DNA from: Terriglobia bacterium
GTDB taxonomy: Bacteria; Acidobacteriota; Terriglobia; 20CM-2-55-15
NCBI GenBank assembly: GCA_965198225.1
Contig: CBDAOY010000007.1
Coordinates: forward strand, 990,045 to 1,054,044
Direction: 5' to 3'
DNA length: 64,000 bases
Shown here: positions 1 to 64,000 of the stretch, piece by piece
Layout of the letters: each line of letters starts with the position of its first letter
How positions within the stretch are numbered: the stretch's first letter is position 1
Position numbers and translations under genes: made by a program
Notes under the pieces: model-generated
What the model was told of the DNA's origin: nothing
The model's input: only the letters and a program-made list of their open reading frames with translations
Databases searched by the model: none

Positions 1-1669
1 CCCAGTAGTGATCCTCGACGACGACCAACCGGCCCCCTGTTTCCGCGGCTGCACGGATCAGGCCCTCGGCATCGATGGGCTTGACCGAGTATGCGTCGAT
101 GACCCGGATGGAGCAGCCTCGCTCCTTCAGGATGTCGTGTGCCTTCAAGCCTTCGTGGAGCGTGATCCCGGCGCCGACCACCGTGATGTTGTCATCATCG
201 GACTGTCTAAGAGTCTTCGAGCCGCCGATGTCAAAGACCTCGTCGGAGTCATAGATGACCGGTGCTTTCGGGCGGGTCGTGCGCAGATAGGAAATACCAT
301 CTTGATCCGCCAGTCTTGAGACCAGGCGTTCAGTCGAAACCGCGTCGCTCGGATACAGCACCACCGAGTCGGGAATGGCGCGAAACATCGCTATGTCTTC
401 CAAGCCCATCTGGGACGGTCCGTCCTGTCCTATCGAGACGCCGCAGTGGGAACCGACGAAGCGGATGTTCGCCCGGGAAATACGGGCCATCCGGATCTGG
501 TCGAAACTTCTGGTCAGAAAAGCTGCGAACGTCGAAACAAACGGGATCTTGCCGCAGGCGGACATGCCTGCAGCCACACCGACCATGTTCTGTTCCGCGA
601 TGAACATCTCGAAGAACTGATCGGCGTGATCGGCGAGGAGTTTCTGGGAGAATGTCGAGTTCTTCGTGTCGCCGTCGAGCGCAACGACACGCGGATCCTT
701 GTCGGCCAGCTTGACCAGGGCGTCACCGTAGGCCTCCCGCGTCGCGGCCTGATCTCCGCGGTTGCGGGTGACGTCGATGCGGTGTTCGACGTGGGCGGCT
801 TCGATCGGAATGCTCGGTCGCGGAGACGGTTTGTAGCCGTCTGAGCCGAGCGGGGTCGACAACTCCCGGAGTGCCGAGCTGAGTTCGGTCTTCGGTACGG
901 GCTTGCCGTGCCAGCCGTCCTTGTCTTCAAGAAGCGATACGCCTTTGCCCTTGAATGTGCGGGCGACGATCGCGCGGGGCCGATCGCCTCCCTCGGCCCG
1001 ACACTTCTCGAACGCGCCGGTGATCGCCTCGTAGTCGTGCCCGTCGATCGCGAGGGCGTACCATCCGAAAGCCCGGAATCGCTCTGCGTAACGGTCGACG
1101 TCGAAGCCGTACATCGTTCGCTGGCTCTGGCCCATGCCGTTGACATCGACGATGGCATAGAGGTTCTTCGTCTCGTAGAAACTCGCCAGCGCGGCCGCTT
1201 CCCACACCGAGCCCTCGGCGCACTCACCGTCTCCCAGCAGCACGTAAGTATCGTAGGGCGCGTCGTCCATGCGCGCGGCCAGCGCGAGGCCCAGCCCGGC
1301 CGACAGCCCCTGGCCCAGAGATCCCGTTGCCACGTCGACCCACGGGATTCGCGGGGTCGGGTGGCCCTCGAGGTCGCTGTCAAACTTGCGAAGGCTCAGC
1401 GTCGCGTTCTCATCCACAATTCCGGCTTCGGCGTACGCCGCGTACAAGAGCGGTGCCGCGTGGCCTTTCGACAACACGAACCGGTCGTTCGAAGGGTTGT
1501 TCGGCTCCTGCGGGTCGTAATGCATCTGCCGGAAGAATATGACCGAGGCCAGGTCTGCGGCCGACAGGCATGATGAAGGGTGTCCAGAGCCGGCCTCGGT
1601 CGTGGCCTTGATGGAGAGGACGCGCATTCGGCGCGCCTTTTCTTTGAGGACTTCGATGGGCGTGTCCAT
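1..1669 (-). CDS. tkt: Transketolase, N-terminal ~556 codons (3' end lies beyond the window start)
   Basis: Own minus-strand translation from ATG 1669..1667: MDTPIEVLKEKARRMRVLSIKATTEAGSGHPSSCLSAADL..RFVLSKGHAAPLLYAAYAEAG..LLGDGECAEGSVWEAA..FIAEQNMVGVAAGMS. These are classic TPP-dependent transketolase motifs. It is not in the ORF track because there is no stop inside the window. Track ORFs 8..1573 are off-frame shadows of it. Confidence 0.85.
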   Translation of the reverse strand, partial: MDTPIEVLKEKARRMRVLSIKATTEAGSGHPSSCLSAADLASVIFFRQMHYDPQEPNNPSNDRFVLSKGHAAPLLYAAYAEAGIVDENATLSLRKFDSDLEGHPTPRIPWVDVATGSLGQGLSAGLGLALAARMDDAPYDTYVLLGDGECAEGSVWEAAALASFYETKNLYAIVDVNGMGQSQRTMYGFDVDRYAERFRAFGWYALAIDGHDYEAITGAFEKCRAEGGDRPRAIVARTFKGKGVSLLEDKDGWHGKPVPKTELSSALRELSTPLGSDGYKPSPRPSIPIEAAHVEHRIDVTRNRGDQAATREAYGDALVKLADKDPRVVALDGDTKNSTFSQKLLADHADQFFEMFIAEQNMVGVAAGMSACGKIPFVSTFAAFLTRSFDQIRMARISRANIRFVGSHCGVSIGQDGPSQMGLEDIAMFRAIPDSVVLYPSDAVSTERLVSRLADQDGISYLRTTRPKAPVIYDSDEVFDIGGSKTLRQSDDDNITVVGAGITLHEGLKAHDILKERGCSIRVIDAYSVKPIDAEGLIRAAAETGGRLVVVEDHYW

Positions 1670-1925
1670 GATTTCGAACGCTGTTCCTTTTCGAACGGTT
1701 GACGACATGCTAAAGCAGCCCGAGGCCAGGCATCTCCGAGGGAACGCCGGACCGAAATTTGCCTGAGATGAAGTTGTGAATTATACGACACCTCTCGGGC
1801 CAGAAGCGGGGCCTAGAGGCAACGAAAACGGTTGGATGTTCGGCTTAGCCGTATCGCTGGTCCAATGTGATCCAGGTCTCTCCTGGCGGGCAGCCGATTC
1901 TTCTATAAAGACTGTAAAAAATGTA

Positions 1926-1954
1926 TTGACAACAAGATCACGAAAACAGATAAT
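1926..1954 (+). promoter_or_regulatory. Near-consensus sigma-70 promoter (TTGACA-N17-GATAAT)
   Basis: TTGACA at 1926..1931, exactly 17 nt of spacer, GATAAT at 1949..1954. An A/T-rich tract (ctgtaaaaaatgta) lies upstream, in an otherwise GC-rich context. Confidence 0.5.
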
Positions 1955-1960
1955 TCGCGT

Positions 1961-2021
1961 AATCTCATTAATTTGAGCGTTCCCCACACTCCGGGCCCTG
2001 CGCGATGCAGGGCCTTTTTTT
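1961..2021 (+). ncRNA. Candidate ~60-nt small RNA defined by an orphan promoter and an intrinsic terminator
   Basis: The predicted transcription start, about 7 nt after the -10 box, runs directly into the terminator hairpin at 1994..2021. No credible ORF lies between them. I do not recognise the sequence as a known RNA family. Confidence 0.3.
1994..2021 (+). terminator. Rho-independent terminator
   Basis: GGCCCTGC (1994..2001), loop GCGAT, GCAGGGCC (2007..2014), followed by T7 (2015..2021). On the opposite strand no T-tract follows the stem, so it is plus-oriented. Confidence 0.65.
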
Positions 2022-2511
2022 CTGCAGAGACACCGATGATTCTTCACTCTCGGGGCAAACGGGGCGTGCAACCGGGCGTTACCATCTTGCGTGTGCTGTC
2101 GTCGGCGAACTGAGAAACTCGAACCAGCAGCGCCACCGAAACCTGCACGCAGTGGCCGCACTCCGGTTGGGGCTCAAGGTTCGACCAAACCTCGAGGTGA
2201 GCCGTCGCTCGAATCGACAGACGCCAGCACCGATCCGGACGCCGAGGATCGCGGCGTAAAGCACTCCAAGTGATGCCGGCCGTCCTGAGGGACCTACTCG
2301 GTACAGCGACCTTGTCACGAAAGACTTCCCGTTCTTTCTCCATTTCATGTTCCGTTGAGTCGAGTGATGAGCTGGTCTTTTCCCGTCGGTCATAGCATCC
2401 ACGGTATTGCAGCAGTCCAATCCGGTGGGCACGACGAGACCTCCCACCAACAGAATCCCGTCCGATTTTCGACCTGCTTCTCTAGAGCGGAAGTGTCCGC
2501 CAACCGTAATC

Positions 2512-3000
2512 CTAGGCGGTCTTGCCTACATCAAGCCATCTGCGAATCGCTCTGGAGGCGTCGCGCCGGATGATCTCTTCCAAGTACGGCACGAGGCAAG
2601 CATACGGACGCCTCAGCCAGGGCGTGCCCTTCGGATCATCCCCCGCGAAGCCAAAGTCGATCCAATCCTCGCATCCCGCGAAATGTCCGCCCCGGCAGAG
2701 CCGACATATTCGCCAGCGTAGCTTGCTTTTCGCGCCCTGTCCGAGGACTAGGAAAGTCTTTCGTTCGGCCTGCAGCTCCCGAATCTGCCTGAGTTCGTAG
2801 CGAAGAGATTCGGACATCATGTCAATCGTGACAATGACGTGGGACGACAGGCGAACGCACTCGCGGACCAGCTCGCGCCATTTGTCGTCCGGTGCGATTA
2901 GCTTCGGAATTGGCATGGGTCTGGCGGCCAAGTTCAAGGTTGACGAGCCCAAGCCGATAACGGAACACCCTTGACCTCCGGCCACGTAGTTGGGGCGCAC
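2512..3000 (-). CDS. Hypothetical protein (162 aa), family not recognised
   Basis: This is the only ORF of plausible composition in the 1.5-kb gap between tkt and tRNA-Ser. No motif was recognised. Confidence 0.25.
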   Translation of the reverse strand: MRPNYVAGGQGCSVIGLGSSTLNLAARPMPIPKLIAPDDKWRELVRECVRLSSHVIVTIDMMSESLRYELRQIRELQAERKTFLVLGQGAKSKLRWRICRLCRGGHFAGCEDWIDFGFAGDDPKGTPWLRRPYACLVPYLEEIIRRDASRAIRRWLDVGKTA

Positions 3001-3161
3001 CCAACGTCTTGGGCTGGTTCCGTTGCTTGGCAGCGGTGCGAAGATCGAGAACCGGCTGGAGAATCGGGGTAGACCCGTCCAAACTGTGGGGTGAAATGCG
3101 GAGCACAGGACCGACCGTCAATGAATCAACTCTGTTATCAGCAGCTTACAGCTACGGGAAG

Positions 3162-3248
3162 CGGAGAGGGTGGGATTCGAACCCACGGTGGAGTCACCCC
3201 CACACCGGTTTTCGAGACCGGCCTGTTCAACCGCTCCAGCACCTCTCC
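3162..3248 (-). tRNA. tRNA-Ser (anticodon CGA)
   Basis: The reverse complement folds as a cloverleaf: acceptor GGAGAGG/CCTCTCC with discriminator G, anticodon stem CCGGT/ACCGG with loop CUCGAAA (anticodon CGA), a long variable arm (GTGG..CCAC) typical of class II tRNAs, and T arm GTGGG-TTCGAAT-CCCAC. No CCA is encoded. Confidence 0.92.
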
Positions 3249-3402
3249 GTAGTTGATTTTACACCACTTAGCAAGGCCCACCACTTTTCATCGTCAGTCG
3301 ACAGTCCGCCTCCGTGGCAGCGCGGCAAGACAAACGAGGCCCCCCTCGAACATGAAGAAGGACTTGGGGGCCTGGCCTATCGCTGCCCGGGAATCGTGGA
3401 TT

Positions 3403-6400
3403 TCAGTCTTCGCCGCCTTTCCCGGACTTCTTGGACTTATCTGACTTTTCGGATTTGTCCGATTTGCCGGACTTGCCCGACTCCTCAGACTTGTTCGATT
3501 TTCCGGACTTGTCGGACTTACCCGATTTGTCGTCATCGTCGCCTTCGATGTCAGCCTGGATGCGGATCTCTCCCGAGTCGTTGCCGATCGTTAGGTTGAC
3601 CTCGACTGGATTCGAGATACTGTCCAGATTCACGGCCTCCGCCTCGACTCGAAAGTCGAAGGCGTCCGGACCCAGCTCGCGAATCCTCAGCTCCAGCTCG
3701 ATCCCGGCGACCTCGCCTTCAAACTCAAAGATGTCCGCACCACCCTTACGGCGGAACTCCAGCGAACCTGCCGGCAGCGTCAGTTCGAAGACGCCGATGT
3801 TCAGGACAACATCTTCCTGTGACGGGTCGATACCGTCGGAAGCGACGCCCAGCGTGAAAGCTTCCCGGAGGTCGAACTCGCCGTCCGCGCCCGTTTCAAT
3901 CTCAGCGACGGCGGCGAAATCGGCAAATATCTCTGGCTGCGTGTCGCGGATGGTGATCTCCACAGTGTCGTCGACGCAGTCGGAGCGAGAGTTGCAGGCC
4001 CGGAAGGCCGCCGAAACAATGGTATCCGCTCCCACCGACGGTGCGAGGAACGTTGCGCTGGCTCCCGACGTCTCGAAGACGCCGTCGCTGTCTGTGTCCC
4101 ATTCAAGAGTCAGGAACGACACATCGCCCCCTTCCGCGTGGGTAACAGTCCCGTTGAGCGCAATCGACTCTCCTTCGTCGACCTCGTACGGCCCCCCGGC
4201 ATCCGCCGTGATACCGGCGAGATCCTCGTCGCCGAACGTGTCCCCGGGAGCTACTGCTGCTATTTCGTTGCCGTCGGAGTCAACCACCCGAAGTGCAACG
4301 TTGCCCAGATTCTCGACCAGGAACTGTCCCAGCGGGGACTCGGTGACCTTGCCGATCCCGCCCGTCGGGATCGACACGAAGGTGTCAGCGCCGAAGCCGA
4401 CCTCGACTGGCCCACGGAGGACCTCTAAGGTCAGGGACCCGCACAGGAACTTCACGGCATCGTTCTGGTCCAGGTCCACTCCCTGGCCGCACGCCACGAT
4501 GTGCGCCTTTTCGGTCCCGCCCCTGGCGTTGGCGAACAACCCGTTTCCGAACGCGTCCCAAACCGTCACGTGCTGGTCCGCCCGGATCATTATGAAACCG
4601 GAACTAATCCCGTCGCTGAAATCGTCAGAAAAGGTCTGATCGGTGTCCACCTGGTCGATGATCCCGTCGCCGTCCCGGTCTTGCGGACCGATGGCCGTGA
4701 CGCGGCCCCCCACCCCAACGATGGCGCCGACCACCTTGTTCGAAACCGTCCCGTTTTCGTCCACCACCTCGATGACCTGAACGACGGACTCACTGGCCAC
4801 GTAGACCTTCGTCCCGTCCGGACTCACTGTGACGTCACTACCGAACGCCCCCGGCACTGCCGGGACGACGACGTCCTTGACGTTCGTGTCGATAACCGCG
4901 ACTCCAAACGGTCCCATCGCAACGTAGACGAGATGGCCATGGCCGTCTACGGGCTGCGGTGTCACGGCCAGATCGGACGGTACACCTCCAACGCTGATGT
5001 CCTTGACCTTCATGCCGTACTCACTGGTGTTCCTGTCAGCGCCGATGACGGAGACGGTCTTCGCGTTGGCAAAGGTATTCCCCACATAGGCCCACTGACC
5101 GTCGGGCGTCACGAGTACAGGACTGGGCTGGGTACCGACAACGATGTCGAGGGCCTCGGAGGTCTCGGTGTCGATCCGCGTGACCTTTTTCTGTTCGCGC
5201 CGGGTGGCGTAGACCTGAGTGCCGTCCGGGTGCACCGCCACACCGTCGAAGTTTTCCGCTGCTTTACCGGAATGTAAGACGGTCAGACCATGGGTCTCAG
5301 TGTCCATCACGTAGATGTCCGACCTGTTGCCACCCTGGTTGTCATTTTTGTCCTCGTGGACCACGACGAAGAGCTTCGTTCCGTCGGGGCTCACGACCAG
5401 TGCTTCGGGACCTGGTCCAACGACGTCCTCAACGGGGATAGGGACCTTGTGCACCTGTTTGGTGGCCGTGTCGAAGACCACAACGTTTTGGAGGTTGTTA
5501 AGGGAGTCCCGCTCGAGCCCATAGACTTCTGCCCCGTCTGGACGGACTGCGACGGCACCTGGCGCGCGATCAGTCAGGCCCGGCACAAGAGCTCCCGGCA
5601 CCGTTTCGGTGAGCAGGCAGTCATTGGCGGTGTCGATGATGCGGCCGTCGCCGGTATAGGCAAGCGGCCCGCCACCGCCGGTGCACGAAAGGGTGATCTT
5701 CGCGACGAACGCGTCGTTTCCGATTCCAGCGTTTGGCTGCAGCGTATTCCCCTCCTGCGGGAAGTTGGCGGATCCCGTTGTGCCGGCGACATAGACCTCA
5801 CCGAACGGGTTGACCGCGATACCGGAGCCCCTGTCGGCTCCGCTTCCTCCAAGGTAGGTGGAATACACGAGGTCTGTCCCGGAAAGGTTGAACTTGCTGA
5901 TGAAGGCATCGCAGAGCGTGCCATCGTGCAAGTGGGCTACGGGGTCCTCGGGTAGAGGGTCGACGAGTGGGAAACCGGTCATCGGGGCAGTCGTCGAGCA
6001 GCCCTGCCCGGTCACGTAAACGCCCGAGGGGTCTGCCGCGACAGCGTATCCGTAGTCGTCTCCCACGCCGCCCAGGAACGTGGAATACGTGAGATCCGCA
6101 CAGTTGTTGTACTGGACCTGTCCGATCGGGCAGCTCACGAAGGAGGAGTTGCCCGCGGACAGTGCCGCCACAAACACATCGTAAGTCCCACCGCCATGTG
6201 TCTCCTGGTAGGTGCCCGGAAAGCCGAAATTGCTGGAGGAGACAGGGAAGTCCATCGAAATGGTCTCTCCTGTGACCACGATTCCCCACGGACTGAAGGA
6301 TATGCCTCGCGCCAGGTCCCAGCTGGAGCCGCCCAGGTAGGTGGCATACTCCAGACGAGCTATCCCCTGGTTGTTTGTGCCCAGTTCGGCCAGAAAGGCG

Positions 6401-8004
6401 TCGCATCCGCCGCCGTACTGGGTTGAGAAAGGAGTCGCCGAAGGAGGGGTGGGAAAGTCGTCTGAGCAGGTCTGTCCCGTCACGAAGGGGCCGGTCGACT
6501 CGGAGCCGACGATGATTCCCAGACCATCCTCGCTGGACTGGCCCCCAAGGTAGACACCGTAGTCGAAGTCGTGACAGTCGCTGTATTGGATTCCGTTGAT
6601 GTTGCAGGAACTCTCGTTGAAGGGAGTGCTGATATCGAGCTTGACCACGAAGGCGTCCCGGGCAAGCAGCGGATTGTTCACGTCGATGGAGAGCGTGGTC
6701 AGTGCGGATTGGGCGTTGTCGGCAGGGAAGTCCGCCGAGTGGGTTGTGCCGGTAACAAAGACGGAGTTCACGGTGTTCGGTAAGAGCGAGGGTGTCACAG
6801 CCACGCCGAGGGCGAGGTCGTCGCGGCTGCCGCCCAGATAGGTGGAGTACTGGAGTTGCCCGCTGAAGGGCGCGAGCGCAAGCACAAAGCCGTCCAGATC
6901 GGTGCCTCCTAACTTGTTGGGGTCCAATCCCCGGTCAAAGGCGTCGGGAGTCGTGGGGAAGTCCGATGACCTGGTGTGACCTACTACGTACACCGTGCCC
7001 GAGGGCGCCGGGACGATTCCCCTCGCGGACTCGTCGCCTGTCCCTCCGAAGTAGACGGAATAGGCCAGGGCGCCGGAGCTGTCTATCTTGACCACGAAGC
7101 CGTCGTCTCCTGCCGCCGGCGGCACCTGGGTTGCCGGACCGGGCAGTGTGGCGCCCGAGGTGGTCGACCCTGCTACATAAACGTTCCCCTCGCCGTCGAT
7201 GGCGATGCCACGGGCTGAATCCTCGCCCATCCCGCCAAGGTAGCTGGAGTAGCCTAGCTCCAGCACCGGATCGATGACCAGAGTTTTGCTGTCATCGTAT
7301 GCGGCCAGTTGAAAACCGACGACCTGGGATTCTGGATTCAAGAGGTATCCGCCGGGGACCGTTTGCCGCCGACCGTCGATTTCCTGGTAGATGACGGGTT
7401 TTCGAAGTCGAACCTCACCGGTGGAGGTGTCGAGGACGAGGTCCCCGTTCGTGTCGATTTCGACTCTATCCGGACCCTCCAAGGAAACCTTGATGGAGTC
7501 GGGATCAGCCCCGGGCGCAACTATGAAGTCGTGCTCCCAGCGCCGTTGGTTGCCATAGTGAACGAGGTCGATCCCTGGATAGACATTCTGGTATCGGACC
7601 CTTGCGTAGGTTGGGAGGTTGGTGCGCCACTTCTCGGGGTCGCTTCCGATGAAGTAACTGCTCTTGCCTGGCAGCTCCTGGAGGCCGATGATAGCCGATC
7701 CGGAGTCGGCGCCGACGAGCCGCATCCGCACCGCACTTGCCGGGGTTTTGCCGGCGTCGCGCTCACGGAGCAGAAGAACCGCTTCTTCGGAAGTCAGGAA
7801 GAGCGTATAGCCGCTGCCTCGGGAAATGAACCGGACCTCTTCGTCCGCCTGGCCCTGGTTGGGCTCGAAGGCCATCGGTAATTGCACGAAGGTCGCCGGC
7901 AGGCTCTGGTCGACCTTTCCTTCACCCTGGCTGTTGGCCCCCCCGGGGGAAACCACGATTCCGAACAAAAGGCAGACCAAGAAGGCTTTCATCGCCGATC
8001 GCAT
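3403..8004 (-). CDS. Giant secreted beta-propeller repeat protein (SBBP-type and YVTN-type repeats) with a K/S/D-rich C-terminal tail
   Basis: 1533-aa ORF with signal peptide MRSAMKAFLVCLLFGIVVSPGGANSQ. It has many 'YSTYLGGSxxDxxxGIAVxxxGxVYVxGxTxSxDFP' repeats (SBBP beta-propeller signature) and 'VSPDGTKVYVA'-type repeats. The tail is DDDDKSGKSDKSGKSNKSEESGKSGKSDKSEKSDKSKKSGKGGED. Confidence 0.85.
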   Translation of the reverse strand: MRSAMKAFLVCLLFGIVVSPGGANSQGEGKVDQSLPATFVQLPMAFEPNQGQADEEVRFISRGSGYTLFLTSEEAVLLLRERDAGKTPASAVRMRLVGADSGSAIIGLQELPGKSSYFIGSDPEKWRTNLPTYARVRYQNVYPGIDLVHYGNQRRWEHDFIVAPGADPDSIKVSLEGPDRVEIDTNGDLVLDTSTGEVRLRKPVIYQEIDGRRQTVPGGYLLNPESQVVGFQLAAYDDSKTLVIDPVLELGYSSYLGGMGEDSARGIAIDGEGNVYVAGSTTSGATLPGPATQVPPAAGDDGFVVKIDSSGALAYSVYFGGTGDESARGIVPAPSGTVYVVGHTRSSDFPTTPDAFDRGLDPNKLGGTDLDGFVLALAPFSGQLQYSTYLGGSRDDLALGVAVTPSLLPNTVNSVFVTGTTHSADFPADNAQSALTTLSIDVNNPLLARDAFVVKLDISTPFNESSCNINGIQYSDCHDFDYGVYLGGQSSEDGLGIIVGSESTGPFVTGQTCSDDFPTPPSATPFSTQYGGGCDAFLAELGTNNQGIARLEYATYLGGSSWDLARGISFSPWGIVVTGETISMDFPVSSSNFGFPGTYQETHGGGTYDVFVAALSAGNSSFVSCPIGQVQYNNCADLTYSTFLGGVGDDYGYAVAADPSGVYVTGQGCSTTAPMTGFPLVDPLPEDPVAHLHDGTLCDAFISKFNLSGTDLVYSTYLGGSGADRGSGIAVNPFGEVYVAGTTGSANFPQEGNTLQPNAGIGNDAFVAKITLSCTGGGGPLAYTGDGRIIDTANDCLLTETVPGALVPGLTDRAPGAVAVRPDGAEVYGLERDSLNNLQNVVVFDTATKQVHKVPIPVEDVVGPGPEALVVSPDGTKLFVVVHEDKNDNQGGNRSDIYVMDTETHGLTVLHSGKAAENFDGVAVHPDGTQVYATRREQKKVTRIDTETSEALDIVVGTQPSPVLVTPDGQWAYVGNTFANAKTVSVIGADRNTSEYGMKVKDISVGGVPSDLAVTPQPVDGHGHLVYVAMGPFGVAVIDTNVKDVVVPAVPGAFGSDVTVSPDGTKVYVASESVVQVIEVVDENGTVSNKVVGAIVGVGGRVTAIGPQDRDGDGIIDQVDTDQTFSDDFSDGISSGFIMIRADQHVTVWDAFGNGLFANARGGTEKAHIVACGQGVDLDQNDAVKFLCGSLTLEVLRGPVEVGFGADTFVSIPTGGIGKVTESPLGQFLVENLGNVALRVVDSDGNEIAAVAPGDTFGDEDLAGITADAGGPYEVDEGESIALNGTVTHAEGGDVSFLTLEWDTDSDGVFETSGASATFLAPSVGADTIVSAAFRACNSRSDCVDDTVEITIRDTQPEIFADFAAVAEIETGADGEFDLREAFTLGVASDGIDPSQEDVVLNIGVFELTLPAGSLEFRRKGGADIFEFEGEVAGIELELRIRELGPDAFDFRVEAEAVNLDSISNPVEVNLTIGNDSGEIRIQADIEGDDDDKSGKSDKSGKSNKSEESGKSGKSDKSEKSDKSKKSGKGGED

Positions 8005-8081
8005 CTCTTCCCTCCGTTGCCCGGCAGATGTATGAACGCCGGGCTGATTCCATTTCTACGGGAGTGTCGGCGTTGACGGAA

Positions 8082-8102
8082 TCGCATGAACATGCGGTTT
8101 TC
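8082..8102. promoter_or_regulatory. 21-bp motif TCGCATGAACATGCGGTTTTC (core palindrome CGCATG-NN-CATGCG), copy 1
   Basis: Lies about 80 bp upstream of the giant protein start (8004). A near-identical copy sits at 8281..8301. Confidence 0.3.
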
Positions 8103-8280
8103 TCATCTAAGCCGATGGCCGAGACCGCGTATTGAGAACTCGGCAGGGGGACGGTTGCTGGAGCGGCGGTGAATTCTGATGGATGGAAGATGTAAGCCGA
8201 CGTCTCTGATCTATGGACTCAGGCGGCCGAGACCGCCCGTGTATCGCACGGCGCTACGAGCATTTGCAAGCGGGGGAGAC

Positions 8281-8301
8281 TCGCATGAATATGCGGTTTT
8301 C
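8281..8301. promoter_or_regulatory. 21-bp motif TCGCATGAATATGCGGTTTTC, copy 2
   Basis: Matches 8082..8102 at 20 of 21 positions, 199 bp away. GGCCGAGACCGC also occurs next to both copies. Confidence 0.3.
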
Positions 8302-8422
8302 GCTTCGTCCGTAAGAGATCAAATCTGAGAGCCTGGGAAGTGCTGTGATAGCCGCCAGCAAATCAGTAGTCAGTTGCTTTTGGCGCATCCCTAACTGACT
8401 ACCGACTCCTGACTACTAACCA

Positions 8423-9748
8423 TCAATTCTTCCAACTGTCGGCCCACAAAGGCAGGCGCAGCCTGGCCGCACAGCCTTGCCCCTCGCCCCGGTTCTCCAG
8501 TGTCAGGGTACCCTGATGCGCTTCTGCGATCTGTCGGCTCAAAACCAGCCCGATTCCCGAGCCGCCCTTCTTGGTGGTGAAGAAGGGGACGAACAGGTTG
8601 GAGGTGTTCGGCAGGCCCGGGCCTTCGTCTTCAACCCAGATGTGCAGGTGGCCGCCGGAGCGACTCCACCCCGTTCGCACATCACCTCCAGTTTCGAGAG
8701 ACGCGTCGACGGCATTCCGGACCAGGTTGATGAGGAGCTGCTCGATCTGTCCGCCGTCGGCTTCGATCGTGATCGGCGGACCTGGTATCAGGTTGACCGG
8801 CAGGCGCGTCTCCATTCCGACGACTCGACGTACCAGGGTGTCCACATCGACCTCTTCGGGTTTCGGTTGAGGTAGGCGTGCGAGCTTGGAATAGGACTCG
8901 ACGAACTGGATCAGGGAAGCGGATCGGGACGAGATCACCGAGAGACCGTGTTGGACGTCTTCCTCCCAGTCCGCCGGCCGCTGATCGCGCCCGAGCAGGC
9001 TCATGAGACTGCTCGCGATCGAGCTGATCGGTGTCAGGGAGTTGTTCAACTCGTGACCCAGAACGCGCACGATCCTCTGCCAGGTTCGCCTTTCCTCCTC
9101 GCGGAGCGTCCGGCTGAGATCGGACAGAACCAGCAGCTGGTGGGGAAGTCCACCCTGGCGAAAATTTGTCCGGCGGATCTCCCACCGGCCCCCGCCGCCC
9201 GGGAAACCGAACTCGACCAGCCGCGGCGTTTTGCCCTCCAGGCAATGTGCCAGACCCAGTTCGGCGGCGTTCGCGCCGAGCAGGCGTTCCCATGGTCTGT
9301 TCAGGAGGCGTTCGCCGGCACGGTTGACCAGCCGTAGCTTCTGGCCCTCGTCGAAGGAGAGTATCGCGACGTCGATCTCCTCCATGATCTTCTGCAAGAG
9401 CGCGGTTGCCTCGAGCGCGTCCATTCGCTGCCACCGGAGCGTGTCGGCGAGCGCGTTGATTTCTCGCGTCACATCTCCCAGCGCGTCGTCAATTCGGGCA
9501 CTGCTGCCACGGATCGAGTAGTCCCCCTCACGGAGCCCCGCGAGCAGGTTGGAAAGGGTCTGAAGGGGGAAGACCACTTTCTGCCTGGCGCCGAACGCCG
9601 CCCCTAACCAGACCACGAGGATCAACACCGACAGCGTCCACTGGACTTTCGCCGTGTAATCACTGCTCCAGAGGATAATCAGGGAGATGAGCGAGCCGGG
9701 GACCCCGGCGGTGAAGGCGATCCAGAATATGCGCTCTTCGTGTCGCAT
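8423..9748 (-). CDS. Sensor histidine kinase (two TM segments, HAMP, PAS-like, HisKA, HATPase)
   Basis: H-box VLGHELNNSLTPISS. N/G boxes LINLVRNAVDA, VEDEGPGLP, GGSGIGLVLSRQIAEAHQG. N-terminal TM helices. Confidence 0.88.
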   Translation of the reverse strand: MRHEERIFWIAFTAGVPGSLISLIILWSSDYTAKVQWTLSVLILVVWLGAAFGARQKVVFPLQTLSNLLAGLREGDYSIRGSSARIDDALGDVTREINALADTLRWQRMDALEATALLQKIMEEIDVAILSFDEGQKLRLVNRAGERLLNRPWERLLGANAAELGLAHCLEGKTPRLVEFGFPGGGGRWEIRRTNFRQGGLPHQLLVLSDLSRTLREEERRTWQRIVRVLGHELNNSLTPISSIASSLMSLLGRDQRPADWEEDVQHGLSVISSRSASLIQFVESYSKLARLPQPKPEEVDVDTLVRRVVGMETRLPVNLIPGPPITIEADGGQIEQLLINLVRNAVDASLETGGDVRTGWSRSGGHLHIWVEDEGPGLPNTSNLFVPFFTTKKGGSGIGLVLSRQIAEAHQGTLTLENRGEGQGCAARLRLPLWADSWKN

Positions 9749-10246
9749 GGCTCGTTTTAGTTACAAGTAGGCCGTTGTCCGTTATTGTGGCAAATGACTC
9801 GTAGCCGTAAGCTGATCGCTGATGGCCAACTGACCGCCGGCCGGCTGCAGGCCATAGCTATCACCGGCCGCATCGCCGCCACGTGCCACAACAACGGCCT
9901 ACGGATAACGACCTACATCACTCCCACCAACTCATCCTGGCCGGGGACCCGGCGGTGAAGGCAGTCCAGAATATGTAATCGTCGTGTCGCATGGTCCGTT
10001 TCGTTACAAGTAGGCCGTTATCCGTAGGCCGTTATTGTGGTAAATGACTCGTGGCCGGAAGCTGATCGCTGATGGCCGACTTACCCGCCGGCCGGCGGCA
10101 GTCTGGCCACGAGCTATCATCGACCGCTTAGCTGGGACGTGCCACAACAACGGCCTACGGATAACGGCCTACGGCCGCGTCAGCGGCCCAACGGCCTACG
10201 GATAACGACTCACGGCCGCGCCAGCGGCCCAACGGCCTACGCTCAA
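9698..10246. repeat. Two tandem ~245-bp units, each containing a ~150-165-bp palindromic element with ~33-bp GTAGGCCGTTATCCGTAGGCCGTT-type arms, plus two extra 41-bp partial units
   Basis: Unit 1 starts at 9698 and unit 2 at 9943 (GGGGACCC..). The arms are at 9767..9792/9884..9916 and 10010..10042/10140..10172. Unit 1 includes the kinase start codon. Unit 2 carries a diverged decoy copy (MRHDDYIFWTAFTAGSP.. versus MRHEERIFWIAFTAGVPG..). Confidence 0.75.
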
Positions 10247-11617
10247 TCACAACTCGTATCTTTGTATCCGCCTGTACAACGCGCTCCGGCTCAACCCCAG
10301 GGCCTTCGCCGCCTGGCTGACGTTGTTGTCGTACCGCGCGAGAGCCTTGCGGATCAGGAACGCTTCGACCTCCTCCAGGCTCATGTCTTCGACCCGGCCC
10401 GCGGTTTCACGGCCATCGTGCAGACCCAGATCGGCCGAGGTGATCATCTCTCCCTGCGCCATCAGGACGGCCCGCTCGATGGCATGGTCCAGTTCACGAA
10501 CGTTACCCGGCCACGGGTGGTCGACGAGGATCGGCAGTGCTGACGGATCGATACCACGAACCGGCTTGCGATACCGTTTTGCGTAGGTGTTCAAGAAGTG
10601 GATCGCCAGTGGCCGTATATCGTCGCGACGGTCTTTGAGGGAGGGCAGGCGAATCTCGATCGTATTCAGTCGAAACAGCAGGTCCGGGCGGAATCGTCCT
10701 TCGGCAGCTTCCTTGACCAGGTTCGCGTTCGTGGCCGACAGGACACGCACGTTCACGTTGCGTGTCTTGGACGAGCCGACGCGTTCCAACTCCCCGGATT
10801 CCAGGACGCGCAGCAGTTTGGCTTGCTGGGTCAGCGGAACGTTGGCGATCTCGTCGAGAAAGAGCGTTCCGCCGTTGGCCAGCTCAAAGCGCCCGACGCG
10901 GTCGGTCTTGGCATCGGTAAAAGCGCCTTTCACGTGTCCGAACAACTCGCTTTCGAAAACACCTTCCGCAAGTCCGCCGACGTTCACCGTGACCATGGTG
11001 TTCGACGCGCGTTCCGACAGCGCGTGGATGGTGCGTGCGACCACTTCCTTGCCGGTTCCGTGTTCACCTGTGATCAGCACGTTGGCGTCGGAGGGCGCAA
11101 TCCGTGTCATCAACTGGAGCACGGGTTGCATCGTAGCGGACTCGGCGATGAAGCTCGGCCGTCCCTCCGCGCGCAGCAATCGGTTCTCCGCTTCGAGTCG
11201 CTGCTCGTTCCGCAACGTTCGGCAGAGTTCGATCTGCGTGCGCACGATCGCCAGGAGGCGGGGGTTTTCCCACGGCTTCTGGATGAAATCCCGGGCCCCA
11301 CGACGCATTGCCTCGACGGCCAGCTCGATCGTACCCCAGGCCGTCATCACGACCACGGGCAGAGTGCTGTCGATGGTGCTGATTTTGGTCAGCAGGTCGA
11401 GTCCCTCCTGCCCGGAGGTGGTGTCCCTGGCGTAATTGAGATCCACGATCGCGACGTCGAAATCGCGCGCTTCGATCGCACTGAGGATACCCGACGGCGT
11501 CGTCGCGGCCTCGGTTCGATACCCTTCAGCCTTCAACAGAAGCCGCAGGGCCTCGAGGACGTCGGACTGATCATCCGCAATCAAGACCTGGGCCGGGGAA
11601 GCGCTTCGGTTTCTCAT
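10247..11617 (-). CDS. Sigma-54-dependent two-component response regulator (REC + AAA+ + Fis-type HTH)
   Basis: REC domain VLIADDQSDV..DVAIVDLNY. Walker A GEHGTGKE. ESELFGHVKGAFTDA (GAFTGA-type loop). C-terminal HTH AAKALGLSRSALYRRIQRY. Confidence 0.92.
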   Translation of the reverse strand: MRNRSASPAQVLIADDQSDVLEALRLLLKAEGYRTEAATTPSGILSAIEARDFDVAIVDLNYARDTTSGQEGLDLLTKISTIDSTLPVVVMTAWGTIELAVEAMRRGARDFIQKPWENPRLLAIVRTQIELCRTLRNEQRLEAENRLLRAEGRPSFIAESATMQPVLQLMTRIAPSDANVLITGEHGTGKEVVARTIHALSERASNTMVTVNVGGLAEGVFESELFGHVKGAFTDAKTDRVGRFELANGGTLFLDEIANVPLTQQAKLLRVLESGELERVGSSKTRNVNVRVLSATNANLVKEAAEGRFRPDLLFRLNTIEIRLPSLKDRRDDIRPLAIHFLNTYAKRYRKPVRGIDPSALPILVDHPWPGNVRELDHAIERAVLMAQGEMITSADLGLHDGRETAGRVEDMSLEEVEAFLIRKALARYDNNVSQAAKALGLSRSALYRRIQRYEL

Positions 11618-11763
11618 GGTGTCAATCAGGTGATCCTTAAGGTTTCCCGTTTCGGTCGTCGCACGGTGGCTTCCTTTTGTTTAGATTGTATCTCATTGAT
11701 AAGAATGTCCTTAAACTTTCCGGGAGGGAGGGTGCGTCGAGTGGGGTGTTCAGCGACGACAAC

Positions 11764-11785
11764 GGGTGTTCGAAAACGAACACCC
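11764..11785. promoter_or_regulatory. Perfect palindrome GGGTGTTCG-AAAA-CGAACACCC
   Basis: 9-bp arms, lying about 150-170 bp upstream of the response regulator start. It is paired with a second site 35 bp away. Confidence 0.4.
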
Positions 11786-11798
11786 GATCTCGCGTTCT

Positions 11799-11818
11799 CG
11801 TGTTCGAACCCGAACACG
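11799..11818. promoter_or_regulatory. Perfect palindrome CGTGTTCG-AACC-CGAACACG
   Basis: It has the same GTGTTCG-N4-CGAACAC core as 11764..11785. Confidence 0.4.
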
Positions 11819-11873
11819 CTTTGTCTTTAAGGTTGAGAGCCCAATGCAGCAAGATCGGACCGGGCCAGCAGCC

Positions 11874-12536
11874 CTAATCCCGGACCCACCCGTCGAAGAG
11901 CTGGATGATCCGATCGCCGCAGGCCGCGTTGGACTCGGAGTGAGTGACCTGTATGATAGTCGCCCCTTCGTCGTTCAGTTTCTTGAACAGCTCCATGATT
12001 TCGCGGCCCTGGCTGGAGTGCAGGTTGCCAGTTGGCTCGTCGGCGAGGATAACCTTCGGATCGGCGATCACGGCGCGCGCAACGGCGACGAGTTGCTGTT
12101 GACCGCCTGAGAGCTGGTTCGGGAAGAGGTCCTTCTTGCCGACCATCTGAAAACGGTCGAGCGCGTCGGCGACGATGGCCTGGCGTTCGCTACGTTTGAT
12201 GTTCCGGTAGGAGAGGGGAATGTCCAGGTTCTCGGCCACCGTCAGGCTGTCGAGCAGATGGTACTGCTGGAACACGAAGCCGATGTATTGCTTGTTCAGC
12301 TCGACTCGCTGCTTGGGTTTCATGCGGTGGACGGCGTTTTCCAGGAAGAAGAACTCTCCCTGCCAGGAACTGTCGAGCATGCCGAGTATCGCCAGGATCG
12401 TGGACTTGCCGGCCCCGGACGGTCCCATGACCGTCACGAACTCCCCTTGCTTGATGTCCAGATTGATCCGGCGCAGGACGTATGTTCGCCCGGCGCGCGT
12501 GTCGTAGAACTTTTCGAGATTTCGCAGTTGAATCAT
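11874..12536 (-). CDS. ABC transporter ATP-binding protein (MacB/LolD-type ATPase, no fused permease)
   Basis: Walker A GPSGAGKST, signature LSGGQQQLVAVARA, Walker B ILADEPTGNL. 220 aa, ATPase domain only. Confidence 0.9.
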   Translation of the reverse strand: MIQLRNLEKFYDTRAGRTYVLRRINLDIKQGEFVTVMGPSGAGKSTILAILGMLDSSWQGEFFFLENAVHRMKPKQRVELNKQYIGFVFQQYHLLDSLTVAENLDIPLSYRNIKRSERQAIVADALDRFQMVGKKDLFPNQLSGGQQQLVAVARAVIADPKVILADEPTGNLHSSQGREIMELFKKLNDEGATIIQVTHSESNAACGDRIIQLFDGWVRD

Positions 12537-12549
12537 TCAGGGGGCGAAC

Positions 12550-13251
12550 CTACTCGCCCGCACCGATGCTTTCTTCGACGATGGCGCCGTCGAAGAGGTG
12601 GATTTCCCGTTCCGCGTAGCGCGCATACCGCGGGTCGTGCGTCACCATGCAGATCGTCGCGCCTTCCCGGTGGAGGCCGCGCATCAGATCCATGACCGCT
12701 TCACCGTTCTTGGAATCGAGGTTTCCAGTCGGCTCATCCGCCAGCAGGATCGAGGGTGTTCCACCCAAGGCGCGAGCCACCGCGACCCGCTGCTGCTGAC
12801 CACCCGACAACTGCGACGGGTAGTGCTTCATCCGGTGGGCCATCTCGACCTTGTCGAGCGCTTCCTGGACGGCCTTCTTCCGTTCGCTCGAGGGCATCCC
12901 GCGGTAGGTCAGAGGCAGTTCCACGTTTTCATAAACGGTGAGGTCGCCGATGAGGTTGAACGCCTGGAAGATGAAACCGACCTCCCGGTTTCGGATCCGC
13001 GCTCTCTCCGACAGAGACAGGTCAGCGACGGCTTTTCCGCTGAGCCAGTATTCGCCTTCTGTGGGCGAATCCAACAGACCCAGGATCGAAAGCAGCGTCG
13101 ATTTACCACAACCCGACGGGCCGGAAATCGACACGTACTCGCCCTTGTTGATGTTCAGGTGAATCCCCGCCAGCGCGTGAGTCTCCACTTCGTCGGTGTA
13201 GAAGATCTTTTTCACATCCTCCATCTGAATTACCGCTTGCTGCTCTGTCAT
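12550..13251 (-). CDS. ABC transporter ATP-binding protein (MacB/LolD-type ATPase, no fused permease)
   Basis: Walker A GPSGCGKST, signature LSGGQQQRVAVARAL, Walker B LLADEPTGNLD. 233 aa. Confidence 0.9.
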   Translation of the reverse strand: MTEQQAVIQMEDVKKIFYTDEVETHALAGIHLNINKGEYVSISGPSGCGKSTLLSILGLLDSPTEGEYWLSGKAVADLSLSERARIRNREVGFIFQAFNLIGDLTVYENVELPLTYRGMPSSERKKAVQEALDKVEMAHRMKHYPSQLSGGQQQRVAVARALGGTPSILLADEPTGNLDSKNGEAVMDLMRGLHREGATICMVTHDPRYARYAEREIHLFDGAIVEESIGAGE

Positions 13252-13309
13252 TCTTCTCTCCTGCGCTCAATGATGATTTCGATTCTTGTGACGCAACCCT
13301 TTTCTCTGA

Positions 13310-14560
13310 TCAATTCAGTTGGACGCGATCGAACGCATCCCAGGCAGACATGTCGGAGAGGATCACTTCGTCTCCAACGTTGAGCCCCTGGACGATCTCC
13401 ATCGTGCTTACCGACGTCCGGCCCAGCCGGACCTGTGTCCGGACGGCTTCACCGTCAATGCCGAGCCTGAAGATCCCAACCAGGCTGTTTGCCTGTCCGT
13501 ACGCCGGCCGTCCGACGTAGAGGACATCTTCCAGGCGTTCGATCTCGACCGTGCCATCGACACTCAAGTCCGGGCGGGCTCCGCGGGGCAACTCCCCGTC
13601 GAGCCTGACGTCCACTTTGACCGTTCCGTTCAGCACCGCCGGGTCGATCCGGATCACCGTGCCGGGGATGACCCCGTTCCGGGTGTCGATGGAGGCAAAC
13701 TGCCCGACCTGGATGTCCTTGGCCTGAGTCTCTGCGATGTTCAGTTCGGCTTTGAGCTTTCCGGGTTCGGCCACTCGCGCGATCCGGCTGCCCGGCGAGA
13801 GGCGGTCACCGACCTCGATCGGAACCTGTTGCAGCACGCCGTGGATTCCGGCACGTACCCTCAGTTTTTCCAGCTCAGTCAGCCGGAGCTCGTATAGAGC
13901 ATTCAACTGTTCGATGCGGGCTTCCTGCGCTGCCAGCTGAGCTTCGGCGGCCTGCGAAGCGATTTCCAACCGCTGCCCCTCCAGCTTGAGCCGTTCGCTG
14001 AGCTGCTCGGCGTCGACGCGCGACTTGTTCAAGTTCAGTTCCGCGATCAAGCCCTCTTTTGCCAGCTCGGCATCGGCTTCATATTGCAGCCTGGCGCTGT
14101 TGGCCTGGCCTTCGATTGCAGCGGCCCCGGCCCGCTGGGTCAGCAGGTTGCTCTGAAGCTGGACCCGCAGGTTGGCCAGTTCGGCCTCAGCGACGCGGAT
14201 CTGGAGCGCGACGTCCAGCGTGGTCTGTTCCAGGTCGGGGTTGCTCAGCTCAACCACAACCGTCGCCGGGTCGACCGTGACGCCCGGCAGGACGACGATT
14301 CGTTCCACGAGTCCTTCCGTCGTGGCGGCGATCCACCGAATTTCCTCGGGCACGAGTTTGCCGAGTCCCCGAACCTGGCGGAGCATCTCACCTCGTTCCA
14401 CGGTGTCGATGTACACGGTCGCGCGATCGACCCGTGGCGCCGCCGGCTTCAATCGGGACAGACCCAGGGTGATGCCGGAACCGACAAGGATCACCAGCGT
14501 TCCATAGACGATGCGCTTGATCCGCTTCTTTCTGGCTTGAGATGGGCGGGGTTTATCCAT
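13310..14560 (-). CDS. HlyD/MacA-family periplasmic adaptor (membrane fusion protein)
   Basis: N-terminal TM anchor, long coiled-coil hairpin (LQIRVAEAELANLRVQLQ..AQLAAQEARIEQL), and barrel-sandwich/beta-barrel C-terminus. A GGAGG Shine-Dalgarno precedes the ATG. Confidence 0.85.
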   Translation of the reverse strand: MDKPRPSQARKKRIKRIVYGTLVILVGSGITLGLSRLKPAAPRVDRATVYIDTVERGEMLRQVRGLGKLVPEEIRWIAATTEGLVERIVVLPGVTVDPATVVVELSNPDLEQTTLDVALQIRVAEAELANLRVQLQSNLLTQRAGAAAIEGQANSARLQYEADAELAKEGLIAELNLNKSRVDAEQLSERLKLEGQRLEIASQAAEAQLAAQEARIEQLNALYELRLTELEKLRVRAGIHGVLQQVPIEVGDRLSPGSRIARVAEPGKLKAELNIAETQAKDIQVGQFASIDTRNGVIPGTVIRIDPAVLNGTVKVDVRLDGELPRGARPDLSVDGTVEIERLEDVLYVGRPAYGQANSLVGIFRLGIDGEAVRTQVRLGRTSVSTMEIVQGLNVGDEVILSDMSAWDAFDRVQLN

Positions 14561-14723
14561 AAGTCCTCCGATGGTGGATATGCGAATCGCGTTCCAGTCT
14601 GCTGTTTCTGTTAAGTCTATCTGTTTTCATCACTTCCACTTCGTCGAATCCACTAAACCAGGACGCAAGGTGTTCGCTTCTGGGATTGCATTCAGCGAAA
14701 GCGAACGTGTTCACAACCTCGTC

Positions 14724-16436
14724 CTACTGCTGTCCAGCCACTCCCCGGGTTTGCACACTCGCCAGCGAGGGGCGTAACTGCTGCTCGATCTGGATATTGT
14801 TCCGTTCTAGCGTCCGACCCACGGCGCGGTCATAGGACACCACGGCCTTGACGTAATCGACGAGGGACCGGATTTCGGTCGTTTGCGCCTGGGTCAGGTT
14901 CCGCTGCTCCTGCAGCACGAAACGGATCGCCGATGCACCCAATCGGAATTTTCGCTGTTCGGCATCCAGGCGCCGCTCGGCCAGTTCCCTGGCGATCTGC
15001 GCCGCATCGATCCGGGCACGGTTCATCTCGATCTGGTTGTAGGCGTCCCGGACCTCGGTGGCGATCGCCTGCGCGGTTGCGGCCATACGCGATTCGTTGA
15101 GCCGCTTTTGGGTGGTCAACCGCGAATGGTTGGCCTTAGCCGACTTGTTGCTCAACGGAATCTGGAGCGAGAAGCCTACGGAGTAGCCAGTGAAGTCGAA
15201 GCCAAAGATGTCTTCGAACGCACCGCCGATTCCGCCGGGGACCTGTATCACCGAACCCGTGGGTTCTCCGAACACGTTGCCGCGAAGATTCCTCGTTCCG
15301 CCCAATCCGCTCTGAGTGTAGGATGCGCTGACATCCAACTGCGGCAGCAGCTGATTCTTAGCGAACGCGAGGTCGATATCGTTGTTCTGGACCTGCAGGT
15401 CGATCTGTCGCATTTCGGGCCGATTCAGCAGCGCCAGCCGAATCGCCTCCTCGACCGGCAGGATCTGGTCCTCGCGGCGTCCGCGGACATCTTCGATCGG
15501 ATTCAGCGACATCAGGACCAGAGCGGGATCGGGAACCCGGCTGACCATCTTCTTGATGCTGTCCTCGATCCGGGTTTTGGAGTAGTTCGCCAGAACCAGC
15601 CCCTCGCGACGGCTGGCCACCTCCGATTCCGCCTGAACGACTTCGATCGGTGCAAGGGTACCGATCTCGACCTGCTTGCGGTTGTCGTCGAGCGTACGCT
15701 GGGCCAGTTGCAGGGACTCTTGCTGGACCTTGATATCCTCCAGTGAGAAGACGAGGTCCCAGTAGAGGTTGTGAGCCTGGGTTACGAGGTCCATGACCTG
15801 CATTTCAAATTGAATCTCGGAAATATTCAGATTGTTCCGGGCGATCCGAATCTGGTTGGTGTTGTTGAGCCGGCCGAAGTTCCTCAACAGCGGCTGCGAG
15901 AACGAGTACTGCAGGCTGCCGAAGTAGGAGGGGTTTACCGAACTGAACAGGCTGTTGGTCGAACTTCGGTTCATCTGGAACCGCACCTGGTACGACGTTC
16001 CATGTTCGAGGAAGTGGTTGTACGTCACGGCGTAGTTTCCGCCCAGCCTCGAATTGGATGCCGCACCGTCCAGCGCGGATCCTGACGGCGTCGTGTTGCG
16101 GTTTATGTTGCCCGACAGCGTGAGCGTCGGATCAAACCGCCCGTAAAGCGTGTTGATCAGGTATTCCGTGGTCAACGGCGAAAAACGGTTCACACCGATG
16201 TCCATGTTGTTTTCCAGCATGAGCCGGATGACATCGTTCACCGAGAGAGGCAGGCCGCCATCCTGCTGGACCATTGCAACCAGCGATGCCGGTGGCGCGT
16301 CGGTTGTTTCCAGGGCAGCCAGACCGATTTGCGGCGGCCGGTACCGATCCAGGAAACCGGTCACCCAGTTCTGTGCGGAGGCGGTGGAACCCAGCAGCAG
16401 TACCCAGAGGGCGACCAAAGTCACATATTTTTTCAT
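14724..16436 (-). CDS. TolC-family outer membrane efflux protein
   Basis: Signal peptide MKKYVTLVALWVLLLGSTASAQ, reached from the ATG at 16436 that is preceded by AGGAG. It has two OEP-type repeat halves. The track ORF starts 15 codons earlier, at 16481. Confidence 0.85.
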   Translation of the reverse strand: MKKYVTLVALWVLLLGSTASAQNWVTGFLDRYRPPQIGLAALETTDAPPASLVAMVQQDGGLPLSVNDVIRLMLENNMDIGVNRFSPLTTEYLINTLYGRFDPTLTLSGNINRNTTPSGSALDGAASNSRLGGNYAVTYNHFLEHGTSYQVRFQMNRSSTNSLFSSVNPSYFGSLQYSFSQPLLRNFGRLNNTNQIRIARNNLNISEIQFEMQVMDLVTQAHNLYWDLVFSLEDIKVQQESLQLAQRTLDDNRKQVEIGTLAPIEVVQAESEVASRREGLVLANYSKTRIEDSIKKMVSRVPDPALVLMSLNPIEDVRGRREDQILPVEEAIRLALLNRPEMRQIDLQVQNNDIDLAFAKNQLLPQLDVSASYTQSGLGGTRNLRGNVFGEPTGSVIQVPGGIGGAFEDIFGFDFTGYSVGFSLQIPLSNKSAKANHSRLTTQKRLNESRMAATAQAIATEVRDAYNQIEMNRARIDAAQIARELAERRLDAEQRKFRLGASAIRFVLQEQRNLTQAQTTEIRSLVDYVKAVVSYDRAVGRTLERNNIQIEQQLRPSLASVQTRGVAGQQ

Positions 16437-16589
16437 TGAGATACTCCTAGGAACTCGTGCAATAAGGTGCGTCTTAATCAATCATCAAGCTCTTACGCCG
16501 CGGACGGGCGATCCGTTACGTCCGGAGGGCCTATTTAAAAGAAGTTAACAACATTCGCGACCGAATTCCACTGCCCCGGGGGTTTCTCC

Positions 16590-17387
16590 CTACAGGCCAC
16601 TGGACCGGCGCAGCCGGATCGCTCCGTTCACTGTCTTGAGGCGGAGATCCCGTCCGCCGTTTCCGATCGTCCCGTTCAGCCGTCGGCTTCCGAAGCGTCC
16701 CGACACGGTCATCGGGAAATCGCTGGAAATTCCGCCGTTCAGAGTTTCGGCCCGGACGTCTGCGTTGGTGTTGTCTGGGAGTTCAACCGTGATGCGACCG
16801 TTGACGGTTTCGAAAGTCAGGTCGTCCTGCCAGTCGCTCCGTCCCATCGAAACATCGATCGATCCGTTCACGGTCTTTGCCTGAACCAGCCCGGTGGCCG
16901 ATACCTCGACCTGGCCGTTTACGGTGTAGGCCTCGACGTCACCGTCGATCGAGTTGGCCTCGACACCGCCGTTCACGTTGCGTCCGATGAAACGTACACC
17001 CGCCGGAACCCGGACCGTGAAGTCCACTTCCACATCGTTGTCGTGCGTGTTCATGCGGCCGTCTGTGCCGGGTCTGCAATCGTTGGCTCGATCAGAGTTC
17101 CGACTCGGGTATACCGCGCAGATCGTGACGCCGTCGTCGTGCTCTATCGTCTCGATCTGGACAGAGTCGACGTCGCTACGGCGCGAGCTCTTGTTTGCGA
17201 CGACCTGCACCTGATTGCCCGATGCGGATGACGCTTCGACCTTACCGTTGATACCTTTGATTTCGATCGCTTTGCCGGCTGCGATCGTTCCTTCCCATTC
17301 GAAGCGTTCCTGTGCGAACGCGGATGGAATGCCGATGGTGGTGGCCATTCCCAGGACCAGGGCGGTTCGAGTCAGTGTCTGGTACAT
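16590..17387 (-). CDS. DUF4097-type beta-strand repeat protein (secreted)
   Basis: Repeated (V/L)NGxIxV motifs (VNGSIDV, VNGRITV, VNGAIRL). Signal peptide MYQTLTRTALVLGMATTIGIPSAFAQ from the ATG at 17387, preceded by AAGGAGAG. It is a paralog of 37490..38305. Confidence 0.7.
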   Translation of the reverse strand: MYQTLTRTALVLGMATTIGIPSAFAQERFEWEGTIAAGKAIEIKGINGKVEASSASGNQVQVVANKSSRRSDVDSVQIETIEHDDGVTICAVYPSRNSDRANDCRPGTDGRMNTHDNDVEVDFTVRVPAGVRFIGRNVNGGVEANSIDGDVEAYTVNGQVEVSATGLVQAKTVNGSIDVSMGRSDWQDDLTFETVNGRITVELPDNTNADVRAETLNGGISSDFPMTVSGRFGSRRLNGTIGNGGRDLRLKTVNGAIRLRRSSGL

Positions 17388-17705
17388 TTCTCTCTCCTTC
17401 ACGATATTGAGTGCACTTACGGGCAGGGTTACCCGAATGTTCAATACCGTCCACCAGTCCATCGGTTACGCCCGGTTCGGGATTCGCGAGTGCGATCGGT
17501 CGCAAATCGTCGTCCGGTCGCCTGCATGCTCGCATGCGCATCTCCCGTTCCATCGTTCCGATTCACGTAATTCGTTGAAAGCAATACGGCAATGGTTCAC
17601 CCGCGGGTGATGCCCCGCTGTCCCCGTGCCCGTCTGTGGGACGGCCGGTCCGAAAACGAACAGTGGAGTCGAGCAGGGCTGAATTCAGTCTGACGGACGC
17701 GGCGT

Positions 17706-18170
17706 TTACCGGCGCTCGCGAAAAAAGCGCTGCAGGAGATCCCTACATTCGACCCCGCGGACCCCTCCGAGCACTTCAATGCGGTGGTTCAGTCTCGCGT
17801 CGCGGGGCAGGTCGTAGAGCGATCCTGCCGCCCCCGCCTTGGGGTCGGACGCCCCGAACACGAGGCGATCGATCCGGGCGTGCGTCATCGCTCCGGCGCA
17901 CATCGGGCAGGGCTCCAACGTCACATAAAGGATCGTGCGTGCGAGCCGATAGTTGTCCAGCCGGTCGGACGCTTCGCGTATGGCGTTGATTTCGGCATGA
18001 GCCGTAGGATCTTTCAAACCTATCGGACAGTTGCGACCGCGTCCGACGACCTCTCCATCACGAACCACGATGGCGCCGATCGGGACTTCCCCGGCGTTCC
18101 CGGCTTCTTCGGCGAGCCCGAGTGCCAGTCCCATGAAATAGGGGTCATCGGATTGTCGGTCTGGAGGCAT
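17706..18170 (-). CDS. tadA: tRNA-specific adenosine deaminase
   Basis: HAEINAIREA and PCPMCAGA zinc-binding motifs; 154 aa. Confidence 0.9.
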   Translation of the reverse strand: MPPDRQSDDPYFMGLALGLAEEAGNAGEVPIGAIVVRDGEVVGRGRNCPIGLKDPTAHAEINAIREASDRLDNYRLARTILYVTLEPCPMCAGAMTHARIDRLVFGASDPKAGAAGSLYDLPRDARLNHRIEVLGGVRGVECRDLLQRFFRERR

Positions 18171-18191
18171 GATTGCAGTAGAATCTAATCA

Positions 18192-19139
18192 ATGCGTCGT
18201 TTTGTGCTGATGGTAACACTCCTGGTCTTTGCCGCTCCGCTTTCGGCCCAGGGCATCCGGATGACTCCGGATTTTCTGCCCCTGGAAGTCGGAAACGTCT
18301 GGCGCTATGCCGTGACCGACCCGGATGGAGCGACGCTTGACGAGTTCACGATGGAGATCCGACAGCACACCATCGTGGAGGGGAAGAGCCTCTATGTCTT
18401 CACCCAGTTCCCGCTCGCACCCGGAATCGACGGGGGTGTCCCCGTGGGAGTGCGTCACGATCGAAACCTGCGCCAGTACAAGCGTTTTGACGGGGAGCTC
18501 GAAGAAGATCTGTTCCCCTCGGCCGGCGCTTCGACCGAGGTCCTCGAAAGAGACGCAAACGGGTTGCCCTTGAGGGTTGTGTTCGACTTCAGCCCGGGCC
18601 GGCTGACACTGGAGCGGGGCGTCGGCATCGTCGGGGCGGAGGCCGGGCTTCAGGTGATCAAGCTGGTCGGAGCTCGCGTAGGCGCGGTCGCGATCGGCGA
18701 GGTCGTTACGCGATCCCCGGGTCCGCAGGAGACCGCGCGGCCCGATTACCGGGACAACGTCGTCCCGATCACCGAGGAAAACCCGATGCTGGAGGTCGAA
18801 ACCGTCCAGGACGGAGACGGCCATCGCTTTCTGCTCCGGGTCCGGAACACGTCAGACAAGTTGTTGCCTTTTGATTTTTCTTCGAGCCAGAGCTTCGATT
18901 TCGTCGTGGTCGACCCAACCCACGGGCAGGAGATCTGGCGTTGGTCGCGCCGGATGTTCTTTTCCAAGGTCATCCGCAGCGAGGCGATTCGGGCACGTGG
19001 CGAGTGGGTGTTCGAAGCCGTATGGAATCATCGCGACGACAGCATGAACGAAGTCGAGCCCGGTACTTATCAGGTCTTCGCCGTCCTGACTGCTGAAACC
19101 CCTATCGAATCGGAAGCCTTCGACATCGAGGTCCCGTAG
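18192..19139 (+). CDS. Secreted protein with a C-terminal BsuPI-like (proteinase-inhibitor fold) domain
   Basis: Signal peptide MRRFVLMVTLLVFAAPLSAQG. The C-terminus LLRVRNTSDKLLPFDFSSSQSFDFVVVD..GQEIWRWS resembles the BsuPI pattern (from memory, not searched). Confidence 0.55.
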   Translation: MRRFVLMVTLLVFAAPLSAQGIRMTPDFLPLEVGNVWRYAVTDPDGATLDEFTMEIRQHTIVEGKSLYVFTQFPLAPGIDGGVPVGVRHDRNLRQYKRFDGELEEDLFPSAGASTEVLERDANGLPLRVVFDFSPGRLTLERGVGIVGAEAGLQVIKLVGARVGAVAIGEVVTRSPGPQETARPDYRDNVVPITEENPMLEVETVQDGDGHRFLLRVRNTSDKLLPFDFSSSQSFDFVVVDPTHGQEIWRWSRRMFFSKVIRSEAIRARGEWVFEAVWNHRDDSMNEVEPGTYQVFAVLTAETPIESEAFDIEVP

Positions 19140-19314
19140 CCCGGACTCCCAGACAATTGGGACAATTCGGGGACGGAGACCGAATTCGTGGGGTCCGTAA
19201 CCGAACGGTTTAATGGTCCGGGTAATTCGGTCTCCGTCCCCGATCTCAACGCTTCGATCGTGGCCTTGGCGTATTCGGGTGAGAAATGCGCGGCAGCGTC
19301 TATACTGATCGCCG

Positions 19315-20523
19315 ATGAGATCGCCGGATTCGATCGTCACCTCCACCACTGTTCGGTTGCGGCTGCAGCGTCTGCGGTTGGACCCCCGTGTCCAGGCCGC
19401 CATCGAGTTCTTTCGCCGGAACGTTGAGGAGATCGAAGAGGAGCAGGTCCGGATCACCAGGATTCCTGCACCACCGTTCGAGGAAGCCGAGCGGGCTGAC
19501 CACTTCCTCCGACGTCTGACCGATTCCGGCTTTGACGCCACGAGGGACGCCATCGGCAACGTGATTGCGATCTTTGAGGAGTCCGGGTCGGACCCCCTGG
19601 TCGTCGGTGCCCATCTGGACACGGTTTTTCCCCGCGACACCCCCCTGGAACTCGACCGCCGTCCGCCCGTGTTGAGGCTTCCCGGCATCACCGACAACGG
19701 GACGGGTCTGGTGGCGGGAATCTGGCTGTTCCGGGCTGCTCGTGAAGCGGGAATGGAGTTCGAACGGCCTTTGCTGCTCGTCGGTAACGTCGGCGAGGAA
19801 GGGGTCGGCAACCTGAGGGGGATCCGCCATCTGTTTGAGAATCCTCCCTGGTCGGGTGATAGCTGCGAGTTCGTCGCACTCGACGGTGCCGGCCTTCAAC
19901 GCATCACCGTCTGTGGTCTGGGGAGTCGAAGGTTTCGCGTCCGAATGACGGGGCCCGGAGGTCACAGTTGGGCGGACTTCCCCAGGCCGAACCCCATCGA
20001 CGCGCTGGCGGTCGCAATCCAGGATCTGAATCTGGCGCTCCGGGACCCGCCGCCCGGAACCACCCATAATGTCGGCGTCATACACGGTGGCATCTCCGTC
20101 AACGCGATACCGTCAGAGGCGTACATGGAAGTCGATCTCCGTGCAACTTCCGAGACGAACCTCGACGATATGGAGCGTTGCTTCCGCTCTGCTGCGACGC
20201 GCGCCGCCGAGCGGGTCGGCGTAACGTGTGACATCGAGGTGATCGGCAGGCGCCCTTCCGGCGAAACTTCACCGGGAGCGGGCCTGGTACAGACGGCGGT
20301 CGAAGCGACGCGGCTGTGCGGCGTCGAGCCCATCCTGGATATCGGCTCGACCGATGCCAATGTCCCGATGTCTCTGGGTATTCCGGCGTTATCCATCGGA
20401 GGTGGTGGGAGCGGCGGCAACATCCACAGCCTTGAGGAGTGGTTCGACCCGACGGGTCGGCACGTCGGGTTGGAACGCCTTCTGCTGCTGGTCGCTGTCC
20501 TGGCTGGCCTGAAGGCGGCATGA
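19315..20523 (+). CDS. M20-family metallopeptidase (peptidase T / ArgE / DapE-like)
   Basis: IPAPPFEEAERA..GNVIAI..VVGAHLDTVFP..GNVGEEGVGNLRG, with the typical M20 layout. Confidence 0.8.
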   Translation: MRSPDSIVTSTTVRLRLQRLRLDPRVQAAIEFFRRNVEEIEEEQVRITRIPAPPFEEAERADHFLRRLTDSGFDATRDAIGNVIAIFEESGSDPLVVGAHLDTVFPRDTPLELDRRPPVLRLPGITDNGTGLVAGIWLFRAAREAGMEFERPLLLVGNVGEEGVGNLRGIRHLFENPPWSGDSCEFVALDGAGLQRITVCGLGSRRFRVRMTGPGGHSWADFPRPNPIDALAVAIQDLNLALRDPPPGTTHNVGVIHGGISVNAIPSEAYMEVDLRATSETNLDDMERCFRSAATRAAERVGVTCDIEVIGRRPSGETSPGAGLVQTAVEATRLCGVEPILDIGSTDANVPMSLGIPALSIGGGGSGGNIHSLEEWFDPTGRHVGLERLLLLVAVLAGLKAA

Positions 20524-20713
20524 CCGACGTTTCGGAAAGACGAAGCGATTGTGCAACCTCCAGGGCGCGGAGATGCCCGTGACCTTCCCGCCCTGGATCG
20601 GAAAGCGCCCAATCTGAAATCTCAAATCTGCTATTTCGAACTTCCAATATTCCTGGACCGCTCCGTCCTGCCTCGCCATAATCTCAGTTCACCAACTACC
20701 CCAAGGAGACCGA

Positions 20714-22300
20714 ATGATGAAGCGTTCATGGCAAGTACCGTCGCCGCGAGTGTATTTGCCGATCCTGCTTGTCCTCCTGCTGACGTTTCCCATCGCAGCC
20801 CAGATGCAGGAAACCGTGGACCTCGACGCCATTTACCGCATCAAGGACGAAGGGTTCAACCGATCCCAGGTAATGGACATCATGAGTTACCTGACCGACG
20901 TCCACGGGCCGCGGCTGACCGGGTCCCCCAACATCAGGGAAGCGGCAGAGTATGCCAGGAGCAAGCTCATCGAGTGGGAACTGGTCAACGTAGACCTGGA
21001 GAAGTGGGGTCCGTTCGGCCGCGGCTGGACCAACGATCGCTTCTCGGCCCACATGATGACCGGGGGACACGCTTACCCGATCATCGGATACACGAAGGCA
21101 TGGACTCCAGGAACGGACGGGGCCGTCAGTGGTGAAGTCGTGATCGCCGACATCGGGTCGGCCGCGGACTTCGACGAATACCGTGGCCAATTGCGCGGCA
21201 AGTTCGTTCTCATCTCTCCGATGCCGGCCGTTCCGGCGCTTTTTGACCCTCCTGCAGTTCGGCTGACCGACGAAATGCTGACCCAGCGTGCGATGCAGCG
21301 GCAGGCGCGGGGGCGCCGGGGCGGTCGCGGCCGAGGCGGTCGGGGTGGAGCCAGTTTCCGGCAGGAGCGGACACAGTACTTCGTCGATGAAGGCGTGGCG
21401 GCGCTTCTAGAGCCGGGTCGCGGGTCGGGAGGAACCGTGTTTGTCGGCGGCGGCGGTTCGCGCGATCCAGAAGCGGATCCGGTGCCCGTCCAGATCGTGC
21501 TGGCGGTGGAGCATTACGGCCGCATGTACCGGACGCTGCAGAGAAATGTCCCGGTCACGATGCAGATGGATGTCGCCAATACGTTCTACGACGACGACCT
21601 GGATGCCTTCAACGTGATCGGTGAGATACGTGGGGACGACAGGGCCGACGAGGTCGTCATGCTCGGTGCGCACTTCGATTCGTGGCACTCCGGCACCGGC
21701 GCGACCGACAACGCCGCCGGCTCGGCGGTCATGATGGAGGCCGTTCGGATCCTGAAGGAAACAGGACTGCGCATGCGTCGAACTGTCCGGATCGGACTCT
21801 GGACTGGGGAGGAACAGGGGTTGCTCGGTTCCCGGGCCTACGTCGGCGACCACTTCGGGGATCGAAGGACGATGGAGTTGAAGCCCGACCATGAGAAGTT
21901 CTCGGGGTATTTCAATGTCGACAACGGTACCGGCGCCATCCGCGGGGTGTACCTGCAGGGCAACGAGGCGATCGCTCCCGTTTTCGAGGCCTGGATGAAA
22001 CCCTTCGAGAACCTCGGCATGACGACGCTGGCGATTCGCAACACGGGAGGAACCGATCACCTTTCCTTCGACGCGATCGGCCTGCCGGGCTTTCAGTTTA
22101 TCCAGGATCCGGTGGAATACGGCAGCAGGACCCATCATTCCAGCATGGACGTATACGAGCGGATTCAACCCATGGATATGATGAAGAACGCTGTCATCGT
22201 TGCATCGTTCGTCTACCACACGGCCAATCGCGAGGAGCTCCTCCCGCGCAAGCCGCTGCCGCGGCCCCGGGACCGGGGAGGAAGGGGGCGGGGGCAGTAG
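20714..22300 (+). CDS. M28-family aminopeptidase with a PA domain (secreted)
   Basis: Signal peptide. NVIGEIRG..VVMLGAHFDSWHSGTGATDNAAGSAVMMEAVRIL..GLWTGEEQGLLGSRAYV. Confidence 0.85.
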   Translation: MMKRSWQVPSPRVYLPILLVLLLTFPIAAQMQETVDLDAIYRIKDEGFNRSQVMDIMSYLTDVHGPRLTGSPNIREAAEYARSKLIEWELVNVDLEKWGPFGRGWTNDRFSAHMMTGGHAYPIIGYTKAWTPGTDGAVSGEVVIADIGSAADFDEYRGQLRGKFVLISPMPAVPALFDPPAVRLTDEMLTQRAMQRQARGRRGGRGRGGRGGASFRQERTQYFVDEGVAALLEPGRGSGGTVFVGGGGSRDPEADPVPVQIVLAVEHYGRMYRTLQRNVPVTMQMDVANTFYDDDLDAFNVIGEIRGDDRADEVVMLGAHFDSWHSGTGATDNAAGSAVMMEAVRILKETGLRMRRTVRIGLWTGEEQGLLGSRAYVGDHFGDRRTMELKPDHEKFSGYFNVDNGTGAIRGVYLQGNEAIAPVFEAWMKPFENLGMTTLAIRNTGGTDHLSFDAIGLPGFQFIQDPVEYGSRTHHSSMDVYERIQPMDMMKNAVIVASFVYHTANREELLPRKPLPRPRDRGGRGRGQ

Positions 22301-22347
22301 GTCGTAGGCCGTAGGCAGTTGTGCGCGGGGGTCCGTTCAGCTTAACG

Positions 22348-22404
22348 GTCCGCGAGAGAGCCATCGTGAGGGGACAGGGCTAGCCCTGTCCCAGGGTGTT
22401 CGCT
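22348..22404. repeat. Inverted-orientation copy of the GGGGACAGGG..CCCTGTCCCC repeat family
   Basis: gtccgcgagagagccatcgtgaGGGGACAGGGCtaGCCCTGTCCCa aligns with the reverse complement of the units at 32133..32400. Confidence 0.65.
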
Positions 22405-22494
22405 GAGCAGAAAAGTCGGCAAACGACGGAACGCTCTCACGGACAGTTCCGTTATACTGTGATGATAGGCGCCATCTAGAACGGGGAGAAGATC

Positions 22495-23055
22495 ATGAGT
22501 GGTAATCAGGTTGAGGTCACGCGCGATTGTGAGGTAGTCGAAATTCCCGGCGGACAGACGCACCACTTGACGAAGGGAACCGCCGTCGCCATCACGCAGG
22601 CGCTCGGCGGATCCTACACGTTGATGGTGCCTTCACACGGGGGCCTGTTCCGACTGGCAGGGCGCGATGCCGACGCGATCGGCAAGGATCCGACTGAAGA
22701 GTCGACCGAAAGCGGCGCCGCGGCAGAACCTCTGGATTCCGAGCAGCTCGAAACGGAAATCTGGGCGCAGCTCAAAACGTGTTTCGACCCCGAAATCCCG
22801 GTCAACATCGTCGACCTCGGGCTGATCTACGGCATGACAGTGTCTCCTCTCGAAGATGGAGGAAACCACGTTGCGGTTCAGATGACGCTCACGGCTCAAG
22901 GTTGTGGGATGGGTGATTCGATTGCCGCCGACGCCCAGCACAAAATCCGACGCATCCCCCAGGTTGCCACCGCGGACGTGCAGGTGGTATGGGATCCTCC
23001 CTGGACGCCCGATAAGATGTCCTCTGAAGGCAAGGCGATGCTCGGGATCGGCTAG
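22495..23055 (+). CDS. sufT: SufT-like Fe-S cluster assembly protein (DUF59/MIP18 C-terminal domain)
   Basis: The DUF59 core FDPEIPVNIVDLGLIY..TLTAQGCGMG matches well. The N-terminal extension is of the SufT type. Confidence 0.7.
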   Translation: MSGNQVEVTRDCEVVEIPGGQTHHLTKGTAVAITQALGGSYTLMVPSHGGLFRLAGRDADAIGKDPTEESTESGAAAEPLDSEQLETEIWAQLKTCFDPEIPVNIVDLGLIYGMTVSPLEDGGNHVAVQMTLTAQGCGMGDSIAADAQHKIRRIPQVATADVQVVWDPPWTPDKMSSEGKAMLGIG

Positions 23056-23282
23056 CCAGGCCAGCTTCCAACCCAAGAAGGGGGCGGGCGTGACGCGCCC
23101 GCTTCTCCATCAAAGTTTTTGGGATCTTTCGGCAACATAGCGGTCTAATTGCAAACCGCGATATTGACTAATCCGCATTGCATGTTGTTCATTGGAGATT
23201 GCTTCACTTCAAATTTTCGGGAACAAATCTCCCGGGAGTTACCGGCCTTAGCGCTGATCCCGGAACTCCAAGTTTTTCGCTT

Positions 23283-23301
23283 CACTGGTACAGGCCACTA
23301 G
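23283..23301. repeat. Solo copy of the right terminus of the 275-bp MITE-like element
   Basis: CACTGGTACAGGCCACTAG versus the element end CACTGTTACAGGCCACTAG (18 of 19). It directly abuts the ATG at 23302. Confidence 0.5.
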
Positions 23302-25374
23302 ATGACTCGACGAGAGCACGTTGACCTGAACTATCCCGAGTCGAGACGTGTCGATCAGGTCGACGACTATCACGGGCACCCCGTGGCCGATCCCTACCGG
23401 TGGCTCGAAGACATGGATTCGGATGAAACACGCAGCTGGATCGCGGCGCAGAACGAAATCACCGAACAGTTTCTTGATCGGGTGCCCGGAAGGAGCGAGA
23501 TCCTCCAACGCGTGACGGAGCTGTGGAACTTCGAGCGATTCGGGGTTCCGATCAGAGAGGGAGGACGCTACTTCTACTTCCGTAACAGCGGCCTGGAGAA
23601 TCAGGCCGTCCTGTACACGATGGAACAACTGGATGGCGAACCGCGCGTCCTTTTGGATCCGAACACGATGTCGGTGGATGGCACGCTCGCACTTGTGGCA
23701 TACGCGCCCAGCCGTGATGGAAGGTTCCTGGCCTACAGCGTGTCCACCAGCGGGTCCGACTGGCAGCATATACTCGTCCGCGACGTGGCCGGCGGAGCCG
23801 ATCTTGAGGACCGTCTCGATTGGGTCAAATTCTCGGACATTTCATGGACCGCGGACCACGAAGGCTTCTTCTACAGTTGCTACGACGCCCCTTCCGGCGA
23901 CGAATTCGCCGGCGAAAATTATTTCCAGAAGCTCTACTATCACCAGCTTGGAACTTCCCAGTCCGCAGATCGTCTCGTTTACGACAATCCCGACGAGCAG
24001 GAGTGGGGGTTCCTGGGTCACGTGACCGAGGACGGCCGTTACCTGGTCATTCACATCCGCAAAGGCTCGGGACCCAAACACTGCGTCTATTTCAAAGATC
24101 TCGACGAATCCGACGCCATGGACGATTGCGGGATCGTCAAACTGATGGACGGATTCGATGCGCGCTATGAGTTTGTCGGCAACGCTCGAGACGAGTTCTG
24201 GTTCCTTACCGATCGTGACGCTCCCCGTGCGCGGCTCGTGGGGGTCGACCTGGGACGAAGCGATCCGTCCCAGTGGCGGGAGATCATCCCGGAGGGTGAT
24301 GCCACGCTCGAGGCGGTCGTCGCGGCCGGCGAAGGCTTCGTCGCCCGCTTTCTCGAACACGCTCGCAGTCGAGTGGAGCTGTACGGTAGGGACGGCGGGC
24401 ATGTCCGGGAGTTGGAACTCCCCGGCATCGGGTCCGTAGTGGGTTTCTTCGGTAAAGCCGGCGGCACCGAAGCGTTCTACGCGTTTACGGATTTCACCAG
24501 TGCGCCAACCATTTACCGGTACGATGTCGCGACGGGTAAGAACGAGGTTTTCCGGAGTCCTCAGATCGACGTCGTGGGGAGCCGGTTCGAAACCCGACAG
24601 GTCTTCTACCAGAGCAGCGACGGAACGACGGTTCCGATGTTTCTCGTCCACCGGACCGACCTGGAGCTGGACGGGAACAACCCGACCCTGCTCTACGGTT
24701 ACGGCGGCTTCAACATATCGATGACCCCGGCGTTCTCCGTGCGCAACCTTGCCTGGCTCGAGATGGGCGGGGTTTATGCGGTCGCAAACATCCGGGGTGG
24801 CGGCGAATACGGTGAGGAGTGGCACCAGGCCGGAATCCGCCGCAACAAGCAGAACGGGATCGATGATTTCATCGCCGCGGCCGAATGGCTGACATCGAAC
24901 CGCTACACGAGCCCCAACCGCCTCGCGATCCACGGTGGGAGCAACGGCGGAATGCTCGTCGGGGCGTGCATGACGCAGCGACCCGACCTTTTCGCGGCTG
25001 TCGTGTCGGCGGTCGGTGTGATGGACCTGCTGCGTTTCGACAAGTTCACGATCGGATGGGCATGGCGCTCTGATTACGGGTCGCCGGACGATCCGGACGA
25101 CTTCAACATCCTCCGTGCCTGTTCGCCGTACCACAATCTACGAGAAGGAACAGAATACCCGGCGACGATGATCACCACCGGCGACCACGACGACCGTGTC
25201 GTCCCCTGTCACAGTTTCAAGTTCGCGGCAGCACTGCAGTCGGCGCAAGCCGCCAGGAGCGCTGCGGTGATACGGATCGGGGTCTCCGCGGGCCACGGCA
25301 TGGGTAAGCCGACTTCGATGCAGATCGAGGAGGCCGCCGACGTCCTGACCTTCCTCAAGCACTCGGTCATGTGA
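23302..25374 (+). CDS. Prolyl oligopeptidase (S9A family)
   Basis: N-terminus DDYHGHPVADPYRWLED. Catalytic region IHGGSNGGMLVGA and GDHDDRV. Confidence 0.9.
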   Translation: MTRREHVDLNYPESRRVDQVDDYHGHPVADPYRWLEDMDSDETRSWIAAQNEITEQFLDRVPGRSEILQRVTELWNFERFGVPIREGGRYFYFRNSGLENQAVLYTMEQLDGEPRVLLDPNTMSVDGTLALVAYAPSRDGRFLAYSVSTSGSDWQHILVRDVAGGADLEDRLDWVKFSDISWTADHEGFFYSCYDAPSGDEFAGENYFQKLYYHQLGTSQSADRLVYDNPDEQEWGFLGHVTEDGRYLVIHIRKGSGPKHCVYFKDLDESDAMDDCGIVKLMDGFDARYEFVGNARDEFWFLTDRDAPRARLVGVDLGRSDPSQWREIIPEGDATLEAVVAAGEGFVARFLEHARSRVELYGRDGGHVRELELPGIGSVVGFFGKAGGTEAFYAFTDFTSAPTIYRYDVATGKNEVFRSPQIDVVGSRFETRQVFYQSSDGTTVPMFLVHRTDLELDGNNPTLLYGYGGFNISMTPAFSVRNLAWLEMGGVYAVANIRGGGEYGEEWHQAGIRRNKQNGIDDFIAAAEWLTSNRYTSPNRLAIHGGSNGGMLVGACMTQRPDLFAAVVSAVGVMDLLRFDKFTIGWAWRSDYGSPDDPDDFNILRACSPYHNLREGTEYPATMITTGDHDDRVVPCHSFKFAAALQSAQAARSAAVIRIGVSAGHGMGKPTSMQIEEAADVLTFLKHSVM

Positions 25375-25413
25375 CGCTCACGTAGTGGGTCAGCTTGAAT
25401 TCAAACTGAACCA

Positions 25414-25688
25414 CTAGTGACCTGTAACAGTGCTATCGGTACCAGCGTTCGGCGGAACGGCGTCGGATTCTAGGAGTGACGCCCGAGCCAATGCTGTTTC
25501 ATTGCGAGGGCGTTACGACACCGAAGACGGCGCCGTTCCGACGAACCCTTCGGGCCGATGGGGGTTGCGGGCGATCTCTTTGTCGGAAGCCGTCACCGAT
25601 GAAAGAGCATCGCTTTCCGTCTCCCTCCTCGACCTCGCCCGCAAGACCCATCGGCGATGGTGCCGATAGCACTGTTACAGGCCACTAG
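25414..25688 (+). mobile_element. 275-bp MITE-like element with ~30-bp terminal inverted repeats, copy 1
   Basis: CTAGTGACCTGTAACAGTGCTATCGGTACC ... GGTGCCGATAGCACTGTTACAGGCCACTAG (28 of 30 complementary). It has internal long hairpins. It matches 34705..34979 at 271 of 275 positions by eye, in the same orientation. Confidence 0.7.
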
Positions 25689-25760
25689 CACGCTGCCGGC
25701 TGCCTTGATCGAAAGCGTGCTGCGTGATAGTTTTCATCCCGTACGTTACGGAGAATTCCC

Positions 25761-27671
25761 ATGAAAAAGAACCGTCTTCCGGTGCGTTTGCTTACCGTTG
25801 CCGCAGCCACGCTGGCGGTGATCTCTTGCAGCGGCGTTTCAGCCGACAACGAGTTTTTCGGTCGCGTGACACCGCCTGAAGGACAGGTGATGCGCTACAT
25901 TTCGGGATCCGAGCCGGAATCGCTGGATCCGCCGGTATCTTCCGGGCAGCCCGAGGCTCGCCTCTACATGGCGCTGTTCGAGGGGTTGACCGACTACAAC
26001 CCGAAGACCGCCGGTCCGATCCCGGGTGTTGCGGAGAGCTGGGAAGCCAATGCGGACAACTCCGAGTTTGTCTTCCACCTCCGTGAAGATGCCCGTTGGA
26101 GCAATGGCGAACCGGTCAGAGCCGGGGATTTCGTCTACTCCTGGCGTCGTGCGCTATCGCCGGAGCTGGCGTCCAGAAATGCCTACCTCGCCTACGACAT
26201 CAAGTACGCGCAGGCCTACAACGAGGGCGGCGTGTTCGTCCTCGATCCTGAGACCGGGGAATTTCTCCGCGCGGTGGAGACGGCCCAGGGACCGTCCGAT
26301 TCGGAAGAGAACGATGAGTCCACCGGGGACACAGCCTTTCATGTCTTCATCCAGGGACCCACCCGTCTGACGCTCCCCGGGGACGAGGAGAGTCGTCAGG
26401 CGATGTTCGACGAAGATACTGAACTGGCGGGCCGGATGGCTGGGAAGGAATTCGTTCCCGTCCAGGCCGAGAGCATCGGCATCGAAGCCGTCGACGACCA
26501 TACCTTCCGCGCGACTCTGGCTCGACCGGCGCCGTACTTTGTCGGCCTCGTGGCGCACCAGACCTTCATGCCGGTCCTCCAGTGGGTCGTCGAACAGTAC
26601 GGTGAGGCCTGGACAAAGCCGGAAAACATCGTCACGAACGGCGCTTTCAAGCTGGAATCCCGGAAGCCGTACAACGAGATCGTCATGGTTCGGGACCCGA
26701 TGTACTGGGACGCGGACGCAGTGCGTCTCGACAAGCTCATCTTCTACCCGATGGAAGACGCAACGACGATGATGAATCTCTACAAGGCCGGAGAGGTCGA
26801 TGCTGTCTTCAATCATGTCGTTCCGGTGGCCTGGCTGGATCTGATCCGCCCCCTCGCCGACTACATGGATGCGCCCGAGAACGCGGTCGGGTACTACATG
26901 TTCAACGTGACGCGACCTCCTATGGACGACATCCGGGTGCGAAAGGCCTTCAACGCGTCCATCGACAAAGAGGCCCTGGCCCAGTACCGCCGGGTGACCA
27001 AGCCGCTGACTGCCTTCAGCCCCGAGGGAATCTACCCGGGTTACCCCCAGCCGAAGGGAGACCCGTTCGATCGGGAGCGGGCACGGAAGTGGCTCGCCGA
27101 GGCGGGCTACGTCGATGCGGCGGGCAACTACGATCCTTCCACCTTTCCGATTGAAGAGGTCGAACTGACATACAACACTTCGGAAAGCAACCGGCAGGTG
27201 GCGGAGTTCATCCAGGCGCAATGGAAGCAGAACCTGGGCTTGACGGTTCCGCTCAAGAACATGGAATGGAAGACATTCCTGGTTGTACGGGCGGCGCTGG
27301 ACTACAAGGGCATCGGGCGTGCCGGCTGGGTCGGCGACTACATGGATCCGTTTACTTTCCTCAATATCTTCTACACCGCCGGAGGGGACAACGGCACTGG
27401 CTGGTGGGACCCGGAATACGTGCGTTTGCTCGACGAGGCGAACACGACGCTGGATCCGGCGCGACGTTACGAACTGCTCGCTGAAGCCGAAGCATACATG
27501 CTCGCGGCACAGCCGATCATCCCGTTCGAGACCAACGCGACAAACTGGATGAAGAAGCCCTACGTGAAAGGTATGTATCCGAACCCGGGGACCCTCCATG
27601 CCTGGAAGTTCGTCTACATCGAACATGATCCGGCGAAATGGGACAGCGGCGTGCCGGATATGAGTCAGTAG
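25761..27671 (+). CDS. ABC transporter substrate-binding lipoprotein (family 5, peptide/nickel, OppA/DppA-like)
   Basis: Lipobox AVISC. Family-5 substrate-binding layout. First gene of a five-gene importer. Confidence 0.88.
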   Translation: MKKNRLPVRLLTVAAATLAVISCSGVSADNEFFGRVTPPEGQVMRYISGSEPESLDPPVSSGQPEARLYMALFEGLTDYNPKTAGPIPGVAESWEANADNSEFVFHLREDARWSNGEPVRAGDFVYSWRRALSPELASRNAYLAYDIKYAQAYNEGGVFVLDPETGEFLRAVETAQGPSDSEENDESTGDTAFHVFIQGPTRLTLPGDEESRQAMFDEDTELAGRMAGKEFVPVQAESIGIEAVDDHTFRATLARPAPYFVGLVAHQTFMPVLQWVVEQYGEAWTKPENIVTNGAFKLESRKPYNEIVMVRDPMYWDADAVRLDKLIFYPMEDATTMMNLYKAGEVDAVFNHVVPVAWLDLIRPLADYMDAPENAVGYYMFNVTRPPMDDIRVRKAFNASIDKEALAQYRRVTKPLTAFSPEGIYPGYPQPKGDPFDRERARKWLAEAGYVDAAGNYDPSTFPIEEVELTYNTSESNRQVAEFIQAQWKQNLGLTVPLKNMEWKTFLVVRAALDYKGIGRAGWVGDYMDPFTFLNIFYTAGGDNGTGWWDPEYVRLLDEANTTLDPARRYELLAEAEAYMLAAQPIIPFETNATNWMKKPYVKGMYPNPGTLHAWKFVYIEHDPAKWDSGVPDMSQ

Positions 27672-27791
27672 CGTGAGGCCCAATGTCCAAAGTCCGAGGT
27701 TCAAAGTCCGAGGTCCAAAGTCCAAGGTCGAATGTCTGGAGATCAGTTAATGACGTCGGACAGTGGACTTCGGACCGTGGACTGATTCCCG
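27672..27791. repeat. Intercistronic heptamer-phased repeat hairpin (GTCCAAA GTCCGAG GTTCAAA GTCCGAG GTCCAAA GTCCAAG .. inverted GTGGACTTCGGAC)
   Basis: Seven GT-phased 7-mers are followed by an inverted partial copy. It fills the spacer between the binding-protein gene and the first permease gene. Confidence 0.7.
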
Positions 27792-28712
27792 ATGTTGCAT
27801 TTCATAATCCGCCGACTGATGGTGACGCTGCCGATGGTCCTGGTTGTCGTGTCGCTGACCTGGGCTTTGATCCGGCTGGCTCCCGGCAACTTCTACACGG
27901 GCGAGAAGCCGATTCCCCCAGCGATCGAAGCAAACCTCCGCGCCAAGTACGGGCTCGACCAGCCTTGGTACGTCCAGTACGGGAAGATGATCAGCAACAC
28001 GCTGAGGGGGGACTTCGGAAACTCGTTGCGATACCAGGGACAGTCGGTGAACGAGATCCTGGCTGCCTCGCTGCCGGTGTCGGCGGGGATTGGCTTCGCG
28101 GCATACCTGCTGGCCCTTCTCATCGGCGTGCTCGTCGGCACGGTCTCGGCGGTCAAACAGAATTCCAGCATGGACTACACGTCGATGGGCTTTGCCATGG
28201 TCGGCATCTCTGTGCCCAACTTCGTTCTCGGACCGATTCTGGTGCTGGCGTTCGCACTGACGCTGTTCTGGCTGCCTCCGGCCCGGTGGGAAGGCTTTTT
28301 CAGTGTCCATACCATTCTGCCCGTGATCACGCTGTCCGCAGTCTACATGGCCTACATCGCCCGGCTTGCGAGATCGGGAATGCTCGAGGTACTCCGATCC
28401 AACTACATCCGAACCGCGCGGGCCAAGGGTTTGGATGAGAAAACCGTCGTTGTGCGGCATGGCCTGAGGGGTGGACTGCTGCCCGTCGTTTCGTTCTCGG
28501 GTCCGGCTCTGGCCCTGCTCATATCGGGCACCGTAGTCGTCGAGCGCATTTTCGCGCTGCCGGGATTGGGAAACTATTTCATCAACGCCAACCTCAACCG
28601 CGATGAACCGTTGATCATCGGAATCGTCGCGTTTATGTCGATCTCGATCCTGATCTTCAATCTGCTGGTCGACATCGCGTATGGATTCCTGGACCCCAGG
28701 GTGAGGTATTGA
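27792..28712 (+). CDS. ABC transporter permease (OppB/DppB-like)
   Basis: Starts MLHFIIRRL. The EAA-type loop YIRTARAKGL is present. Confidence 0.9.
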   Translation: MLHFIIRRLMVTLPMVLVVVSLTWALIRLAPGNFYTGEKPIPPAIEANLRAKYGLDQPWYVQYGKMISNTLRGDFGNSLRYQGQSVNEILAASLPVSAGIGFAAYLLALLIGVLVGTVSAVKQNSSMDYTSMGFAMVGISVPNFVLGPILVLAFALTLFWLPPARWEGFFSVHTILPVITLSAVYMAYIARLARSGMLEVLRSNYIRTARAKGLDEKTVVVRHGLRGGLLPVVSFSGPALALLISGTVVVERIFALPGLGNYFINANLNRDEPLIIGIVAFMSISILIFNLLVDIAYGFLDPRVRY

Positions 28713-28898
28713 AGAAGTTATGCGTAGGCCGTTATCCGTTGTCGGAAGAGGAGCTACCAACTCACAACGACGTACCAACGGCCTACGGCCTACTGAACCG
28801 AGGAAGTTATGAGTAGTCAGCTGTCAGTAGTCAGTTTTGGGAAAGGGATGGCGTACCGCCCAACGGCCTACGGACAACGGCTTACGACTTATTGACGA
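28713..28898. repeat. Intercistronic repeat cluster (GTAGGCC/GTTATCC and AGTAGTC/AGCTGTC heptamer words with inverted partners)
   Basis: CGTAGGCCGTTATCCGTTGTCGG..CCAACGGCCTACGGCCTAC, then GAGTAGTCAGCTGTCAGTAGTCAGTTTTGG..CCAACGGCCTACGGACAACGGCTTAC. Confidence 0.7.
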
Positions 28899-29837
28899 AT
28901 GTCCCAGGTTACCGAAACCGAAGTTGTGGCCGGAACGTCCTTGTGGCGCGACGCATGGCGCCGCCTGCTTCGCAACAGGTTGGCCGTCATCGGCATGACT
29001 TTCGTCGCCTTGATCGTTCTCGCGTCGATCGTCGGCCCACCGATCATCGAGGCGACAACCGGTTTCACGTACGACTACATACCGGCTGATTCCTCGCAGA
29101 TTCGATCGTTCCCGCCATTCACGGCGCCTGACGGTTCCTTTTCCCTGACTCACCCGATGGGAACCGACGAGGCGGGGCGGGACATCCTCGCGAGAGTTCT
29201 GTTGGGCGGGCGAATCTCTCTCATGGTCGGAAGCATTTCGACGATCGTGTCCCTGCTCATCGGTGTGACATACGGGGCGACGGCCGGTTACGTGGGCGGC
29301 CGGGTCGATGACGGGATGATGCGCATCGTCGACGTGCTCTACGCGATTCCATACATGATGGTTGTGATCGTCCTGCTGGCTTTCTTCGGAGGTCAGTCGC
29401 CGCTGGGTCAGTTGTTTCTGTTGTTCTTCGCTCTCGGCGCCGTGTCGTGGCTGACGATGGCCCGAATCGTGCGGGGACAGGTGATCTCGTTGAAGAACCA
29501 GGAATTCGTCCTCGCCGCGCGCGCCGGGGGCGTGTCGACTCCAAAGATCATCTTCAGGCATCTCGTTCCGAACACGCTCGGACCGGTCGTCGTCTACGCG
29601 ACGTTAACGATCCCGTCCGTCATGCTGCTCGAGGCGTTCCTGTCTTTCCTGGGTCTCGGTGTCCAGGCTCCGCTCGCCTCGTGGGGGAGTCTCGCCGCGG
29701 ACGGCATCCGAAACATCGCCGTCTTCCCGTGGCAGCTGATCTTTCCCGGAGTGACGATGGCCGCGACGCTGTTCTCGTTGAACTTCATGGGTGACGGGCT
29801 CCGGGACGCCTTGGATCCGCAGATGCGAAAGATGTAA
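28899..29837 (+). CDS. ABC transporter permease (OppC/DppC-like)
   Basis: Typical OppC N-terminus (WRDAWRRLLRNRLAV) and permease core. Confidence 0.9.
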   Translation: MSQVTETEVVAGTSLWRDAWRRLLRNRLAVIGMTFVALIVLASIVGPPIIEATTGFTYDYIPADSSQIRSFPPFTAPDGSFSLTHPMGTDEAGRDILARVLLGGRISLMVGSISTIVSLLIGVTYGATAGYVGGRVDDGMMRIVDVLYAIPYMMVVIVLLAFFGGQSPLGQLFLLFFALGAVSWLTMARIVRGQVISLKNQEFVLAARAGGVSTPKIIFRHLVPNTLGPVVVYATLTIPSVMLLEAFLSFLGLGVQAPLASWGSLAADGIRNIAVFPWQLIFPGVTMAATLFSLNFMGDGLRDALDPQMRKM

Positions 29838-29999
29838 GCACGGATTACACGGATGGACTTACACATACAGGAGGAAGACAAGCCACGGATTGCACGGATT
29901 ACACGGACAGGAAGAAGCCCGTGGTCTGCATTCCGAAAAGACTACTCCTAATCCGTTAAATCCGTGTAATCCGTGGCTTAGCAGTCTGAACATCAACGT
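29838..29999. repeat. Intercistronic repeat hairpin (CACGGATT-type direct repeats with an inverted copy AATCCGTGTAATCCGTGGC)
   Basis: gCCACGGATTGCACGGATTACACGG .. CCGTTAAATCCGTGTAATCCGTGGc. Confidence 0.7.
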
Positions 30000-31034
30000 A
30001 TGAACGAGGCTACGCTACTTTCGGTCCGATCACTAAGGACCTACTTCGAAACCGAGGACGGTACCGTCAGGGCGGTCGACGGTATCGATTTCGACCTCGC
30101 CTGCGGACGGACGCTCGGTATCGTCGGAGAATCCGGGTCCGGGAAGTCGGTCACCAACCTTTCGATCATGCGCCTGATCCCGTCGCCACCAGGTCGCATC
30201 GCTTCGGGCGAGATCGACTTCGACGGCCGGGATCTCCTGTCCCTGTCTGAGGAGGACATGCGCGGCGTTCGCGGCGATCGCATCGCGATGATCTTCCAGG
30301 ACCCTATGACTTCGTTGAACCCGTTCATGCGGATCTCGGACCAGCTCATGGAAGTGACCCGCCTCCACCTCGGGCACGGCAGGGCCGAGGCGCTCGAACA
30401 CGCGGTCGGAATGTTGGAGCTGGTCGGTATTCCGGATGCGCGCGAACGCGCGGGGAACTATCCACACGAGTTTTCCGGAGGAATGCGCCAACGCGTGATG
30501 ATAGCGATGGCATTATCGTGCGAGCCGAAACTGCTCATCGCCGACGAGCCAACGACGGCTCTGGACGTCACGATTCAGGCGCAGATTCTCGAACTGATCC
30601 GAAAACTGAAACGGGAGACAGGCACGAGCGTCATCCTGATCACCCACGACCTCGGCGTTGTAGCCGGTATGACCGACGACATCGTGGTCATGTACGCCGG
30701 CAAGGTCTTTGAACAGGCGCCGACACGCAGGCTGTTTGCCAATCCGGCCAATCCGTACACCGAAGGGTTGTTGCGCTCGGTCCCTGGACCGTCGTCGAAC
30801 GGCGGGGAGCTGTACCAGATTCCTGGTCTGCCTCCCGACCTCACGCGGCTCGGACCCGGCTGTCCGTTCGCGCCCCGATGCGACAGGGCGCAAGAGATCT
30901 GCAACAGCGAATTCCCGCCCTTCGTGGAACTCGGGCCCGACCATCACTCGCTGTGTCACTTCGCCGCCGAGGTTTACGCCGCGAACGGCGGGAGACAATA
31001 TGACGCCGGCTCGCCGTCCGAAACCGGTGATTGA
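30000..31034 (+). CDS. ABC transporter ATP-binding protein (OppD/DppD-like)
   Basis: [35 protein letters not shown], and an oligopeptide-type C-terminal extension. Confidence 0.9.
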
Positions 31035-31039
31035 GAGAC

Positions 31040-32122
31040 ATGGCTGAAAGCGCAACAGGACCGGACGTGGCCCACAACGGAACGCTTCTCTCGATCCGGG
31101 ATCTCAAGGTGCATTTCGATCTGGGCGGCGGAACCCTGTGGGATAGGGCCACAGGGGGGAGTCCGGTCCGGCGCGTCGTCAAGGCTGTCGACGGTGTGAC
31201 CATCGACATCCGCGCCGGCGAGACCCTGGGCCTGGTCGGAGAATCCGGATGCGGCAAGTCCACCCTCGGGCGTGCGCTGCTACGTTTGGAAGAGCCGACT
31301 GCCGGCGCGGTCGTTTTTCGCGGAGTGGACCTCCGCGGCCTGGCGCCGGCCGCGATGCGCGAGCAGCGGCGTCATCTGCAGATGATTTTCCAGGATCCGT
31401 ACGCGTCCCTGAACCCGCGCATGACGGTCGGGCAGATCGTCTCGGAGCCGATCGAGACCTTCGGACTGGCATCCGGCGCGGAAAAGGCCGGCCGGGTGAA
31501 TGAGCTGATGGAAACGGTCGGGCTCAGCCAGAGGTTCGTCAAGCGGTACCCGCACGAGTTCTCCGGCGGACAGCAACAGCGCATCGGCATCGCGCGCGCA
31601 CTGGCGGCCAATCCTGATTTCATTGTCGCCGACGAGCCCATATCGGCCCTGGACGTGTCGATCCAGGCGCAGATCATCAACTTGATCGAGCGGTTGCGCC
31701 GGGAACGAAACCTGACATACCTGTTCATCTCACACGATCTCCGCGCTATCCGGCACACTGCCGATCGCGTCGCGGTGATGTATCTGGGAAAGCTCGTCGA
31801 GCTGGGTGACGCCGAGACTCTCTACAACGACCCGCTCATGCCGTACACGAAGGCGCTGATCTCGGCGGTTCCCATTCCCGACCCCGAACGGGAGTTGGCG
31901 CGCGAGCGTGTCGTGCTGGAAGGTGACGTTCCGTCCCCCATCAACCCGCCCTCTGGCTGTCGCTTCCACACCCGCTGTCCTTATGCCATCCACGCTTGCA
32001 GGGAGAACGTGCCTGAGCTCGTCGAAATCAAGCCGGACCACATGGCCGCGTGCATCCGGATCAGTTCCGAGCAGCCCGACATCGACGGGGTTGCGCCTGA
32101 TTCGGCCCCGGGACTTGGTTGA
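31040..32122 (+). CDS. ABC transporter ATP-binding protein (OppF/DppF-like)
   Basis: [37 protein letters not shown] prefer the ATG at 31040 over the TTG at 31031 used by the track. Confidence 0.9.
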
Positions 32123-32132
32123 GAAATTCCTG

Positions 32133-32400
32133 TCTGAAAAGTTTTGGGTAAGTAGACACCCGAGGACAGGGCTATACCCCTGTCCCCCTCACATTGGCTC
32201 TTTCACGGACTTTTCGCGTAGCGACCGGAAAACCCTCTGTGCCTCCGCGCCTTTGCGGTGAGATCGCCGCTCTGAAGAGTTCTGCGTAAGCAGACACCCG
32301 GGGACAGGGCTATACCCCTGTCCCCCTCACATTGGCTCTCTCACGGACATCCCGCGTAACGACAGGAAAACCCTCCGTGCCTCCGCGCCTCCGTGGTTAG
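32133..32400. repeat. Two tandem 138-bp repeat units with a central palindrome GGACAGGG-ctatac-CCCTGTCC
   Basis: The units start at 32133 and 32271 (TCTGAARAGTT..GTAAGYAGACACCC..). The second unit abuts the stop codon of the convergent permease gene. Confidence 0.8.
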
Positions 32401-33713
32401 TCTTCTTTCATCACCAGTGTTTTTGCGTGTTTCGAGCGGAACAGGTAGGCCACGTAGCCGAGGGTGAGCGTGGCGATTCCGGTCAGAGTCGAGATCGGTT
32501 GGGACTGGATGCTCCACACGGTGATCCAGAGGGCAAAGATCGTGAAGATCAGCGGCGGGATGGGGTAGCCGATACAGATGCGGTGAGTGGAGCGGCCGGA
32601 TCGGCGGAGGCGGAACAGGCTGATCACCGTCAGCGCCGCAAAAATGTTCAGAGTGAAACCGATGTAGATCAGCAACGCGGTGAACGACGACGTCAGCGCA
32701 ATCAGCACCGCAAGGGTTGCCTGGAAGAACACGGCGAAACTGGGGACATTCCGATGATTGAGTCTGCCGAAACGCTCGGGAAGAAACCCGTCCCGGGCCA
32801 TGGCCTCGGCGACGCGCGGGCCGGTCAGGAGCATGGCGCTGATCGGAGCGATCAGGGTCACGGCGATCAAGGTCGACACGAGCCGCCCGCCCTCGGGTCC
32901 CCAGACGGTCCTCGCGACGAGGTAGCCGACTTCTTCGACGCCGGAGAGTTCCTCGAGTCCTACGGATCGCAAAAAGGAAAGGTTGACGAGAAAATACAGG
33001 AGCGTGACGCCGCCCGCGCCCCATAGCAAAGAGCGAGGCAGGTTGCGCTCCGGCCGATCGATCTCCGTCCCGATGTATGCCGCAGCATTCCAACCGCTGT
33101 AGGCGAACGAGATGAACACAAGAACGACCGCGAACGACGACGAGGTCCAGAATCCGGGATTGAACGTCAGGGGGGACCCCGACCTGACGTCCGGTCCGGC
33201 GAAGAGGATGCCGAACACGAACGCCAGGAGCAGGAGCACCTTGATGGCGATCATGATGGTCTGTACCCGGCTTCCGAGTTTCAGATCATATGCGTGGAGC
33301 AGGGCGAGCAACAGAATCGTTCCCGCCGCCATCCCCCGGACGGGCCAGTTCGGCAAAATGGTGCCGACGTAGAGATGCATGGCCATGGCCGATGCTGCGA
33401 TCGGGGCGGCAAACCCGACGATCAGGGAAACCCAGCCGGAAATGAAACCTGCGGCCGGGTGGAGAAGCCGGCTCAGATAATGGTATTCGCCGCCCGAGGC
33501 CGGGAAGTGTGCACCGATCTCCCCGTAACAGAGGGCGCCGCACAGGGCGATTGCGCCGCCGACCAGCCACCCGAGGAGAATGTCGCCGCCTTCGGCACCC
33601 ATGGACACCATCAACCCGGTCGTCGTGAAGATGCCGGTGCCGATCATGCTCGAGACGACGATCGCCGAAGCCGGTATCGCGCCCAGAACACGGCGGTTTT
33701 CGGTGTCTCTCAC
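32397..33713 (-). CDS. APC-superfamily amino acid permease
   Basis: 438 aa with about 12 hydrophobic segments. The N-terminus IPASAIVVSSMIGTGIFTTTG is typical of APC transporters. Confidence 0.85.
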   Translation of the reverse strand: MRDTENRRVLGAIPASAIVVSSMIGTGIFTTTGLMVSMGAEGGDILLGWLVGGAIALCGALCYGEIGAHFPASGGEYHYLSRLLHPAAGFISGWVSLIVGFAAPIAASAMAMHLYVGTILPNWPVRGMAAGTILLLALLHAYDLKLGSRVQTIMIAIKVLLLLAFVFGILFAGPDVRSGSPLTFNPGFWTSSSFAVVLVFISFAYSGWNAAAYIGTEIDRPERNLPRSLLWGAGGVTLLYFLVNLSFLRSVGLEELSGVEEVGYLVARTVWGPEGGRLVSTLIAVTLIAPISAMLLTGPRVAEAMARDGFLPERFGRLNHRNVPSFAVFFQATLAVLIALTSSFTALLIYIGFTLNIFAALTVISLFRLRRSGRSTHRICIGYPIPPLIFTIFALWITVWSIQSQPISTLTGIATLTLGYVAYLFRSKHAKTLVMKED

Positions 33714-33783
33714 GTCCAGGGAATCCTACCAGACTTGCCACGCGGGCCAGATGAAATGATGTAATACGAGTGAGGTCTGTTCG

Positions 33784-34683
33784 ATGCGTGTCTGTTACGG
33801 TCCCGGCTACACCATCCCTCTGCCGCACACCCATCCGTTTCCGATGGGCAAGTACGAGGCGCTCTACCGGATTCTGATCGAAGAGGGCTTGATCGTTCCC
33901 GCCGACGCGCACGATCCCGGCGAAGCGGATTGGAGCGACCTGGCCTTGGTGCATACCTACCAGTACCTCGATACGCTCCGCCGAGGCAGTCTCGACAGGG
34001 ATGCTGAACGGCGTCTGGGTCTGCCGTTTTCCGAAGTTCTTCTACGCCGCTCGCGCCTGGCCGTCCAGGGTACGATCGACGCCGGACAGTTTGCCCTCGA
34101 GGAAGGAATCGCAGCCAACCTGGCCGGCGGCACCCACCACGCGTTTCCGGGCCACGGTGAAGGCTACTGCCTGCTGAACGACGTCGCCGTCGCCGTGCGG
34201 GTCTTGAAACGCTCGAAGGCAATCGAGAACACCCTGGTGGTGGATCTGGACGTACATCACGGGAACGGCAGTGCCAGCATCTTTGCCGAGGACCCATCGA
34301 CCTTCACGTTGTCGATCCACGGCGCGAAGAATTACCCGTGGGTGAAACCTCCCTCCTCGATCGATGTGGCGCTTCCGGACGGGACCGGAGACGAAGAATA
34401 TGTCACAGCGCTCGTCAGCCACCTGGATACCGCGGTATCAGAGTCCTGCCCGGACCTGATCTTCTACCTGGCCGGCGTTGACGCCGCGGCCGGAGATCGT
34501 TTCGGCCGGCTCTCGCTCAGTCCGGAAGGCCTGCGTCGGAGGGACCGCTACGTTCTGGATGCTGCGAGACGTCACGGCATTCCGATCACGCTCCTGCTCT
34601 CGGGGGGGTATGCGAAAACGCCGCAGATGACTGCCGAGTTGCATGCCATCGTTCATCGTGAACGGTGCGCCGTCTACGGGTGA
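33784..34683 (+). CDS. Histone deacetylase-family (class II-like/AcuC-like) deacetylase
   Basis: GGTHHAFPGHGEGYCLLNDVAVA and DLDVHHGNG. Confidence 0.85.
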   Translation: MRVCYGPGYTIPLPHTHPFPMGKYEALYRILIEEGLIVPADAHDPGEADWSDLALVHTYQYLDTLRRGSLDRDAERRLGLPFSEVLLRRSRLAVQGTIDAGQFALEEGIAANLAGGTHHAFPGHGEGYCLLNDVAVAVRVLKRSKAIENTLVVDLDVHHGNGSASIFAEDPSTFTLSIHGAKNYPWVKPPSSIDVALPDGTGDEEYVTALVSHLDTAVSESCPDLIFYLAGVDAAAGDRFGRLSLSPEGLRRRDRYVLDAARRHGIPITLLLSGGYAKTPQMTAELHAIVHRERCAVYG

Positions 34684-34704
34684 CCCAGACCGCTGCGGAG
34701 CATC

Positions 34705-34979
34705 CTAGTGACCTGTAACAGTGCTATCGGTACCAGCGTTCGGCGGAACGGCGTCGGATTCTAGGAGTGACGCTCGAGCCAATGCTGTTTCATTGCGAGG
34801 GCGTTGCGACACCGAAGACGGCGCCGTTCCGCCGAACCCTTCGGGCCGATGGGGGTTGCGGGCGATCTCTTTGTCGGAAGCCGTCACCGATGAAAGAGCA
34901 TCGCTTTCCGTCTCCCTCCTCGACCTCGCCCGCAAGACCCATCGGCGATGGTGCCGATAGCACTGCTACAGGCCACTAG
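34705..34979 (+). mobile_element. 275-bp MITE-like element, copy 2
   Basis: Same element as 25414..25688, with four substitutions. It starts 22 bp after the stop codon of the deacetylase gene. Confidence 0.7.
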
Positions 34980-35073
34980 GGTCCTTCTGGTTGTGGTACC
35001 TCGCCGTCCGCTTGCTATAATTGCGACTCTCCAGTCACCCAGAGAAGCGTATGCCGTTCGGCAGGTTGTCAGG

Positions 35074-36888
35074 ATGGAAGAAGAGAAGCTCGACGAAATC
35101 TTGAAAGGACAGGACGAAGCGCCCGTCGTCGAAGAGAAGCTGCGCACGCCGATGACGATTCTCTTCAGCGACATCAAGGGGTCGACCGCGTACTTCGAAC
35201 GGTATGGCGACGTCGAAGGGCTCGCGATGGTCCAGCGCCACAACGATCTCCTGTTTCCCTGCGTCGAGAACAACCACGGTCGGATCATCAAAACGATCGG
35301 CGATGCGATCATGGCGCTTTTCAACAATCCTGTTGATGCCATGAAGGCGGCAGCCGCCATGCAGCGCTCACTGTTCGACGACCGGAGCAACCGGTCGGAA
35401 TCGCAACGGGTCCACATCCGCATCGGCCTTCACACCGGCTTGGGATTGATGCAGGACAACGACGTGTTCGGCGACGTCGTCAACGCCTCGGCCAGGGTAC
35501 AGAGCCAGTCCGAACCCGACCAGATACTGATCACCGACAGCCTGCTGCATGCCGCCGAGACGGCCGGCATGCAGGTGGGTAAGCTCGGGCGGGCCCGGAT
35601 GAAGGGTAAGGATGAGCCGATCGACATCTACGCGGTGGCCTGGTCCGGGTGGGCGACCCAGCAGTTGATCGACGAGCTGCAGAGGAAGTTCGACGGTGCG
35701 TTGAGGGGGGCGAAAGAGAGACACAAGGCCCTGGAGGAAGAATTCGACGCCGCCCGCGACGGGTGGCGTGATGAACGGCGCCGTCTAAACGCCGAAGTCG
35801 AGCGCCTCGAGGAAGGTGCTCTCGACGCGATGGAAACGGCGCGAAACCAGGTATCCGAAGAGTTCCAGAAACAGCACCAGTTCAAGCAGGAAGCGACCGA
35901 CAAGGCCCGCGGGCAGGCCGAGGAGGATCTCAAAGGCACTCAGGAACGATTCGAGGCCGAGCGCGTCTCACTGAAGGCTCAGATCGCCAACCTGGAGGGG
36001 CGCCTCGTCGAAGCGATGGAGCGGAGCAACAACCCTGCGCGGGCTGCGACCCAGATTCGAGAACAGGTTCAAACGCGGTTGGACCAGGCCAAGAAGGAAT
36101 GGCAAGCCCAGTGGGAAGTCGAGCGGAAAAGGCTGGAAGCCGAGATCGAGAATGCAAAGACTGCCGGTCAGCCCAAGGATCCGATGGCCGAGGCGCGCCG
36201 GTTGATGATGGAGAAAATCAAGGCCAAACAGGAGGGCCGGGAGCCGGGCACACCGGGCGCCGAACTGGCCGCTGCGAAGGAAAAAGCGGAGAAAGAGCGT
36301 GACGAACTGCAGGCTCGCGTCGCGGGTCTCGAAAAAGAGGTCCAGAATGCCGAGGAAATAATCCGCCAGGAGGTTTACAACGACCTGCGTCACAAGTACG
36401 ACCAGAAGCTCGAGGCCGCGGATCGGATCAAGAAGCAACTTCAGCACGAAGTCCAGTCGCTCTCCGAGCAGCTCCAGGGCGAACGGGAGTCGCTTTCAGC
36501 GAGAATCAATCAGCTCGAAGCGGATGTGTCCGAGGCTGAGAACGCAGCCCGCGTCCAGGCGTCGGCTGAGGTCCGTTCCGACTACGAAAGCAAACTCGAC
36601 GACGCGGAGCGCGCGCGCTCCCGGCTGGAACGCCGCCGTCAGGAAGCCGTCGAAGAGATGGAACTGGAACGTTCCCGCCTGGAGAAACAGGTGAAGACCC
36701 TCGAGGCCGGCGTGCAGGAGGCCCGTGAAATGGCCTTCAAACGATCAAGCGATCCGACGATCGAGGAGCTCAACCGGTTGAGGCATCACCTGGAAGAAGA
36801 ATTTCGCGAGAAGACCGCTGCGTGGGAAGACGAGAAGCGCCACCTGCTGGAAAAGATTGCCCGCCTCGAAAACCCTGAAGGCGATTGA
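35074..36888 (+). CDS. Class III adenylate/guanylate cyclase domain fused to a ~450-aa coiled coil
   Basis: MTILFSDIKGSTAYFERYGD..IKTIGDAIMALF..RIGLHTG. This is followed by E/R/K/Q-rich heptad-like sequence. I prefer the ATG at 35074, because the track start at 34948 lies inside the MITE-like element. Confidence 0.8.
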   Translation: MEEEKLDEILKGQDEAPVVEEKLRTPMTILFSDIKGSTAYFERYGDVEGLAMVQRHNDLLFPCVENNHGRIIKTIGDAIMALFNNPVDAMKAAAAMQRSLFDDRSNRSESQRVHIRIGLHTGLGLMQDNDVFGDVVNASARVQSQSEPDQILITDSLLHAAETAGMQVGKLGRARMKGKDEPIDIYAVAWSGWATQQLIDELQRKFDGALRGAKERHKALEEEFDAARDGWRDERRRLNAEVERLEEGALDAMETARNQVSEEFQKQHQFKQEATDKARGQAEEDLKGTQERFEAERVSLKAQIANLEGRLVEAMERSNNPARAATQIREQVQTRLDQAKKEWQAQWEVERKRLEAEIENAKTAGQPKDPMAEARRLMMEKIKAKQEGREPGTPGAELAAAKEKAEKERDELQARVAGLEKEVQNAEEIIRQEVYNDLRHKYDQKLEAADRIKKQLQHEVQSLSEQLQGERESLSARINQLEADVSEAENAARVQASAEVRSDYESKLDDAERARSRLERRRQEAVEEMELERSRLEKQVKTLEAGVQEAREMAFKRSSDPTIEELNRLRHHLEEEFREKTAAWEDEKRHLLEKIARLENPEGD

Positions 36889-36963
36889 ATACGACCATCC
36901 GAATCCCTCCTTCGCGCGTCTAACCAGTTGACGCACCAGAAACGGTCAGCCACGGTGAGAGAT

Positions 36964-37194
36964 ATGGTCAAGAATTTCATCCCGAACTGCGACCTGTGCG
37001 GTCGAGAGATTCCCGAAGGGAAGTACCCGCAACGAAGGGTGCCGACGAACGGGATCGAACTGTTGATCGTGCTCCTGGAGAATTCCGATCCGGAACTGGA
37101 ACTGCGGGAAAACGAAGACGGGACCGTCGACCTGGACACGTGTCTGGACTGCTACACGCGGATGGCTTTTTCGCATAGCCACGCGGTGAATTAA
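36964..37194 (+). CDS. Small hypothetical protein with paired CxxC motifs (zinc-ribbon-like)
   Basis: MVKNFIPNCDLCGREIP...LDTCLDCYTRM. It is followed by the hairpin GTGCGCTC-tatat-GAGCGCAC (37200..37220). Confidence 0.35.
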   Translation: MVKNFIPNCDLCGREIPEGKYPQRRVPTNGIELLIVLLENSDPELELRENEDGTVDLDTCLDCYTRMAFSHSHAVN

Positions 37195-37236
37195 GTGTGG
37201 GTGCGCTCTATATGAGCGCACATCGTTTCGGCTCAA

Positions 37237-37486
37237 AGAATGTGCGGTCATAGACCGCAGCTACACCTATCGCAAATTGCGATATTTGAAAGAATCCACA
37301 TTGCAGGTTGCTCATTGGAGATTGTTTCATTTTAGATTTCCGACCAATAAGAAATCGAGCAATTTGCAATCTCCAAATTTCCAATGCGGAATCGTCCAAT
37401 GACCAATCTGCAATAGCTGTCAGACGAGGTCCCAGCCACCTCCCTCGATCGAGTAGAATGTGCGGTCATAGAGCGCACCTACACTT
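37237..37486. repeat. Composite repeat: ~30-bp direct repeats (GAATGTGCGGTCATAGASCGCA..CTACAC) flanking a palindromic CATTGGAGATTG / CAATCTCCAAAT core
   Basis: The direct repeats are at 37237..37266 and 37456..37486. The left half of the core (AATCCACATTGCAGGTTGCTCATTGGAGATTGTTTCA) recurs at about 23170..23215. Confidence 0.6.
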
Positions 37487-37489
37487 CCA

Positions 37490-38305
37490 CTAATTTCCCC
37501 TCCGAATATAAATATTTCCGTTGAACGTGGTGAGCTGGAACTCCGGTCCGCCGCCGTTGATGTTGCCCGTGATCGTCTTGTCGATTCGGATTCGGCTACG
37601 GTCGCCGCGCGATTCGTCGATGACTTCCTGCGTTCCGCCGGACTGCCGCTCGATCTCGAAGTCGCTGTAGATCTCTCCGTTGTCGGTCTTCATCTTGATC
37701 GTGGCGTTGACGTTGCCGGGGAGCGTGACGTCGATTTCACCGTTGAGGGTACTGAAAGACATCGGTGTGTCGGGGGTGACGCTCGTGAACGTGACCACGA
37801 CCTCGCCGTTCAAAGCGTTCGCGATGGCCGATCCGCCGATGTTCGTCAGCCGTACTGCGCCGTTGGTGTTGTCGACCTCGATCTCGCCGCGAACATCGGA
37901 CACCACGATATCGCCTCCGCTGACCGTGTCCAGCTCCAACGAGGTGTCGAAGGGAACCCGGAGCCTCACGTTCGTGACACGGGACATCGCGCTGCTTTCG
38001 ATCGTCATCACGTTGTTCCGTTCTTCTACTTCCAGCCCGGTCGACAGGTTCGGAATTCGTCGCAGGCCGCGTGCCCTGGGAGGTGCCTCTCGCCGCGATT
38101 CAGAATCCTGCCCGGCGGCCTCGATCACGACGTCGGAACCGTCGTAGCCCTCGACGGTGATCCCTCCCATGAGGATATCGGCGACGACGCGTCCCGGACG
38201 TGATGGGTCGGAAAACGGAAGCGTGATCTGTTCCTGCGCCGCTACGGGCAGCGCCGTGGCGAGGAGCAACGGGATGATCACAGTTGCGAGATTGGCTTTG
38301 TTCAT
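37490..38305 (-). CDS. DUF4097-type beta-strand repeat protein (secreted)
   Basis: Signal peptide MNKANLATVIIPLLLATALPVAAQ. Repeats TNGAVRL, LNGEVVV, LNGEIDV, DNGEIYS, FNGNIYI. Confidence 0.7.
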   Translation of the reverse strand: MNKANLATVIIPLLLATALPVAAQEQITLPFSDPSRPGRVVADILMGGITVEGYDGSDVVIEAAGQDSESRREAPPRARGLRRIPNLSTGLEVEERNNVMTIESSAMSRVTNVRLRVPFDTSLELDTVSGGDIVVSDVRGEIEVDNTNGAVRLTNIGGSAIANALNGEVVVTFTSVTPDTPMSFSTLNGEIDVTLPGNVNATIKMKTDNGEIYSDFEIERQSGGTQEVIDESRGDRSRIRIDKTITGNINGGGPEFQLTTFNGNIYIRRGN

Positions 38306-38360
38306 GGTCTTCTTCCTTCGAGGCAGAATCGCCGCATTCTCCTCTAATCGTGACGAGTGA

Positions 38361-39179
38361 TCACAAGTTCAGTTGATCGAGCCCCCACGCGGCGCGTTCG
38401 CGCACGCTTTCATGGACGGCTCCGTTCTGCCTCAGTTGTTCGAAAACCCCGATAGACCGCTGCTCCCGGATGTCGACCAGAAAATTGATCAATGAGATCT
38501 GGACCAGTGGCGACTCCTGCCGGGCCAGGGAATTCAAAACCCCCTCCCGAACGGAGGGCGTGTCGCTGAATTCCACGAGAGCATCGATGACGGCGAGCCT
38601 CACGTTCACGTTGGGGTCGTAGTTCAGCGTGCTCAACAGGGAAGTCAGGATCTCTTGGTTCGGTCGAGCGATTTGCGAAGTCCAGTTCACGCCACGCAGG
38701 CGCTGGCTGGCCGATTGCTGTTCGAGAAGGGAGAGGGCGACGAGCTGTCTGAGGCTCTGGACTTCTCCCTCCAGAGTGCGCAGGTCCCCGTTCGGAGCCT
38801 CTGTCACCATGAACTGCGTACCAACGACGAGTCCGACGACGAGAAGCGTCAGTGCCGAACCGAGCTGAACCAGCGGTTGGCTGGGCCACCATCCCGCTAT
38901 CCACTCATTGAGAGATTCGTGCCATCGCGGTCCTGGATGGGCGTTGGCCAGGCCTTCCTCGTAAGCCTCCAACATGGCTTCGAAACGGGCTCGAACTTTG
39001 GGTGAAGGTTCCTCCGTCGGGATCGAACCGAGCTTCGTCCAGATGCCCCTGAGGCTATCCGCCTCCTGCTGGCATGCCGAGCAGGTGTTCCAGTGAGTCT
39101 GGAGGGCTGTCTTGGAGAGCTCATCCAGACTATCGGTCAGATAATCGGGGAGTTTTTCTCTTACTTTTGCGCATTCCAT
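38361..39179 (-). CDS. Anti-sigma factor (zf-HC2 N-terminus, one TM segment, HEAT-like repeat C-terminus)
   Basis: MECAKVREKLPDYLTD...HWNTCSACQQE (C-x..-H-x3-C-x2-C). TM segment LVQLGSALTLLVVGLVVG. It overlaps the upstream sigma gene by 19 nt. Confidence 0.7.
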   Translation of the reverse strand: MECAKVREKLPDYLTDSLDELSKTALQTHWNTCSACQQEADSLRGIWTKLGSIPTEEPSPKVRARFEAMLEAYEEGLANAHPGPRWHESLNEWIAGWWPSQPLVQLGSALTLLVVGLVVGTQFMVTEAPNGDLRTLEGEVQSLRQLVALSLLEQQSASQRLRGVNWTSQIARPNQEILTSLLSTLNYDPNVNVRLAVIDALVEFSDTPSVREGVLNSLARQESPLVQISLINFLVDIREQRSIGVFEQLRQNGAVHESVRERAAWGLDQLNL

Positions 39180-39745
39180 GACTTTTTCTCACCTGCAATC
39201 CTGAAATAGACCTTCCTCAGTTCCTGCGTTGCCCGGAAGACTCGAACCTTGACGGTTCCGGTGTCGCAGCCCATGACCTCGCCGATCTGATCGTATTTCA
39301 TGTTCTGAAACCGGCTCAGAATCAACACCTCGCGCTTCTCGTCGGGAAGATCCGCCAGAGCCCGTCGCAACAGCGCGGCCTCCTGCTTTTTCCCAAGGTC
39401 CTCGGGCGCGACCGACGGGCTCATCACCTCCAGCAGCGTGTCTTCGAAGTAGTACTCCCGCTTGTGCTTGTTGAGGTGGTCGATCCGGGCGTTCCGCGCG
39501 ATGTGGTACATCCACGTCGTGAACCGGCTGCTGGCTCGAAACGTAGCACGGTACTTCAGAATCCGGAAGAAGACGTCTTGAACGAGATCCTCGCTCACTT
39601 CGCGGCTGCCGGTCATCCGGATGAAGAAGTCGAACAGCTTCCTGTGATTCCGGTCAAACAGCACCCCCAGCTTGGCCACCTGCCCCTTGCTCACGTCGAG
39701 CATCAGGGCATCATCGCTGACGGAACTGACTTCCTGCGCCTTCAT
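39161..39745 (-). CDS. ECF-type sigma-70 family RNA polymerase sigma factor
   Basis: Region 2 DLVQDVFFRILKY..FTTWMYHIARN. Region 4 VLILSRFQNMKYDQIGEVMGCDTGTVKVRVFRA. Confidence 0.85.
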   Translation of the reverse strand: MKAQEVSSVSDDALMLDVSKGQVAKLGVLFDRNHRKLFDFFIRMTGSREVSEDLVQDVFFRILKYRATFRASSRFTTWMYHIARNARIDHLNKHKREYYFEDTLLEVMSPSVAPEDLGKKQEAALLRRALADLPDEKREVLILSRFQNMKYDQIGEVMGCDTGTVKVRVFRATQELRKVYFRIAGEKKSWNAQK

Positions 39746-40342
39746 TCTTCCGATTCCAATCCTGAAAACCGATCGATTGTCAAAAGGTTACAGAAAACCG
39801 CAACCAAAAGGGGCGATGATTTCAGAGTCGGTTTCAGAAGTTGGAGACCAGGGCTTAAAGGATTGATCACAAGCGTCTTATCGCCTGCCGACAGGCAAGA
39901 TTGCGACGACGTGGACGATGTGCCGAATGGAAAGGGACTTCGCAGTTGTGCAGGGAACGGCTCCAGGCCATAACCGACTTCGATCCAGATCCGGCGTTCC
40001 TCGATCGACGTCAGTATCAGGACACCGTTGTCTTCACCCCGCTGCCCGATGCCCCAGCGTTCGAAAAGACGGTTGGCGAAGTCCGCAATCTCCCCGCCCT
40101 GGAGCGACGGCAGCGTGACGACGGCCACCTGCGGACCGGTCTTCTGCTCGAGCTACGCCAGAAACGGTTCCACCTGACCCCGCTCGGCACTCATCACATT
40201 CGCGAAGTCATTGACGTATCCGCCGGGCTCCAGCTGATTGTGGAGCGCATCGCCCGTCTTGGGCCGAGAGCGGGGTCTGGCCGACGCAGACGGTCAGTGA
40301 CAGGAGCAGGGGCAGGAACAGCTTTGTCGTCGGGCGAAGCAT
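39742..40342 (-). pseudogene. Decayed TPM-domain (YgcG-like) protein gene
   Basis: Own translation. The signal peptide MLRPTTKLFLPLLLSLTVCVG from ATG 40342 is out of frame with the TPM core ..YVNDFANVMSAERGQVEPFLA*LEQKTGPQVAVVTLPSLQGGEIADFANRLFERWGIGQRGEDNGVLILTS..IEVGYGLE. That core contains an in-frame TAG (40155..40153). Similarity is lost after GYGLE. Confidence 0.5.
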
Positions 40343-40390
40343 CGCTCTTCCTATTGTATGCGACAGGGGAGGATGTTGTGATTTCTGGAT

Positions 40391-40422
40391 AAAATAGGGA
40401 CAGACTCCTGTGTCCCTATTTT
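40391..40422. promoter_or_regulatory. Perfect 12-bp-arm palindrome AAAATAGGGACA-N8-TGTCCCTATTTT
   Basis: It sits in the ~100-bp divergent spacer between the TPM pseudogene and the glycosyltransferase gene. It could be an operator or a hairpin. It shares GGGACAG/TGTCCC with the 138-bp repeat family. Confidence 0.4.
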
Positions 40423-40448
40423 ATCGGCAACATTTTGAACCACTTAAA

Positions 40449-41150
40449 ATGCCGGCTATGAAGATCTCTGTCATCATCCCAGCCTACAACGAAGCGGACC
40501 AGATCGGGCTGACACTGGACGCCGTCCACGCCGCAGGCCTTGATGACGTTCTGGTGGTCGACGGCGGCAGTGCCGACGAAACGGTTCTGCACGCACAGGC
40601 CGCCCGGGTGACGACGATGGAGGGTCCCCGGGGAAGGGCGAGCCAGATGAACGCCGGCGCGCGAGTCAGCAGCGGGGAGGTCCTGCTGTTTCTCCACGCC
40701 GACACGCGCCTGCCGCCGGACGCGGGCCGGCTTGTCGAGAACGCCCTCGCGGACGATCGCGTCCTCGGTGGTGCCTTCCACCTGCGATTCGACTCCGGCG
40801 GCTGGCTCATGCGTCTGGTGAGCTTCCAGACCAACGTGCGTTCCTACATTCTCGCCCCCTGGGGGGATCAAGCTCTTTTCGTCCGCCGCACCTTCTTCCT
40901 CGAAACCGAAGGCTACCGGCAATGGCGCTTGATGGAGGACGTCGAAATGGCTCATCGCATCAAGAAGAACGGACGATTCACAATGATCCGGACCCCGGTG
41001 GTGACTTCCGGTCGACGATTTCGCGAGCAAGGCTTCATCCGAAACGGAGTCCGCAACCAGATGCTGATGGCGGCATACTATGCAGGCATTGCGCCGGACC
41101 GCCTGGCTCGATTCTATTCCTATGACCGGCGAACAAGAGAGGAACGCTGA
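40449..41150 (+). CDS. Family-2 glycosyltransferase of the 'rSAM/selenodomain-associated transferase 2' type (TIGR04283-like, by recollection)
   Basis: ISVIIPAYNEA..VVDGGSADET..GRASQMNAGA..LLFLHADTRLP..GGAFHLRFD..WGDQALFVRR..MEDVEMAHRIKK..TSGRRF. Confidence 0.75.
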   Translation: MPAMKISVIIPAYNEADQIGLTLDAVHAAGLDDVLVVDGGSADETVLHAQAARVTTMEGPRGRASQMNAGARVSSGEVLLFLHADTRLPPDAGRLVENALADDRVLGGAFHLRFDSGGWLMRLVSFQTNVRSYILAPWGDQALFVRRTFFLETEGYRQWRLMEDVEMAHRIKKNGRFTMIRTPVVTSGRRFREQGFIRNGVRNQMLMAAYYAGIAPDRLARFYSYDRRTREER

Positions 41151-41830
41151 TGAAGGCGCCGCTGGCGACCTCGCTTGTCATCATGGCCAAGGCGCCACGT
41201 GCCGGCCGCACGAAAACGCGCCTGTTTCCCGCTTTGACCCCTGATGAAGCCGCCGGTTTGTATCGGTCGATGTTGCTGGACACGATCGAGCGGCTCCGTT
41301 CGCTGTCCGGGTTCGAGCTCTGGCTGGCATTCACGCCGGAGGACGAACGGGCCTGGTTCGAGACGAACATCGATCCGCCGATCCCGTTGATGCCTCAGCG
41401 GGGCGACGATCTGGGCCAGCGTATGCACCACATCGTCGAAGACAGGTGCTCCGATGGAGCTGAAGCTGTGCTGCTCGTCGGAACCGACCTGCCCACGCTT
41501 CCCGCCGACTATGTGCGTCAGGCGGCGGATTTACTGCACGAGGACGACAGGGTCGTCCTCGGCCCGACCGAAGACGGGGGCTACTACCTGATCGGATTGT
41601 GCGAGCCGGACATCCGTCTGTTCGAACGAATCGAATGGAGCACGGATTCGGTCTTCCAGCAGACCGTCTGTCAGGCCGAGGCGGCAGGAAAGTCCGTCTC
41701 GACGGTTCCGTCCTGGTTCGACATCGACGAGCCTGCCGACCTCGAACGTCTCCGGAGCGCGCTCGAACACAGCGACGAGCAAACCCATCCCCCGCACACC
41801 GCGAACTTTCTGGCGTGTCTCGGAGGCTAG
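41150..41830 (+). CDS. DUF2064-family transferase of the 'rSAM/selenodomain-associated transferase 1' type (TIGR04282-like, by recollection)
   Basis: VIMAKAPRAGRTKTRL..PQRGDDLGQRM..LVGTDLPTLP..VLGPTEDGGYYLIGL..IEWSTDSV. Its ATG overlaps the upstream TGA by 1 nt. Confidence 0.75.
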   Translation: MKAPLATSLVIMAKAPRAGRTKTRLFPALTPDEAAGLYRSMLLDTIERLRSLSGFELWLAFTPEDERAWFETNIDPPIPLMPQRGDDLGQRMHHIVEDRCSDGAEAVLLVGTDLPTLPADYVRQAADLLHEDDRVVLGPTEDGGYYLIGLCEPDIRLFERIEWSTDSVFQQTVCQAEAAGKSVSTVPSWFDIDEPADLERLRSALEHSDEQTHPPHTANFLACLGG

Positions 41831-41869
41831 ACCATTTCGGGCCGTTCGATCGCGCCATAGCTGGCTCGA

Positions 41870-42514
41870 TCACTCCTCCGCTCCCGAATCTCCTTCAGTT
41901 GCGTCCTCCGTGAACTCCGCCAGCGAACGTCGCGCCATCTGTGTCAGCAGCACGGCGACGATCACGGTAGCACCGAGCCCGAACCAATAGAGGACGGTTT
42001 CTCCGGTCGTGGCCTCGCGTTGACCCGACAACATTTCCGCAATGTTGAAAGCGACGGACCCGATGTAGACGTACATCGCGGTGGCAGGGAACATTCCCAG
42101 AAAAGACGCCAATACATAGTCACGCAGGCGGACCCGCGTCAGGCCCAGCGAATAGTTCAGGAAGACGAAAGGAAAGACGGGCGACAGGCGGAGGAGTGTG
42201 ATCAGCTTGAATCCCGATTCTTCCGCGGCCTGGTTCAGCCGGTCGAGGAACGGCTGATTGCGGATCCGCCGCTCTATCCGGTGGCGGAACGCGGTACGAA
42301 CGAGTAGAAACGCGATCGTCGCGGCCAGGACGCTCACGGGAGAAACCAGAGCCGTTCCGAGAATCGGCCCGTATATGAATCCGGCGATCAGCGTCATCGC
42401 AGAGCCTGGAATCAGGGCGATGGTTGCAACTACGTATATAAGTGCGAAAGCGAGGGGACCGATCCAGCCCAGACCCCGGATCGTTTCGACAGCGATTATG
42501 ATCCAGTCGTCCAT
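41870..42514 (-). CDS. TVP38/TMEM64 (DedA-related, VTT domain) membrane protein
   Basis: PLAFALIYVVATIALIPGSAMTLIAGFIYGP..LRLSPVFPFVFLNYSLGLT. The start is uncertain (ATG 42514 or 42574; the track gives 42679). Confidence 0.8.
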   Translation of the reverse strand: MDDWIIIAVETIRGLGWIGPLAFALIYVVATIALIPGSAMTLIAGFIYGPILGTALVSPVSVLAATIAFLLVRTAFRHRIERRIRNQPFLDRLNQAAEESGFKLITLLRLSPVFPFVFLNYSLGLTRVRLRDYVLASFLGMFPATAMYVYIGSVAFNIAEMLSGQREATTGETVLYWFGLGATVIVAVLLTQMARRSLAEFTEDATEGDSGAEE

Positions 42515-42623
42515 GAGTAAGTGGCCACCAGGCCATATCGCGCATGGCTTGCGCACGAACTCGACGTGGGCCATCGGCGTGAAGAAAGCGCCCGGCTCCA
42601 CAAATGTCGCCGGGTGCGGCCTA

Positions 42624-45077
42624 TCAGCAGCACTCGCCGGGTTCGCAACACTCAACGCTGGACAGCGCCGCGTCAGCATCCTTGGCCATCACCAGGAAAG
42701 ATCCCGCGTAAGGCTCTCGCGACAGTTTCGCAGCGGTATCGGTGCACACCTGGACGGGTTCGTTTCGGGGAAAGAGGTGGCCTTCCTCGTCGACGACCGC
42801 CTTCAGCGGGCCCAGATAGACGGCGCGCTGGCCTTCGAAGTTGCACACTCCGTTCTTCCCGAACTTGAAGCCCTGGATGATCAGCGAGTAGAAACGGTAG
42901 CCTTCGATCTCTTTCCAGAAGGTTTTCTCGACGAGCGACAGGCCGTAGAAACCCACCTGCTCGAGCATGGCGAAGTATTCATCTTCGGTCAGTGCTCCCG
43001 AGACGCACTCTCCCCACAGCCGGGGGTTGGCTTTCATGTGGTGGGGAATCTTCGATTCGGACACCGTGTCGGAGATGATCGCGCGGCCGTGATTCTTCAG
43101 AACCCGCCACATCTGCGAAAGTACGCGGCGTTTATCGGGCGAAAGGTTGATCACGCAGTTGGACGTCACGATATCGGCCTTCTGATCCTCCAGCGGAAGC
43201 TGTTCGAGGTATCCGCGCCGGAATTCGACGACGTCGTACCCGAGGGATTCGGCGACGATGCCCCGATTCCGTTCGGCCCGCTCGATCATTTCCGTCGTCA
43301 TGTCGATGCCGATCACACGACCGCTGGACCCGACGCGCTGTGCCGCGATAAAGCAGTCGATACCGCCTCCCGAACCGAGATCGACGTATGTTTCGCCCGG
43401 CTTGATGTCGGCGAACCGAATCGGGCTGCCGCAGCCGTAGGACACCTCGACGACTTCCTTCGGCAGTGCCCGAAGCTCGGCGGGGTCGTAGGCGGTCGGA
43501 CAGCACAGCGCTTCCTGAGGCTCGACGGCCGCCTGGGCGTAGAACTGGCGGACTTTCTCACGCGATCGTTCCAAGTCGACGGAGAGGACGCACGTGGAAC
43601 GGGATGTGGCGATCTCGAACCCCTCCGCTTCAATGGTTTCCATCTCAGAAAGCGATTCACCCATCGCGGCCACGACGGTCGGGGAATCGTATCCGGATGG
43701 GCCCTCATGGCTCTTGTTCTCAGAGGCGATCTGCTCGATCGCTCGGAGCAGCAGCCATTCGTGAACCTTCGAAAACGGGTCTTTTCCAAGGACGGTGCCG
43801 GAGTAGAAGAATGAATGTTCGACGTCACCGCCGCCGCACACGTAGCGCAGGTAGCATTCCTGACAGTCTTCTTTCGCGATGACGCTGGCTCGGCGCAGCG
43901 CGCGCGCGCGCGCGGATGTTTTCCAGATTTCCGCCAGCGGCTGTTCCTCGACGTTGCCCATAAGCAGTTCGGGGACACCGGCCAGCGCCGCGGAAGGATA
44001 GACGGTGCCGTCCGCGTAGACGCAGCAGCTGCTCGTGGCCGCGACCGACAGGTCCATCTTGACCCCGCGTCGGCCCTGAGCCCTTTCCCGGGCGACCTCG
44101 TAGTTGTCGAGCTCGATTCCCTTCGAAGATGCGTTTTCCAGGTATCGTTCCAGCATCTCGATGATGTCGGCGGTGAACGGACTCTGCATCTGGTCGTCTT
44201 CCAGAGCCCTGCCCTGTTTGTGGTCCCACAGCAGGTGATGACGCCGGACGCCGAGTTTGTCCAGGAACTCCGGGAATCGAGGAAGCGTGTCGAGGTTCGA
44301 GCGAGTCACGACAGTGGACACGGTCGGTTCAAACGCGGCGTCCAGCAGGGCGCCGATGCCTTCGACGGTTCGCTCGAACCCGGATCCGCGGATCGCGTGG
44401 TGGGTCTCGCGGTCGGGTCCGTCGATGCTGACCTGTAGGGCCACGTTGCCGTTCGCGGCGGCTTTGAGATTGGCCAGGGTATCGCCCCGGAAGAACATGG
44501 CGTTGGTCAGGATGACGAGTTCGCTGTCGGTGCAGATGGCCCGAACGATGTCGATCAGGTCGCGCCGTAAGAACGGCTCTCCACCGGTGATGTAAAATTG
44601 CCGAACACCCATCTGTTTCGCGTCGTCGACGATCTTCAGCCATCGATCAGTTGGAAGTCCCTCGATCCCTTTCGGGGAAGAATCCACGAGGCAGTGGGCG
44701 CAAGTCAGGTTGCAGCGGTTCGTCAGGTGCAGCCACATCTCTTGCGGCTCGTGGCGCTCGATCAACGCCCCGCGACCCGGATAGGTCGGGTGCTGGAACG
44801 GCTCGCTTCTCAGGAAGTCGGTCCGCAGTGCATGGTTGAGCAGCGTGCTGACGTCGAGCCAGGCTTCGGCCCAGTCCTTGCCCGCGTGGGACCGGTAGCG
44901 GCCCACAAGGTCCGAGACCCTCCGCTGTCCGTCGATCCAGCCGAGTATTTCGACGCCCGCTCGGTTCGTCACGATCCAGTTTGGCGCCTCGGGGTCGAAC
45001 ATCAGTCCGAATTCTCCGATCAGCCGCTCTTCGTAACGTGGGGGCGCGTGAAGTACCTGTTCAGGCAAGATAGTCAT
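42624..45077 (-). CDS. Fusion protein: PqqD-like N-terminus + radical SAM/SPASM domain + complete ArsM-type As(III) S-adenosylmethionine methyltransferase + Cys-rich tail
   Basis: Radical-SAM motif TNRCNLTCAHC. SPASM-like CCVYADGTVYPS..CQECYLRYVCGGG. ArsM hallmarks VRQFYAQAA..ALCCPTAYD..YGCGSP..VDLGSGGGIDCF..NCVINLSPDK..WGECVSGA, with all four As-binding Cys positions present. Tail VECCEPGECC. A GGAG Shine-Dalgarno precedes the ATG. Confidence 0.85.
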   Translation of the reverse strand: MTILPEQVLHAPPRYEERLIGEFGLMFDPEAPNWIVTNRAGVEILGWIDGQRRVSDLVGRYRSHAGKDWAEAWLDVSTLLNHALRTDFLRSEPFQHPTYPGRGALIERHEPQEMWLHLTNRCNLTCAHCLVDSSPKGIEGLPTDRWLKIVDDAKQMGVRQFYITGGEPFLRRDLIDIVRAICTDSELVILTNAMFFRGDTLANLKAAANGNVALQVSIDGPDRETHHAIRGSGFERTVEGIGALLDAAFEPTVSTVVTRSNLDTLPRFPEFLDKLGVRRHHLLWDHKQGRALEDDQMQSPFTADIIEMLERYLENASSKGIELDNYEVARERAQGRRGVKMDLSVAATSSCCVYADGTVYPSAALAGVPELLMGNVEEQPLAEIWKTSARARALRRASVIAKEDCQECYLRYVCGGGDVEHSFFYSGTVLGKDPFSKVHEWLLLRAIEQIASENKSHEGPSGYDSPTVVAAMGESLSEMETIEAEGFEIATSRSTCVLSVDLERSREKVRQFYAQAAVEPQEALCCPTAYDPAELRALPKEVVEVSYGCGSPIRFADIKPGETYVDLGSGGGIDCFIAAQRVGSSGRVIGIDMTTEMIERAERNRGIVAESLGYDVVEFRRGYLEQLPLEDQKADIVTSNCVINLSPDKRRVLSQMWRVLKNHGRAIISDTVSESKIPHHMKANPRLWGECVSGALTEDEYFAMLEQVGFYGLSLVEKTFWKEIEGYRFYSLIIQGFKFGKNGVCNFEGQRAVYLGPLKAVVDEEGHLFPRNEPVQVCTDTAAKLSREPYAGSFLVMAKDADAALSSVECCEPGECC

Positions 45078-45256
45078 GGGGTGTCTCCTGATTCAATGCG
45101 AAGGGCAAGTTCTCCGAACGAATCATTTGATCGACTTTTCTTCAGCCGATATTGTAAGCGAAGTCACCGAGATGGGAAGGGTAGCGTGGATGTCAAAGAC
45201 GAGAGAGGTGAGGGGCGCCGGCAGACGATGACGCGACCTGCCGGCGTCTGCGCCTT

Positions 45257-45915
45257 ATCCCGGGCGTCGACGCATCTCTTCCCGGGTGATGAATCCATCA
45301 TCGTCCGCGTCGAGGCGGTCGAAGGCCTCAGTCGGTCGGGTCCACTCGTCACGAGAAACCTTGCCGTCGCCGTCTTCATCCATCTGGAGCATCGCGGCTC
45401 CCCGGCCACGTCCGCCTCTGCCCGGGCGGGAGTTCTGCATCTCTTCGAGAGTGATGAAGCCGTCGCCATCGGCGTCCATGGTCTCGAACATCTGCGCGGG
45501 ACCCGGAAACTCCTGCTGCGACACGCGTCCATCGCCATCGCTGTCGAGCCCCTGGAAACGGGCTTGAGGGTCTGCGCCTCTTCCGCCTCTATCCCGGGCG
45601 TCGCCATCTCTTCCCGAATCCATCATCGTCCGCGTCGAGGCGGTCGAAGGCCTCAGTCGGTCGGGTCCACTCGTCACGAGAAACCTTGCCGTCGCCGTCT
45701 TCATCCATCTGGAGCATCGCGGCTCCCCGGCCACGTCCGCCTCTGCCCGGGCGGGAGTTCTGCATCTCTTCGAGAGTGATGAAGCCGTCGCCATCGGCGT
45801 CCATGGTCTCGAACATCTGCGCGGGACCCGGAAACTCCTGCTGCGACACGCGTCCATCGCCATCGCTGTCGAGCCCCTGGAAACGGGCTTGAGGGTCTGC
45901 GCCTCTTCCGCCTCT
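45257..45915. repeat. Tandem direct duplication (334 bp + 325 bp) inside the EF-hand coding region
   Basis: 45257..45590 and 45591..45915 are identical by eye except for a roughly 9-10-nt indel cluster at the start of each unit (..GACGCATCTCTTCCCGGGTGATGAATCC versus ..GCCATCTCTTCCCGAATCC). Confidence 0.85.
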
Positions 45916-46746
45916 GCCGCGGCCGCCCCCGAATTGCCGCTGGATTTCGTCACGAGCGAGGAGACCATCATCGTTTCGATCGAGCCGGTCGAACGTCTCG
46001 CCGTCGCCCGTCCACTCTTCCCGTGAGATTGTACCGTCCTCGTTCGTGTCCATGACGCCCATACCGCCCGCAGTCCCGGGCCTCTGCCCCGGCCGAGGGC
46101 GCATACCACGCATGCCGCGGCCGCGACGCTGTCCCTGTTCCTGTCCGTAGGCGGTGATCTCCCCTCTGAGAGCGACCTCGAGCGCTGCCCTGGCTTCGGG
46201 GACATCGAACCCGGCCGGCCCGGGGCGTCCCTTGAAGGCGATGGTGCCGTCGGAGCCCACGACATAGATCCGGTCGGGAAACGCGGCGTACGCATTCGCC
46301 GTCCGGTCGTCGATCTTGTCCAGAATGGTCGGCATCGAGATGTCCAAGGCGGTCGTACAGATGTTGGCTGCTTCCTGGCGCTGCTCGTCGGTTTTGGCTT
46401 GTTCGATCAGGATGCCGTCGATAACATTCGCCGCTCCGAGGTTGCCGTCGGTGGGATGCGCTTCTCGAATGTAGACGAAGAAGAAATTGGCGCGGTCCTT
46501 GTAAGCCTGGTACCAGTTTTCGATGTCCACGACATCGCGGCGGAACGGGCCTCAGGTATAGCTGGCGAAGATCAGCGCGGTCGGTCTGCCCGTCATCTCA
46601 GAAAGCGTAATCTTTTGCTTTCCGTCTTTTGTACTGAGCGTGAAATCAGGCGCCGTATCTCCAGGCGTGGGGCCGCCGCCTCGCCGCTGGGCCGTGGCAG
46701 GGCTCACCAGGACGAGGACCAATAACGCAGACGCGAATGTTCTCAT
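45589..46746 (-). CDS. Candidate selenoprotein: secreted deiodinase-like thioredoxin-fold domain (in-frame TGA = Sec) fused to EF-hand repeats
   Basis: Track ORFs 46552..46788 and 45589..46530 are in one frame. Read through TGA 46554..46552 they give ..TALIFASYT-U-GPFRRDVVDIENWYQAYKDRANFFFVYIREAHPTDG... The ATG at 46746 is preceded by GGAGGAG and is followed by signal peptide MRTFASALLVLVLVSPATAQ. There are five intact EF-hand loops plus one truncated loop. Confidence 0.6.
46521..46537 (-). promoter_or_regulatory. Candidate bacterial SECIS hairpin
   Basis: The RNA CGAUGUC-GUG-GACAUCG starts 14 nt after the UGA. It is a 7-bp perfect stem with G/U in the apical loop. Confidence 0.4.
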
Positions 46747-46845
46747 GGGTTTACTCCTCCGTCGACTATAGACAGGGCGGAGCGGCACGGGTTTAAGAGC
46801 GTTTTCAAATCGAATGAGGACCGCGTCCAGCGGTACGAGCTAGCT

Positions 46846-47016
46846 TCAGCCCCCTCCGCCAAGGAGGAAGCCTCCTGCGGCGCCGCGCGCTGTTCCCGAC
46901 GCCAGGTCTCCCAGGAGCAGACCGCCTATTGCGCCGACAACGGCAAACACCGCGATCGTGCCCATCTTGGCTGCTGCGGACTTCTTAGCGCAGCTTTGTT
47001 CTTCGTTCTCTGTCAC
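46846..47016 (-). CDS. Possible small glycine-zipper membrane protein (56 aa)
   Basis: Own translation from GTG 47016 (GAGG lies 8 nt upstream): VTENEEQSCAKKSAAAKMGTIAVFAVVGAIGGLLLGDLASGTARGAAGGFLLGGGG*. It is below the ORF-track size cutoff. Confidence 0.25.
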   Translation of the reverse strand: MTENEEQSCAKKSAAAKMGTIAVFAVVGAIGGLLLGDLASGTARGAAGGFLLGGGG

Positions 47017-47152
47017 GAAAGAGCCTCAGTTTCCCCGTTCAGTCGATGATACCGGTGTTGTAACGGGATTTCTTCAAAAAAGCCGGGGTCTGCCGGGGCG
47101 TCGCCCGGATGCGGTAACATTAGGCTGACTTGAGTGTGATGGAGGCAGGTTC

Positions 47153-47431
47153 ATGAAAGCAATATGGCAGGGCGCGGTCTTGGCCGAAAGCGAAGATACC
47201 ATCGTCGTGGAAGGGAACCACTACTTCCCACCGGAGTCGACCGACACCTCCCACTTTCGGCAGAGCCGGACCCACACGGTCTGCCCGTGGAAAGGACAGG
47301 CCAGCTACTACGACATCGTCGTCGACGGCGACACCAATAAGGACGCCGCCTGGTTCTACCCCGAGACGAAGGAAGCCGCCGACCAGATTCGCGGTTATGT
47401 CGCGTTCTGGCACGGAGTCGAAATCACCTAA
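47153..47431 (+). CDS. DUF427 domain protein
   Basis: AIWQGAVLAESEDTIVVEGNHYFP..CPWKGQASYYDIVVDG..NKDAAWFYPE..FWHGVEI. The hairpin GGGGGC-aga-GCCCCC follows. Confidence 0.8.
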   Translation: MKAIWQGAVLAESEDTIVVEGNHYFPPESTDTSHFRQSRTHTVCPWKGQASYYDIVVDGDTNKDAAWFYPETKEAADQIRGYVAFWHGVEIT

Positions 47432-47539
47432 AACGGGGGCAGAGCCCCCATTTCCCTCTTTCGTTCTCAACTTATTTCTGTTTTGGGCAGCGTCCGACGA
47501 CGCTTCAAAACGATCTTGAGCTTGACAGAAAGCCACCCT

Positions 47540-47555
47540 ATGTAGAAATCTACAT
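47540..47555. promoter_or_regulatory. PadR-type operator ATGT-N8-ACAT (ATGTAGAAATCTACAT)
   Basis: A perfect 16-bp palindrome 4 bp upstream of the padR ATG and 12 bp downstream of a TTGACA (47522..47527). ATGT-N8-ACAT is the operator pattern reported for PadR-family repressors. Confidence 0.5.
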
Positions 47556-47558
47556 TCG

Positions 47559-47864
47559 ATGCCTCGAAACTACATGACATATCCGTCCGGTCTGGTCCTG
47601 CAGGCAATCGCTTCGGGGCATCGGTATGGTTTCGATGTGATGGATGTGACGGGATTGCCGAGTGGTACGGTTTACCCGGCACTTCGGAAGCTGGAACGAG
47701 AGGGCTATGTCCGTTCCAGGTGGGAAGGCGAAGATGTGGCCCGCCAGGCAGGGCGTCCACCGCGGCGTTACTACGAGGTTAGCGGCCCTGGCTCGGCGGC
47801 CTTGACCCAGCTGCTGAAACGGTTTCCAGGACTGGCCCGGGCCCTTGCCGCGGAGGTCTTGTGA
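47559..47864 (+). CDS. PadR-family transcriptional regulator
   Basis: LVLQAIASGHRYGFDVMDVTGLPSGTVYPALRKLEREGYVRSRWE..GRPPRRYYEVS. Confidence 0.88.
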   Translation: MPRNYMTYPSGLVLQAIASGHRYGFDVMDVTGLPSGTVYPALRKLEREGYVRSRWEGEDVARQAGRPPRRYYEVSGPGSAALTQLLKRFPGLARALAAEVL

Positions 47865-48475
47865 GGTGGGCAGGCGGCGAGCGGTCTCTCCGCGTCTGCC
47901 TGTTGTGGATTCGCGCTCTGTCGTTCCTCGTCCCGCCCCCGGGCCGGGACGAATGGATGCGGGAGTGGCGTGGCGAGCTTCTGCATCACTGGAGTGAGTT
48001 CGAGACAGGAGTTCAAAAGTCCCGTGCTGCAAGATTCGATTTGTTCCTACATTCGATGGGCGCCTTGCCTGATGCACTGTGTCTGCTGCGTCAGGAGTGG
48101 AGACTGGACATGCTGATGCAGGATCTGACCTATGCGGTACGGACGCTCGGCGCTCGACCGGGCTTCACCTTCGTAGTGATTTTCATTCTGGCGCTGGGTA
48201 TCGGGGCCAACACCGTCGTGTTCAGCGTCGTCGATGCCGTCCTGTTTCGACCCCTACCGTTTCCCGAGCCGGAGAGGCTGGTTGCGATCTGGGACGAAAA
48301 CACCCAAAAGTCGATGCTTCGTCAGGGTCCGGCGCCCGGCAATCTGCTGGACTGGCGTGACCAGTCACGGGTGTTCGATGGTATCGGAGCCTGGTACGCG
48401 GGCGAGCCCAGGACTGTGCGCGACGAGTCCAGTGCGGAGAAAGTGTCCGCCACTATAGGATTTTATTATGTCTAA
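47861..48475 (+). pseudogene. ADOP-type (duplicated MacB/FtsX-like) permease gene, truncated after ~197 codons by island insertion
   Basis: MLMQDLTYAVRTLGARPGFTFVVIFILALGIGANTVVFSVVDAVLFRPLPFPEPERLVAIW..NLLDWRDQSRVFDGIG matches the ADOP N-terminus. Similarity ends at ..AEKVSA (about 48451), where AT-rich foreign sequence supplies a stop. Confidence 0.75.
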
Positions 48476-48535
48476 TAATATCCATAAGTCTTATTTATAT
48501 CAACAGTATATCGTCCTAGACAATCCAGCGCCGTC

Positions 48536-48544
48536 TGGTATAAT
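48536..48544 (+). promoter_or_regulatory. Extended -10 element TGGTATAAT upstream of the integrase
   Basis: A TGnTATAAT match about 70 nt upstream of the integrase ATG, within the AT-rich junction. Confidence 0.35.
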
Positions 48545-48613
48545 CCAAGCCTGTTGGGGGATATATTGGGGGAGTGCTGGAGTGCCTCTGCCCCATCGGT
48601 CGAGGGCTCTGCA

Positions 48614-49792
48614 ATGGCCATTCACAAACTCTCCCAACGCAAGGTAGACACCGCCGGTCCCGGCAAATACGAAGACGGCGGCGGGCTCCGCTTGGTGGTG
48701 TCCAATTCAGGCGCCAGGAGATGGGTCCTGCGTTACACCGTCCACGGCAAACGCCGGGAAATGGGTCTGGGCCGTTATCCCGATGTCGGGTTGGCCGATG
48801 CCCGCACGCAAGCGCTACGGCACCGGAGGCAGTTGGCGACGGGCGTAGATCCCATCGCAGCCCGCCGGGCGGCCCCGGAGACGCTACCCACCTTCACCAT
48901 CTGCGCCGCCCGGTATATCCGGGCCCATCGACGGAGTTGGCACAATGCCAAGCACGCGCGGCAATGGGTCCGGAGCCTGAAGACCTATGCCCGGCCCGTC
49001 ATCGGGGCCAAACGGGTCGACGCCATTGAGACTGAAGACATTGTAAAGATACTCTCTTCGATCTGGAACACCAAGACCGAAACGGCCAAGCGCGTGCAGG
49101 GGCGCATCGAAAATGTCCTGGACTTCGCCGCCGCGCACCAATACTGCGGTCCCCTGAACCCGGCCCGCTGGCGGGGCCATCTGGACAAGTTGCTCCCGAA
49201 GCCCTCCCGGGTGAAGCAAGTCACCCACCACCCGGCCATGCCGTATCCCGAGGTGGCGGACTTCCTGCAGGAGCTGTCCGGACACCGGAGTGTATCGGCG
49301 CAGGCGCTGCGGTTTTTGATCCTGACCGCCACGCGCACCAGTGAAGTCTTAGAGGCGCAGTGGCCGGAAATCGATCGGACCGCCGGTATATGGATCCTTC
49401 CCGCCTCCCGGATGAAAGCCCGACGGGAACATCGAGTTCCCTTATCGGATGCGACCCTGGCGGTTCTGGAAGACCTACCCCGCATGGCAGGCCACCCGTA
49501 TGTCTTCGCCGGATCTCGCCACGGACGCCCTCTGTCGAACATGGCCCTACTGAAATTGATGCGAGACATGGGATATTGCGTTGAGGGTTCCCGGGCTCAC
49601 TACGTGCCGCATGGATTTCGCTCCAGTTTTCGGGATTGGTCCGGCGAGGTGTCGAGCTTCCCGCGAGAAGTTGCGGAAATGGCCTTGGCCCACGTGGTGG
49701 AGAACAAGGTGGAAGCGGCCTACCGGCGGGGGGATCTGTTCGCCAAACGGCGCAGCATGATGCAGGCCTGGGCCGACTACCTCAAGAAGTAG
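48614..49792 (+). CDS. Tyrosine recombinase / P4-type integrase (DUF4102 arm-binding N-terminus)
   Basis: MAIHKLSQRKVDTAGPGKYEDGGGLRLVVSNSGARRWVLRY..GRYPDVGLADAR. Catalytic region TATRTSEV, HGFRSSFRDW, AYRRGD. Confidence 0.9.
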   Translation: MAIHKLSQRKVDTAGPGKYEDGGGLRLVVSNSGARRWVLRYTVHGKRREMGLGRYPDVGLADARTQALRHRRQLATGVDPIAARRAAPETLPTFTICAARYIRAHRRSWHNAKHARQWVRSLKTYARPVIGAKRVDAIETEDIVKILSSIWNTKTETAKRVQGRIENVLDFAAAHQYCGPLNPARWRGHLDKLLPKPSRVKQVTHHPAMPYPEVADFLQELSGHRSVSAQALRFLILTATRTSEVLEAQWPEIDRTAGIWILPASRMKARREHRVPLSDATLAVLEDLPRMAGHPYVFAGSRHGRPLSNMALLKLMRDMGYCVEGSRAHYVPHGFRSSFRDWSGEVSSFPREVAEMALAHVVENKVEAAYRRGDLFAKRRSMMQAWADYLKK

Positions 49793-50066
49793 AAGGGCGG
49801 GTGCGCAAGGTCGACGGGCGGCCAACAATTCATGCATTCCGATGATTCCTTGAAGGAGCCCACTGCTTCCGAGGTGTGAAAGAATTCAGGCTGGTGCGGA
49901 TTCGACGCGGAAGTGGTCGGCGGAGTGAAAGGAGATGCGACAGAATCTGAGGATCTACGATTCCCGACCGAACCCCAGTGGGGCTAGTGTAGGCCGTCAC
50001 CAAAGGGCACCGCGGACTCGGTCGATGTGACTTTGATCAGGGAAAATCATGGACGGAACGGGTCCC

Positions 50067-50708
50067 TCAATGGATCGTCGGCTTCTCCACGCCGATGGTG
50101 GACAGTGCGTGTTGGCGGGCTCGCGTGCAGGCAACCACAACGGCATGAAGCTCTTTCTCCGCGATCCGTGAGAGTTCCCGCACGTTCTTGAGGCTCCGCG
50201 CCAGATCCATCTCCGAGCGCGACGATGTTCTCTCCAGACACTCCACCATGCTGTGCATCATGGCGTTGATCTCCCCGAGATTGTCCATGGCTTCGTGAGC
50301 CCGTTCGGGGAGATCCAGCACCTCCTCGGCACCGAACAGGCCGTCGATGAAACCTTCCAGCTCTTCCATGCGGGTGCGGCAGAGGCGACTCAGATCATCG
50401 AGCTCCGCCTTGGCGGCCATCGGTGTCAAACGGAACGGCCGGGTTCCCGATTGATGCTTTGCCAATTCGTTCCAGAGGCCCATGAGAGCCTCAAACAGCT
50501 CGTTGGCGGCAGCGACATCGTCAAACTTCGGCAGTTCTCCTCCCCAGAAAGCTGCTACGGTCGGGAGGGGCGACGCATCAAGATTGGGACTGGCGATGTT
50601 GCCGAGGAAGCGTGTGCGCACGACATGGAATGGAGTCGGACAGGCATAACCGTCCAATAGCCCGCGGACTCGTTCGTCGCCCTGATATCTGTGGGAACGT
50701 TTCTTCAT
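50067..50708 (-). CDS. UPF0149/YecA-like family protein
   Basis: LDGYACPTPF..ASPLPTVAAFWGGELPKFDDVAAANELFEALMGLWNEL resembles the UPF0149 N-terminal pattern (recollection). Confidence 0.45.
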   Translation of the reverse strand: MKKRSHRYQGDERVRGLLDGYACPTPFHVVRTRFLGNIASPNLDASPLPTVAAFWGGELPKFDDVAAANELFEALMGLWNELAKHQSGTRPFRLTPMAAKAELDDLSRLCRTRMEELEGFIDGLFGAEEVLDLPERAHEAMDNLGEINAMMHSMVECLERTSSRSEMDLARSLKNVRELSRIAEKELHAVVVACTRARQHALSTIGVEKPTIH

Positions 50709-50795
50709 GCCCGATTAACTTCCGGCCGGCGTTGTGCCATTTCACCTTGTCCCTGCGGAAGCAGATTAGTCCGAAGAAGTTCGAGAATTTCCCGT

Positions 50796-51380
50796 TTACG
50801 TCCCACAGTTCTGGTAGTCCGAGGCCATACACGTGCGCGCCCACTCAATGGCGCGGCTGATCTGGGCACGGGTCATTTCACGTTCAAGGTTGCCCCGCGA
50901 CTCCTCGGGCCCAACGCCGGCGACGCTGACCCTCCCATTGGCGCTGGCGATATTGAACCACATGTGCGCGAGCACGTCGTCCTCGATGCCGCCCAAGCCG
51001 TTGTAGTACATCAACCCGAGGTTGAACTGCGCGCTCGCGTGCCCCTGCTCGGCCGCCATGCGGTACCATCGCGCCGCTTCCGCATCGTCTTCGATGACAC
51101 CCTCGCCGTGGGCATACATGGTTCCGAGATTGAATTGCGCACGCGCGTCCCCCTGCTCGGCCGCTATGCGGAACCACCGCATTGCTTCACGGTCATCCTC
51201 CATGGCGGCCTCGTCATCGTCGTAGGTGCTCCCGAGGCTGTCCGGCGTATCCGCGTTCCCCTGCTCGTCTTCGGCCTGAAAGCGTCCTGGTTCGTCCTGC
51301 GCCGGAACACATGCCGCGGCCAGCAGCCAGGAGCCGCAGAGCAGTGTCATCGCGATCCATCGGTTACGGTGTTTCTTCAC
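50796..51380 (-). CDS. Sel1-repeat (TPR-like) protein, secreted, possibly a lipoprotein
   Basis: Signal sequence ..LLAAAC. Three Sel1 repeats (AMRWFRIAAEQGDARAQFNLGTMYAHGEGV.., AARWYRMAAEQGHASAQFNLGLMYYNGLG..). Confidence 0.85.
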   Translation of the reverse strand: MKKHRNRWIAMTLLCGSWLLAAACVPAQDEPGRFQAEDEQGNADTPDSLGSTYDDDEAAMEDDREAMRWFRIAAEQGDARAQFNLGTMYAHGEGVIEDDAEAARWYRMAAEQGHASAQFNLGLMYYNGLGGIEDDVLAHMWFNIASANGRVSVAGVGPEESRGNLEREMTRAQISRAIEWARTCMASDYQNCGT

Positions 51381-51620
51381 GGCAGCCTCCCATGTCCTGG
51401 TGATCTTATGCCTTGAGACTGGATCGTCGATTGTAGGCGATCCAGGACGCGACCCTACAAGTACTTGGCGACTCTAGTGTAATGGGATCCGCAGGTTACG
51501 TTGCGTGCCGAACACGGATCACCGCTGGAGTGTGGACACAGCGGAAGGTTCACCGTGCCGACGGACGGGTAAGCCAGCCACCTTGAGCAGGATCATCTTG
51601 GGACGCCATCGGCGGCACAC

Positions 51621-51971
51621 CTAACGTCGGCGGCCGCAGGACACGAATATCTCCACGTCGGCCCTCAGCGCGCGCTCCGTGTTGTGGCTGAAGGCACCCC
51701 GGGCCGCTTTGAAGTAGGCGGCCAGTTGGTCCCCTGCCTCCGCAGCGTATTCAACACGGAACGAGAGCGTTCTCGAGCGGGTTGGTCTGCCCGATCGCCT
51801 TGTGCAGCGTGGCGATGCTGGAGACGTAGCGGCGCACCGTCGCCGGGGCCTTGACGCGCGCCATGTCGTCGATGAAGGCGACCAGGGTGGGGGCGTTGGC
51901 GGGCAACGCCGGCACGACCTGCTGCCGGCAGCCAGGATCTCCATCTCGCATGTCATCTCTGAAATCAGCAT
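51621..51971 (-). pseudogene. Fragments of a tyrosine-recombinase N-terminal (SAM-like) domain, frameshifted and in permuted order
   Basis: The frame A segment ..CRQQVVPALPANAPTLVAFIDDMARVKAPATVRRYVSSIATLHKAIGQTNPLENA is followed by the frame B segment ..AAYFKAARGAFSHNTERALRADVEIFVSC. In intact integrases of this type the B-like segment precedes the A-like segment. Confidence 0.45.
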
Positions 51972-52009
51972 CGGGCGGCCTCCGGTTCAGTCGAAAAAGG
52001 CCGCGAATT

Positions 52010-52041
52010 TTACTCGCGATAATTCCAGTTATCGCGAGTAA
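52010..52041. repeat. Perfect 13-bp-arm palindrome TTACTCGCGATAA-ttccag-TTATCGCGAGTAA
   Basis: Read directly from the sequence. It lies about 40 bp upstream of the integrase fragments. Confidence 0.6.
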
Positions 52042-52611
52042 AGCCCCGAGATAACGCTTTCCTCGCCGTTGATCACACGGCGCGGCGGATTTTTTTCGAT
52101 CCGGCGCCTGCTGCCCATCAGCTCAGGGGGGGCGGGACGCAACGAGGTCTGTCTACCGAACGGGGGAGTTGTGGTGCCTTCTACGGCCCGAATGAGCGCG
52201 ACCAGATATCGCCAGCGAACCGGAGAAAGGGACATCGACTTGGCAGAACACCGTGAAATCGCGGCGTCACGCGTCACAGGGATAGACACGAAAGCGGTGG
52301 CGAAGGACTGAGGTGGCCGTATCGATACGGTCGTGGCGGCGCGCTCACCCGCAGCCGTGGCTGCGCCGATGATTTGTCCATGGGGCGATCCGCCGCGTGA
52401 CCGCAAGCCGCTGGCGATGAGTGCCTGCCCGGTTCACGGAAATCGGGCTATGGGCTCTGCCGTGCAGCGCCGCCCGCCTGTTCCGTGCCGAGCCCGTTGG
52501 CAGGACATGAGCAGTTTCGCCGCCGATACCGTCGATCAACGTGCGACCGTCATCACCGGTCCCCGGGTGTCGGTCCGCGGACGTCAATTCACAAGGGCGA
52601 CGCGCTACCGC

Positions 52612-53751
52612 ATGCGCGTGCTCTCTTTTTCGCTGCAAGGCCTTAAAACCGGGTTATTTCTGCTATTCGCATCACTGCTGGCCGTGTCGGCGCCGATTCA
52701 GGCCAGCGCGCAGGCGAACAGCCCTCCGGCGGTGACGGGGCCAACCAGCGTCGACTACGCCGAGAACAGCGAGGAGACGGTGGCCACGTATATCGCTACG
52801 GACCCGGAGGCCGAAGCAATCGCGTGGAGCGTGTCCGGGACGGACCATGCGCTGTTTTCCATCACTGCGGGTGTCCTGGAGTTCCTGAGCCCGCCGAACT
52901 ACGAGAGGCCTATCGACGAGGGCGAAGACAACGCGTATGAGGTGGGCGTCACGGCCACGGATTCCTCCGGGGCGGCCGCCACCGTTGCGGTCACCGTGAC
53001 GGTAACAGACGTCAACGACCCGAACATCGTCCTCATCATGGCGGACGATGTCGGTTATGAGGCCTTTGGGGCATACGGTAGCGCACAGTACAGAACGCCG
53101 CGAATTGATGAGCTTGCAGCCGCGGGAGTTCGCTTCACGAACGCTTACTCAAACCCGGTATGCACCCCGAGCAGAGTTGCCTTGATGACGGGTAAGAGCA
53201 GTGTCAGGAACTATGTGGATTTCGGAGTTCTACTCCCCGGAGAATACACGATTACTGATCTCTTTAGTGGGGCCGGATACGCAACGGCCATCGCCGGAAA
53301 GTGGCAGCTTCACGGTAGTGTCGTAGGTAGTGACGTAGTGGCTGGTGTCCCTGCCGGAACCGGATTCGACACGTATTCCTTGTGGAATACAGCCAACACG
53401 GGTCGTAGTCGCTACTGGAATCCTTCCATCGAACGCGACGGTGAAATCATCGATCTGGGCAGCGAGGATTACGGGCCCGACATATTCACGAATTTCCTGC
53501 TGGAATTCATAGAGTCCAACAGAGATAAACCGTTTTTCGCCTACTACCCGATGGTGCTTCCTCATGATCCGTTCGGCTCGCCGCCGCAAGCCCAATGCGT
53601 CGATACCGCTGACGGACAGTGCAATTTCGAGGACATGGTCGCGTATCTCGATTACAACGTCGGCCGCATACGCGACAAGCTGGCGGACCTGGAGCTACTC
53701 GACAACACAATCCTCATATTCACCTCCGACAACGGAACTCACGCACGCTGA
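52612..53751 (+). CDS. Signal peptide + cadherin-like domain + sulfatase N-terminal part (continues in the +1 frame; see 53738..58837)
   Basis: MRVLSFSLQGLKTGLFLLFASLLAVSAPIQASA. VTVTDVNDPNIVLIMADDVGY. Formylglycine motif CTPSR. The frame ends ..IFTSDNGTHAR*, in the middle of the sulfatase domain. Confidence 0.8.
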   Translation: MRVLSFSLQGLKTGLFLLFASLLAVSAPIQASAQANSPPAVTGPTSVDYAENSEETVATYIATDPEAEAIAWSVSGTDHALFSITAGVLEFLSPPNYERPIDEGEDNAYEVGVTATDSSGAAATVAVTVTVTDVNDPNIVLIMADDVGYEAFGAYGSAQYRTPRIDELAAAGVRFTNAYSNPVCTPSRVALMTGKSSVRNYVDFGVLLPGEYTITDLFSGAGYATAIAGKWQLHGSVVGSDVVAGVPAGTGFDTYSLWNTANTGRSRYWNPSIERDGEIIDLGSEDYGPDIFTNFLLEFIESNRDKPFFAYYPMVLPHDPFGSPPQAQCVDTADGQCNFEDMVAYLDYNVGRIRDKLADLELLDNTILIFTSDNGTHAR

Positions 53752-56700
53752 TCTGATTTCAGAACTCGGGGGAGAAATGATCCATGGGGATAAGAACATG
53801 CCCAACAATGGCGGCACGCGGGTACCGCTGATAGTCAGCGTTCCAGGAGGTGAGGGGGGACGGGTGTTCGACGACCTGATCGACTTCACCGACTTTCTCC
53901 CGACTCTGGCTGATGCGGCAGGTCTTACGATTCCTGACGTCAATATGCTGGACGGCGTGAGTTTTTGGGACAGGCTTCAAGGCCGAACCGGCCAACCGCG
54001 GGAATGGATATATACCTATTACTTCCCACGTCCGTTCGCCGATAGGTTCGACAATCCGCAACGTCATCCAGAGGCGTCGTATGTCCGAGACAAGCGGTAC
54101 CAGCTCTACGGAACAGGAGAGTTCTTCGACATTTCCGTAGACCCTCACCAAGTGCATCCGTTGCCGAGTGACGATGAAGAGTCCAGCGCCGCCCGTACCA
54201 AGCTGCAAGCGGTTCTCGACTCGATGCCGGGGAGAGGTGAGGAGATTTACCCATATTTGATAGGAACTGTCCCGGACTCTGAGCCGCGCCCGCGATGGCG
54301 GCCCGTCCTGTCGAAAGCAACTGTGAACGGCGGCCAATTGACGCTCACTTACGCCGGAATTCTGGACTCAAGAGAAGCGCCTCCCGCAGATTCCTTCATT
54401 GTGAACGTTGATGGTTCCGAGCGTGCGGTCTCCACAGTTTCGATAAGCAAAACAGCGGTTACGCTTACACTCGCTTCGGCGGTTACAGTTGGCCAGACGG
54501 TGACGTTGAATTACACGCCGGGAACGAATGCGATTCAGCACGCGAACAGGCCATTCGGGCACAAAGCGGCACCCCTGGTTCGCCAAGGGGTGACGAACAA
54601 CACTGTGGACACGACGGCGCCGGCGGTGTTGTCGATCACGAGCGACGCGACGCACCCGACGAAGAACGCTTTCACGGTGACGATAACCTTTTCGGAGGAG
54701 GTGAGGGGACTCACGGCGGGGGAGATCGCGGTCACCAATGGCACGGGCTCGAACTTTGCGGGCACAGGCGCGAGCTACATGCTCGACATCGAACCCAGCG
54801 ACGATATCGAAGCCGACGTGACGGTCCGGGTTCCGGCCGATGCGGCGATGGACGCCGCGAACCTCGGCAACATCGAGGGGATCGAGACCTTCGCGGTGGA
54901 CACCCAGGCGCCGGCGGTGTTGTCGATCACGAGCGACGCGACACACCCGACGAAGGATGCTTTCAGGGTGACGATCACCTTTTCGGAGGCGGTGACGGAG
55001 CTCACGTCGCAGGATATCGCGGTCATGAACGGAGTGGGCTCGAACTTCGCGGGCACGGACGCGCGCTACACGCTCGACATCGAGCCCAGCGCCAATACCG
55101 AAGACGATGTGACGGTCCGGGTTCGGGCCAACGCGGCGGTGGACGGCGTGAACATCGGCAACGTCGAGGGGATCGAAACCTTTGCGGTGGACACCCAGGT
55201 GCCGAGGGTGTTGTCGATCACAAGCGACGCGGCGCACCCGACGAAGGATACTTTCACGGTAACGATCACCTTTTCGGAAGAGGTGACGGGGCTGACGGCG
55301 AGTGAGATCGTGGTCAGCAATGGCCGTGGCTCGAACTTCGCGGGCACGGGCGCACGCTACACGCTCGACATCGCTCCGAACGCCAACCTTGAAGCCGATG
55401 TGACGGTCCGGGTTCGAGCCAACGCGGCGGTGGACGGCGCGAACAACAGCCACGTCGACGAGGGCGAGACCTTCGCTGTGGACACGCGGGCACCGGTGTT
55501 GATGAGCGCTGCGGTGGATGGCGACACGCTGACGCTGAGCTATGGGGAGGCGCTGGGCAACCCGACACCGGAGCCGGGCGATTTCACGATGAATGTGGAG
55601 AGCGCTGGGCGGAGCGTTTCCAGGGTGGCGGTGAGCGGAAGAGCGGTGACTTTGACGCTTGCCTCGGCCGTGGCGCATGGCGAGACGGTGAGAGTGAGCT
55701 ACAGCCCGGGGACGAACCCGATCCAGGACGCGGTGGGCAACCAGGCTCTGGGACTGAGCAACGCGTCGGCCACCAACACTACGGATGCACCCAACACGGA
55801 TCCGATGATCACGAGTCCGGGGCCGTTCAATGTCACTGAGAATCAAGCGCGGGTGACCCGGCTGATGGCGGCCGACGCCGACCCGGGGGACGAGGTCACC
55901 GGCTATACGCTTGTCGGCGGAGCCGATCGGGCCCAGTTCACGGTCGGTGAGGATACCGGAGATCTGGGCTTCCGGGCGGTTCCGAACTTTGAAGCGCCCA
56001 CGGATGCCTTCAGTAACGATCCGCCAAGTGGGGCAGGAGACAACGAGTACATCGTGGTGGTCCAGGTCAGCAGCGGGGCAGGAACGCGGGTGCGGACGGC
56101 GGAACAGACGATTCGCGTGCGGGTGAGTGACGTGGAGGAGCTTCCAGCGGCGCCGGAGGAGCCGACTTTTCCGAGGGCGACGCCGGACAGCCTGACGGTG
56201 GCGTGGACGGAGCCGGACAACACCGGGCCGCCCATCACCGGCTATGACGTGCAATACCGGGAAGGCGTCAGCGGCGGCTTCACGGATGCGCCGCACTCCG
56301 GGACGGCCCAAACCACAACGCTCATGGGGTTGAGCGAGGGCACGGCCTACCAGGTGCAGGTGCGGGCGAGGAACGCGGAAGGAACAGGTGACTGGTCGGA
56401 GCCGGGCGAAGGACGGACCGTGGCCCCGCTGAGGGTTCGGATGACGCCGGAGCTGGAGCCGCCGGTGGAGGGCCCGTTCTCGGTGAGGTTCAGCTTTTCG
56501 GAGACGGTGACGGGTTTCAGCGGAAGCGACATCGAGACGGGTCAGGACCTTGCCTGCATGGACGATCAGAACAACCCGGTGTTCTGCAACCCCGGCTTTG
56601 CGGCATTCGAGACCACGGATAGCCGGGTCTTCACCACCCGCGTGACCCCGAGGACCGGCGGGGTGGCCAATAACTACAAGCTCACGCTCACGGTGCGTGC

Positions 56701-58837
56701 CGGCGGAGTGAGATCGTCTGTCGGCAATAAGCCTAACGAGGAGGCGACGCTTGAGGTGCCGGTGGCGCCGCCGGGGGTGACGGTGCCGATCGGGCCGCTG
56801 GGGCTGACGGCGAGCGGGGGAAACGGCCAGGTGGCGCTCCGGTGGAATGCCCCGGGGGACACCGGGGGCGCCGCGATGGTCCGCTACGAATACCGGGTGG
56901 CGGATGGCGTCGGCGGGGAGTTCGGCGCCTGGATGCGGGTGGATGCGGCGGCGAGGTCCGCGCCGGTCCCCGATCTGACGAACGGCCGGGAATACGTCTT
57001 CGAGCTGAGGGGGGTGAACGCCCTGGGCTACGGCGGGGTGGAGACCGTGCGAGCCACCCCGGTGCGCACCACCACCGGGGACGGAGGAGGCAGAGGAGGC
57101 GGCGGGGGTGGGGGCGCCCTCCGCGGGACAGTGCCGGGCGCGCCGACGAACCTGACGGCTGAGGGCGGGGACGGCCAGGTCGTACTGAGTTGGGACGCCC
57201 CGGAAAGCGACGGCGGGGCGGCGATCACCGATTACGAGTATTGGAACGGCGGGAGTCGGACCTGGACCTCCATCGGTTCCACGAACACCACCCATACGGT
57301 CACCGGCCTCGACAACGGAACGGAATACACCTTCCAGGTGCGGGCGGTCAACCGAAGGGGCCGGAGCCGGGCTTCCAACCGGGCTACGGCGACGCCGGAC
57401 GTGTTTATCCTGGACTTTGCGCATTTCGCCAATGGCGCGTCCATTACCTCCGATCTGGTGCTGGTGAACCCGGGAAGCATCCCGATCCGGCCCGTCGTTT
57501 ATTTCTACGACACCGGGGGCAATCCAATTAACGCCGAATCGGTGGTGGACGTCACCGGTGATCTGACGGTCGCCGAGGACGGTGCCTTGACGGTCCTGGC
57601 GGATATGGAGCCACTCAGAGAACTCACGATTGCGACCCACGGTCGGGGAGCGCTCGTGAGTGGATCGGTGAAGGTTGTCTCTTACGGTCCTGTCGGCGGG
57701 TTCCTGCGCTATAACGTCCCGGATGTCGGCGTGGCCGGTGTGGGAGCGAGCCCGCCCACACGGGATGTCCTTTTCCCGGCCCGCCGCGAGGCGGGAGGCA
57801 TCAATACGGCGGCGGCGATCCAGAACCTGGGAGAGGCACCGCTGGAGGTGAGCTGCCGATTGATGCGCGCGGGCGCGGTGCTGGAAGAGGCGGAGATCGC
57901 TCTTGCGCCCAACGGGCAGTCGAGTGTCTTTATCGACGAACAATTCCCCGCCACCGATACGTCCGACTTCGCGGGGTCGATGCACTGCGACGCCCCAGCG
58001 ACGTTCACCGGTGTGGCGGTCGAGATGGATGCTGTCCACCGCATCTTTACGGCACTGCCGGTGGTTTCCGCGGATCGGCTCAGCGGCGGCAGTGCGACGG
58101 TCCTGGACTTTGCGCATTTCGCCAATGGAGGTTCCATCACCTCCGATCTGGTGTTCGTGAATCTGAAGACCCGTCCGAGCGGGCCCGCGCCCACTCCCTT
58201 TCAGATGGCCATCCCTCCGAGCCGCCCTGCCATCCATTTCTACGACACGGAGGGCAATCCGATGGCGACCGAATCGGTGGTGGACATCACCGGCGATCTG
58301 GAAGTCACCGAAGACGGCGCCCTGACGGTCCGGACGGAGATGGAGCCCTTGGGCGTGCTCACGATTTCGACTCACAGCCGGGGCGATCTGGTGACCGGAT
58401 CGGTGAAGGTGGTCTCGGAGGGTCCCATCGGCGGGATGCTCCGCTTTGACCTCCCCGGCATCGGCGAGGCCGTGGTGGGGGCCAGCGAGCCCCTCAGCGA
58501 CTTCCTCTTCCCGGTGCGCCGCCAGGAGGGAGGCATCAACACGGGGGTCGCGATCCACAACCTGGAATCGAGTCCGGAGTTGGTGCGCTGCGAACTGCTG
58601 CGCGAGGGCGTGCTGCTCGATACCGTGAGCATCCCTCTTGAGGCCAACGGGCAGACCTCCGGGTTCATCGACGGGCGATTCCCCAGCGTCGATACGTCCG
58701 ACTTCGTGGGGTTGGTACGCTGCAATGCAGTCGGTGAGGGGCTCTTCAGTGCCGTCGCCCTGGAACTGGATGCCGCCAACCGCATCTTTACCACACTGCC
58801 AGTGATCCCGCTGCAAGAGACGATGTCTCAGGAATAG
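53738..58837 (+). CDS. Sulfatase C-terminal part + SwmB-like, Ig-like x3, cadherin-like, FN3 x3 and two ~220-aa C-terminal beta domains (giant surface protein)
   Basis: The frame-2 sequence THADLISELGGEMIHGDKNMPNNGGTRVPLIVSVPGG..DFLPTLADAAG continues the sulfatase fold, followed by the repeat domains. The track ORF start at 53564 is upstream filler. Confidence 0.8.
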   Translation, partial: LTHADLISELGGEMIHGDKNMPNNGGTRVPLIVSVPGGEGGRVFDDLIDFTDFLPTLADAAGLTIPDVNMLDGVSFWDRLQGRTGQPREWIYTYYFPRPFADRFDNPQRHPEASYVRDKRYQLYGTGEFFDISVDPHQVHPLPSDDEESSAARTKLQAVLDSMPGRGEEIYPYLIGTVPDSEPRPRWRPVLSKATVNGGQLTLTYAGILDSREAPPADSFIVNVDGSERAVSTVSISKTAVTLTLASAVTVGQTVTLNYTPGTNAIQHANRPFGHKAAPLVRQGVTNNTVDTTAPAVLSITSDATHPTKNAFTVTITFSEEVRGLTAGEIAVTNGTGSNFAGTGASYMLDIEPSDDIEADVTVRVPADAAMDAANLGNIEGIETFAVDTQAPAVLSITSDATHPTKDAFRVTITFSEAVTELTSQDIAVMNGVGSNFAGTDARYTLDIEPSANTEDDVTVRVRANAAVDGVNIGNVEGIETFAVDTQVPRVLSITSDAAHPTKDTFTVTITFSEEVTGLTASEIVVSNGRGSNFAGTGARYTLDIAPNANLEADVTVRVRANAAVDGANNSHVDEGETFAVDTRAPVLMSAAVDGDTLTLSYGEALGNPTPEPGDFTMNVESAGRSVSRVAVSGRAVTLTLASAVAHGETVRVSYSPGTNPIQDAVGNQALGLSNASATNTTDAPNTDPMITSPGPFNVTENQARVTRLMAADADPGDEVTGYTLVGGADRAQFTVGEDTGDLGFRAVPNFEAPTDAFSNDPPSGAGDNEYIVVVQVSSGAGTRVRTAEQTIRVRVSDVEELPAAPEEPTFPRATPDSLTVAWTEPDNTGPPITGYDVQYREGVSGGFTDAPHSGTAQTTTLMGLSEGTAYQVQVRARNAEGTGDWSEPGEGRTVAPLRVRMTPELEPPVEGPFSVRFSFSETVTGFSGSDIETGQDLACMDDQNNPVFCNPGFAAFETTDSRVFTTRVTPRTGGVANNYKLTLTVRAGGVRSSVGNKPNEEATLEVPVAPPGVTVPIGPLGLTASGGNGQVALRWNAPGDTGGAAMVRYEYRVADGVGGEFGAWMRVDAAARSAPVPDLTNGREYVFELRGVNALGYGGVETVRATPVRTTTGDGGGRGGGGGGGALRGTVPGAPTNLTAEGGDGQVVLSWDAPESDGGAAITDYEYWNGGSRTWTSIGSTNTTHTVTGLDNGTEYTFQVRAVNRRGRSRASNRATATPDVFILDFAHFANGASITSDLVLVNPGSIPIRPVVYFYDTGGNPINAESVVDVTGDLTVAEDGALTVLADMEPLRELTIATHGRGALVSGSVKVVSYGPVGGFLRYNVPDVGVAGVGASPPTRDVLFPARREAGGINTAAAIQNLGEAPLEVSCRLMRAGAVLEEAEIALAPNGQSSVFIDEQFPATDTSDFAGSMHCDAPATFTGVAVEMDAVHRIFTALPVVSADRLSGGSATVLDFAHFANGGSITSDLVFVNLKTRPSGPAPTPFQMAIPPSRPAIHFYDTEGNPMATESVVDITGDLEVTEDGALTVRTEMEPLGVLTISTHSRGDLVTGSVKVVSEGPIGGMLRFDLPGIGEAVVGASEPLSDFLFPVRRQEGGINTGVAIHNLESSPELVRCELLREGVLLDTVSIPLEANGQTSGFIDGRFPSVDTSDFVGLVRCNAVGEGLFSAVALELDAANRIFTTLPVIPLQETMSQE
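54605..55477 (+). repeat. Three tandem 291-bp (97-aa) Ig-like domain repeats within the giant CDS
   Basis: Units start at GTGGACAC (54605, 54896, 55187) and the array ends at 55477. The protein repeat is VDTxAPxVLSITSDAxHPTKxxFxVTITFSEEV.. Confidence 0.85.
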
Positions 58838-58873
58838 ACGGACGCGCCTGACAGGCTAGGCGACGGCGTCGCC

Positions 58874-59803
58874 ATGAGCTTCGAACCGGGCGTCGACGCC
58901 CAACGCGGGAGAGCCCGAGTCAGGGGGGCACGGACCACGGCATGCCTGGACGGTTCACGGCGCGCCGGCGGTAGACATCCGATCCGTGGACACCGTGGGC
59001 CGGGGGCGCCCCCGGATGCATACCGGAGGCCGGCGGGGGTCCATCATGCCTGGGATGACTGTGATGTCGATGTTGCCGTGCTCGGTCGCGTGCCTCGTCG
59101 CAGCCGGCATCCGCGGTGTTGCGGAATGGCTCCACGCGTTGAGGCTCGACGACAGCTCGCGCTGGCTGGGCCCATCCTCCGAAAACCTCTGCTATCCGTA
59201 TCGCGAAAGGCGCTGGCCTCCGGCGAGCCGGAAGATCCCCCCGGCTGGGAACGGATCTATGAAGGCTCGTTCCTGGAAGCAGCGCTGGTCACACAGCTTT
59301 CCGGCGACTTTCCCGGCCCGGTGCTGGCCGTGGTTTCGGTGCCCTTTTACTCGGCAGACCGGCAGCGGATTTTAGTCCCGCGAGGGGCGCGAGTCGTGGG
59401 CACGGCTCAGGCCGTGGCGAATCAGGACCAATCGCGCCTTGCCGTCAGTTTCCACCGTTTGATCTATCCGGACGGGCGTTGGGTGTCGCTGGAATTCAAC
59501 GGCCTCAATCAGGTCGGCGAGGGAGCCTTGAAAGATCAGGTCAACCGCCATTACCTATCCACGTTCGCCGCAGTCGGCGCGGTCGGCATCCTGAGCGGGC
59601 TGACCTTGCGCGGCTCCAATCCCTATGGCGGCGGGCAGCAGAGCCTTCAGGCTGGGGCCGGACAAGGGCTCGGCCAGGCCGCGACGCGCATCCTGGATCG
59701 TTTCCTGAATCGTTTGCCCACCCTCACCATTCGGGCCGGGCATCGGCTTCGCGTTTGGTTCACTTCCGACGTGCTGGTTCCCCGGCCCCAACAAGGAGAT
59801 TGA
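58874..59803 (+). CDS. VirB10/TrbI-like protein, C-terminal barrel domain only (N-terminus not credible, probably truncated)
   Basis: GSFLEAALVTQLSGDFPGPVLAVVSVPFYSADRQRILVPRGARVVG..RLAVSFHRLIYPDGRWVSL..LPTLTIRAGHRLRVWFTSDV. No TM or Pro-rich N-terminal region was found. A possible start is the ATG at 59126. Confidence 0.6.
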   Translation: MSFEPGVDAQRGRARVRGARTTACLDGSRRAGGRHPIRGHRGPGAPPDAYRRPAGVHHAWDDCDVDVAVLGRVPRRSRHPRCCGMAPRVEARRQLALAGPILRKPLLSVSRKALASGEPEDPPGWERIYEGSFLEAALVTQLSGDFPGPVLAVVSVPFYSADRQRILVPRGARVVGTAQAVANQDQSRLAVSFHRLIYPDGRWVSLEFNGLNQVGEGALKDQVNRHYLSTFAAVGAVGILSGLTLRGSNPYGGGQQSLQAGAGQGLGQAATRILDRFLNRLPTLTIRAGHRLRVWFTSDVLVPRPQQGD

Positions 59804-59804
59804 A

Positions 59805-60722
59805 ATGAAAATGTACCGAAAAGCCTTCACCGTTGTTGTCATGGTTCCGATCCTCATCATGCTCACCACCACGCCCGCGCATGCCCTCTTCGGCTCGATC
59901 CTTGCGGGCATCCAACGCGCCCAGATGATCGCCAATCAGGGGATCCAGATCTACAAGGACACAATGGCGAAGATCACCCTGGACGGCCAATTGACCCAGA
60001 TGACGGATCAGTTCAACCACCTGCAAGAACAGGCGCTCGGAAGTGTCGGGGCGCTCACCGATCCGTTTACGCAGTTGGCTTCGGTGCCGACGCAGTTCAT
60101 CGGCGTGGGTCTCGCGTGGAAGAACGATTTTACCGGCGTTGCCGCGGAGCTTGTCTCGTCGGTGGAACAGATGGGCGAAACCGGCACGAGCTTTACCGAG
60201 TCGTGGCGTGATCGGCTCACCGCCGCCGACACGGTGACTGAGAGCGACATCATTGGTCTGTACAACTCTCAGCGGCCCGAAATGGCCCAGAGAGCGGCAC
60301 GGGGCTACCTTGCGGCGCGAGAGGAAGGCGAGAAACGCCTGGTCCTCGATCACGCCACGAGCGATGCGGCGGCGAATCTCATGATTGCGGCGCGTGAGGC
60401 TGTGGCCTCCTACGAAGGACTGCGAAACAACACCAATACTTCCAACACCGCGCTCGCTCAATCGCAGGTGGCCGGGACCCTGACCCAGGGGAACCTCACC
60501 GCGGCCATGGCGCAGTTGATGGCGTTCGATACAGCAAAGGCGGCAGCGGAAGATTACGAACGCGAGATCGCCCGGCGCGACGCGCTGGCGGAATGGGTCG
60601 AGGCCCAGCGCCGCGCGCGCGTCACCTTCGACGCGCAACAGGCCGGGCTCGATGCCCGGCGCGATGCGATGCGGGAAGGGTTGCTCTTCCAGATTCATCC
60701 GTTCTATCGCGGCGGGAACTAA
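59805..60722 (+). CDS. VirB5/TrbJ-like type IV secretion protein
   Basis: A signal peptide followed by long helical/coiled sequence, in the position between the VirB10-like and VirB6-like genes. Assignment is by layout and context. Confidence 0.45.
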   Translation: MKMYRKAFTVVVMVPILIMLTTTPAHALFGSILAGIQRAQMIANQGIQIYKDTMAKITLDGQLTQMTDQFNHLQEQALGSVGALTDPFTQLASVPTQFIGVGLAWKNDFTGVAAELVSSVEQMGETGTSFTESWRDRLTAADTVTESDIIGLYNSQRPEMAQRAARGYLAAREEGEKRLVLDHATSDAAANLMIAAREAVASYEGLRNNTNTSNTALAQSQVAGTLTQGNLTAAMAQLMAFDTAKAAAEDYEREIARRDALAEWVEAQRRARVTFDAQQAGLDARRDAMREGLLFQIHPFYRGGN

Positions 60723-60734
60723 CCCGGTACGCCG

Positions 60735-61736
60735 ATGCAAATCCAACTCGACCCGGCGATCCCGGCCCAGGTCCCCCCGGAGCAGCTTCGGGATTTCAAG
60801 TCGTTTCTCGATACCGTTCTCGAGGGAATCATCGGCCCGGCGGCCAACCCTCTGCTGGAGACCGGAAACCTGCTGTGGACAGGGTTAGCCGCAATCGTGG
60901 TGGTGTTGACCGGCGCGAAGATCGCGTACAGCGGGAACATTCAGCCGTGGGACATCGTCCGGCTCGTCATCGGTCTGTGGGTGCCGTGGGTCATGTTGCA
61001 GTTCTACTCGACGCCCATCCCGGGGCTGGTCTTCACGTTCCCGGGGGTCATCACGGCGGGCGGGAATTGGTTGCACAATTTCTTGCTTGCGGACACGGCC
61101 TGGTCCATGCATAGCGAACTCGGAAACCTCGTCACCAACCTCGCGGAGGATCTTCAGGTGCAAGCGAATCAGGGGAGTATTCTCGGCGTGCTCACCGGCG
61201 GCGCTCACGCCGTGCTGACGCTCGTTGCCGGAGCCGTCATCATGCTGTTCGTCGTGACCTGTCTCGTCGTTTTGTTCGCGGTTACCTACGCTCAGGTGAT
61301 CTGGGCCCAGATCGCCCTGGCGATCCTCACGCTCCTGGGTCCGATCTTCATTCCCTGGCTGGTGTTTGAGCCGATGAGCTTCATGTTCTGGGGATGGTTC
61401 CGGGCGATGCTGACGTATTCGCTCTACGCCGTGATCGCCGGGGCCGTCATGCGCGTGTTTTCCGGCGTGGGCCTCGCCTACGTCACGACCCTGGGCACCG
61501 CCCAACTCAACTGGCAGTCCATTGGCGATCTCGGTTTGTGGCTCCTGGCGGTCCTGCCCCTGTTCGTGGCCGGGATCCTGTCATCGCTCAAGTGCGGGGA
61601 GCTCGCCTCGATGCTCGTCACCGGTGCCGGTGCATCGGGAAGCGGGCTCATGGGCATGGCGGGGATGGCGGGAACGGTTGCCACCGGCGCCAGCGTGCGC
61701 GCGGCCGCGAAAGCGGGGGCGGGAGGTCTGAAATGA
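60735..61736 (+). CDS. VirB6/TrbL-family type IV secretion membrane protein
   Basis: A polytopic membrane protein of 333 aa with a Gly/Ala-rich C-terminus (GAGASGSGLMGMAGMAGTVATGA), as in TrbL. Confidence 0.7.
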   Translation: MQIQLDPAIPAQVPPEQLRDFKSFLDTVLEGIIGPAANPLLETGNLLWTGLAAIVVVLTGAKIAYSGNIQPWDIVRLVIGLWVPWVMLQFYSTPIPGLVFTFPGVITAGGNWLHNFLLADTAWSMHSELGNLVTNLAEDLQVQANQGSILGVLTGGAHAVLTLVAGAVIMLFVVTCLVVLFAVTYAQVIWAQIALAILTLLGPIFIPWLVFEPMSFMFWGWFRAMLTYSLYAVIAGAVMRVFSGVGLAYVTTLGTAQLNWQSIGDLGLWLLAVLPLFVAGILSSLKCGELASMLVTGAGASGSGLMGMAGMAGTVATGASVRAAAKAGAGGLK

Positions 61737-62404
61737 GCAAGAAGGAAACCCAAGACGCCGGGGTCGAATACGCCGAAATCTGGGGCGAGGCCATCCACGC
61801 GAACCACCACCTGCGGGTGCTCTCTGTCGGGCTGGGGGCGTTGTGCCTGTTGCTCGTCATCGTCGTCATCCGCATCGTGTCGGTCGCTCCCCCGCGCCCC
61901 ATCGTCGTGCGGGTGGATGAAGTCGGCCGCGCCGAGGCCGTCGCCTATGAAGCGATGGAGGCCCAGGCGGACCCCCTCGACCCCACCACCAAATACTTTC
62001 TCAATCGCTTTATCTATGACTTCTACTCCCGGCGGCGGGCCACGGTCGAAGAGAACTGGTCCCGGAGTCTGCGCTTCCTAACGACGGAACTTGCCGGTGC
62101 CTCGTTCCGGGCCGAGAGCCAGAACATCGCCCTTCTCGCGGCGGGCGCGGCGCGGGATGAACTGCAAGTGGATCGCGTCGTTTTGCGGATTCAAGCCAAC
62201 CCCCGGGAGCCCCACAGCGCGACGGCCGATTTCGATCTGGTGCGGCTGGTGGCGCAGAACGAAGTGGGCCGGGAACGCTGGACCCTCTCGCTTCAATTTC
62301 TGTTCCTCGATGAGATCCCGCCGGACCTGATCGTCCACAACCCGATGGGGATCGTGATCACCTATCTGCAAGGAGATCGGGCGATAGTCAGCGGCGAACC
62401 ATGA
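61733..62404 (+). CDS. VirB8/TrbF-like type IV secretion protein
   Basis: The ATG at 61733 overlaps the upstream TGA, with a GGGAGG Shine-Dalgarno. MSKKETQ.., one TM segment (LSVGLGALCLLLVIVVIRIV), then an NTF2-like region YFLNRFIYDFYSRR.. The track ORF start at 61394 is upstream out-of-gene sequence. Confidence 0.65.
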   Translation: MSKKETQDAGVEYAEIWGEAIHANHHLRVLSVGLGALCLLLVIVVIRIVSVAPPRPIVVRVDEVGRAEAVAYEAMEAQADPLDPTTKYFLNRFIYDFYSRRRATVEENWSRSLRFLTTELAGASFRAESQNIALLAAGAARDELQVDRVVLRIQANPREPHSATADFDLVRLVAQNEVGRERWTLSLQFLFLDEIPPDLIVHNPMGIVITYLQGDRAIVSGEP

Positions 62405-63345
62405 TGATCGAGCATTTGCGGGGGAGGGAGCAAAAACTGGAACCGCTCGGTTGGACAGGGCGCGATGCGGAATGGATCGCGCTGGTGTGTTTGCATAGTG
62501 GCGTTTTCACCCGCGCACAATTCTGTTTCTACTTTGATACCCGCCGCGACCGCGCCCATCGGTTTGTACAGGCATTGGTGAAGCGGAGGTCGGCGGTCGA
62601 AACCGATGCCCTCACCTTCAATGGAGGAGGGAAGACGTGCCGGATATCGAGCAAACCGATCTACCGGGCGCTGGGGGTCGAGAACATCCGCCACCGCCGA
62701 AAAGCCCAACCGCCGGTGGTGATGCGGCGGCTCCTATCGCTGGATTTCGTTCTGGAACATCCGGGCATGAACTGGCTTCCCGCCGAGATGGAAAAGGTCG
62801 AGTTTTTTGACGGGCTCGGCCTCTCGCGGCGGTTGATTCCCCGCCGGATTTATTACGGGGCCGTGGGGGCCCAGAAACGCTACTTTGCGCTCAAACTTCC
62901 CCTTGCCGTGGACGCTCGAACCGTCACCTTCGCCTACGTCGATCCGGGGCACAGTACCGCTTCGGAATTGCACTCCTGGGGAGCCGCGCATGGGCCGCTT
63001 TGGGATGCGCTGCGGAAGACGGGGCGGCAGGTCCGGGTGATCGCCATTGCCGCCGAAAACAAGACGGTCGAGCGGGCGGAGCGGGTGTTGCGCGCATGGG
63101 CGGCGGCGGTCCCAGGGGAGCCCAGCGAGGAGCTGACGGTGAAGCGGGAAATCAAGGCGATTGACGAAGCGATGACCCACAAAGACCGGGAATTTCTGGC
63201 CCGGTACGGGGGATTCGGTGGAGCCATGAAACGGTCCGCGGCGCTCCAAAGTCTGCCCGAAGCGAAGGTGACGGAAGGGGTCTCGATTGACGACTACGGG
63301 ACGTGGTTTGCGGAGCGTTTTGCCGGTCCCGAAGGAATACTGTAA
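62401..63345 (+). CDS. Island protein, possibly of the replication-relaxation family (winged-helix N-terminus)
   Basis: LGWTGRDAEWIALVCLHSGVFTRAQFCFYF..AHRFVQALVKRR resembles that family's N-terminus. This is a weak recollection. Confidence 0.3.
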   Translation: MMIEHLRGREQKLEPLGWTGRDAEWIALVCLHSGVFTRAQFCFYFDTRRDRAHRFVQALVKRRSAVETDALTFNGGGKTCRISSKPIYRALGVENIRHRRKAQPPVVMRRLLSLDFVLEHPGMNWLPAEMEKVEFFDGLGLSRRLIPRRIYYGAVGAQKRYFALKLPLAVDARTVTFAYVDPGHSTASELHSWGAAHGPLWDALRKTGRQVRVIAIAAENKTVERAERVLRAWAAAVPGEPSEELTVKREIKAIDEAMTHKDREFLARYGGFGGAMKRSAALQSLPEAKVTEGVSIDDYGTWFAERFAGPEGIL

Positions 63346-63395
63346 TGGGGTTCAAAAGCAATGGGAAATGTGGCAGGATTCGAGGGATTTTTTCT

Positions 63396-63656
63396 TGCAA
63401 CACCTTCCGATCCAGGATGCAACACCCTCAGAGAGGGGGGTGTTGCAGGATTCGGACAAAAGGTGTTGCAATGCCACATCCTCCTATCTCCTTAATTCTT
63501 TTTTGGTTATCCCATACCAATCGGCCTCCACCGTGCCGATCCAGCGAAATCGGGGAGGACGATAGCGACCCCCCTAAAAAGCGCGGGGTCATGTGGCCCG
63601 GATAGAGGCGAGGTGTTGCACGCCTCTATCCGGCCCCATGAGGGTCGCTATCGTCC
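63396..63656. promoter_or_regulatory. oriT-like non-coding region: five TGCAACACC iterons plus nested perfect inverted repeats
   Basis: Iterons lie at 63396..63404(+), 63418..63427(+), 63438..63447(-), 63462..63470(-) and 63612..63620(-). Outer inverted repeat GGACGATAGCGACCC (63557..63571) / GGGTCGCTATCGTCC (63642..63656). Inner inverted repeat CCGGATAGAGGCG (63598..63610) / CGCCTCTATCCGG (63621..63633), with an iteron in its loop. Confidence 0.5.
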
Positions 63657-64000
63657 TTAATTGATCCCTGCGGGAAGGCTCGGAAAACGCCCCCAACGGG
63701 GGCCTTGACGGAAGGGAGACAGACCTATGAAATGGCGTCGATTCATCCCTCATATCCTTCTGTTTTTCGGCGGTCTCGGCTACGCCGTGTGGAGCTTTGT
63801 CCGGCGTCCCTTCCCCATGCTTGGCCGGGCGCATGAGAAGCGCCTGGAGCCAGGCGTTCTTGAGCATGACGCCCACGGCGCGGGCCAGCGCCGGATTGAT
63901 ACCGGCGGGCATGTTCAACGCCAGCACCTTGCCCCCCTCGATCAGTTCATAGAGTGGGGGCAGATGGCGCGGCCCCTCGATTCGTTCCTCTTCGACCGGC
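63589..64000 (-). CDS. Partial ORF (5' end beyond the window); possibly a fragment of a conjugative coupling/ATPase protein
   Basis: Own translation: ..RIEGPRHLPPLYELIEGGKVLALNMPAGINPALARAVGVMLKNAWLQALLMR.. looks protein-like. The 3' third runs through the inverted-repeat region and is doubtful. A competing plus-strand start (ATG 63727 with GGGAGA, MKWRRFIPHILLFFGGLGYAVW) overlaps it. Confidence 0.3.
   Translation of the reverse strand, partial: PVEEERIEGPRHLPPLYELIEGGKVLALNMPAGINPALARAVGVMLKNAWLQALLMRPAKHGEGTPDKAPHGVAETAEKQKDMRDESTPFHRSVSLPSRPPLGAFSEPSRRDQLRTIATLMGPDRGVQHLASIRAT

Follow-up and report, generated by a model that had tools for sequence, protein, structure and literature searches.

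The window analyzed here, a 64,000-nucleotide stretch of a contig from a Terriglobia bacterium, carries a giant gene that is very probably a genuine pseudogene and whose inactivation was probably recent. The sequence evidence supports one ancestral gene with a sulfatase fold that was split by a +1 frameshift, itself caused by a 4-bp tandem duplication. The ancestor would have been a single Sec-secreted protein of ~2073 aa, in which a signal peptide, a cadherin-like domain, and a Cys-type S1 sulfatase were followed by a beta-sandwich stalk (SWM, three Big_12, SWM, cadherin, FN3, Big_12-like, and two FN3 domains) and two C-terminal units of two sandwiches each. The tandem duplication of ACGC within the catalytic domain would have shifted the frame onto the stop codon TGA at 53749, leaving a predicted 379-aa stub as the product translated from the signal peptide. 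The features of the gene, in window positions, are the following:

52612..52710, +, likely true start ATG and Sec-type signal peptide MRVLSFSLQGLKTGLFLLFASLLAVSAPIQASA, read from the sequence
52720..53025, +, N-terminal cadherin-like/Big_9-like beta-sandwich, ending in DVNDPN (Pfam Big_9, E=3.1e-4; Cadherin, E=1.8e-3; both under the gathering score)
53026..54244, +, S1 formylglycine-dependent sulfatase and SGSH_C, with the frameshift inside (PF00884 and PF16347 on the repaired protein)
53161..53175, +, Cys-type formylglycine motif CTPSR (residues 184-188), aligning with CGPSR of 6prm
53741..53748, +, tandem ACGC-ACGC, the 4-bp duplication responsible for the +1 frameshift (from the sequence; removal of one copy restores the homolog spacing)
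53749..53751, +, premature TGA in frame 1, immediately 3′ of the duplication (from the sequence)
54299..54601, +, SWM_repeat 1, SwmB-type (PF13753, best stretch residues 562-637, E=3.6e-33 for two copies; also TIGR02059)
54617..55486, +, three 97-aa Big_12 Ig-like repeats (three PF19078 matches, E=1e-35)
55487..55777, +, SWM_repeat 2 (second PF13753 stretch; boundaries from sequence motifs)
55802..56140, +, Cadherin domain (PF00028, residues 1071-1170, E=6.7e-10)
56144..56425, +, FN3 domain 1 (PF00041, best stretch residues 1179-1265)
56426..56773, +, weak Big_12-like beta domain (PF19078, E=1e-5, 26.1 bits, just below the 27-bit gathering score)
56789..57400, +, FN3 domains 2 and 3 with a Gly-rich linker between them (PF00041; boundaries from motifs)
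57401..58066, +, C-terminal unit 1: subdomain A (57401-57748), a beta-sandwich without family assignment, and subdomain B (57749-58066), TM1070/ASRT-like
58097..58834, +, C-terminal unit 2: subdomain A (58097-58483) and subdomain B (58484-58834), TM1070/ASRT-like
58835-58837, +, stop codon

The first-pass annotation had described a sulfatase domain interrupted by a +1 frameshift that the removal of one ACGC repairs, and both statements are borne out. Positions 53737-53752, read directly, are ACTCACGCACGCTGAT. The frame-1 open reading frame (ORF) (52333..53751) ends in ..IFTSDNGTHAR*, and frame 1 contains 32 stops between there and 58837; the frame-2 ORF (53564..58837) reads ..THADLISELGGEMIHGDKNMPNNGGTRVPLIVSVPGG.. 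and carries on the same sulfatase fold. Deleting one ACGC (53741-53744) yields a 2073-aa protein from a 6.2-kb gene. In this repaired protein, the interval from SDNG to GDK is 22 residues long and gapless, a spacing identical in 120/120 of the intact homologs aligned, all of which are in frame at this point of the conserved domain. Deletion of a single base instead would insert one residue, which is present in none of the 120. Because the homolog spacing fits the 4-bp repair alone, we attribute the frameshift to a 4-bp duplication. Both the PF00884 and the SGSH_C (PF16347) matches cross the junction at residue ~378, and the phmmer alignment to 6prm, a kappa-carrageenan sulfatase, is unbroken across it. 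Such agreement greatly exceeds what chance would produce. The nearest homolog DNA at the lesion site reads ACT CAC CAC GAA/AAA CTG GTT.

After repair, the PF00884 match covers residues 137-436 and profile positions 1-300 of 301, scoring 158.7 bits (cutoff, 25 bits; E=2.7e-46), with SGSH_C at residues 386-532. The formylglycine motif, which had been placed at about 53160, was located at 53161-53175, and it is accompanied by the metal-site motifs MADD and SDNG and by the GDK lysine. The best solved relatives are the exo-4S-kappa-carrageenan sulfatase 6prm and human arylsulfatase A (1auk), along with 9fo1 (kappa-carrageenan sulfatase S1_16) and GalNAc-6-sulfatases; the whole catalytic domain is matched and the motifs are kept, although the solved enzyme is a distant match, aligned over ~330 residues with numerous gaps (E=1.9e-41). 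Closer relatives, at 60-64% identity, are stand-alone sulfatases of ~445 aa that are abundant in Bryobacterales metagenome-assembled genomes (MAGs). Unlike the solved S1 enzymes, the sulfatase of the window is set in a 2073-aa multi-domain protein and its gene is frameshifted; the coding sequence is interrupted, making it a pseudogene of the S1 family and not a working member. The 379-aa stub would almost certainly be inactive, because the GDK lysine, the GGTRVP segment, and the entire C-terminal subdomain are all missing from it. The other 5.1 kb lacks its own signal peptide, and export of its product would not be expected. The signal peptide of the gene follows the ATG at 52612 (MRVLSF..IQASA); gene callers chose upstream ATGs at 52450 or 52507 in other assemblies.

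The lesion was compared among related strains. The sequence CACGCACGC is identical in two PacBio-type metagenome contigs from different samples, ERZ25072076 (L001; 99.4% identical to the window over 16 kb) and ERZ25072670 (L003; 99.7% over 16 kb), each of which has private substitutions and differs from the window by 0.3-0.6% elsewhere. Support for the lesion consists solely of agreement between assemblies, two of which are labelled with very low coverage (2x for L001, 4x for L003). L003 has a second frameshift, an additional C in a C-run at 53234. In the 2.78-Mb contig of another strain (L002, 18x), TT is inserted at 53532, homology to the window stops at 53622, and a Transposase_mut (IS256-type) gene lies ~600 bp downstream; the extra indels of L002 and L003 both sit in homopolymers, the places most prone to consensus errors in long-read data. 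The between-strain substitutions in the gene comprise 8 nonsynonymous, W>L and L>P among them, and 1 synonymous, compared with 33 nonsynonymous and 57 synonymous in flanking genes (3:22 in TrbI; Fisher p=0.003), with the within-gene side of this contrast comprising nine substitutions only. Selection on the gene is relaxed over these few substitutions, and relatives show further decay. In three strains, the downstream frame remains uninterrupted over its whole 5.1 kb, which fits a recent lesion, although some continued use would also fit. The closest intact relative is 69% identical, and none of the sequences found is an intact allele of this very gene that could stand for the ancestral state.

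The first-pass annotation had left open a choice between a tandem duplication and a sequencing error, and the former is upheld. Were the lesion an artefact of sequencing or assembly, the organism would truly have one ACGC and an intact 2073-aa gene. Such an artefact would be in keeping with the low, metaMDBG-style coverage labels of the related contigs and with the many database relatives of the C-terminal tail that are gene calls starting mid-domain, as frequent assembly indels would produce. We nevertheless regard it as unlikely: sequencing error is disfavored because the same duplication occurs in assemblies from other samples that differ at other positions and because the site is neither a homopolymer nor a long microsatellite. 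Pfam matches to the Opp, permease, peptidase, and regulator genes sampled elsewhere in the window run from end to end, showing that frameshifts are not a general feature of the assembly. The unconstrained appearance of the substitutions and the physical truncation of the gene beside a transposase gene in the 18x sister strain argue in the same direction, and the lesion is probably genuine.

A genuine lesion might instead serve expression, either as a programmed +1 ribosomal frameshift at CGC-UGA of the RF2-like kind or as ON/OFF phase variation by slipped-strand mispairing at ACGC, a reading that we consider very improbable. In line with recoding, the stop codon and the shift site coincide exactly, and slippage by +1 at CGC UGA U would produce ..THARDLIS.., exceeding the homologs in length by just one residue. 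However, the shift site is not conserved, since all 120 homologs are in frame at the lesion position; a shift from CGC to GCU, the +1 codon, does not allow re-pairing; and 53720-53745 contains no upstream stimulator resembling a Shine-Dalgarno element (GGAGG- or AGGGGG-like), leading us to reject an RF2-type frameshift. Contingency loci usually involve short tandem repeats in genes for surface proteins, as here, but two ACGC units are too few for efficient slippage and all three alleles seen have equal length, and a phase-variable locus was likewise rejected. Regulated expression of either kind is also at odds with the other disabling lesions accumulated in sister strains. There is scarcely any likelihood that both halves of the locus are functional genes, one for a short secreted N-terminal protein and the other for a 1679-aa adhesin starting at the internal ATG 53798, even though gene callers annotated the 1679-aa ORF in L001 and L003 and no stop interrupts its frame over 5.1 kb. 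By itself, the length of an ORF is weak evidence, because the high GC content keeps a meaningless 1482-aa antisense ORF open over the same DNA. The break between the two ORFs lies midway through the sulfatase alpha/beta fold, the 1679-aa product would start MIHGDKNMPNNGG.. without a signal peptide, and a two-gene organization at the split point occurs in no homolog; the nearest relatives are single ORFs.

The domain content given in the earlier description is confirmed: Pfam matches comprise two SWM_repeat, three Big_12, one Cadherin, and three fn3 domains (PF00041, three stretches, E=1.3e-38 overall), and the two C-terminal units, of ~230 aa, are present as well. In DNA, the Big_12 repeats form a 291-bp tandem repeat (54605-55496; 3.1 copies, 84% matches). 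Two domains are additions to that list, the N-terminal cadherin/Big_9-like domain (residues 37-138), which likewise precedes the sulfatase in homologs P0002-P0007, and the weak fourth Big_12-like domain (residues 1271-1386).

The combination of enzyme and adhesin had been called uncommon, which is accurate for characterized proteins, but it recurs among uncultured genomes. Intact proteins of 1463-3536 aa with the sulfatase, SGSH_C, and SWM module are found in genomes labelled as three phyla. Single ORFs encode P0124 (1718 aa; cadherin-like, sulfatase, SGSH_C, and SWM_repeat, with the unnamed two-sandwich unit as well) and the proteins of a Dehalococcoidia MAG (L004, 3536 aa), a Latescibacteria MAG (L005, 1463 aa), and an Aldehydirespiratoraceae MAG (L006, 2722 aa). 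These relatives share the core with the window's gene at 53-69% identity, followed by cadherin/FN3 stalks, and differ in having an unbroken sulfatase frame and other partner domains (subtilase and P-domain, Calx-beta, and Spondin_N); L004-L006 are without the C-terminal two-sandwich tail. No experimental study of P0124 or L004-L006 was found in the literature. The gene of the window is a real pseudogene of a recurrent, uncharacterized enzyme-adhesin family.

A signal peptide followed by a long series of SWM, Ig-like, cadherin, and FN3 domains also marks SwmB-type giant surface proteins (PF13753/TIGR02059) and cadherin/FN3 proteins of sponge symbionts. Sponge symbionts are reported to be enriched in "eukaryote-like" cadherin/FN3 adhesion genes and to exchange them by lateral transfer (PMC8163846), and arylsulfatases are enriched there as well (PMC5649159). 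In those reports, sulfatases and adhesion domains are separate gene classes, whereas here they are fused in one polypeptide. We infer that the window comes from a sponge symbiont.

The gene lies among mobile-element genes:

48554..49792, +, tyrosine integrase (Arm-DNA-bind_3, Phage_int_M, Phage_integrase)
50796..51380, -, secreted Sel1-repeat protein (PF08238, E=8e-25)
58874..62404, +, type IV secretion remnant (Pfam TrbI, TrbL, VirB8)
58874-59803, +, TrbI/VirB10 (Pfam TrbI)
59805-60722, +, ORF without known function
60735-61736, +, TrbL/VirB6 (Pfam TrbL)
ending at 62404, +, VirB8 (Pfam VirB8)

An integrase and conjugative type IV secretion genes thus flank the gene, as in an integrative conjugative element. 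The proposal that it is island cargo is partly borne out, by its position between the integrase and the TrbI/TrbL/VirB8 remnant; neither island boundaries nor a tRNA near the integrase were found, and no relaxase, coupling protein, or VirB4 was found among the scanned ORFs of the window, which ends at 64000. The element looks degraded, because an insertion sequence follows it in L001 and the type IV secretion segment is missing from L002.

No Pfam model matched either C-terminal unit at E<=10. The second sandwich of each unit would adopt the TM1070/ASRT fold, with sugar binding predicted. TM1070 and the Anabaena sensory rhodopsin transducer belong to the ASRAH superfamily, for which sugar or small-molecule binding is predicted and some of whose members are extracellular, at the cell surface (De Souza, Iyer and Aravind 2009, PMC2739507). 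Subdomain B has the beta-sandwich fold of this superfamily and does not match its sequence profile; the resemblance is structural only, at 9-13% identity to the solved structures. Unlike TM1070/ASRT, subdomain B is always paired with an unrelated beta-sandwich before it, and the A-B pair is duplicated at the extreme C terminus of very large secreted proteins. The pair is widespread, yet no family database names it.

The ancestral protein may have been an extracellular or cell-surface sulfatase, with adhesion and sugar-binding domains that held or targeted it to sulfated glycans. Its putative substrates would resemble the sulfated galactans and glycosaminoglycan-type sugars on which the closest solved enzymes act; its surface location and the anchoring role of its tail are likewise putative. 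Tentatively, and with some doubt, the duplicated A-B unit could represent an anchoring or sorting cassette not classified before, one that would define a combinatorial family of giant surface-display proteins with swappable heads on SWM/cadherin/FN3 stalks, which mobile elements would carry from one phylum to another. Sulfatase, glucose/sorbosone dehydrogenase, LRR, Spondin_N, and Calx-beta have been observed as heads to date. If so, the gene of the window would be one decayed member of an enzyme-tethering system, in which enzymes would be tethered to the cell's own envelope glycan or to a host matrix.

The sulfatase-adhesin gene that runs from an ATG at 52612 to a stop ending at 58837 is a genuine pseudogene: a frameshift has broken what was the gene of a giant secreted protein. 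Its frame-1 ORF (52333..53751) ends in ..LDNTILIFTSDNGTHAR* at a TGA stop (53749-53751), and the frame-2 ORF (53564..58837), which carries ..THADLISELGGEMIHGDKNMPNNGGTRVPLIVSVPGG.., stays open for 5.1 kb. The most plausible start codon, judged from sequence, would be ATG 52612, directly after which lies a typical signal peptide, MRVLSFSLQGLKTGLFLLFASLLAVSAPIQASA. Direct reading of 53737-53752 gives ACTCACGCACGCTGAT, and removal of one ACGC (53741-53744) yields a protein of 2073 aa. On this repaired protein, Pfam Sulfatase matches residues 137-436, nearly the entire profile (E=2.7e-46), and SGSH_C matches residues 386-532. The junction at residue ~378 is spanned by the two matches, and an alignment with the solved structure 6prm, an exo-4S-kappa-carrageenan sulfatase, passes through it. 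The ORF halves are therefore one fold, and the proposal of the first-pass annotation that a frameshift splits a sulfatase holds, far beyond chance.

Loss of 1 or 4 bases, or gain of 2, would bring frame 1 back into register with frame 2. The spacing from SDNG to GDK is exactly 22 residues in 120/120 aligned intact homologs, and the window protein reaches it solely after removal of 4 bp, which makes a tandem ACGC duplication the parsimonious lesion, as had been supposed. The DNA of the nearest homolog reads ACT CAC CAC GAA/AAA CTG GTT TCG GAC at the lesion position. A scan of JGI metagenomes for either allele (GACAACGGAACTCACGC N{0,4} TGATCTG...) yielded 0 matches and thus no intact allele. A 4-bp tandem duplication within the catalytic domain inactivated the sulfatase-adhesin, whose decay has gone further in the sister strains. 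One pseudogene would be the apt annotation, where public gene calls give a "sulfatase" of 414 aa, or of 433 aa when begun at ATG 52450, and a 1679-aa "hypothetical."

Pfam and NCBIfam searches of the repaired protein recovered the domains listed previously: two SWM_repeat domains, three Big_12 domains (encoded by a 291-bp tandem repeat, 54605-55496), a Cadherin domain, and three fn3 domains. Two more were recognized, one at the N terminus (residues 37-138, cadherin/Big_9-like) and a weak one at residues 1271-1386 (Big_12-like). Opposite the adhesin gene, a 1482-aa antisense ORF (54368-58816, minus strand) looks like a GC-rich shadow ORF rather than a gene; ORF length alone is thus weak evidence in this DNA.

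In the protein database, the truncated product called on the source contig (1.08 Mb) is entered as P0001 (414 aa), alongside three near-identical variants from other contigs. Three near-identical contigs from other metagenome samples, called sister strains, were compared with the window.

Sister-strain contigs and the state of the gene in each
L001, ERZ25072076, labeled 2x: 99.4% identity over 16.6 kb; same CACGCACGC; gene without other lesions
L003, ERZ25072670, labeled 4x: 99.7% identity over 16 kb; same CACGCACGC; plus a second frameshift
L002, ERZ25069191, labeled 18x, 2.78-Mb contig: 99.8% over ~8 kb up to 53622; frameshift site absent

The second frameshift of L003 is an additional C within a C-run at 53234. 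L002 carries +TT within a T-run at 53532, and its homology to the window stops at 53622; both the remainder of the gene and the type IV secretion genes have been lost, and a Transposase_mut (IS256-type) gene lies ~600 bp past the breakpoint (L002 11118 onward). Such a truncation, together with the L001 transposase of the same family described below, fits the IS-mediated loss of about 10 kb. Within the gene, the strains differ by nine substitutions, 8 of them nonsynonymous (W>L and L>P among them), versus 33 nonsynonymous and 57 synonymous changes in the flanking genes in the same comparisons (3:22 in TrbI), a contrast that reaches p=0.003 by Fisher's test with nine sites on the gene side. Elsewhere in the window, the Opp permeases and ATPase, an amino-acid permease, a prolyl oligopeptidase, a sigma-54 activator, and others match their domains end to end, so the assembly is not generally frameshift-ridden.

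The first-pass annotation had left the choice between a duplication and a sequencing error undecided. The evidence is qualified by the low coverage of the two contigs that support the lesion (2x and 4x), the position of the additional sister-strain indels in homopolymers, and the small number of sites (nine) behind the nonsynonymous-to-synonymous contrast. An error is nevertheless much the less likely reading, because L001 and L003 share the identical frameshift site while each carries private substitutions, and because the sampled window genes are intact. Taken together, the shared lesion, the further lesions in sister strains, the substitution contrast, and the intact neighbors render a heritable inactivating mutation a much likelier explanation than an error. 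A functional shift was considered because the stop codon coincides with the shift site, as in RF2-like +1 frameshifting, but the shift is absent at this position in all 120 homologs, CGC is unable to re-pair as GCU, and no Shine-Dalgarno-like stimulator was present upstream. Phase variation at the ACGC repeat would need more than the 2 units present for efficient slippage, and the repeat is of equal length in three of three alleles. Recoding and phase variation are, even jointly, very improbable, and we retain the inactivating mutation.

Other features of the window
3161-3248: tRNA-Ser CGA, the sole tRNA in the window, adjoining the next gene
3403-8004, minus strand: a further large uncharacterized protein (1533 aa; DUF7948, SBBP beta-propeller repeats), probably at the cell surface
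45255-46295, minus strand: EF-hand gene with an internal perfect 325-bp tandem duplication at 45291-45915 (1.9 copies, 100% match)
48554-49792: tyrosine integrase
50796-51380, minus strand: secreted small Sel1-repeat protein, from 108-bp DNA repeats, adjoining the pseudogene
51751-51951: small ORF, rejected as an integrase N-terminal fragment for want of Pfam support

The integrase and the Sel1-repeat gene lie upstream of the pseudogene, and a TrbI/TrbL/VirB8 cluster lies on its other side. Most strain differences fall in this cluster, which is absent from L002. Because integrase and type IV secretion-type genes flank the gene and the cluster is variable or missing, its proposed status as island cargo is plausible, although the element has decayed and its ends were not located. 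Between the window and L001/L003, most differences cluster at 59000-60700 and 62400-63300, with the rest of the 16 kb nearly identical; the variable tract holds TrbI, a 305-aa ORF, and a 314-aa ORF, a type IV secretion remnant. Synonymous changes predominate in TrbI (3N:22S), so that the tract may have come in by recombination or be an older allele. In L001, a transposase of the Transposase_mut family lies just beyond the secretion genes, and a 1-bp deletion (L001 2008-3185, window ~49110) divides the tyrosine integrase into two ORFs, which could be an error given the 2x label. The EF-hand repeat is apparently shorter by about one unit in L002 (18x); the duplication is either a very recent event or an assembly artifact. 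Sel1 belongs to the "eukaryote-like" repeats known from host-associated bacteria. The window also encodes sigma-54 regulators and TolC/HlyD, and the organism is a diderm. Relatives of the window's prolyl oligopeptidase reach 64-85% identity, and those with a taxon name, at <=60%, are spread across Cyanobacteria, Acidobacteria, and Verrucomicrobia.

The twelve best non-self matches are multidomain sulfatases that carry domains of the SWM, cadherin, Big, and FN3 types. A scan of genome contigs gave a best match of 64% identity. A core of like make-up (cadherin-like, sulfatase, SGSH_C, and SWM domains) is found in intact giant ORFs of three MAGs.

Intact giant ORFs and their partner domains
Dehalococcoidia MAG (L004): 3536 aa, subtilase
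Latescibacteria MAG (L005): 1463 aa, Calx-beta
Aldehydirespiratoraceae MAG (L006): 2722 aa, Spondin_N

The enzyme-adhesin architecture, previously described as uncommon, is unusual among characterized proteins but not among uncultured genomes. The reading frame of the nearest relative, P0124 (1718 aa, 69% identity), is open across the sulfatase. In a 4x contig (L084 818-4266), P0124 abuts neighboring ORFs in other frames, with group II intron reverse transcriptase and IS4-type transposase genes a few kilobases upstream. In a 29x contig (L085 12707-14476), the gene is divided by a ~1.8-kb insert with a 474-aa ORF that has no Pfam match; an ORF of equal length lies 3.6 kb upstream (L085 7898-9322), and the insert may be an unclassified mobile element. 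Genes of this family break often, and the lesions of the gene and its nearest homolog (indels, a transposase-adjacent truncation, and a 1.8-kb insert with a duplicated 474-aa ORF) differ in kind, which suggests that the genes are dispensable, with fast turnover.

The two ~230-aa C-terminal units, which could not be named at first reading, match no Pfam model even at E<=10. The last 478 residues were modeled confidently with AlphaFold2 (84-sequence alignment; pLDDT 90.5, pTM 0.87) as all-beta with four sandwiches, and each unit divides into subdomains A and B. An internal duplication relating A to B was ruled out (hhalign probability <1%). The modeled sandwich of B is ASRT/TM1070-like. De Souza, Iyer and Aravind established this fold as that of the ASRAH superfamily, for which they predicted sugar binding, extracellular cell-surface versions included (PMC2739507). 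A profile of the A-B unit, searched against 1.84 billion cluster representatives, matched 2319 proteins at E<=1e-3, of which 583 reached E<=1e-30. Among the best matches listed, most proteins (700-4667 aa) have two stretches, the better of which ends at or near the C terminus. The heads of five scanned proteins include LRR, glucose/sorbosone dehydrogenase plus Spondin_N, Calx-beta, and cadherin-like domains; FN3 domains occur in 5/5, and SWM and cadherin domains in some. Because the heads differ while the tail stays, the tail is a conserved cassette with variable payloads, a pattern expected of an anchoring or sorting module, which it may be. It was not matched in the giant homologs L004-L006. 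Among the database hits to the cassette (P0126-P0245), many public gene calls are 300-400 aa long and start mid-domain, which suggests that many parent genes may be fragmented, by frameshifts or low-coverage assembly errors. The unit thus has no family model despite at least 2319 cluster representatives, whereas for B the model permits a confident fold assignment; sugar binding by the unit would be a hypothesis open to test.

Several stand-alone homologs belong to MAGs named SB0661/SB0664, and the SB0661 series represents symbionts of the sponge Ircinia ramosa (PMC11706023). Arylsulfatases (PMC5649159) and laterally transferred cadherin/FN3 genes (PMC8163846) have been reported as enriched in sponge-symbiont genomes. 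A sponge-associated origin of the window is therefore a reasonable guess. Literature searches on sponge, sulfatase, cadherin, and FN3 in combination turned up no account of the fusion.

Taken singly, the locus is ordinary and of little consequence. What is worth keeping is the recurrent sulfatase-adhesin fusion family and the A-B cassette of the C terminus, which is unclassified and includes the ASRT/TM1070-like sandwich. Sulfatases and "eukaryote-like" adhesion domains are treated as separate adaptations in sponge-symbiont genomics, whereas here they are fused. Covalent joining of the sulfatase to cadherin/FN3/SWM stalks recurs in genomes labeled as several uncultured phyla, and this recurrence suggests that the enzyme may be physically targeted.

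Follow-up and report, generated by a model that had tools for sequence, protein, structure and literature searches.

MOB_C relaxases are PD-(D/E)XK enzymes, and TraX, a protein with an N-terminal winged helix, binds five direct repeats located 70-120 bp from nic; auxiliary proteins that recruit the nickase are listed in the same work (PMC12857230). TraX also recombines two origins (PMC5714925). Plasmid pAM373 was assigned to MOB_C by MOB-suite, and its TraX, annotated as a replication-relaxation protein, matched the Pfam model Replic_Relax. Between traX and the coupling protein gene of this plasmid, perfect arms of 18 nt were found to enclose perfect arms of 25 nt, and these nested arms adjoin a direct-repeat array with a 12-bp period (five overlapping 30-nt copies). 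In work by Francia and Clewell from 2002, pAD1 and pAM373 are said to share the inverted repeat and to differ in the short repeats, which reportedly set plasmid specificity. Rolling-circle origins (the pMV158 dso and those of geminiviruses) likewise have short iterated words beside a conserved hairpin that set initiator specificity, and in these systems the word and the protein determinant co-vary between relatives.

Acidobacteria are a dominant soil phylum in which, to our knowledge, conjugation is essentially undescribed. The locus analyzed here lies in a 64-kb stretch of DNA, the whole of which is referred to as the window, and shares with the pAD1/pAM373 origin the combination of nested inverted repeats and short repeated words.

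A non-coding spacer in the remnant of a VirB-type cluster

On the plus strand of the window, the remnant of a VirB-type transfer cluster (58874..62404) encodes the C-terminal part of TrbI/VirB10, a 305-aa protein, TrbL/VirB6 and VirB8. It is followed on the same strand by an unannotated gene for a 314-aa protein, termed gene X (62401..63345), the start of which overlaps the VirB8 stop codon. A spacer of 381 nt separates gene X from the gene for a type IV coupling protein (VirD4/TraG-type), of which the first 32 codons are present (63727..63823, plus strand; N-terminus MKWRRF...). An inversion breakpoint was located at 63823/63824; past this point, a later segment of the coupling protein gene continues in reverse complement. 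VirB2-B4 and VirB9 were absent from the 64-kb window, and colinearity of the locus with its closest relative began only at 59946. Because of the inversion within the coupling protein gene, the missing VirB genes and this restricted colinearity, the window copy is a rearranged remnant in which gene X and the cis module are intact and the coupling protein gene is broken.

A reading of the DNA made from its letters and open reading frames (the sequence-only reading) had proposed the spacer as an oriT-like region and had suggested a search for a relaxase just beyond the window. No relaxase was found there; what follows is the coupling protein gene, broken by the inversion. A transfer function is associated with the island through VirB10, VirB6 and VirB8 within the window and full VirB2-B11 sets with TraG-D_C in relatives. 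The description of the spacer as non-coding in the sequence-only reading held, there being no gene call within it in the window or in any relative. A minus-strand ORF at 63589-64000, considered as a possible gene, was rejected as a by-product of the inversion that is missing from relatives.

The 9-nt word TGCAACACC was detected in exactly five copies in the 64-kb window, each of them within 63396-63620 of the spacer. Shuffled sequences contained a mean of 0.31 copies and never more than two, ruling out a chance origin of the five. Words 1 (63396..63404) and 2 (63418..63426) are on the plus strand. Words 3 (63439..63447), 4 (63462..63470) and 5 (63612..63620) are on the minus strand, and words 3 and 4 thus read GGTGTTGCA on the plus strand. 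The first four words form what we term the bind locus (63395..63471), with centre-to-centre distances of 22, 21 and 23 bp and two words per orientation. When this locus is taken as a single strand, words 1 and 4 pair in a 12-bp stem around a 10-bp hairpin formed by words 2 and 3. The five repeats, two direct and three inverted, and the pairing of words 2 and 3 had been noted in the sequence-only reading, which gave the hairpin loop as 8 nt; the loop is 10 nt long.

Downstream of the bind locus, a stretch at 63472..63555 contains partly conserved blocks (CTATCTC..ATTCT, TGGTT, AATCG and GTGCCGA) and leads to two nested inverted repeats. The outer stem, P1, has perfect arms of 16 nt, AGGACGATAGCGACCC at 63556..63571 and GGGTCGCTATCGTCCT at 63642..63657. 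Within it are a short hairpin, P2 (63572..63588; poly-C, A-rich, poly-G), with a C-tract that differs in length among relatives, and a long inner hairpin with a variable stem, P3 (63590..63641). The inner repeat (63595-63610 / 63621-63636) is perfect over 13 nt and 94% matched over 16 nt. Its 10-nt loop (63611-63620), AGGTGTTGCA, holds word 5 on its 3' side and is complementary along its full length to word 1 plus one base. Both the nesting of perfect inverted repeats and the display of a repeat copy in the inner loop were therefore as the sequence-only reading had described them. Seven nucleotides past P1, on the plus strand, lies the 17-mer ATCCCTGCGGGAAGGCT (63664..63680), which occurs once in the window. 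Folded as single-stranded DNA, the region 63385-63665 reached -77.7 kcal/mol compared to -38.9 +/- 4.1 kcal/mol for shuffled sequences (z = -9.6).

Conservation of the module and diversity of its words among relatives

Searches with gene X returned 3173 hits in 90%-identity clusters and 1931 clusters at 50% identity, and the family is without annotation. Eighty loci were fetched from metagenome-assembled genomes of Acidobacteriota (Terriglobia, Bryobacterales), with multiple copies per genome; one genome can harbor as many as nine, which represent six specificities. The gene order of the relatives was constant: VirB2, B3, B4, B9, B10, a protein of about 300 aa, B6, B8, gene X, a spacer of about 360 nt, coupling protein, VirB11 and ParA. 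One relative is a circular contig of 36,690 bp (ERZ25072854 ctg50790_538x_c; 538x coverage) that also encodes a RepA_C initiator (E = 7.6e-29) with three 31-nt direct repeats adjoining its gene, a TraY-like ribbon-helix-helix protein, ArdC and a tyrosine recombinase. No canonical relaxase domain was detected by Pfam in the 29 kb read of this 36.7-kb plasmid, nor in the genes of the other loci examined. A comparison with 72,556 plasmid records, by tblastn for gene X and by blastn for the spacer, revealed nothing similar. The module is shared by a large and hitherto undescribed family of conjugative elements, plasmids as well as islands, of Acidobacteriota.

In the relatives, three to four words of the form TGnnnCACC are spaced by 21-23 bp and lie approximately 28, 51, 74 and 97 nt past the gene X stop codon, the first two in one orientation and the last two in the opposite one. 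They are followed in order by a part-conserved spacer, P1, a poly-C/poly-G hairpin of variable length, P3, with a loop that ends in G-nnn-CA, and the 17-mer. The 17-mer was invariant across 12 diverse loci in which gene X identity fell to as low as 52%. It was present as an exact match in 79 of 89 related loci, usually once and at the same place, with a second copy in four loci. This conservation makes it a candidate nick region or a candidate binding site for a conserved factor. In three relatives, a group II intron in sense orientation sits exactly inside the 17-mer, and its orientation suggests that the region is transcribed.

Pairing within the stems was counted on 52 distinct sequences and was found in 87% of cells, compared to 43-48% for controls with slid partners. 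The two variable pairs of P1 (alignment positions 7:108 and 8:107) were compensated without one unpaired cell in the 52 sequences, with AU, UA and GC counted 44, 5 and 3 times at the first pair and GC and UA 33 and 19 times at the second. In the P3 stem, 12 of 18 pairs were altered on both sides. Mismatches of the G.T type (50) were no commoner than those of the A.C type (49), a balance that speaks against a structure acting solely as plus-strand RNA and rules it out as the main reading. These counts indicate that selection maintains the pairing of the nested repeats, and that it acts at the level of DNA. An Rfam 15 search of 46000-64000 with E values up to 1 returned no family for the module and a single chance hit to a CRISPR repeat elsewhere.

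The central triplet of the word is CAA in the window and GAA, CCG, CCA, CCC, TCA, TGA, TCC, GTA, TTC, TTA or TAA elsewhere. The 8-mer proper to each element was found in 126 copies within the 330-nt spacers and in 25 copies across 1.15 Mb of sequence beyond them, a length for which chance alone predicts about 35. The triplet displayed in the P3 loop was identical to the upstream triplet in 35 of 48 scorable loci (permutation mean 5.3, maximum 14). The 13 loci in which the loop word is unlike the upstream words are mosaics that combine a hairpin module with other words; the loop CGCTGTTCCA, for example, is common to loci L008 and L024.

Residues 47-53 of gene X are hypervariable in an otherwise highly conserved protein, and this patch tracks the word triplet. 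The patch of the window protein, RRDRAH at residues 48-53, goes with CAA, and RRN[RA]A[LH] goes with GAA. Likewise, [ED]SKRAH accompanies CCG, DRK[RQ]AL accompanies CCA, [HG]RK..E accompanies TCA, HRW.A. accompanies TGA and QR[IM]TAS accompanies TTC or TTA, and the triplet GTA is shared by the patches WRSGAQ, GRQRAQ and FRNRAQ. Identical patches with identical words recur in distant backgrounds (e.g., RRN.A. with GAA and [HG]RK..E with TCA). Among gene X columns, R48, H53 and D50 had the highest mutual information with the word, R48 carrying 2.75 of 2.84 bits (30 loci). The N-terminal 300 residues of the coupling protein, which are physically nearer to the words than gene X, served as a linkage control, and the best column of this region carried 1.55 of 2.84 bits (30 loci). 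Same-word pairs had 59-83% of the patch in common, compared to about 42% for different-word pairs, and this was the case in all bins of background identity.

The covariation of the words with the recognition helix of gene X, which is encoded next to them, marks them in all likelihood as sites of protein recognition. That gene X is the protein which binds them is strongly inferred from this covariation, from the position of the patch at the start of the predicted recognition helix and from matches of the protein to MarR/ArsR-type DNA binders.

Gene X and the 299-aa protein of the relatives

An AlphaFold2 model of gene X, built from a diverse alignment (pLDDT 89), predicts an N-terminal winged helix with its recognition helix at 49-61 and its wing at 65-82, followed by a conserved alpha/beta domain at about 104-235 and, last, a helical tail. 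The patch RRDRAH (residues 48-53) lies where the recognition helix begins. Significant structural matches of the model were to MarR/ArsR-type winged-helix DNA binders only, and faint MarR matches by Pfam were seen in distant members of the family. Near-invariant residues are D115, E129, K132, R149, R160, D181 and H197, and the predicted order of secondary-structure elements is compatible with a nuclease-like fold.

The window gene X had no match in Pfam or NCBIfam, Replic_Relax and MobC_subf included, and 34 diverse members of its family gave no match to the MOB_C models (PF13814; NF041423) at E values up to 1. By contrast, TraX of pAM373 matched Replic_Relax at 5.2e-6. In a single planned comparison by hhalign, gene X and the TraX family were aligned over 167 colinear columns with E = P = 0.013 and a probability of 3%. 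Matched residues (gene X/TraX) included H98/H102, E129/E129, R160-Y161/R180-Y181, P167/P187 and YVDP/YVTP, and the catalytic strand of TraX (D152, E170, E172, K176) fell in a gap of the gene X alignment. The name of replication-relaxation gene, given to 62401-63345 in the sequence-only reading, was thus left unconfirmed by Pfam and NCBIfam, with the TraX profile comparison at only P = 0.013, and gene X is left as a non-canonical candidate relaxase. Sequence searches of the PDB with the gene X family and with the family of the 299-aa protein described below returned nothing.

The relatives encode, about 9 kb upstream, a conserved protein of 299 aa that is absent from the window. By hhalign, the winged helices of this protein and of gene X are related (E = 5.6e-5), and the recognition helix of the 299-aa protein is not variable. 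The invariant motif YPDAQ[LI]EY...VN[VI]E of this protein was placed by hhalign on D152...E170 of TraX in an alignment with an overall E of 0.58. Marginal matches of the 299-aa protein to Replic_Relax (E = 0.016), which did not reach the cut-off, were obtained for 5 of 31 members. This PD..E-motif protein is a more likely nickase candidate than the C-terminal domain of gene X. A division of labour, with gene X as a variable addressing protein for variable words and a constant nickase acting on constant hairpins and the 17-mer, would fit the conservation pattern.

A putative transfer origin, its alternatives and its relation to known systems

In the relatives, a type IV secretion channel and a coupling protein are encoded in cis with the module, in which paired non-coding repeats lie beside a conserved short sequence. 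We hold with moderate confidence that the spacer is a putative oriT of acidobacterial conjugative plasmids and integrated elements and that its specificity is set by gene X. The proposal of an oriT in the sequence-only reading gains from the conserved cis module within a conjugation cluster, the covarying words, the display of an element's own word in most inner loops, the pAM373/pAD1-like layout and the lack of a canonical relaxase domain in the 29 kb read of the circular plasmid, although the other 7 kb or so of that plasmid may encode one. It is weakened by the failure of gene X to reach the Replic_Relax and MobC_subf models, by the 13 of 48 loci with a deviating loop word, by a position upstream of the coupling protein gene that would equally suit an operator or promoter, and by the sense intron, which suggests transcription. 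According to this proposal, gene X would bind the four phased 9-bp TGnnnCACC words, and a fifth at the apex of the inner repeat, through residues 48-53 at the start of its winged-helix recognition helix, as the covariation suggests. The complex would form beside the nested inverted repeat, which may be extruded as a hairpin or cruciform. A nickase would then cut nearby, most plausibly at or beside the 17-mer located 7 nt 3' of P1, or within the inner repeat; this enzyme may be the conserved C-terminal domain of gene X or, more likely, the 299-aa PD..E-motif protein. The coupling protein, encoded directly downstream, would hand the nicked strand to the VirB-type channel. As word and helix differ between elements and the hairpins and 17-mer are constant, co-resident elements would each address only their own origin.

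An element-specific operator is the main alternative to this transfer origin and, in our estimation, a plausible but fairly unlikely one. A MarR-like gene X would bind the words and regulate either its own operon or that of the coupling protein and virB11, the diversity of words would amount to private regulation as in phage immunity, and the hairpins would be 5'-UTR or terminator-like elements. The exclusively MarR/ArsR-type structural matches and faint MarR Pfam matches of gene X are in line with such a role, and the words do occur in inverted pairs in a module placed directly upstream of the coupling protein gene, with transcription through the 17-mer implied by the sense intron. However, gene X has about 230 further conserved residues, seven of them near-invariant, which is more than a plain repressor would need, and the stems are without bias toward the RNA strand. 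A scan revealed neither a sigma-70-like promoter nor an intrinsic terminator, although such a scan may not fit Acidobacteria. The operator also leaves the nested repeats, the loop word, the invariant 17-mer and the match to the architecture of a proven origin unexplained.

An iteron-type replication origin with gene X as its initiator, which the sequence-only reading had offered beside transfer, is very improbable. The circular relative carries its own RepA_C gene with iterons elsewhere, and this rules out replication as the main reading of the module. Similarities to RepA_C/Rep_3 iteron origins are nonetheless present: the words are phased by whole (two) helical turns, the presumed reader is a winged-helix protein, specificity is diversified among co-resident copies in the manner of incompatibility determinants, and some relatives are on small circular contigs. 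The module differs from these origins in its shorter words, which are of 9 bp and in two orientations compared to direct iterons of 17-22 bp, and in the location of gene X inside the transfer operon, between virB8 (the stop codon of which it overlaps) and the coupling protein gene. Gene X, moreover, has one winged helix instead of the double one of Rep_3-type initiators, and Pfam detected no Rep domain in it.

We likewise give little credence to a structured RNA, whether a small RNA or a leader at the 5' end of the coupling protein transcript, with its loop word paired to the complementary upstream words. Such pairing is feasible, since the loop AGGTGTTGCA is complementary throughout to word 1 plus one base, and strong stem covariation in a region that the sense intron indicates is probably transcribed would be expected of an RNA. 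Yet pairing alone would not put one identical word in both upstream stems and in a distant loop, nor would it make the word track a protein helix; G.U-type mismatches were not in excess of the A.C type, and no Rfam family was matched. Least probable is a site for recombination by the tyrosine recombinase of the element (multimer resolution or attachment), for although the window (48554-49792) and the circular relative both encode tyrosine recombinases and the mosaics join the hairpin module of one lineage to the words of another, the module always occupies the interval from gene X to the coupling protein gene, at a distance of 8-17 kb from the genes for the recombinases and internal to the element instead of at its ends, and its words co-vary with gene X and not with the recombinase.

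Beyond the putative transfer origin as such, it is conceivable, though we regard it as doubtful, that gene X founds an undescribed family of conjugative DNA-processing proteins, in which a few residues at the N-terminal end of the winged-helix recognition helix would decode three nucleotides within a fixed 9-bp frame and direct nicking to a conserved cruciform that displays the word in its loop. If so, at least twelve pairs of origin and protein, each orthogonal to the others, would exist in nature, many related conjugative elements could coexist in a genome without cross-mobilisation, and the missing recognisable relaxase in their VirB-type systems would be explained. The tight matching of three protein positions to three DNA positions would provide a ready-made recognition code, which may be of use for orthogonal mobilisation systems and for predicting cross-mobilisation among co-resident elements. 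The module is in any case a concrete candidate for a transfer origin with a protein that would set its specificity, and the family of elements is very abundant, gene X having thousands of homologues. Two unannotated protein families are flagged as candidate components of a non-canonical relaxosome.

When compared to rolling-circle origins with separate bind and nic loci, the putative transfer origin is similar in that iterated specificity words adjoin a conserved hairpin and co-vary with a protein. It is unlike them in that their HUH endonucleases cut an invariant loop, whereas the loop carries the variable word here, and in its lack of an HUH protein and its setting in a conjugation cluster. 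The origins of IncP (RP4) and Ti plasmids (MOB_P; TraJ, VirD1) likewise have an inverted repeat followed, after a few bases, by a highly conserved short sequence, and a separate DNA-binding protein that recruits the nickase. The 17-mer contains ATCCCTGC, which may be close to the IncP/Ti nick motif ATCCTG/C. By contrast to those systems, a MOB_P relaxase domain was not found in the 29 kb examined of the circular relative. The accessory proteins of IncP and Ti are small ribbon-helix-helix proteins, whereas gene X is a winged-helix protein of 314 aa, and their origins are without a distal array of words of swappable specificity.

The pAD1/pAM373 oriT2/TraX system of Enterococcus faecalis resembles the module in the position of the origin between a relaxase-side gene and the coupling protein gene, in its large nested inverted repeats beside short repeated words and in a protein with an N-terminal winged helix; binding to repeats far from the cut is a property of TraX that we would infer for gene X. 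The differences are several. Gene X falls below the Replic_Relax and MobC_subf models, and the catalytic strand of TraX is unmatched in it. The words are of 9 bp, 21-23 bp apart, with two forward and two reverse, compared to direct repeats of 12-bp period in pAM373, and a fifth word in a hairpin loop and an invariant 17-mer after the outer stem are particular to the module. So are a second winged-helix protein (299 aa, PD..E motif), a diderm host and a VirB-type channel. MOB_C plasmids of Firmicutes already provide examples of this kind of origin, in which distal repeats for specificity accompany a large inverted repeat; new here are the host phylum, the unannotated protein family, the invariant 17-mer and a fixed-frame 3-nt code common to up to five sites, the hairpin loop included.

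Group II intron and poly-C tract in the non-coding spacer

Three related loci were found to carry a roughly 0.78-kb group II intron, without an ORF, in the spacer between gene X and the coupling protein gene (L043, 8983-9766; L050, at about 11243; L059, 11239-12022; Rfam RF02005, 180 bits). In these loci, which represent three different elements of one genome, the intron lies in sense orientation about 20 nt 3' of the outer hairpin, and its insertion point falls exactly within the invariant 17-mer (window 63664-63680), at ATCCCTGCG|GGAAGGCT.

The poly-C tract of hairpin P2 (window 63569-63574; also in L002, L016 and L068) ranged from 6 to about 24 C among loci that were otherwise near-identical. 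This variation may reflect slippage or phase variation, or a homopolymer error of long reads.

Coupling protein gene and other genes of the window

The coupling protein gene (window 63727-64000) was found to break after 32 codons. What follows (window 63823-64000) corresponds, in reverse complement, to coupling gene sequence from about 1.3 kb further in, with 96% identity to positions 12688-12865 of the related locus L007. Either part of the gene has been inverted internally, or the assembly is in error here.

A 1757-aa ORF (window 53564-58837) abuts the truncated TrbI gene and seems to have taken the place of the transfer cluster's upstream half. GC content reaches 65-68% in the region from 52333 to 58837, where a sulfatase-domain ORF extends over the start of the 1757-aa ORF. 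The gene for a P4-type tyrosine integrase (window 48554-49792; domains Arm-DNA-bind_3, Phage_int_M and Phage_integrase) precedes the transfer-gene remnant by 9 kb. It has no tRNA gene nearby, the sole tRNA of the window being tRNA-Ser (3161-3248). The window also encodes an 817-aa fusion of radical-SAM/SPASM and class I methyltransferase domains (42624-45077, minus strand).

Plasmid and paired elements

On the circular 36.7-kb plasmid (L091), three 31-nt direct repeats (5425-5523; core GTCTATCCGAAACAGCG, spacing 33-35 nt) adjoin the RepA_C gene and are the probable replication origin. In several genomes, elements were paired tail to tail on the same contig with about 11 kb between them (L024/L015, L030/L031 and L014/L036).

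Gene X homologues and the 299-aa protein of relatives

In some homologues of gene X, as in P0002 and P0004 (416-417 aa), the C-terminal LT.K.EIKAID.AM..D..FLA.YGGF module is repeated in tandem, with one or two additional copies. The winged helix of gene X is related to that of a conserved 299-aa protein (L090, 930-1829), which is not present in the window and whose gene heads the transfer operon in relatives. Based on its YPDAQLEY...VNVEIATEHY motif, invariant in the L090 protein and 31 homologues (alignment A6), and on marginal matches to Replic_Relax, the Pfam family of MOB_C relaxases (TraX), the 299-aa protein is a candidate MOB_C-like nickase.
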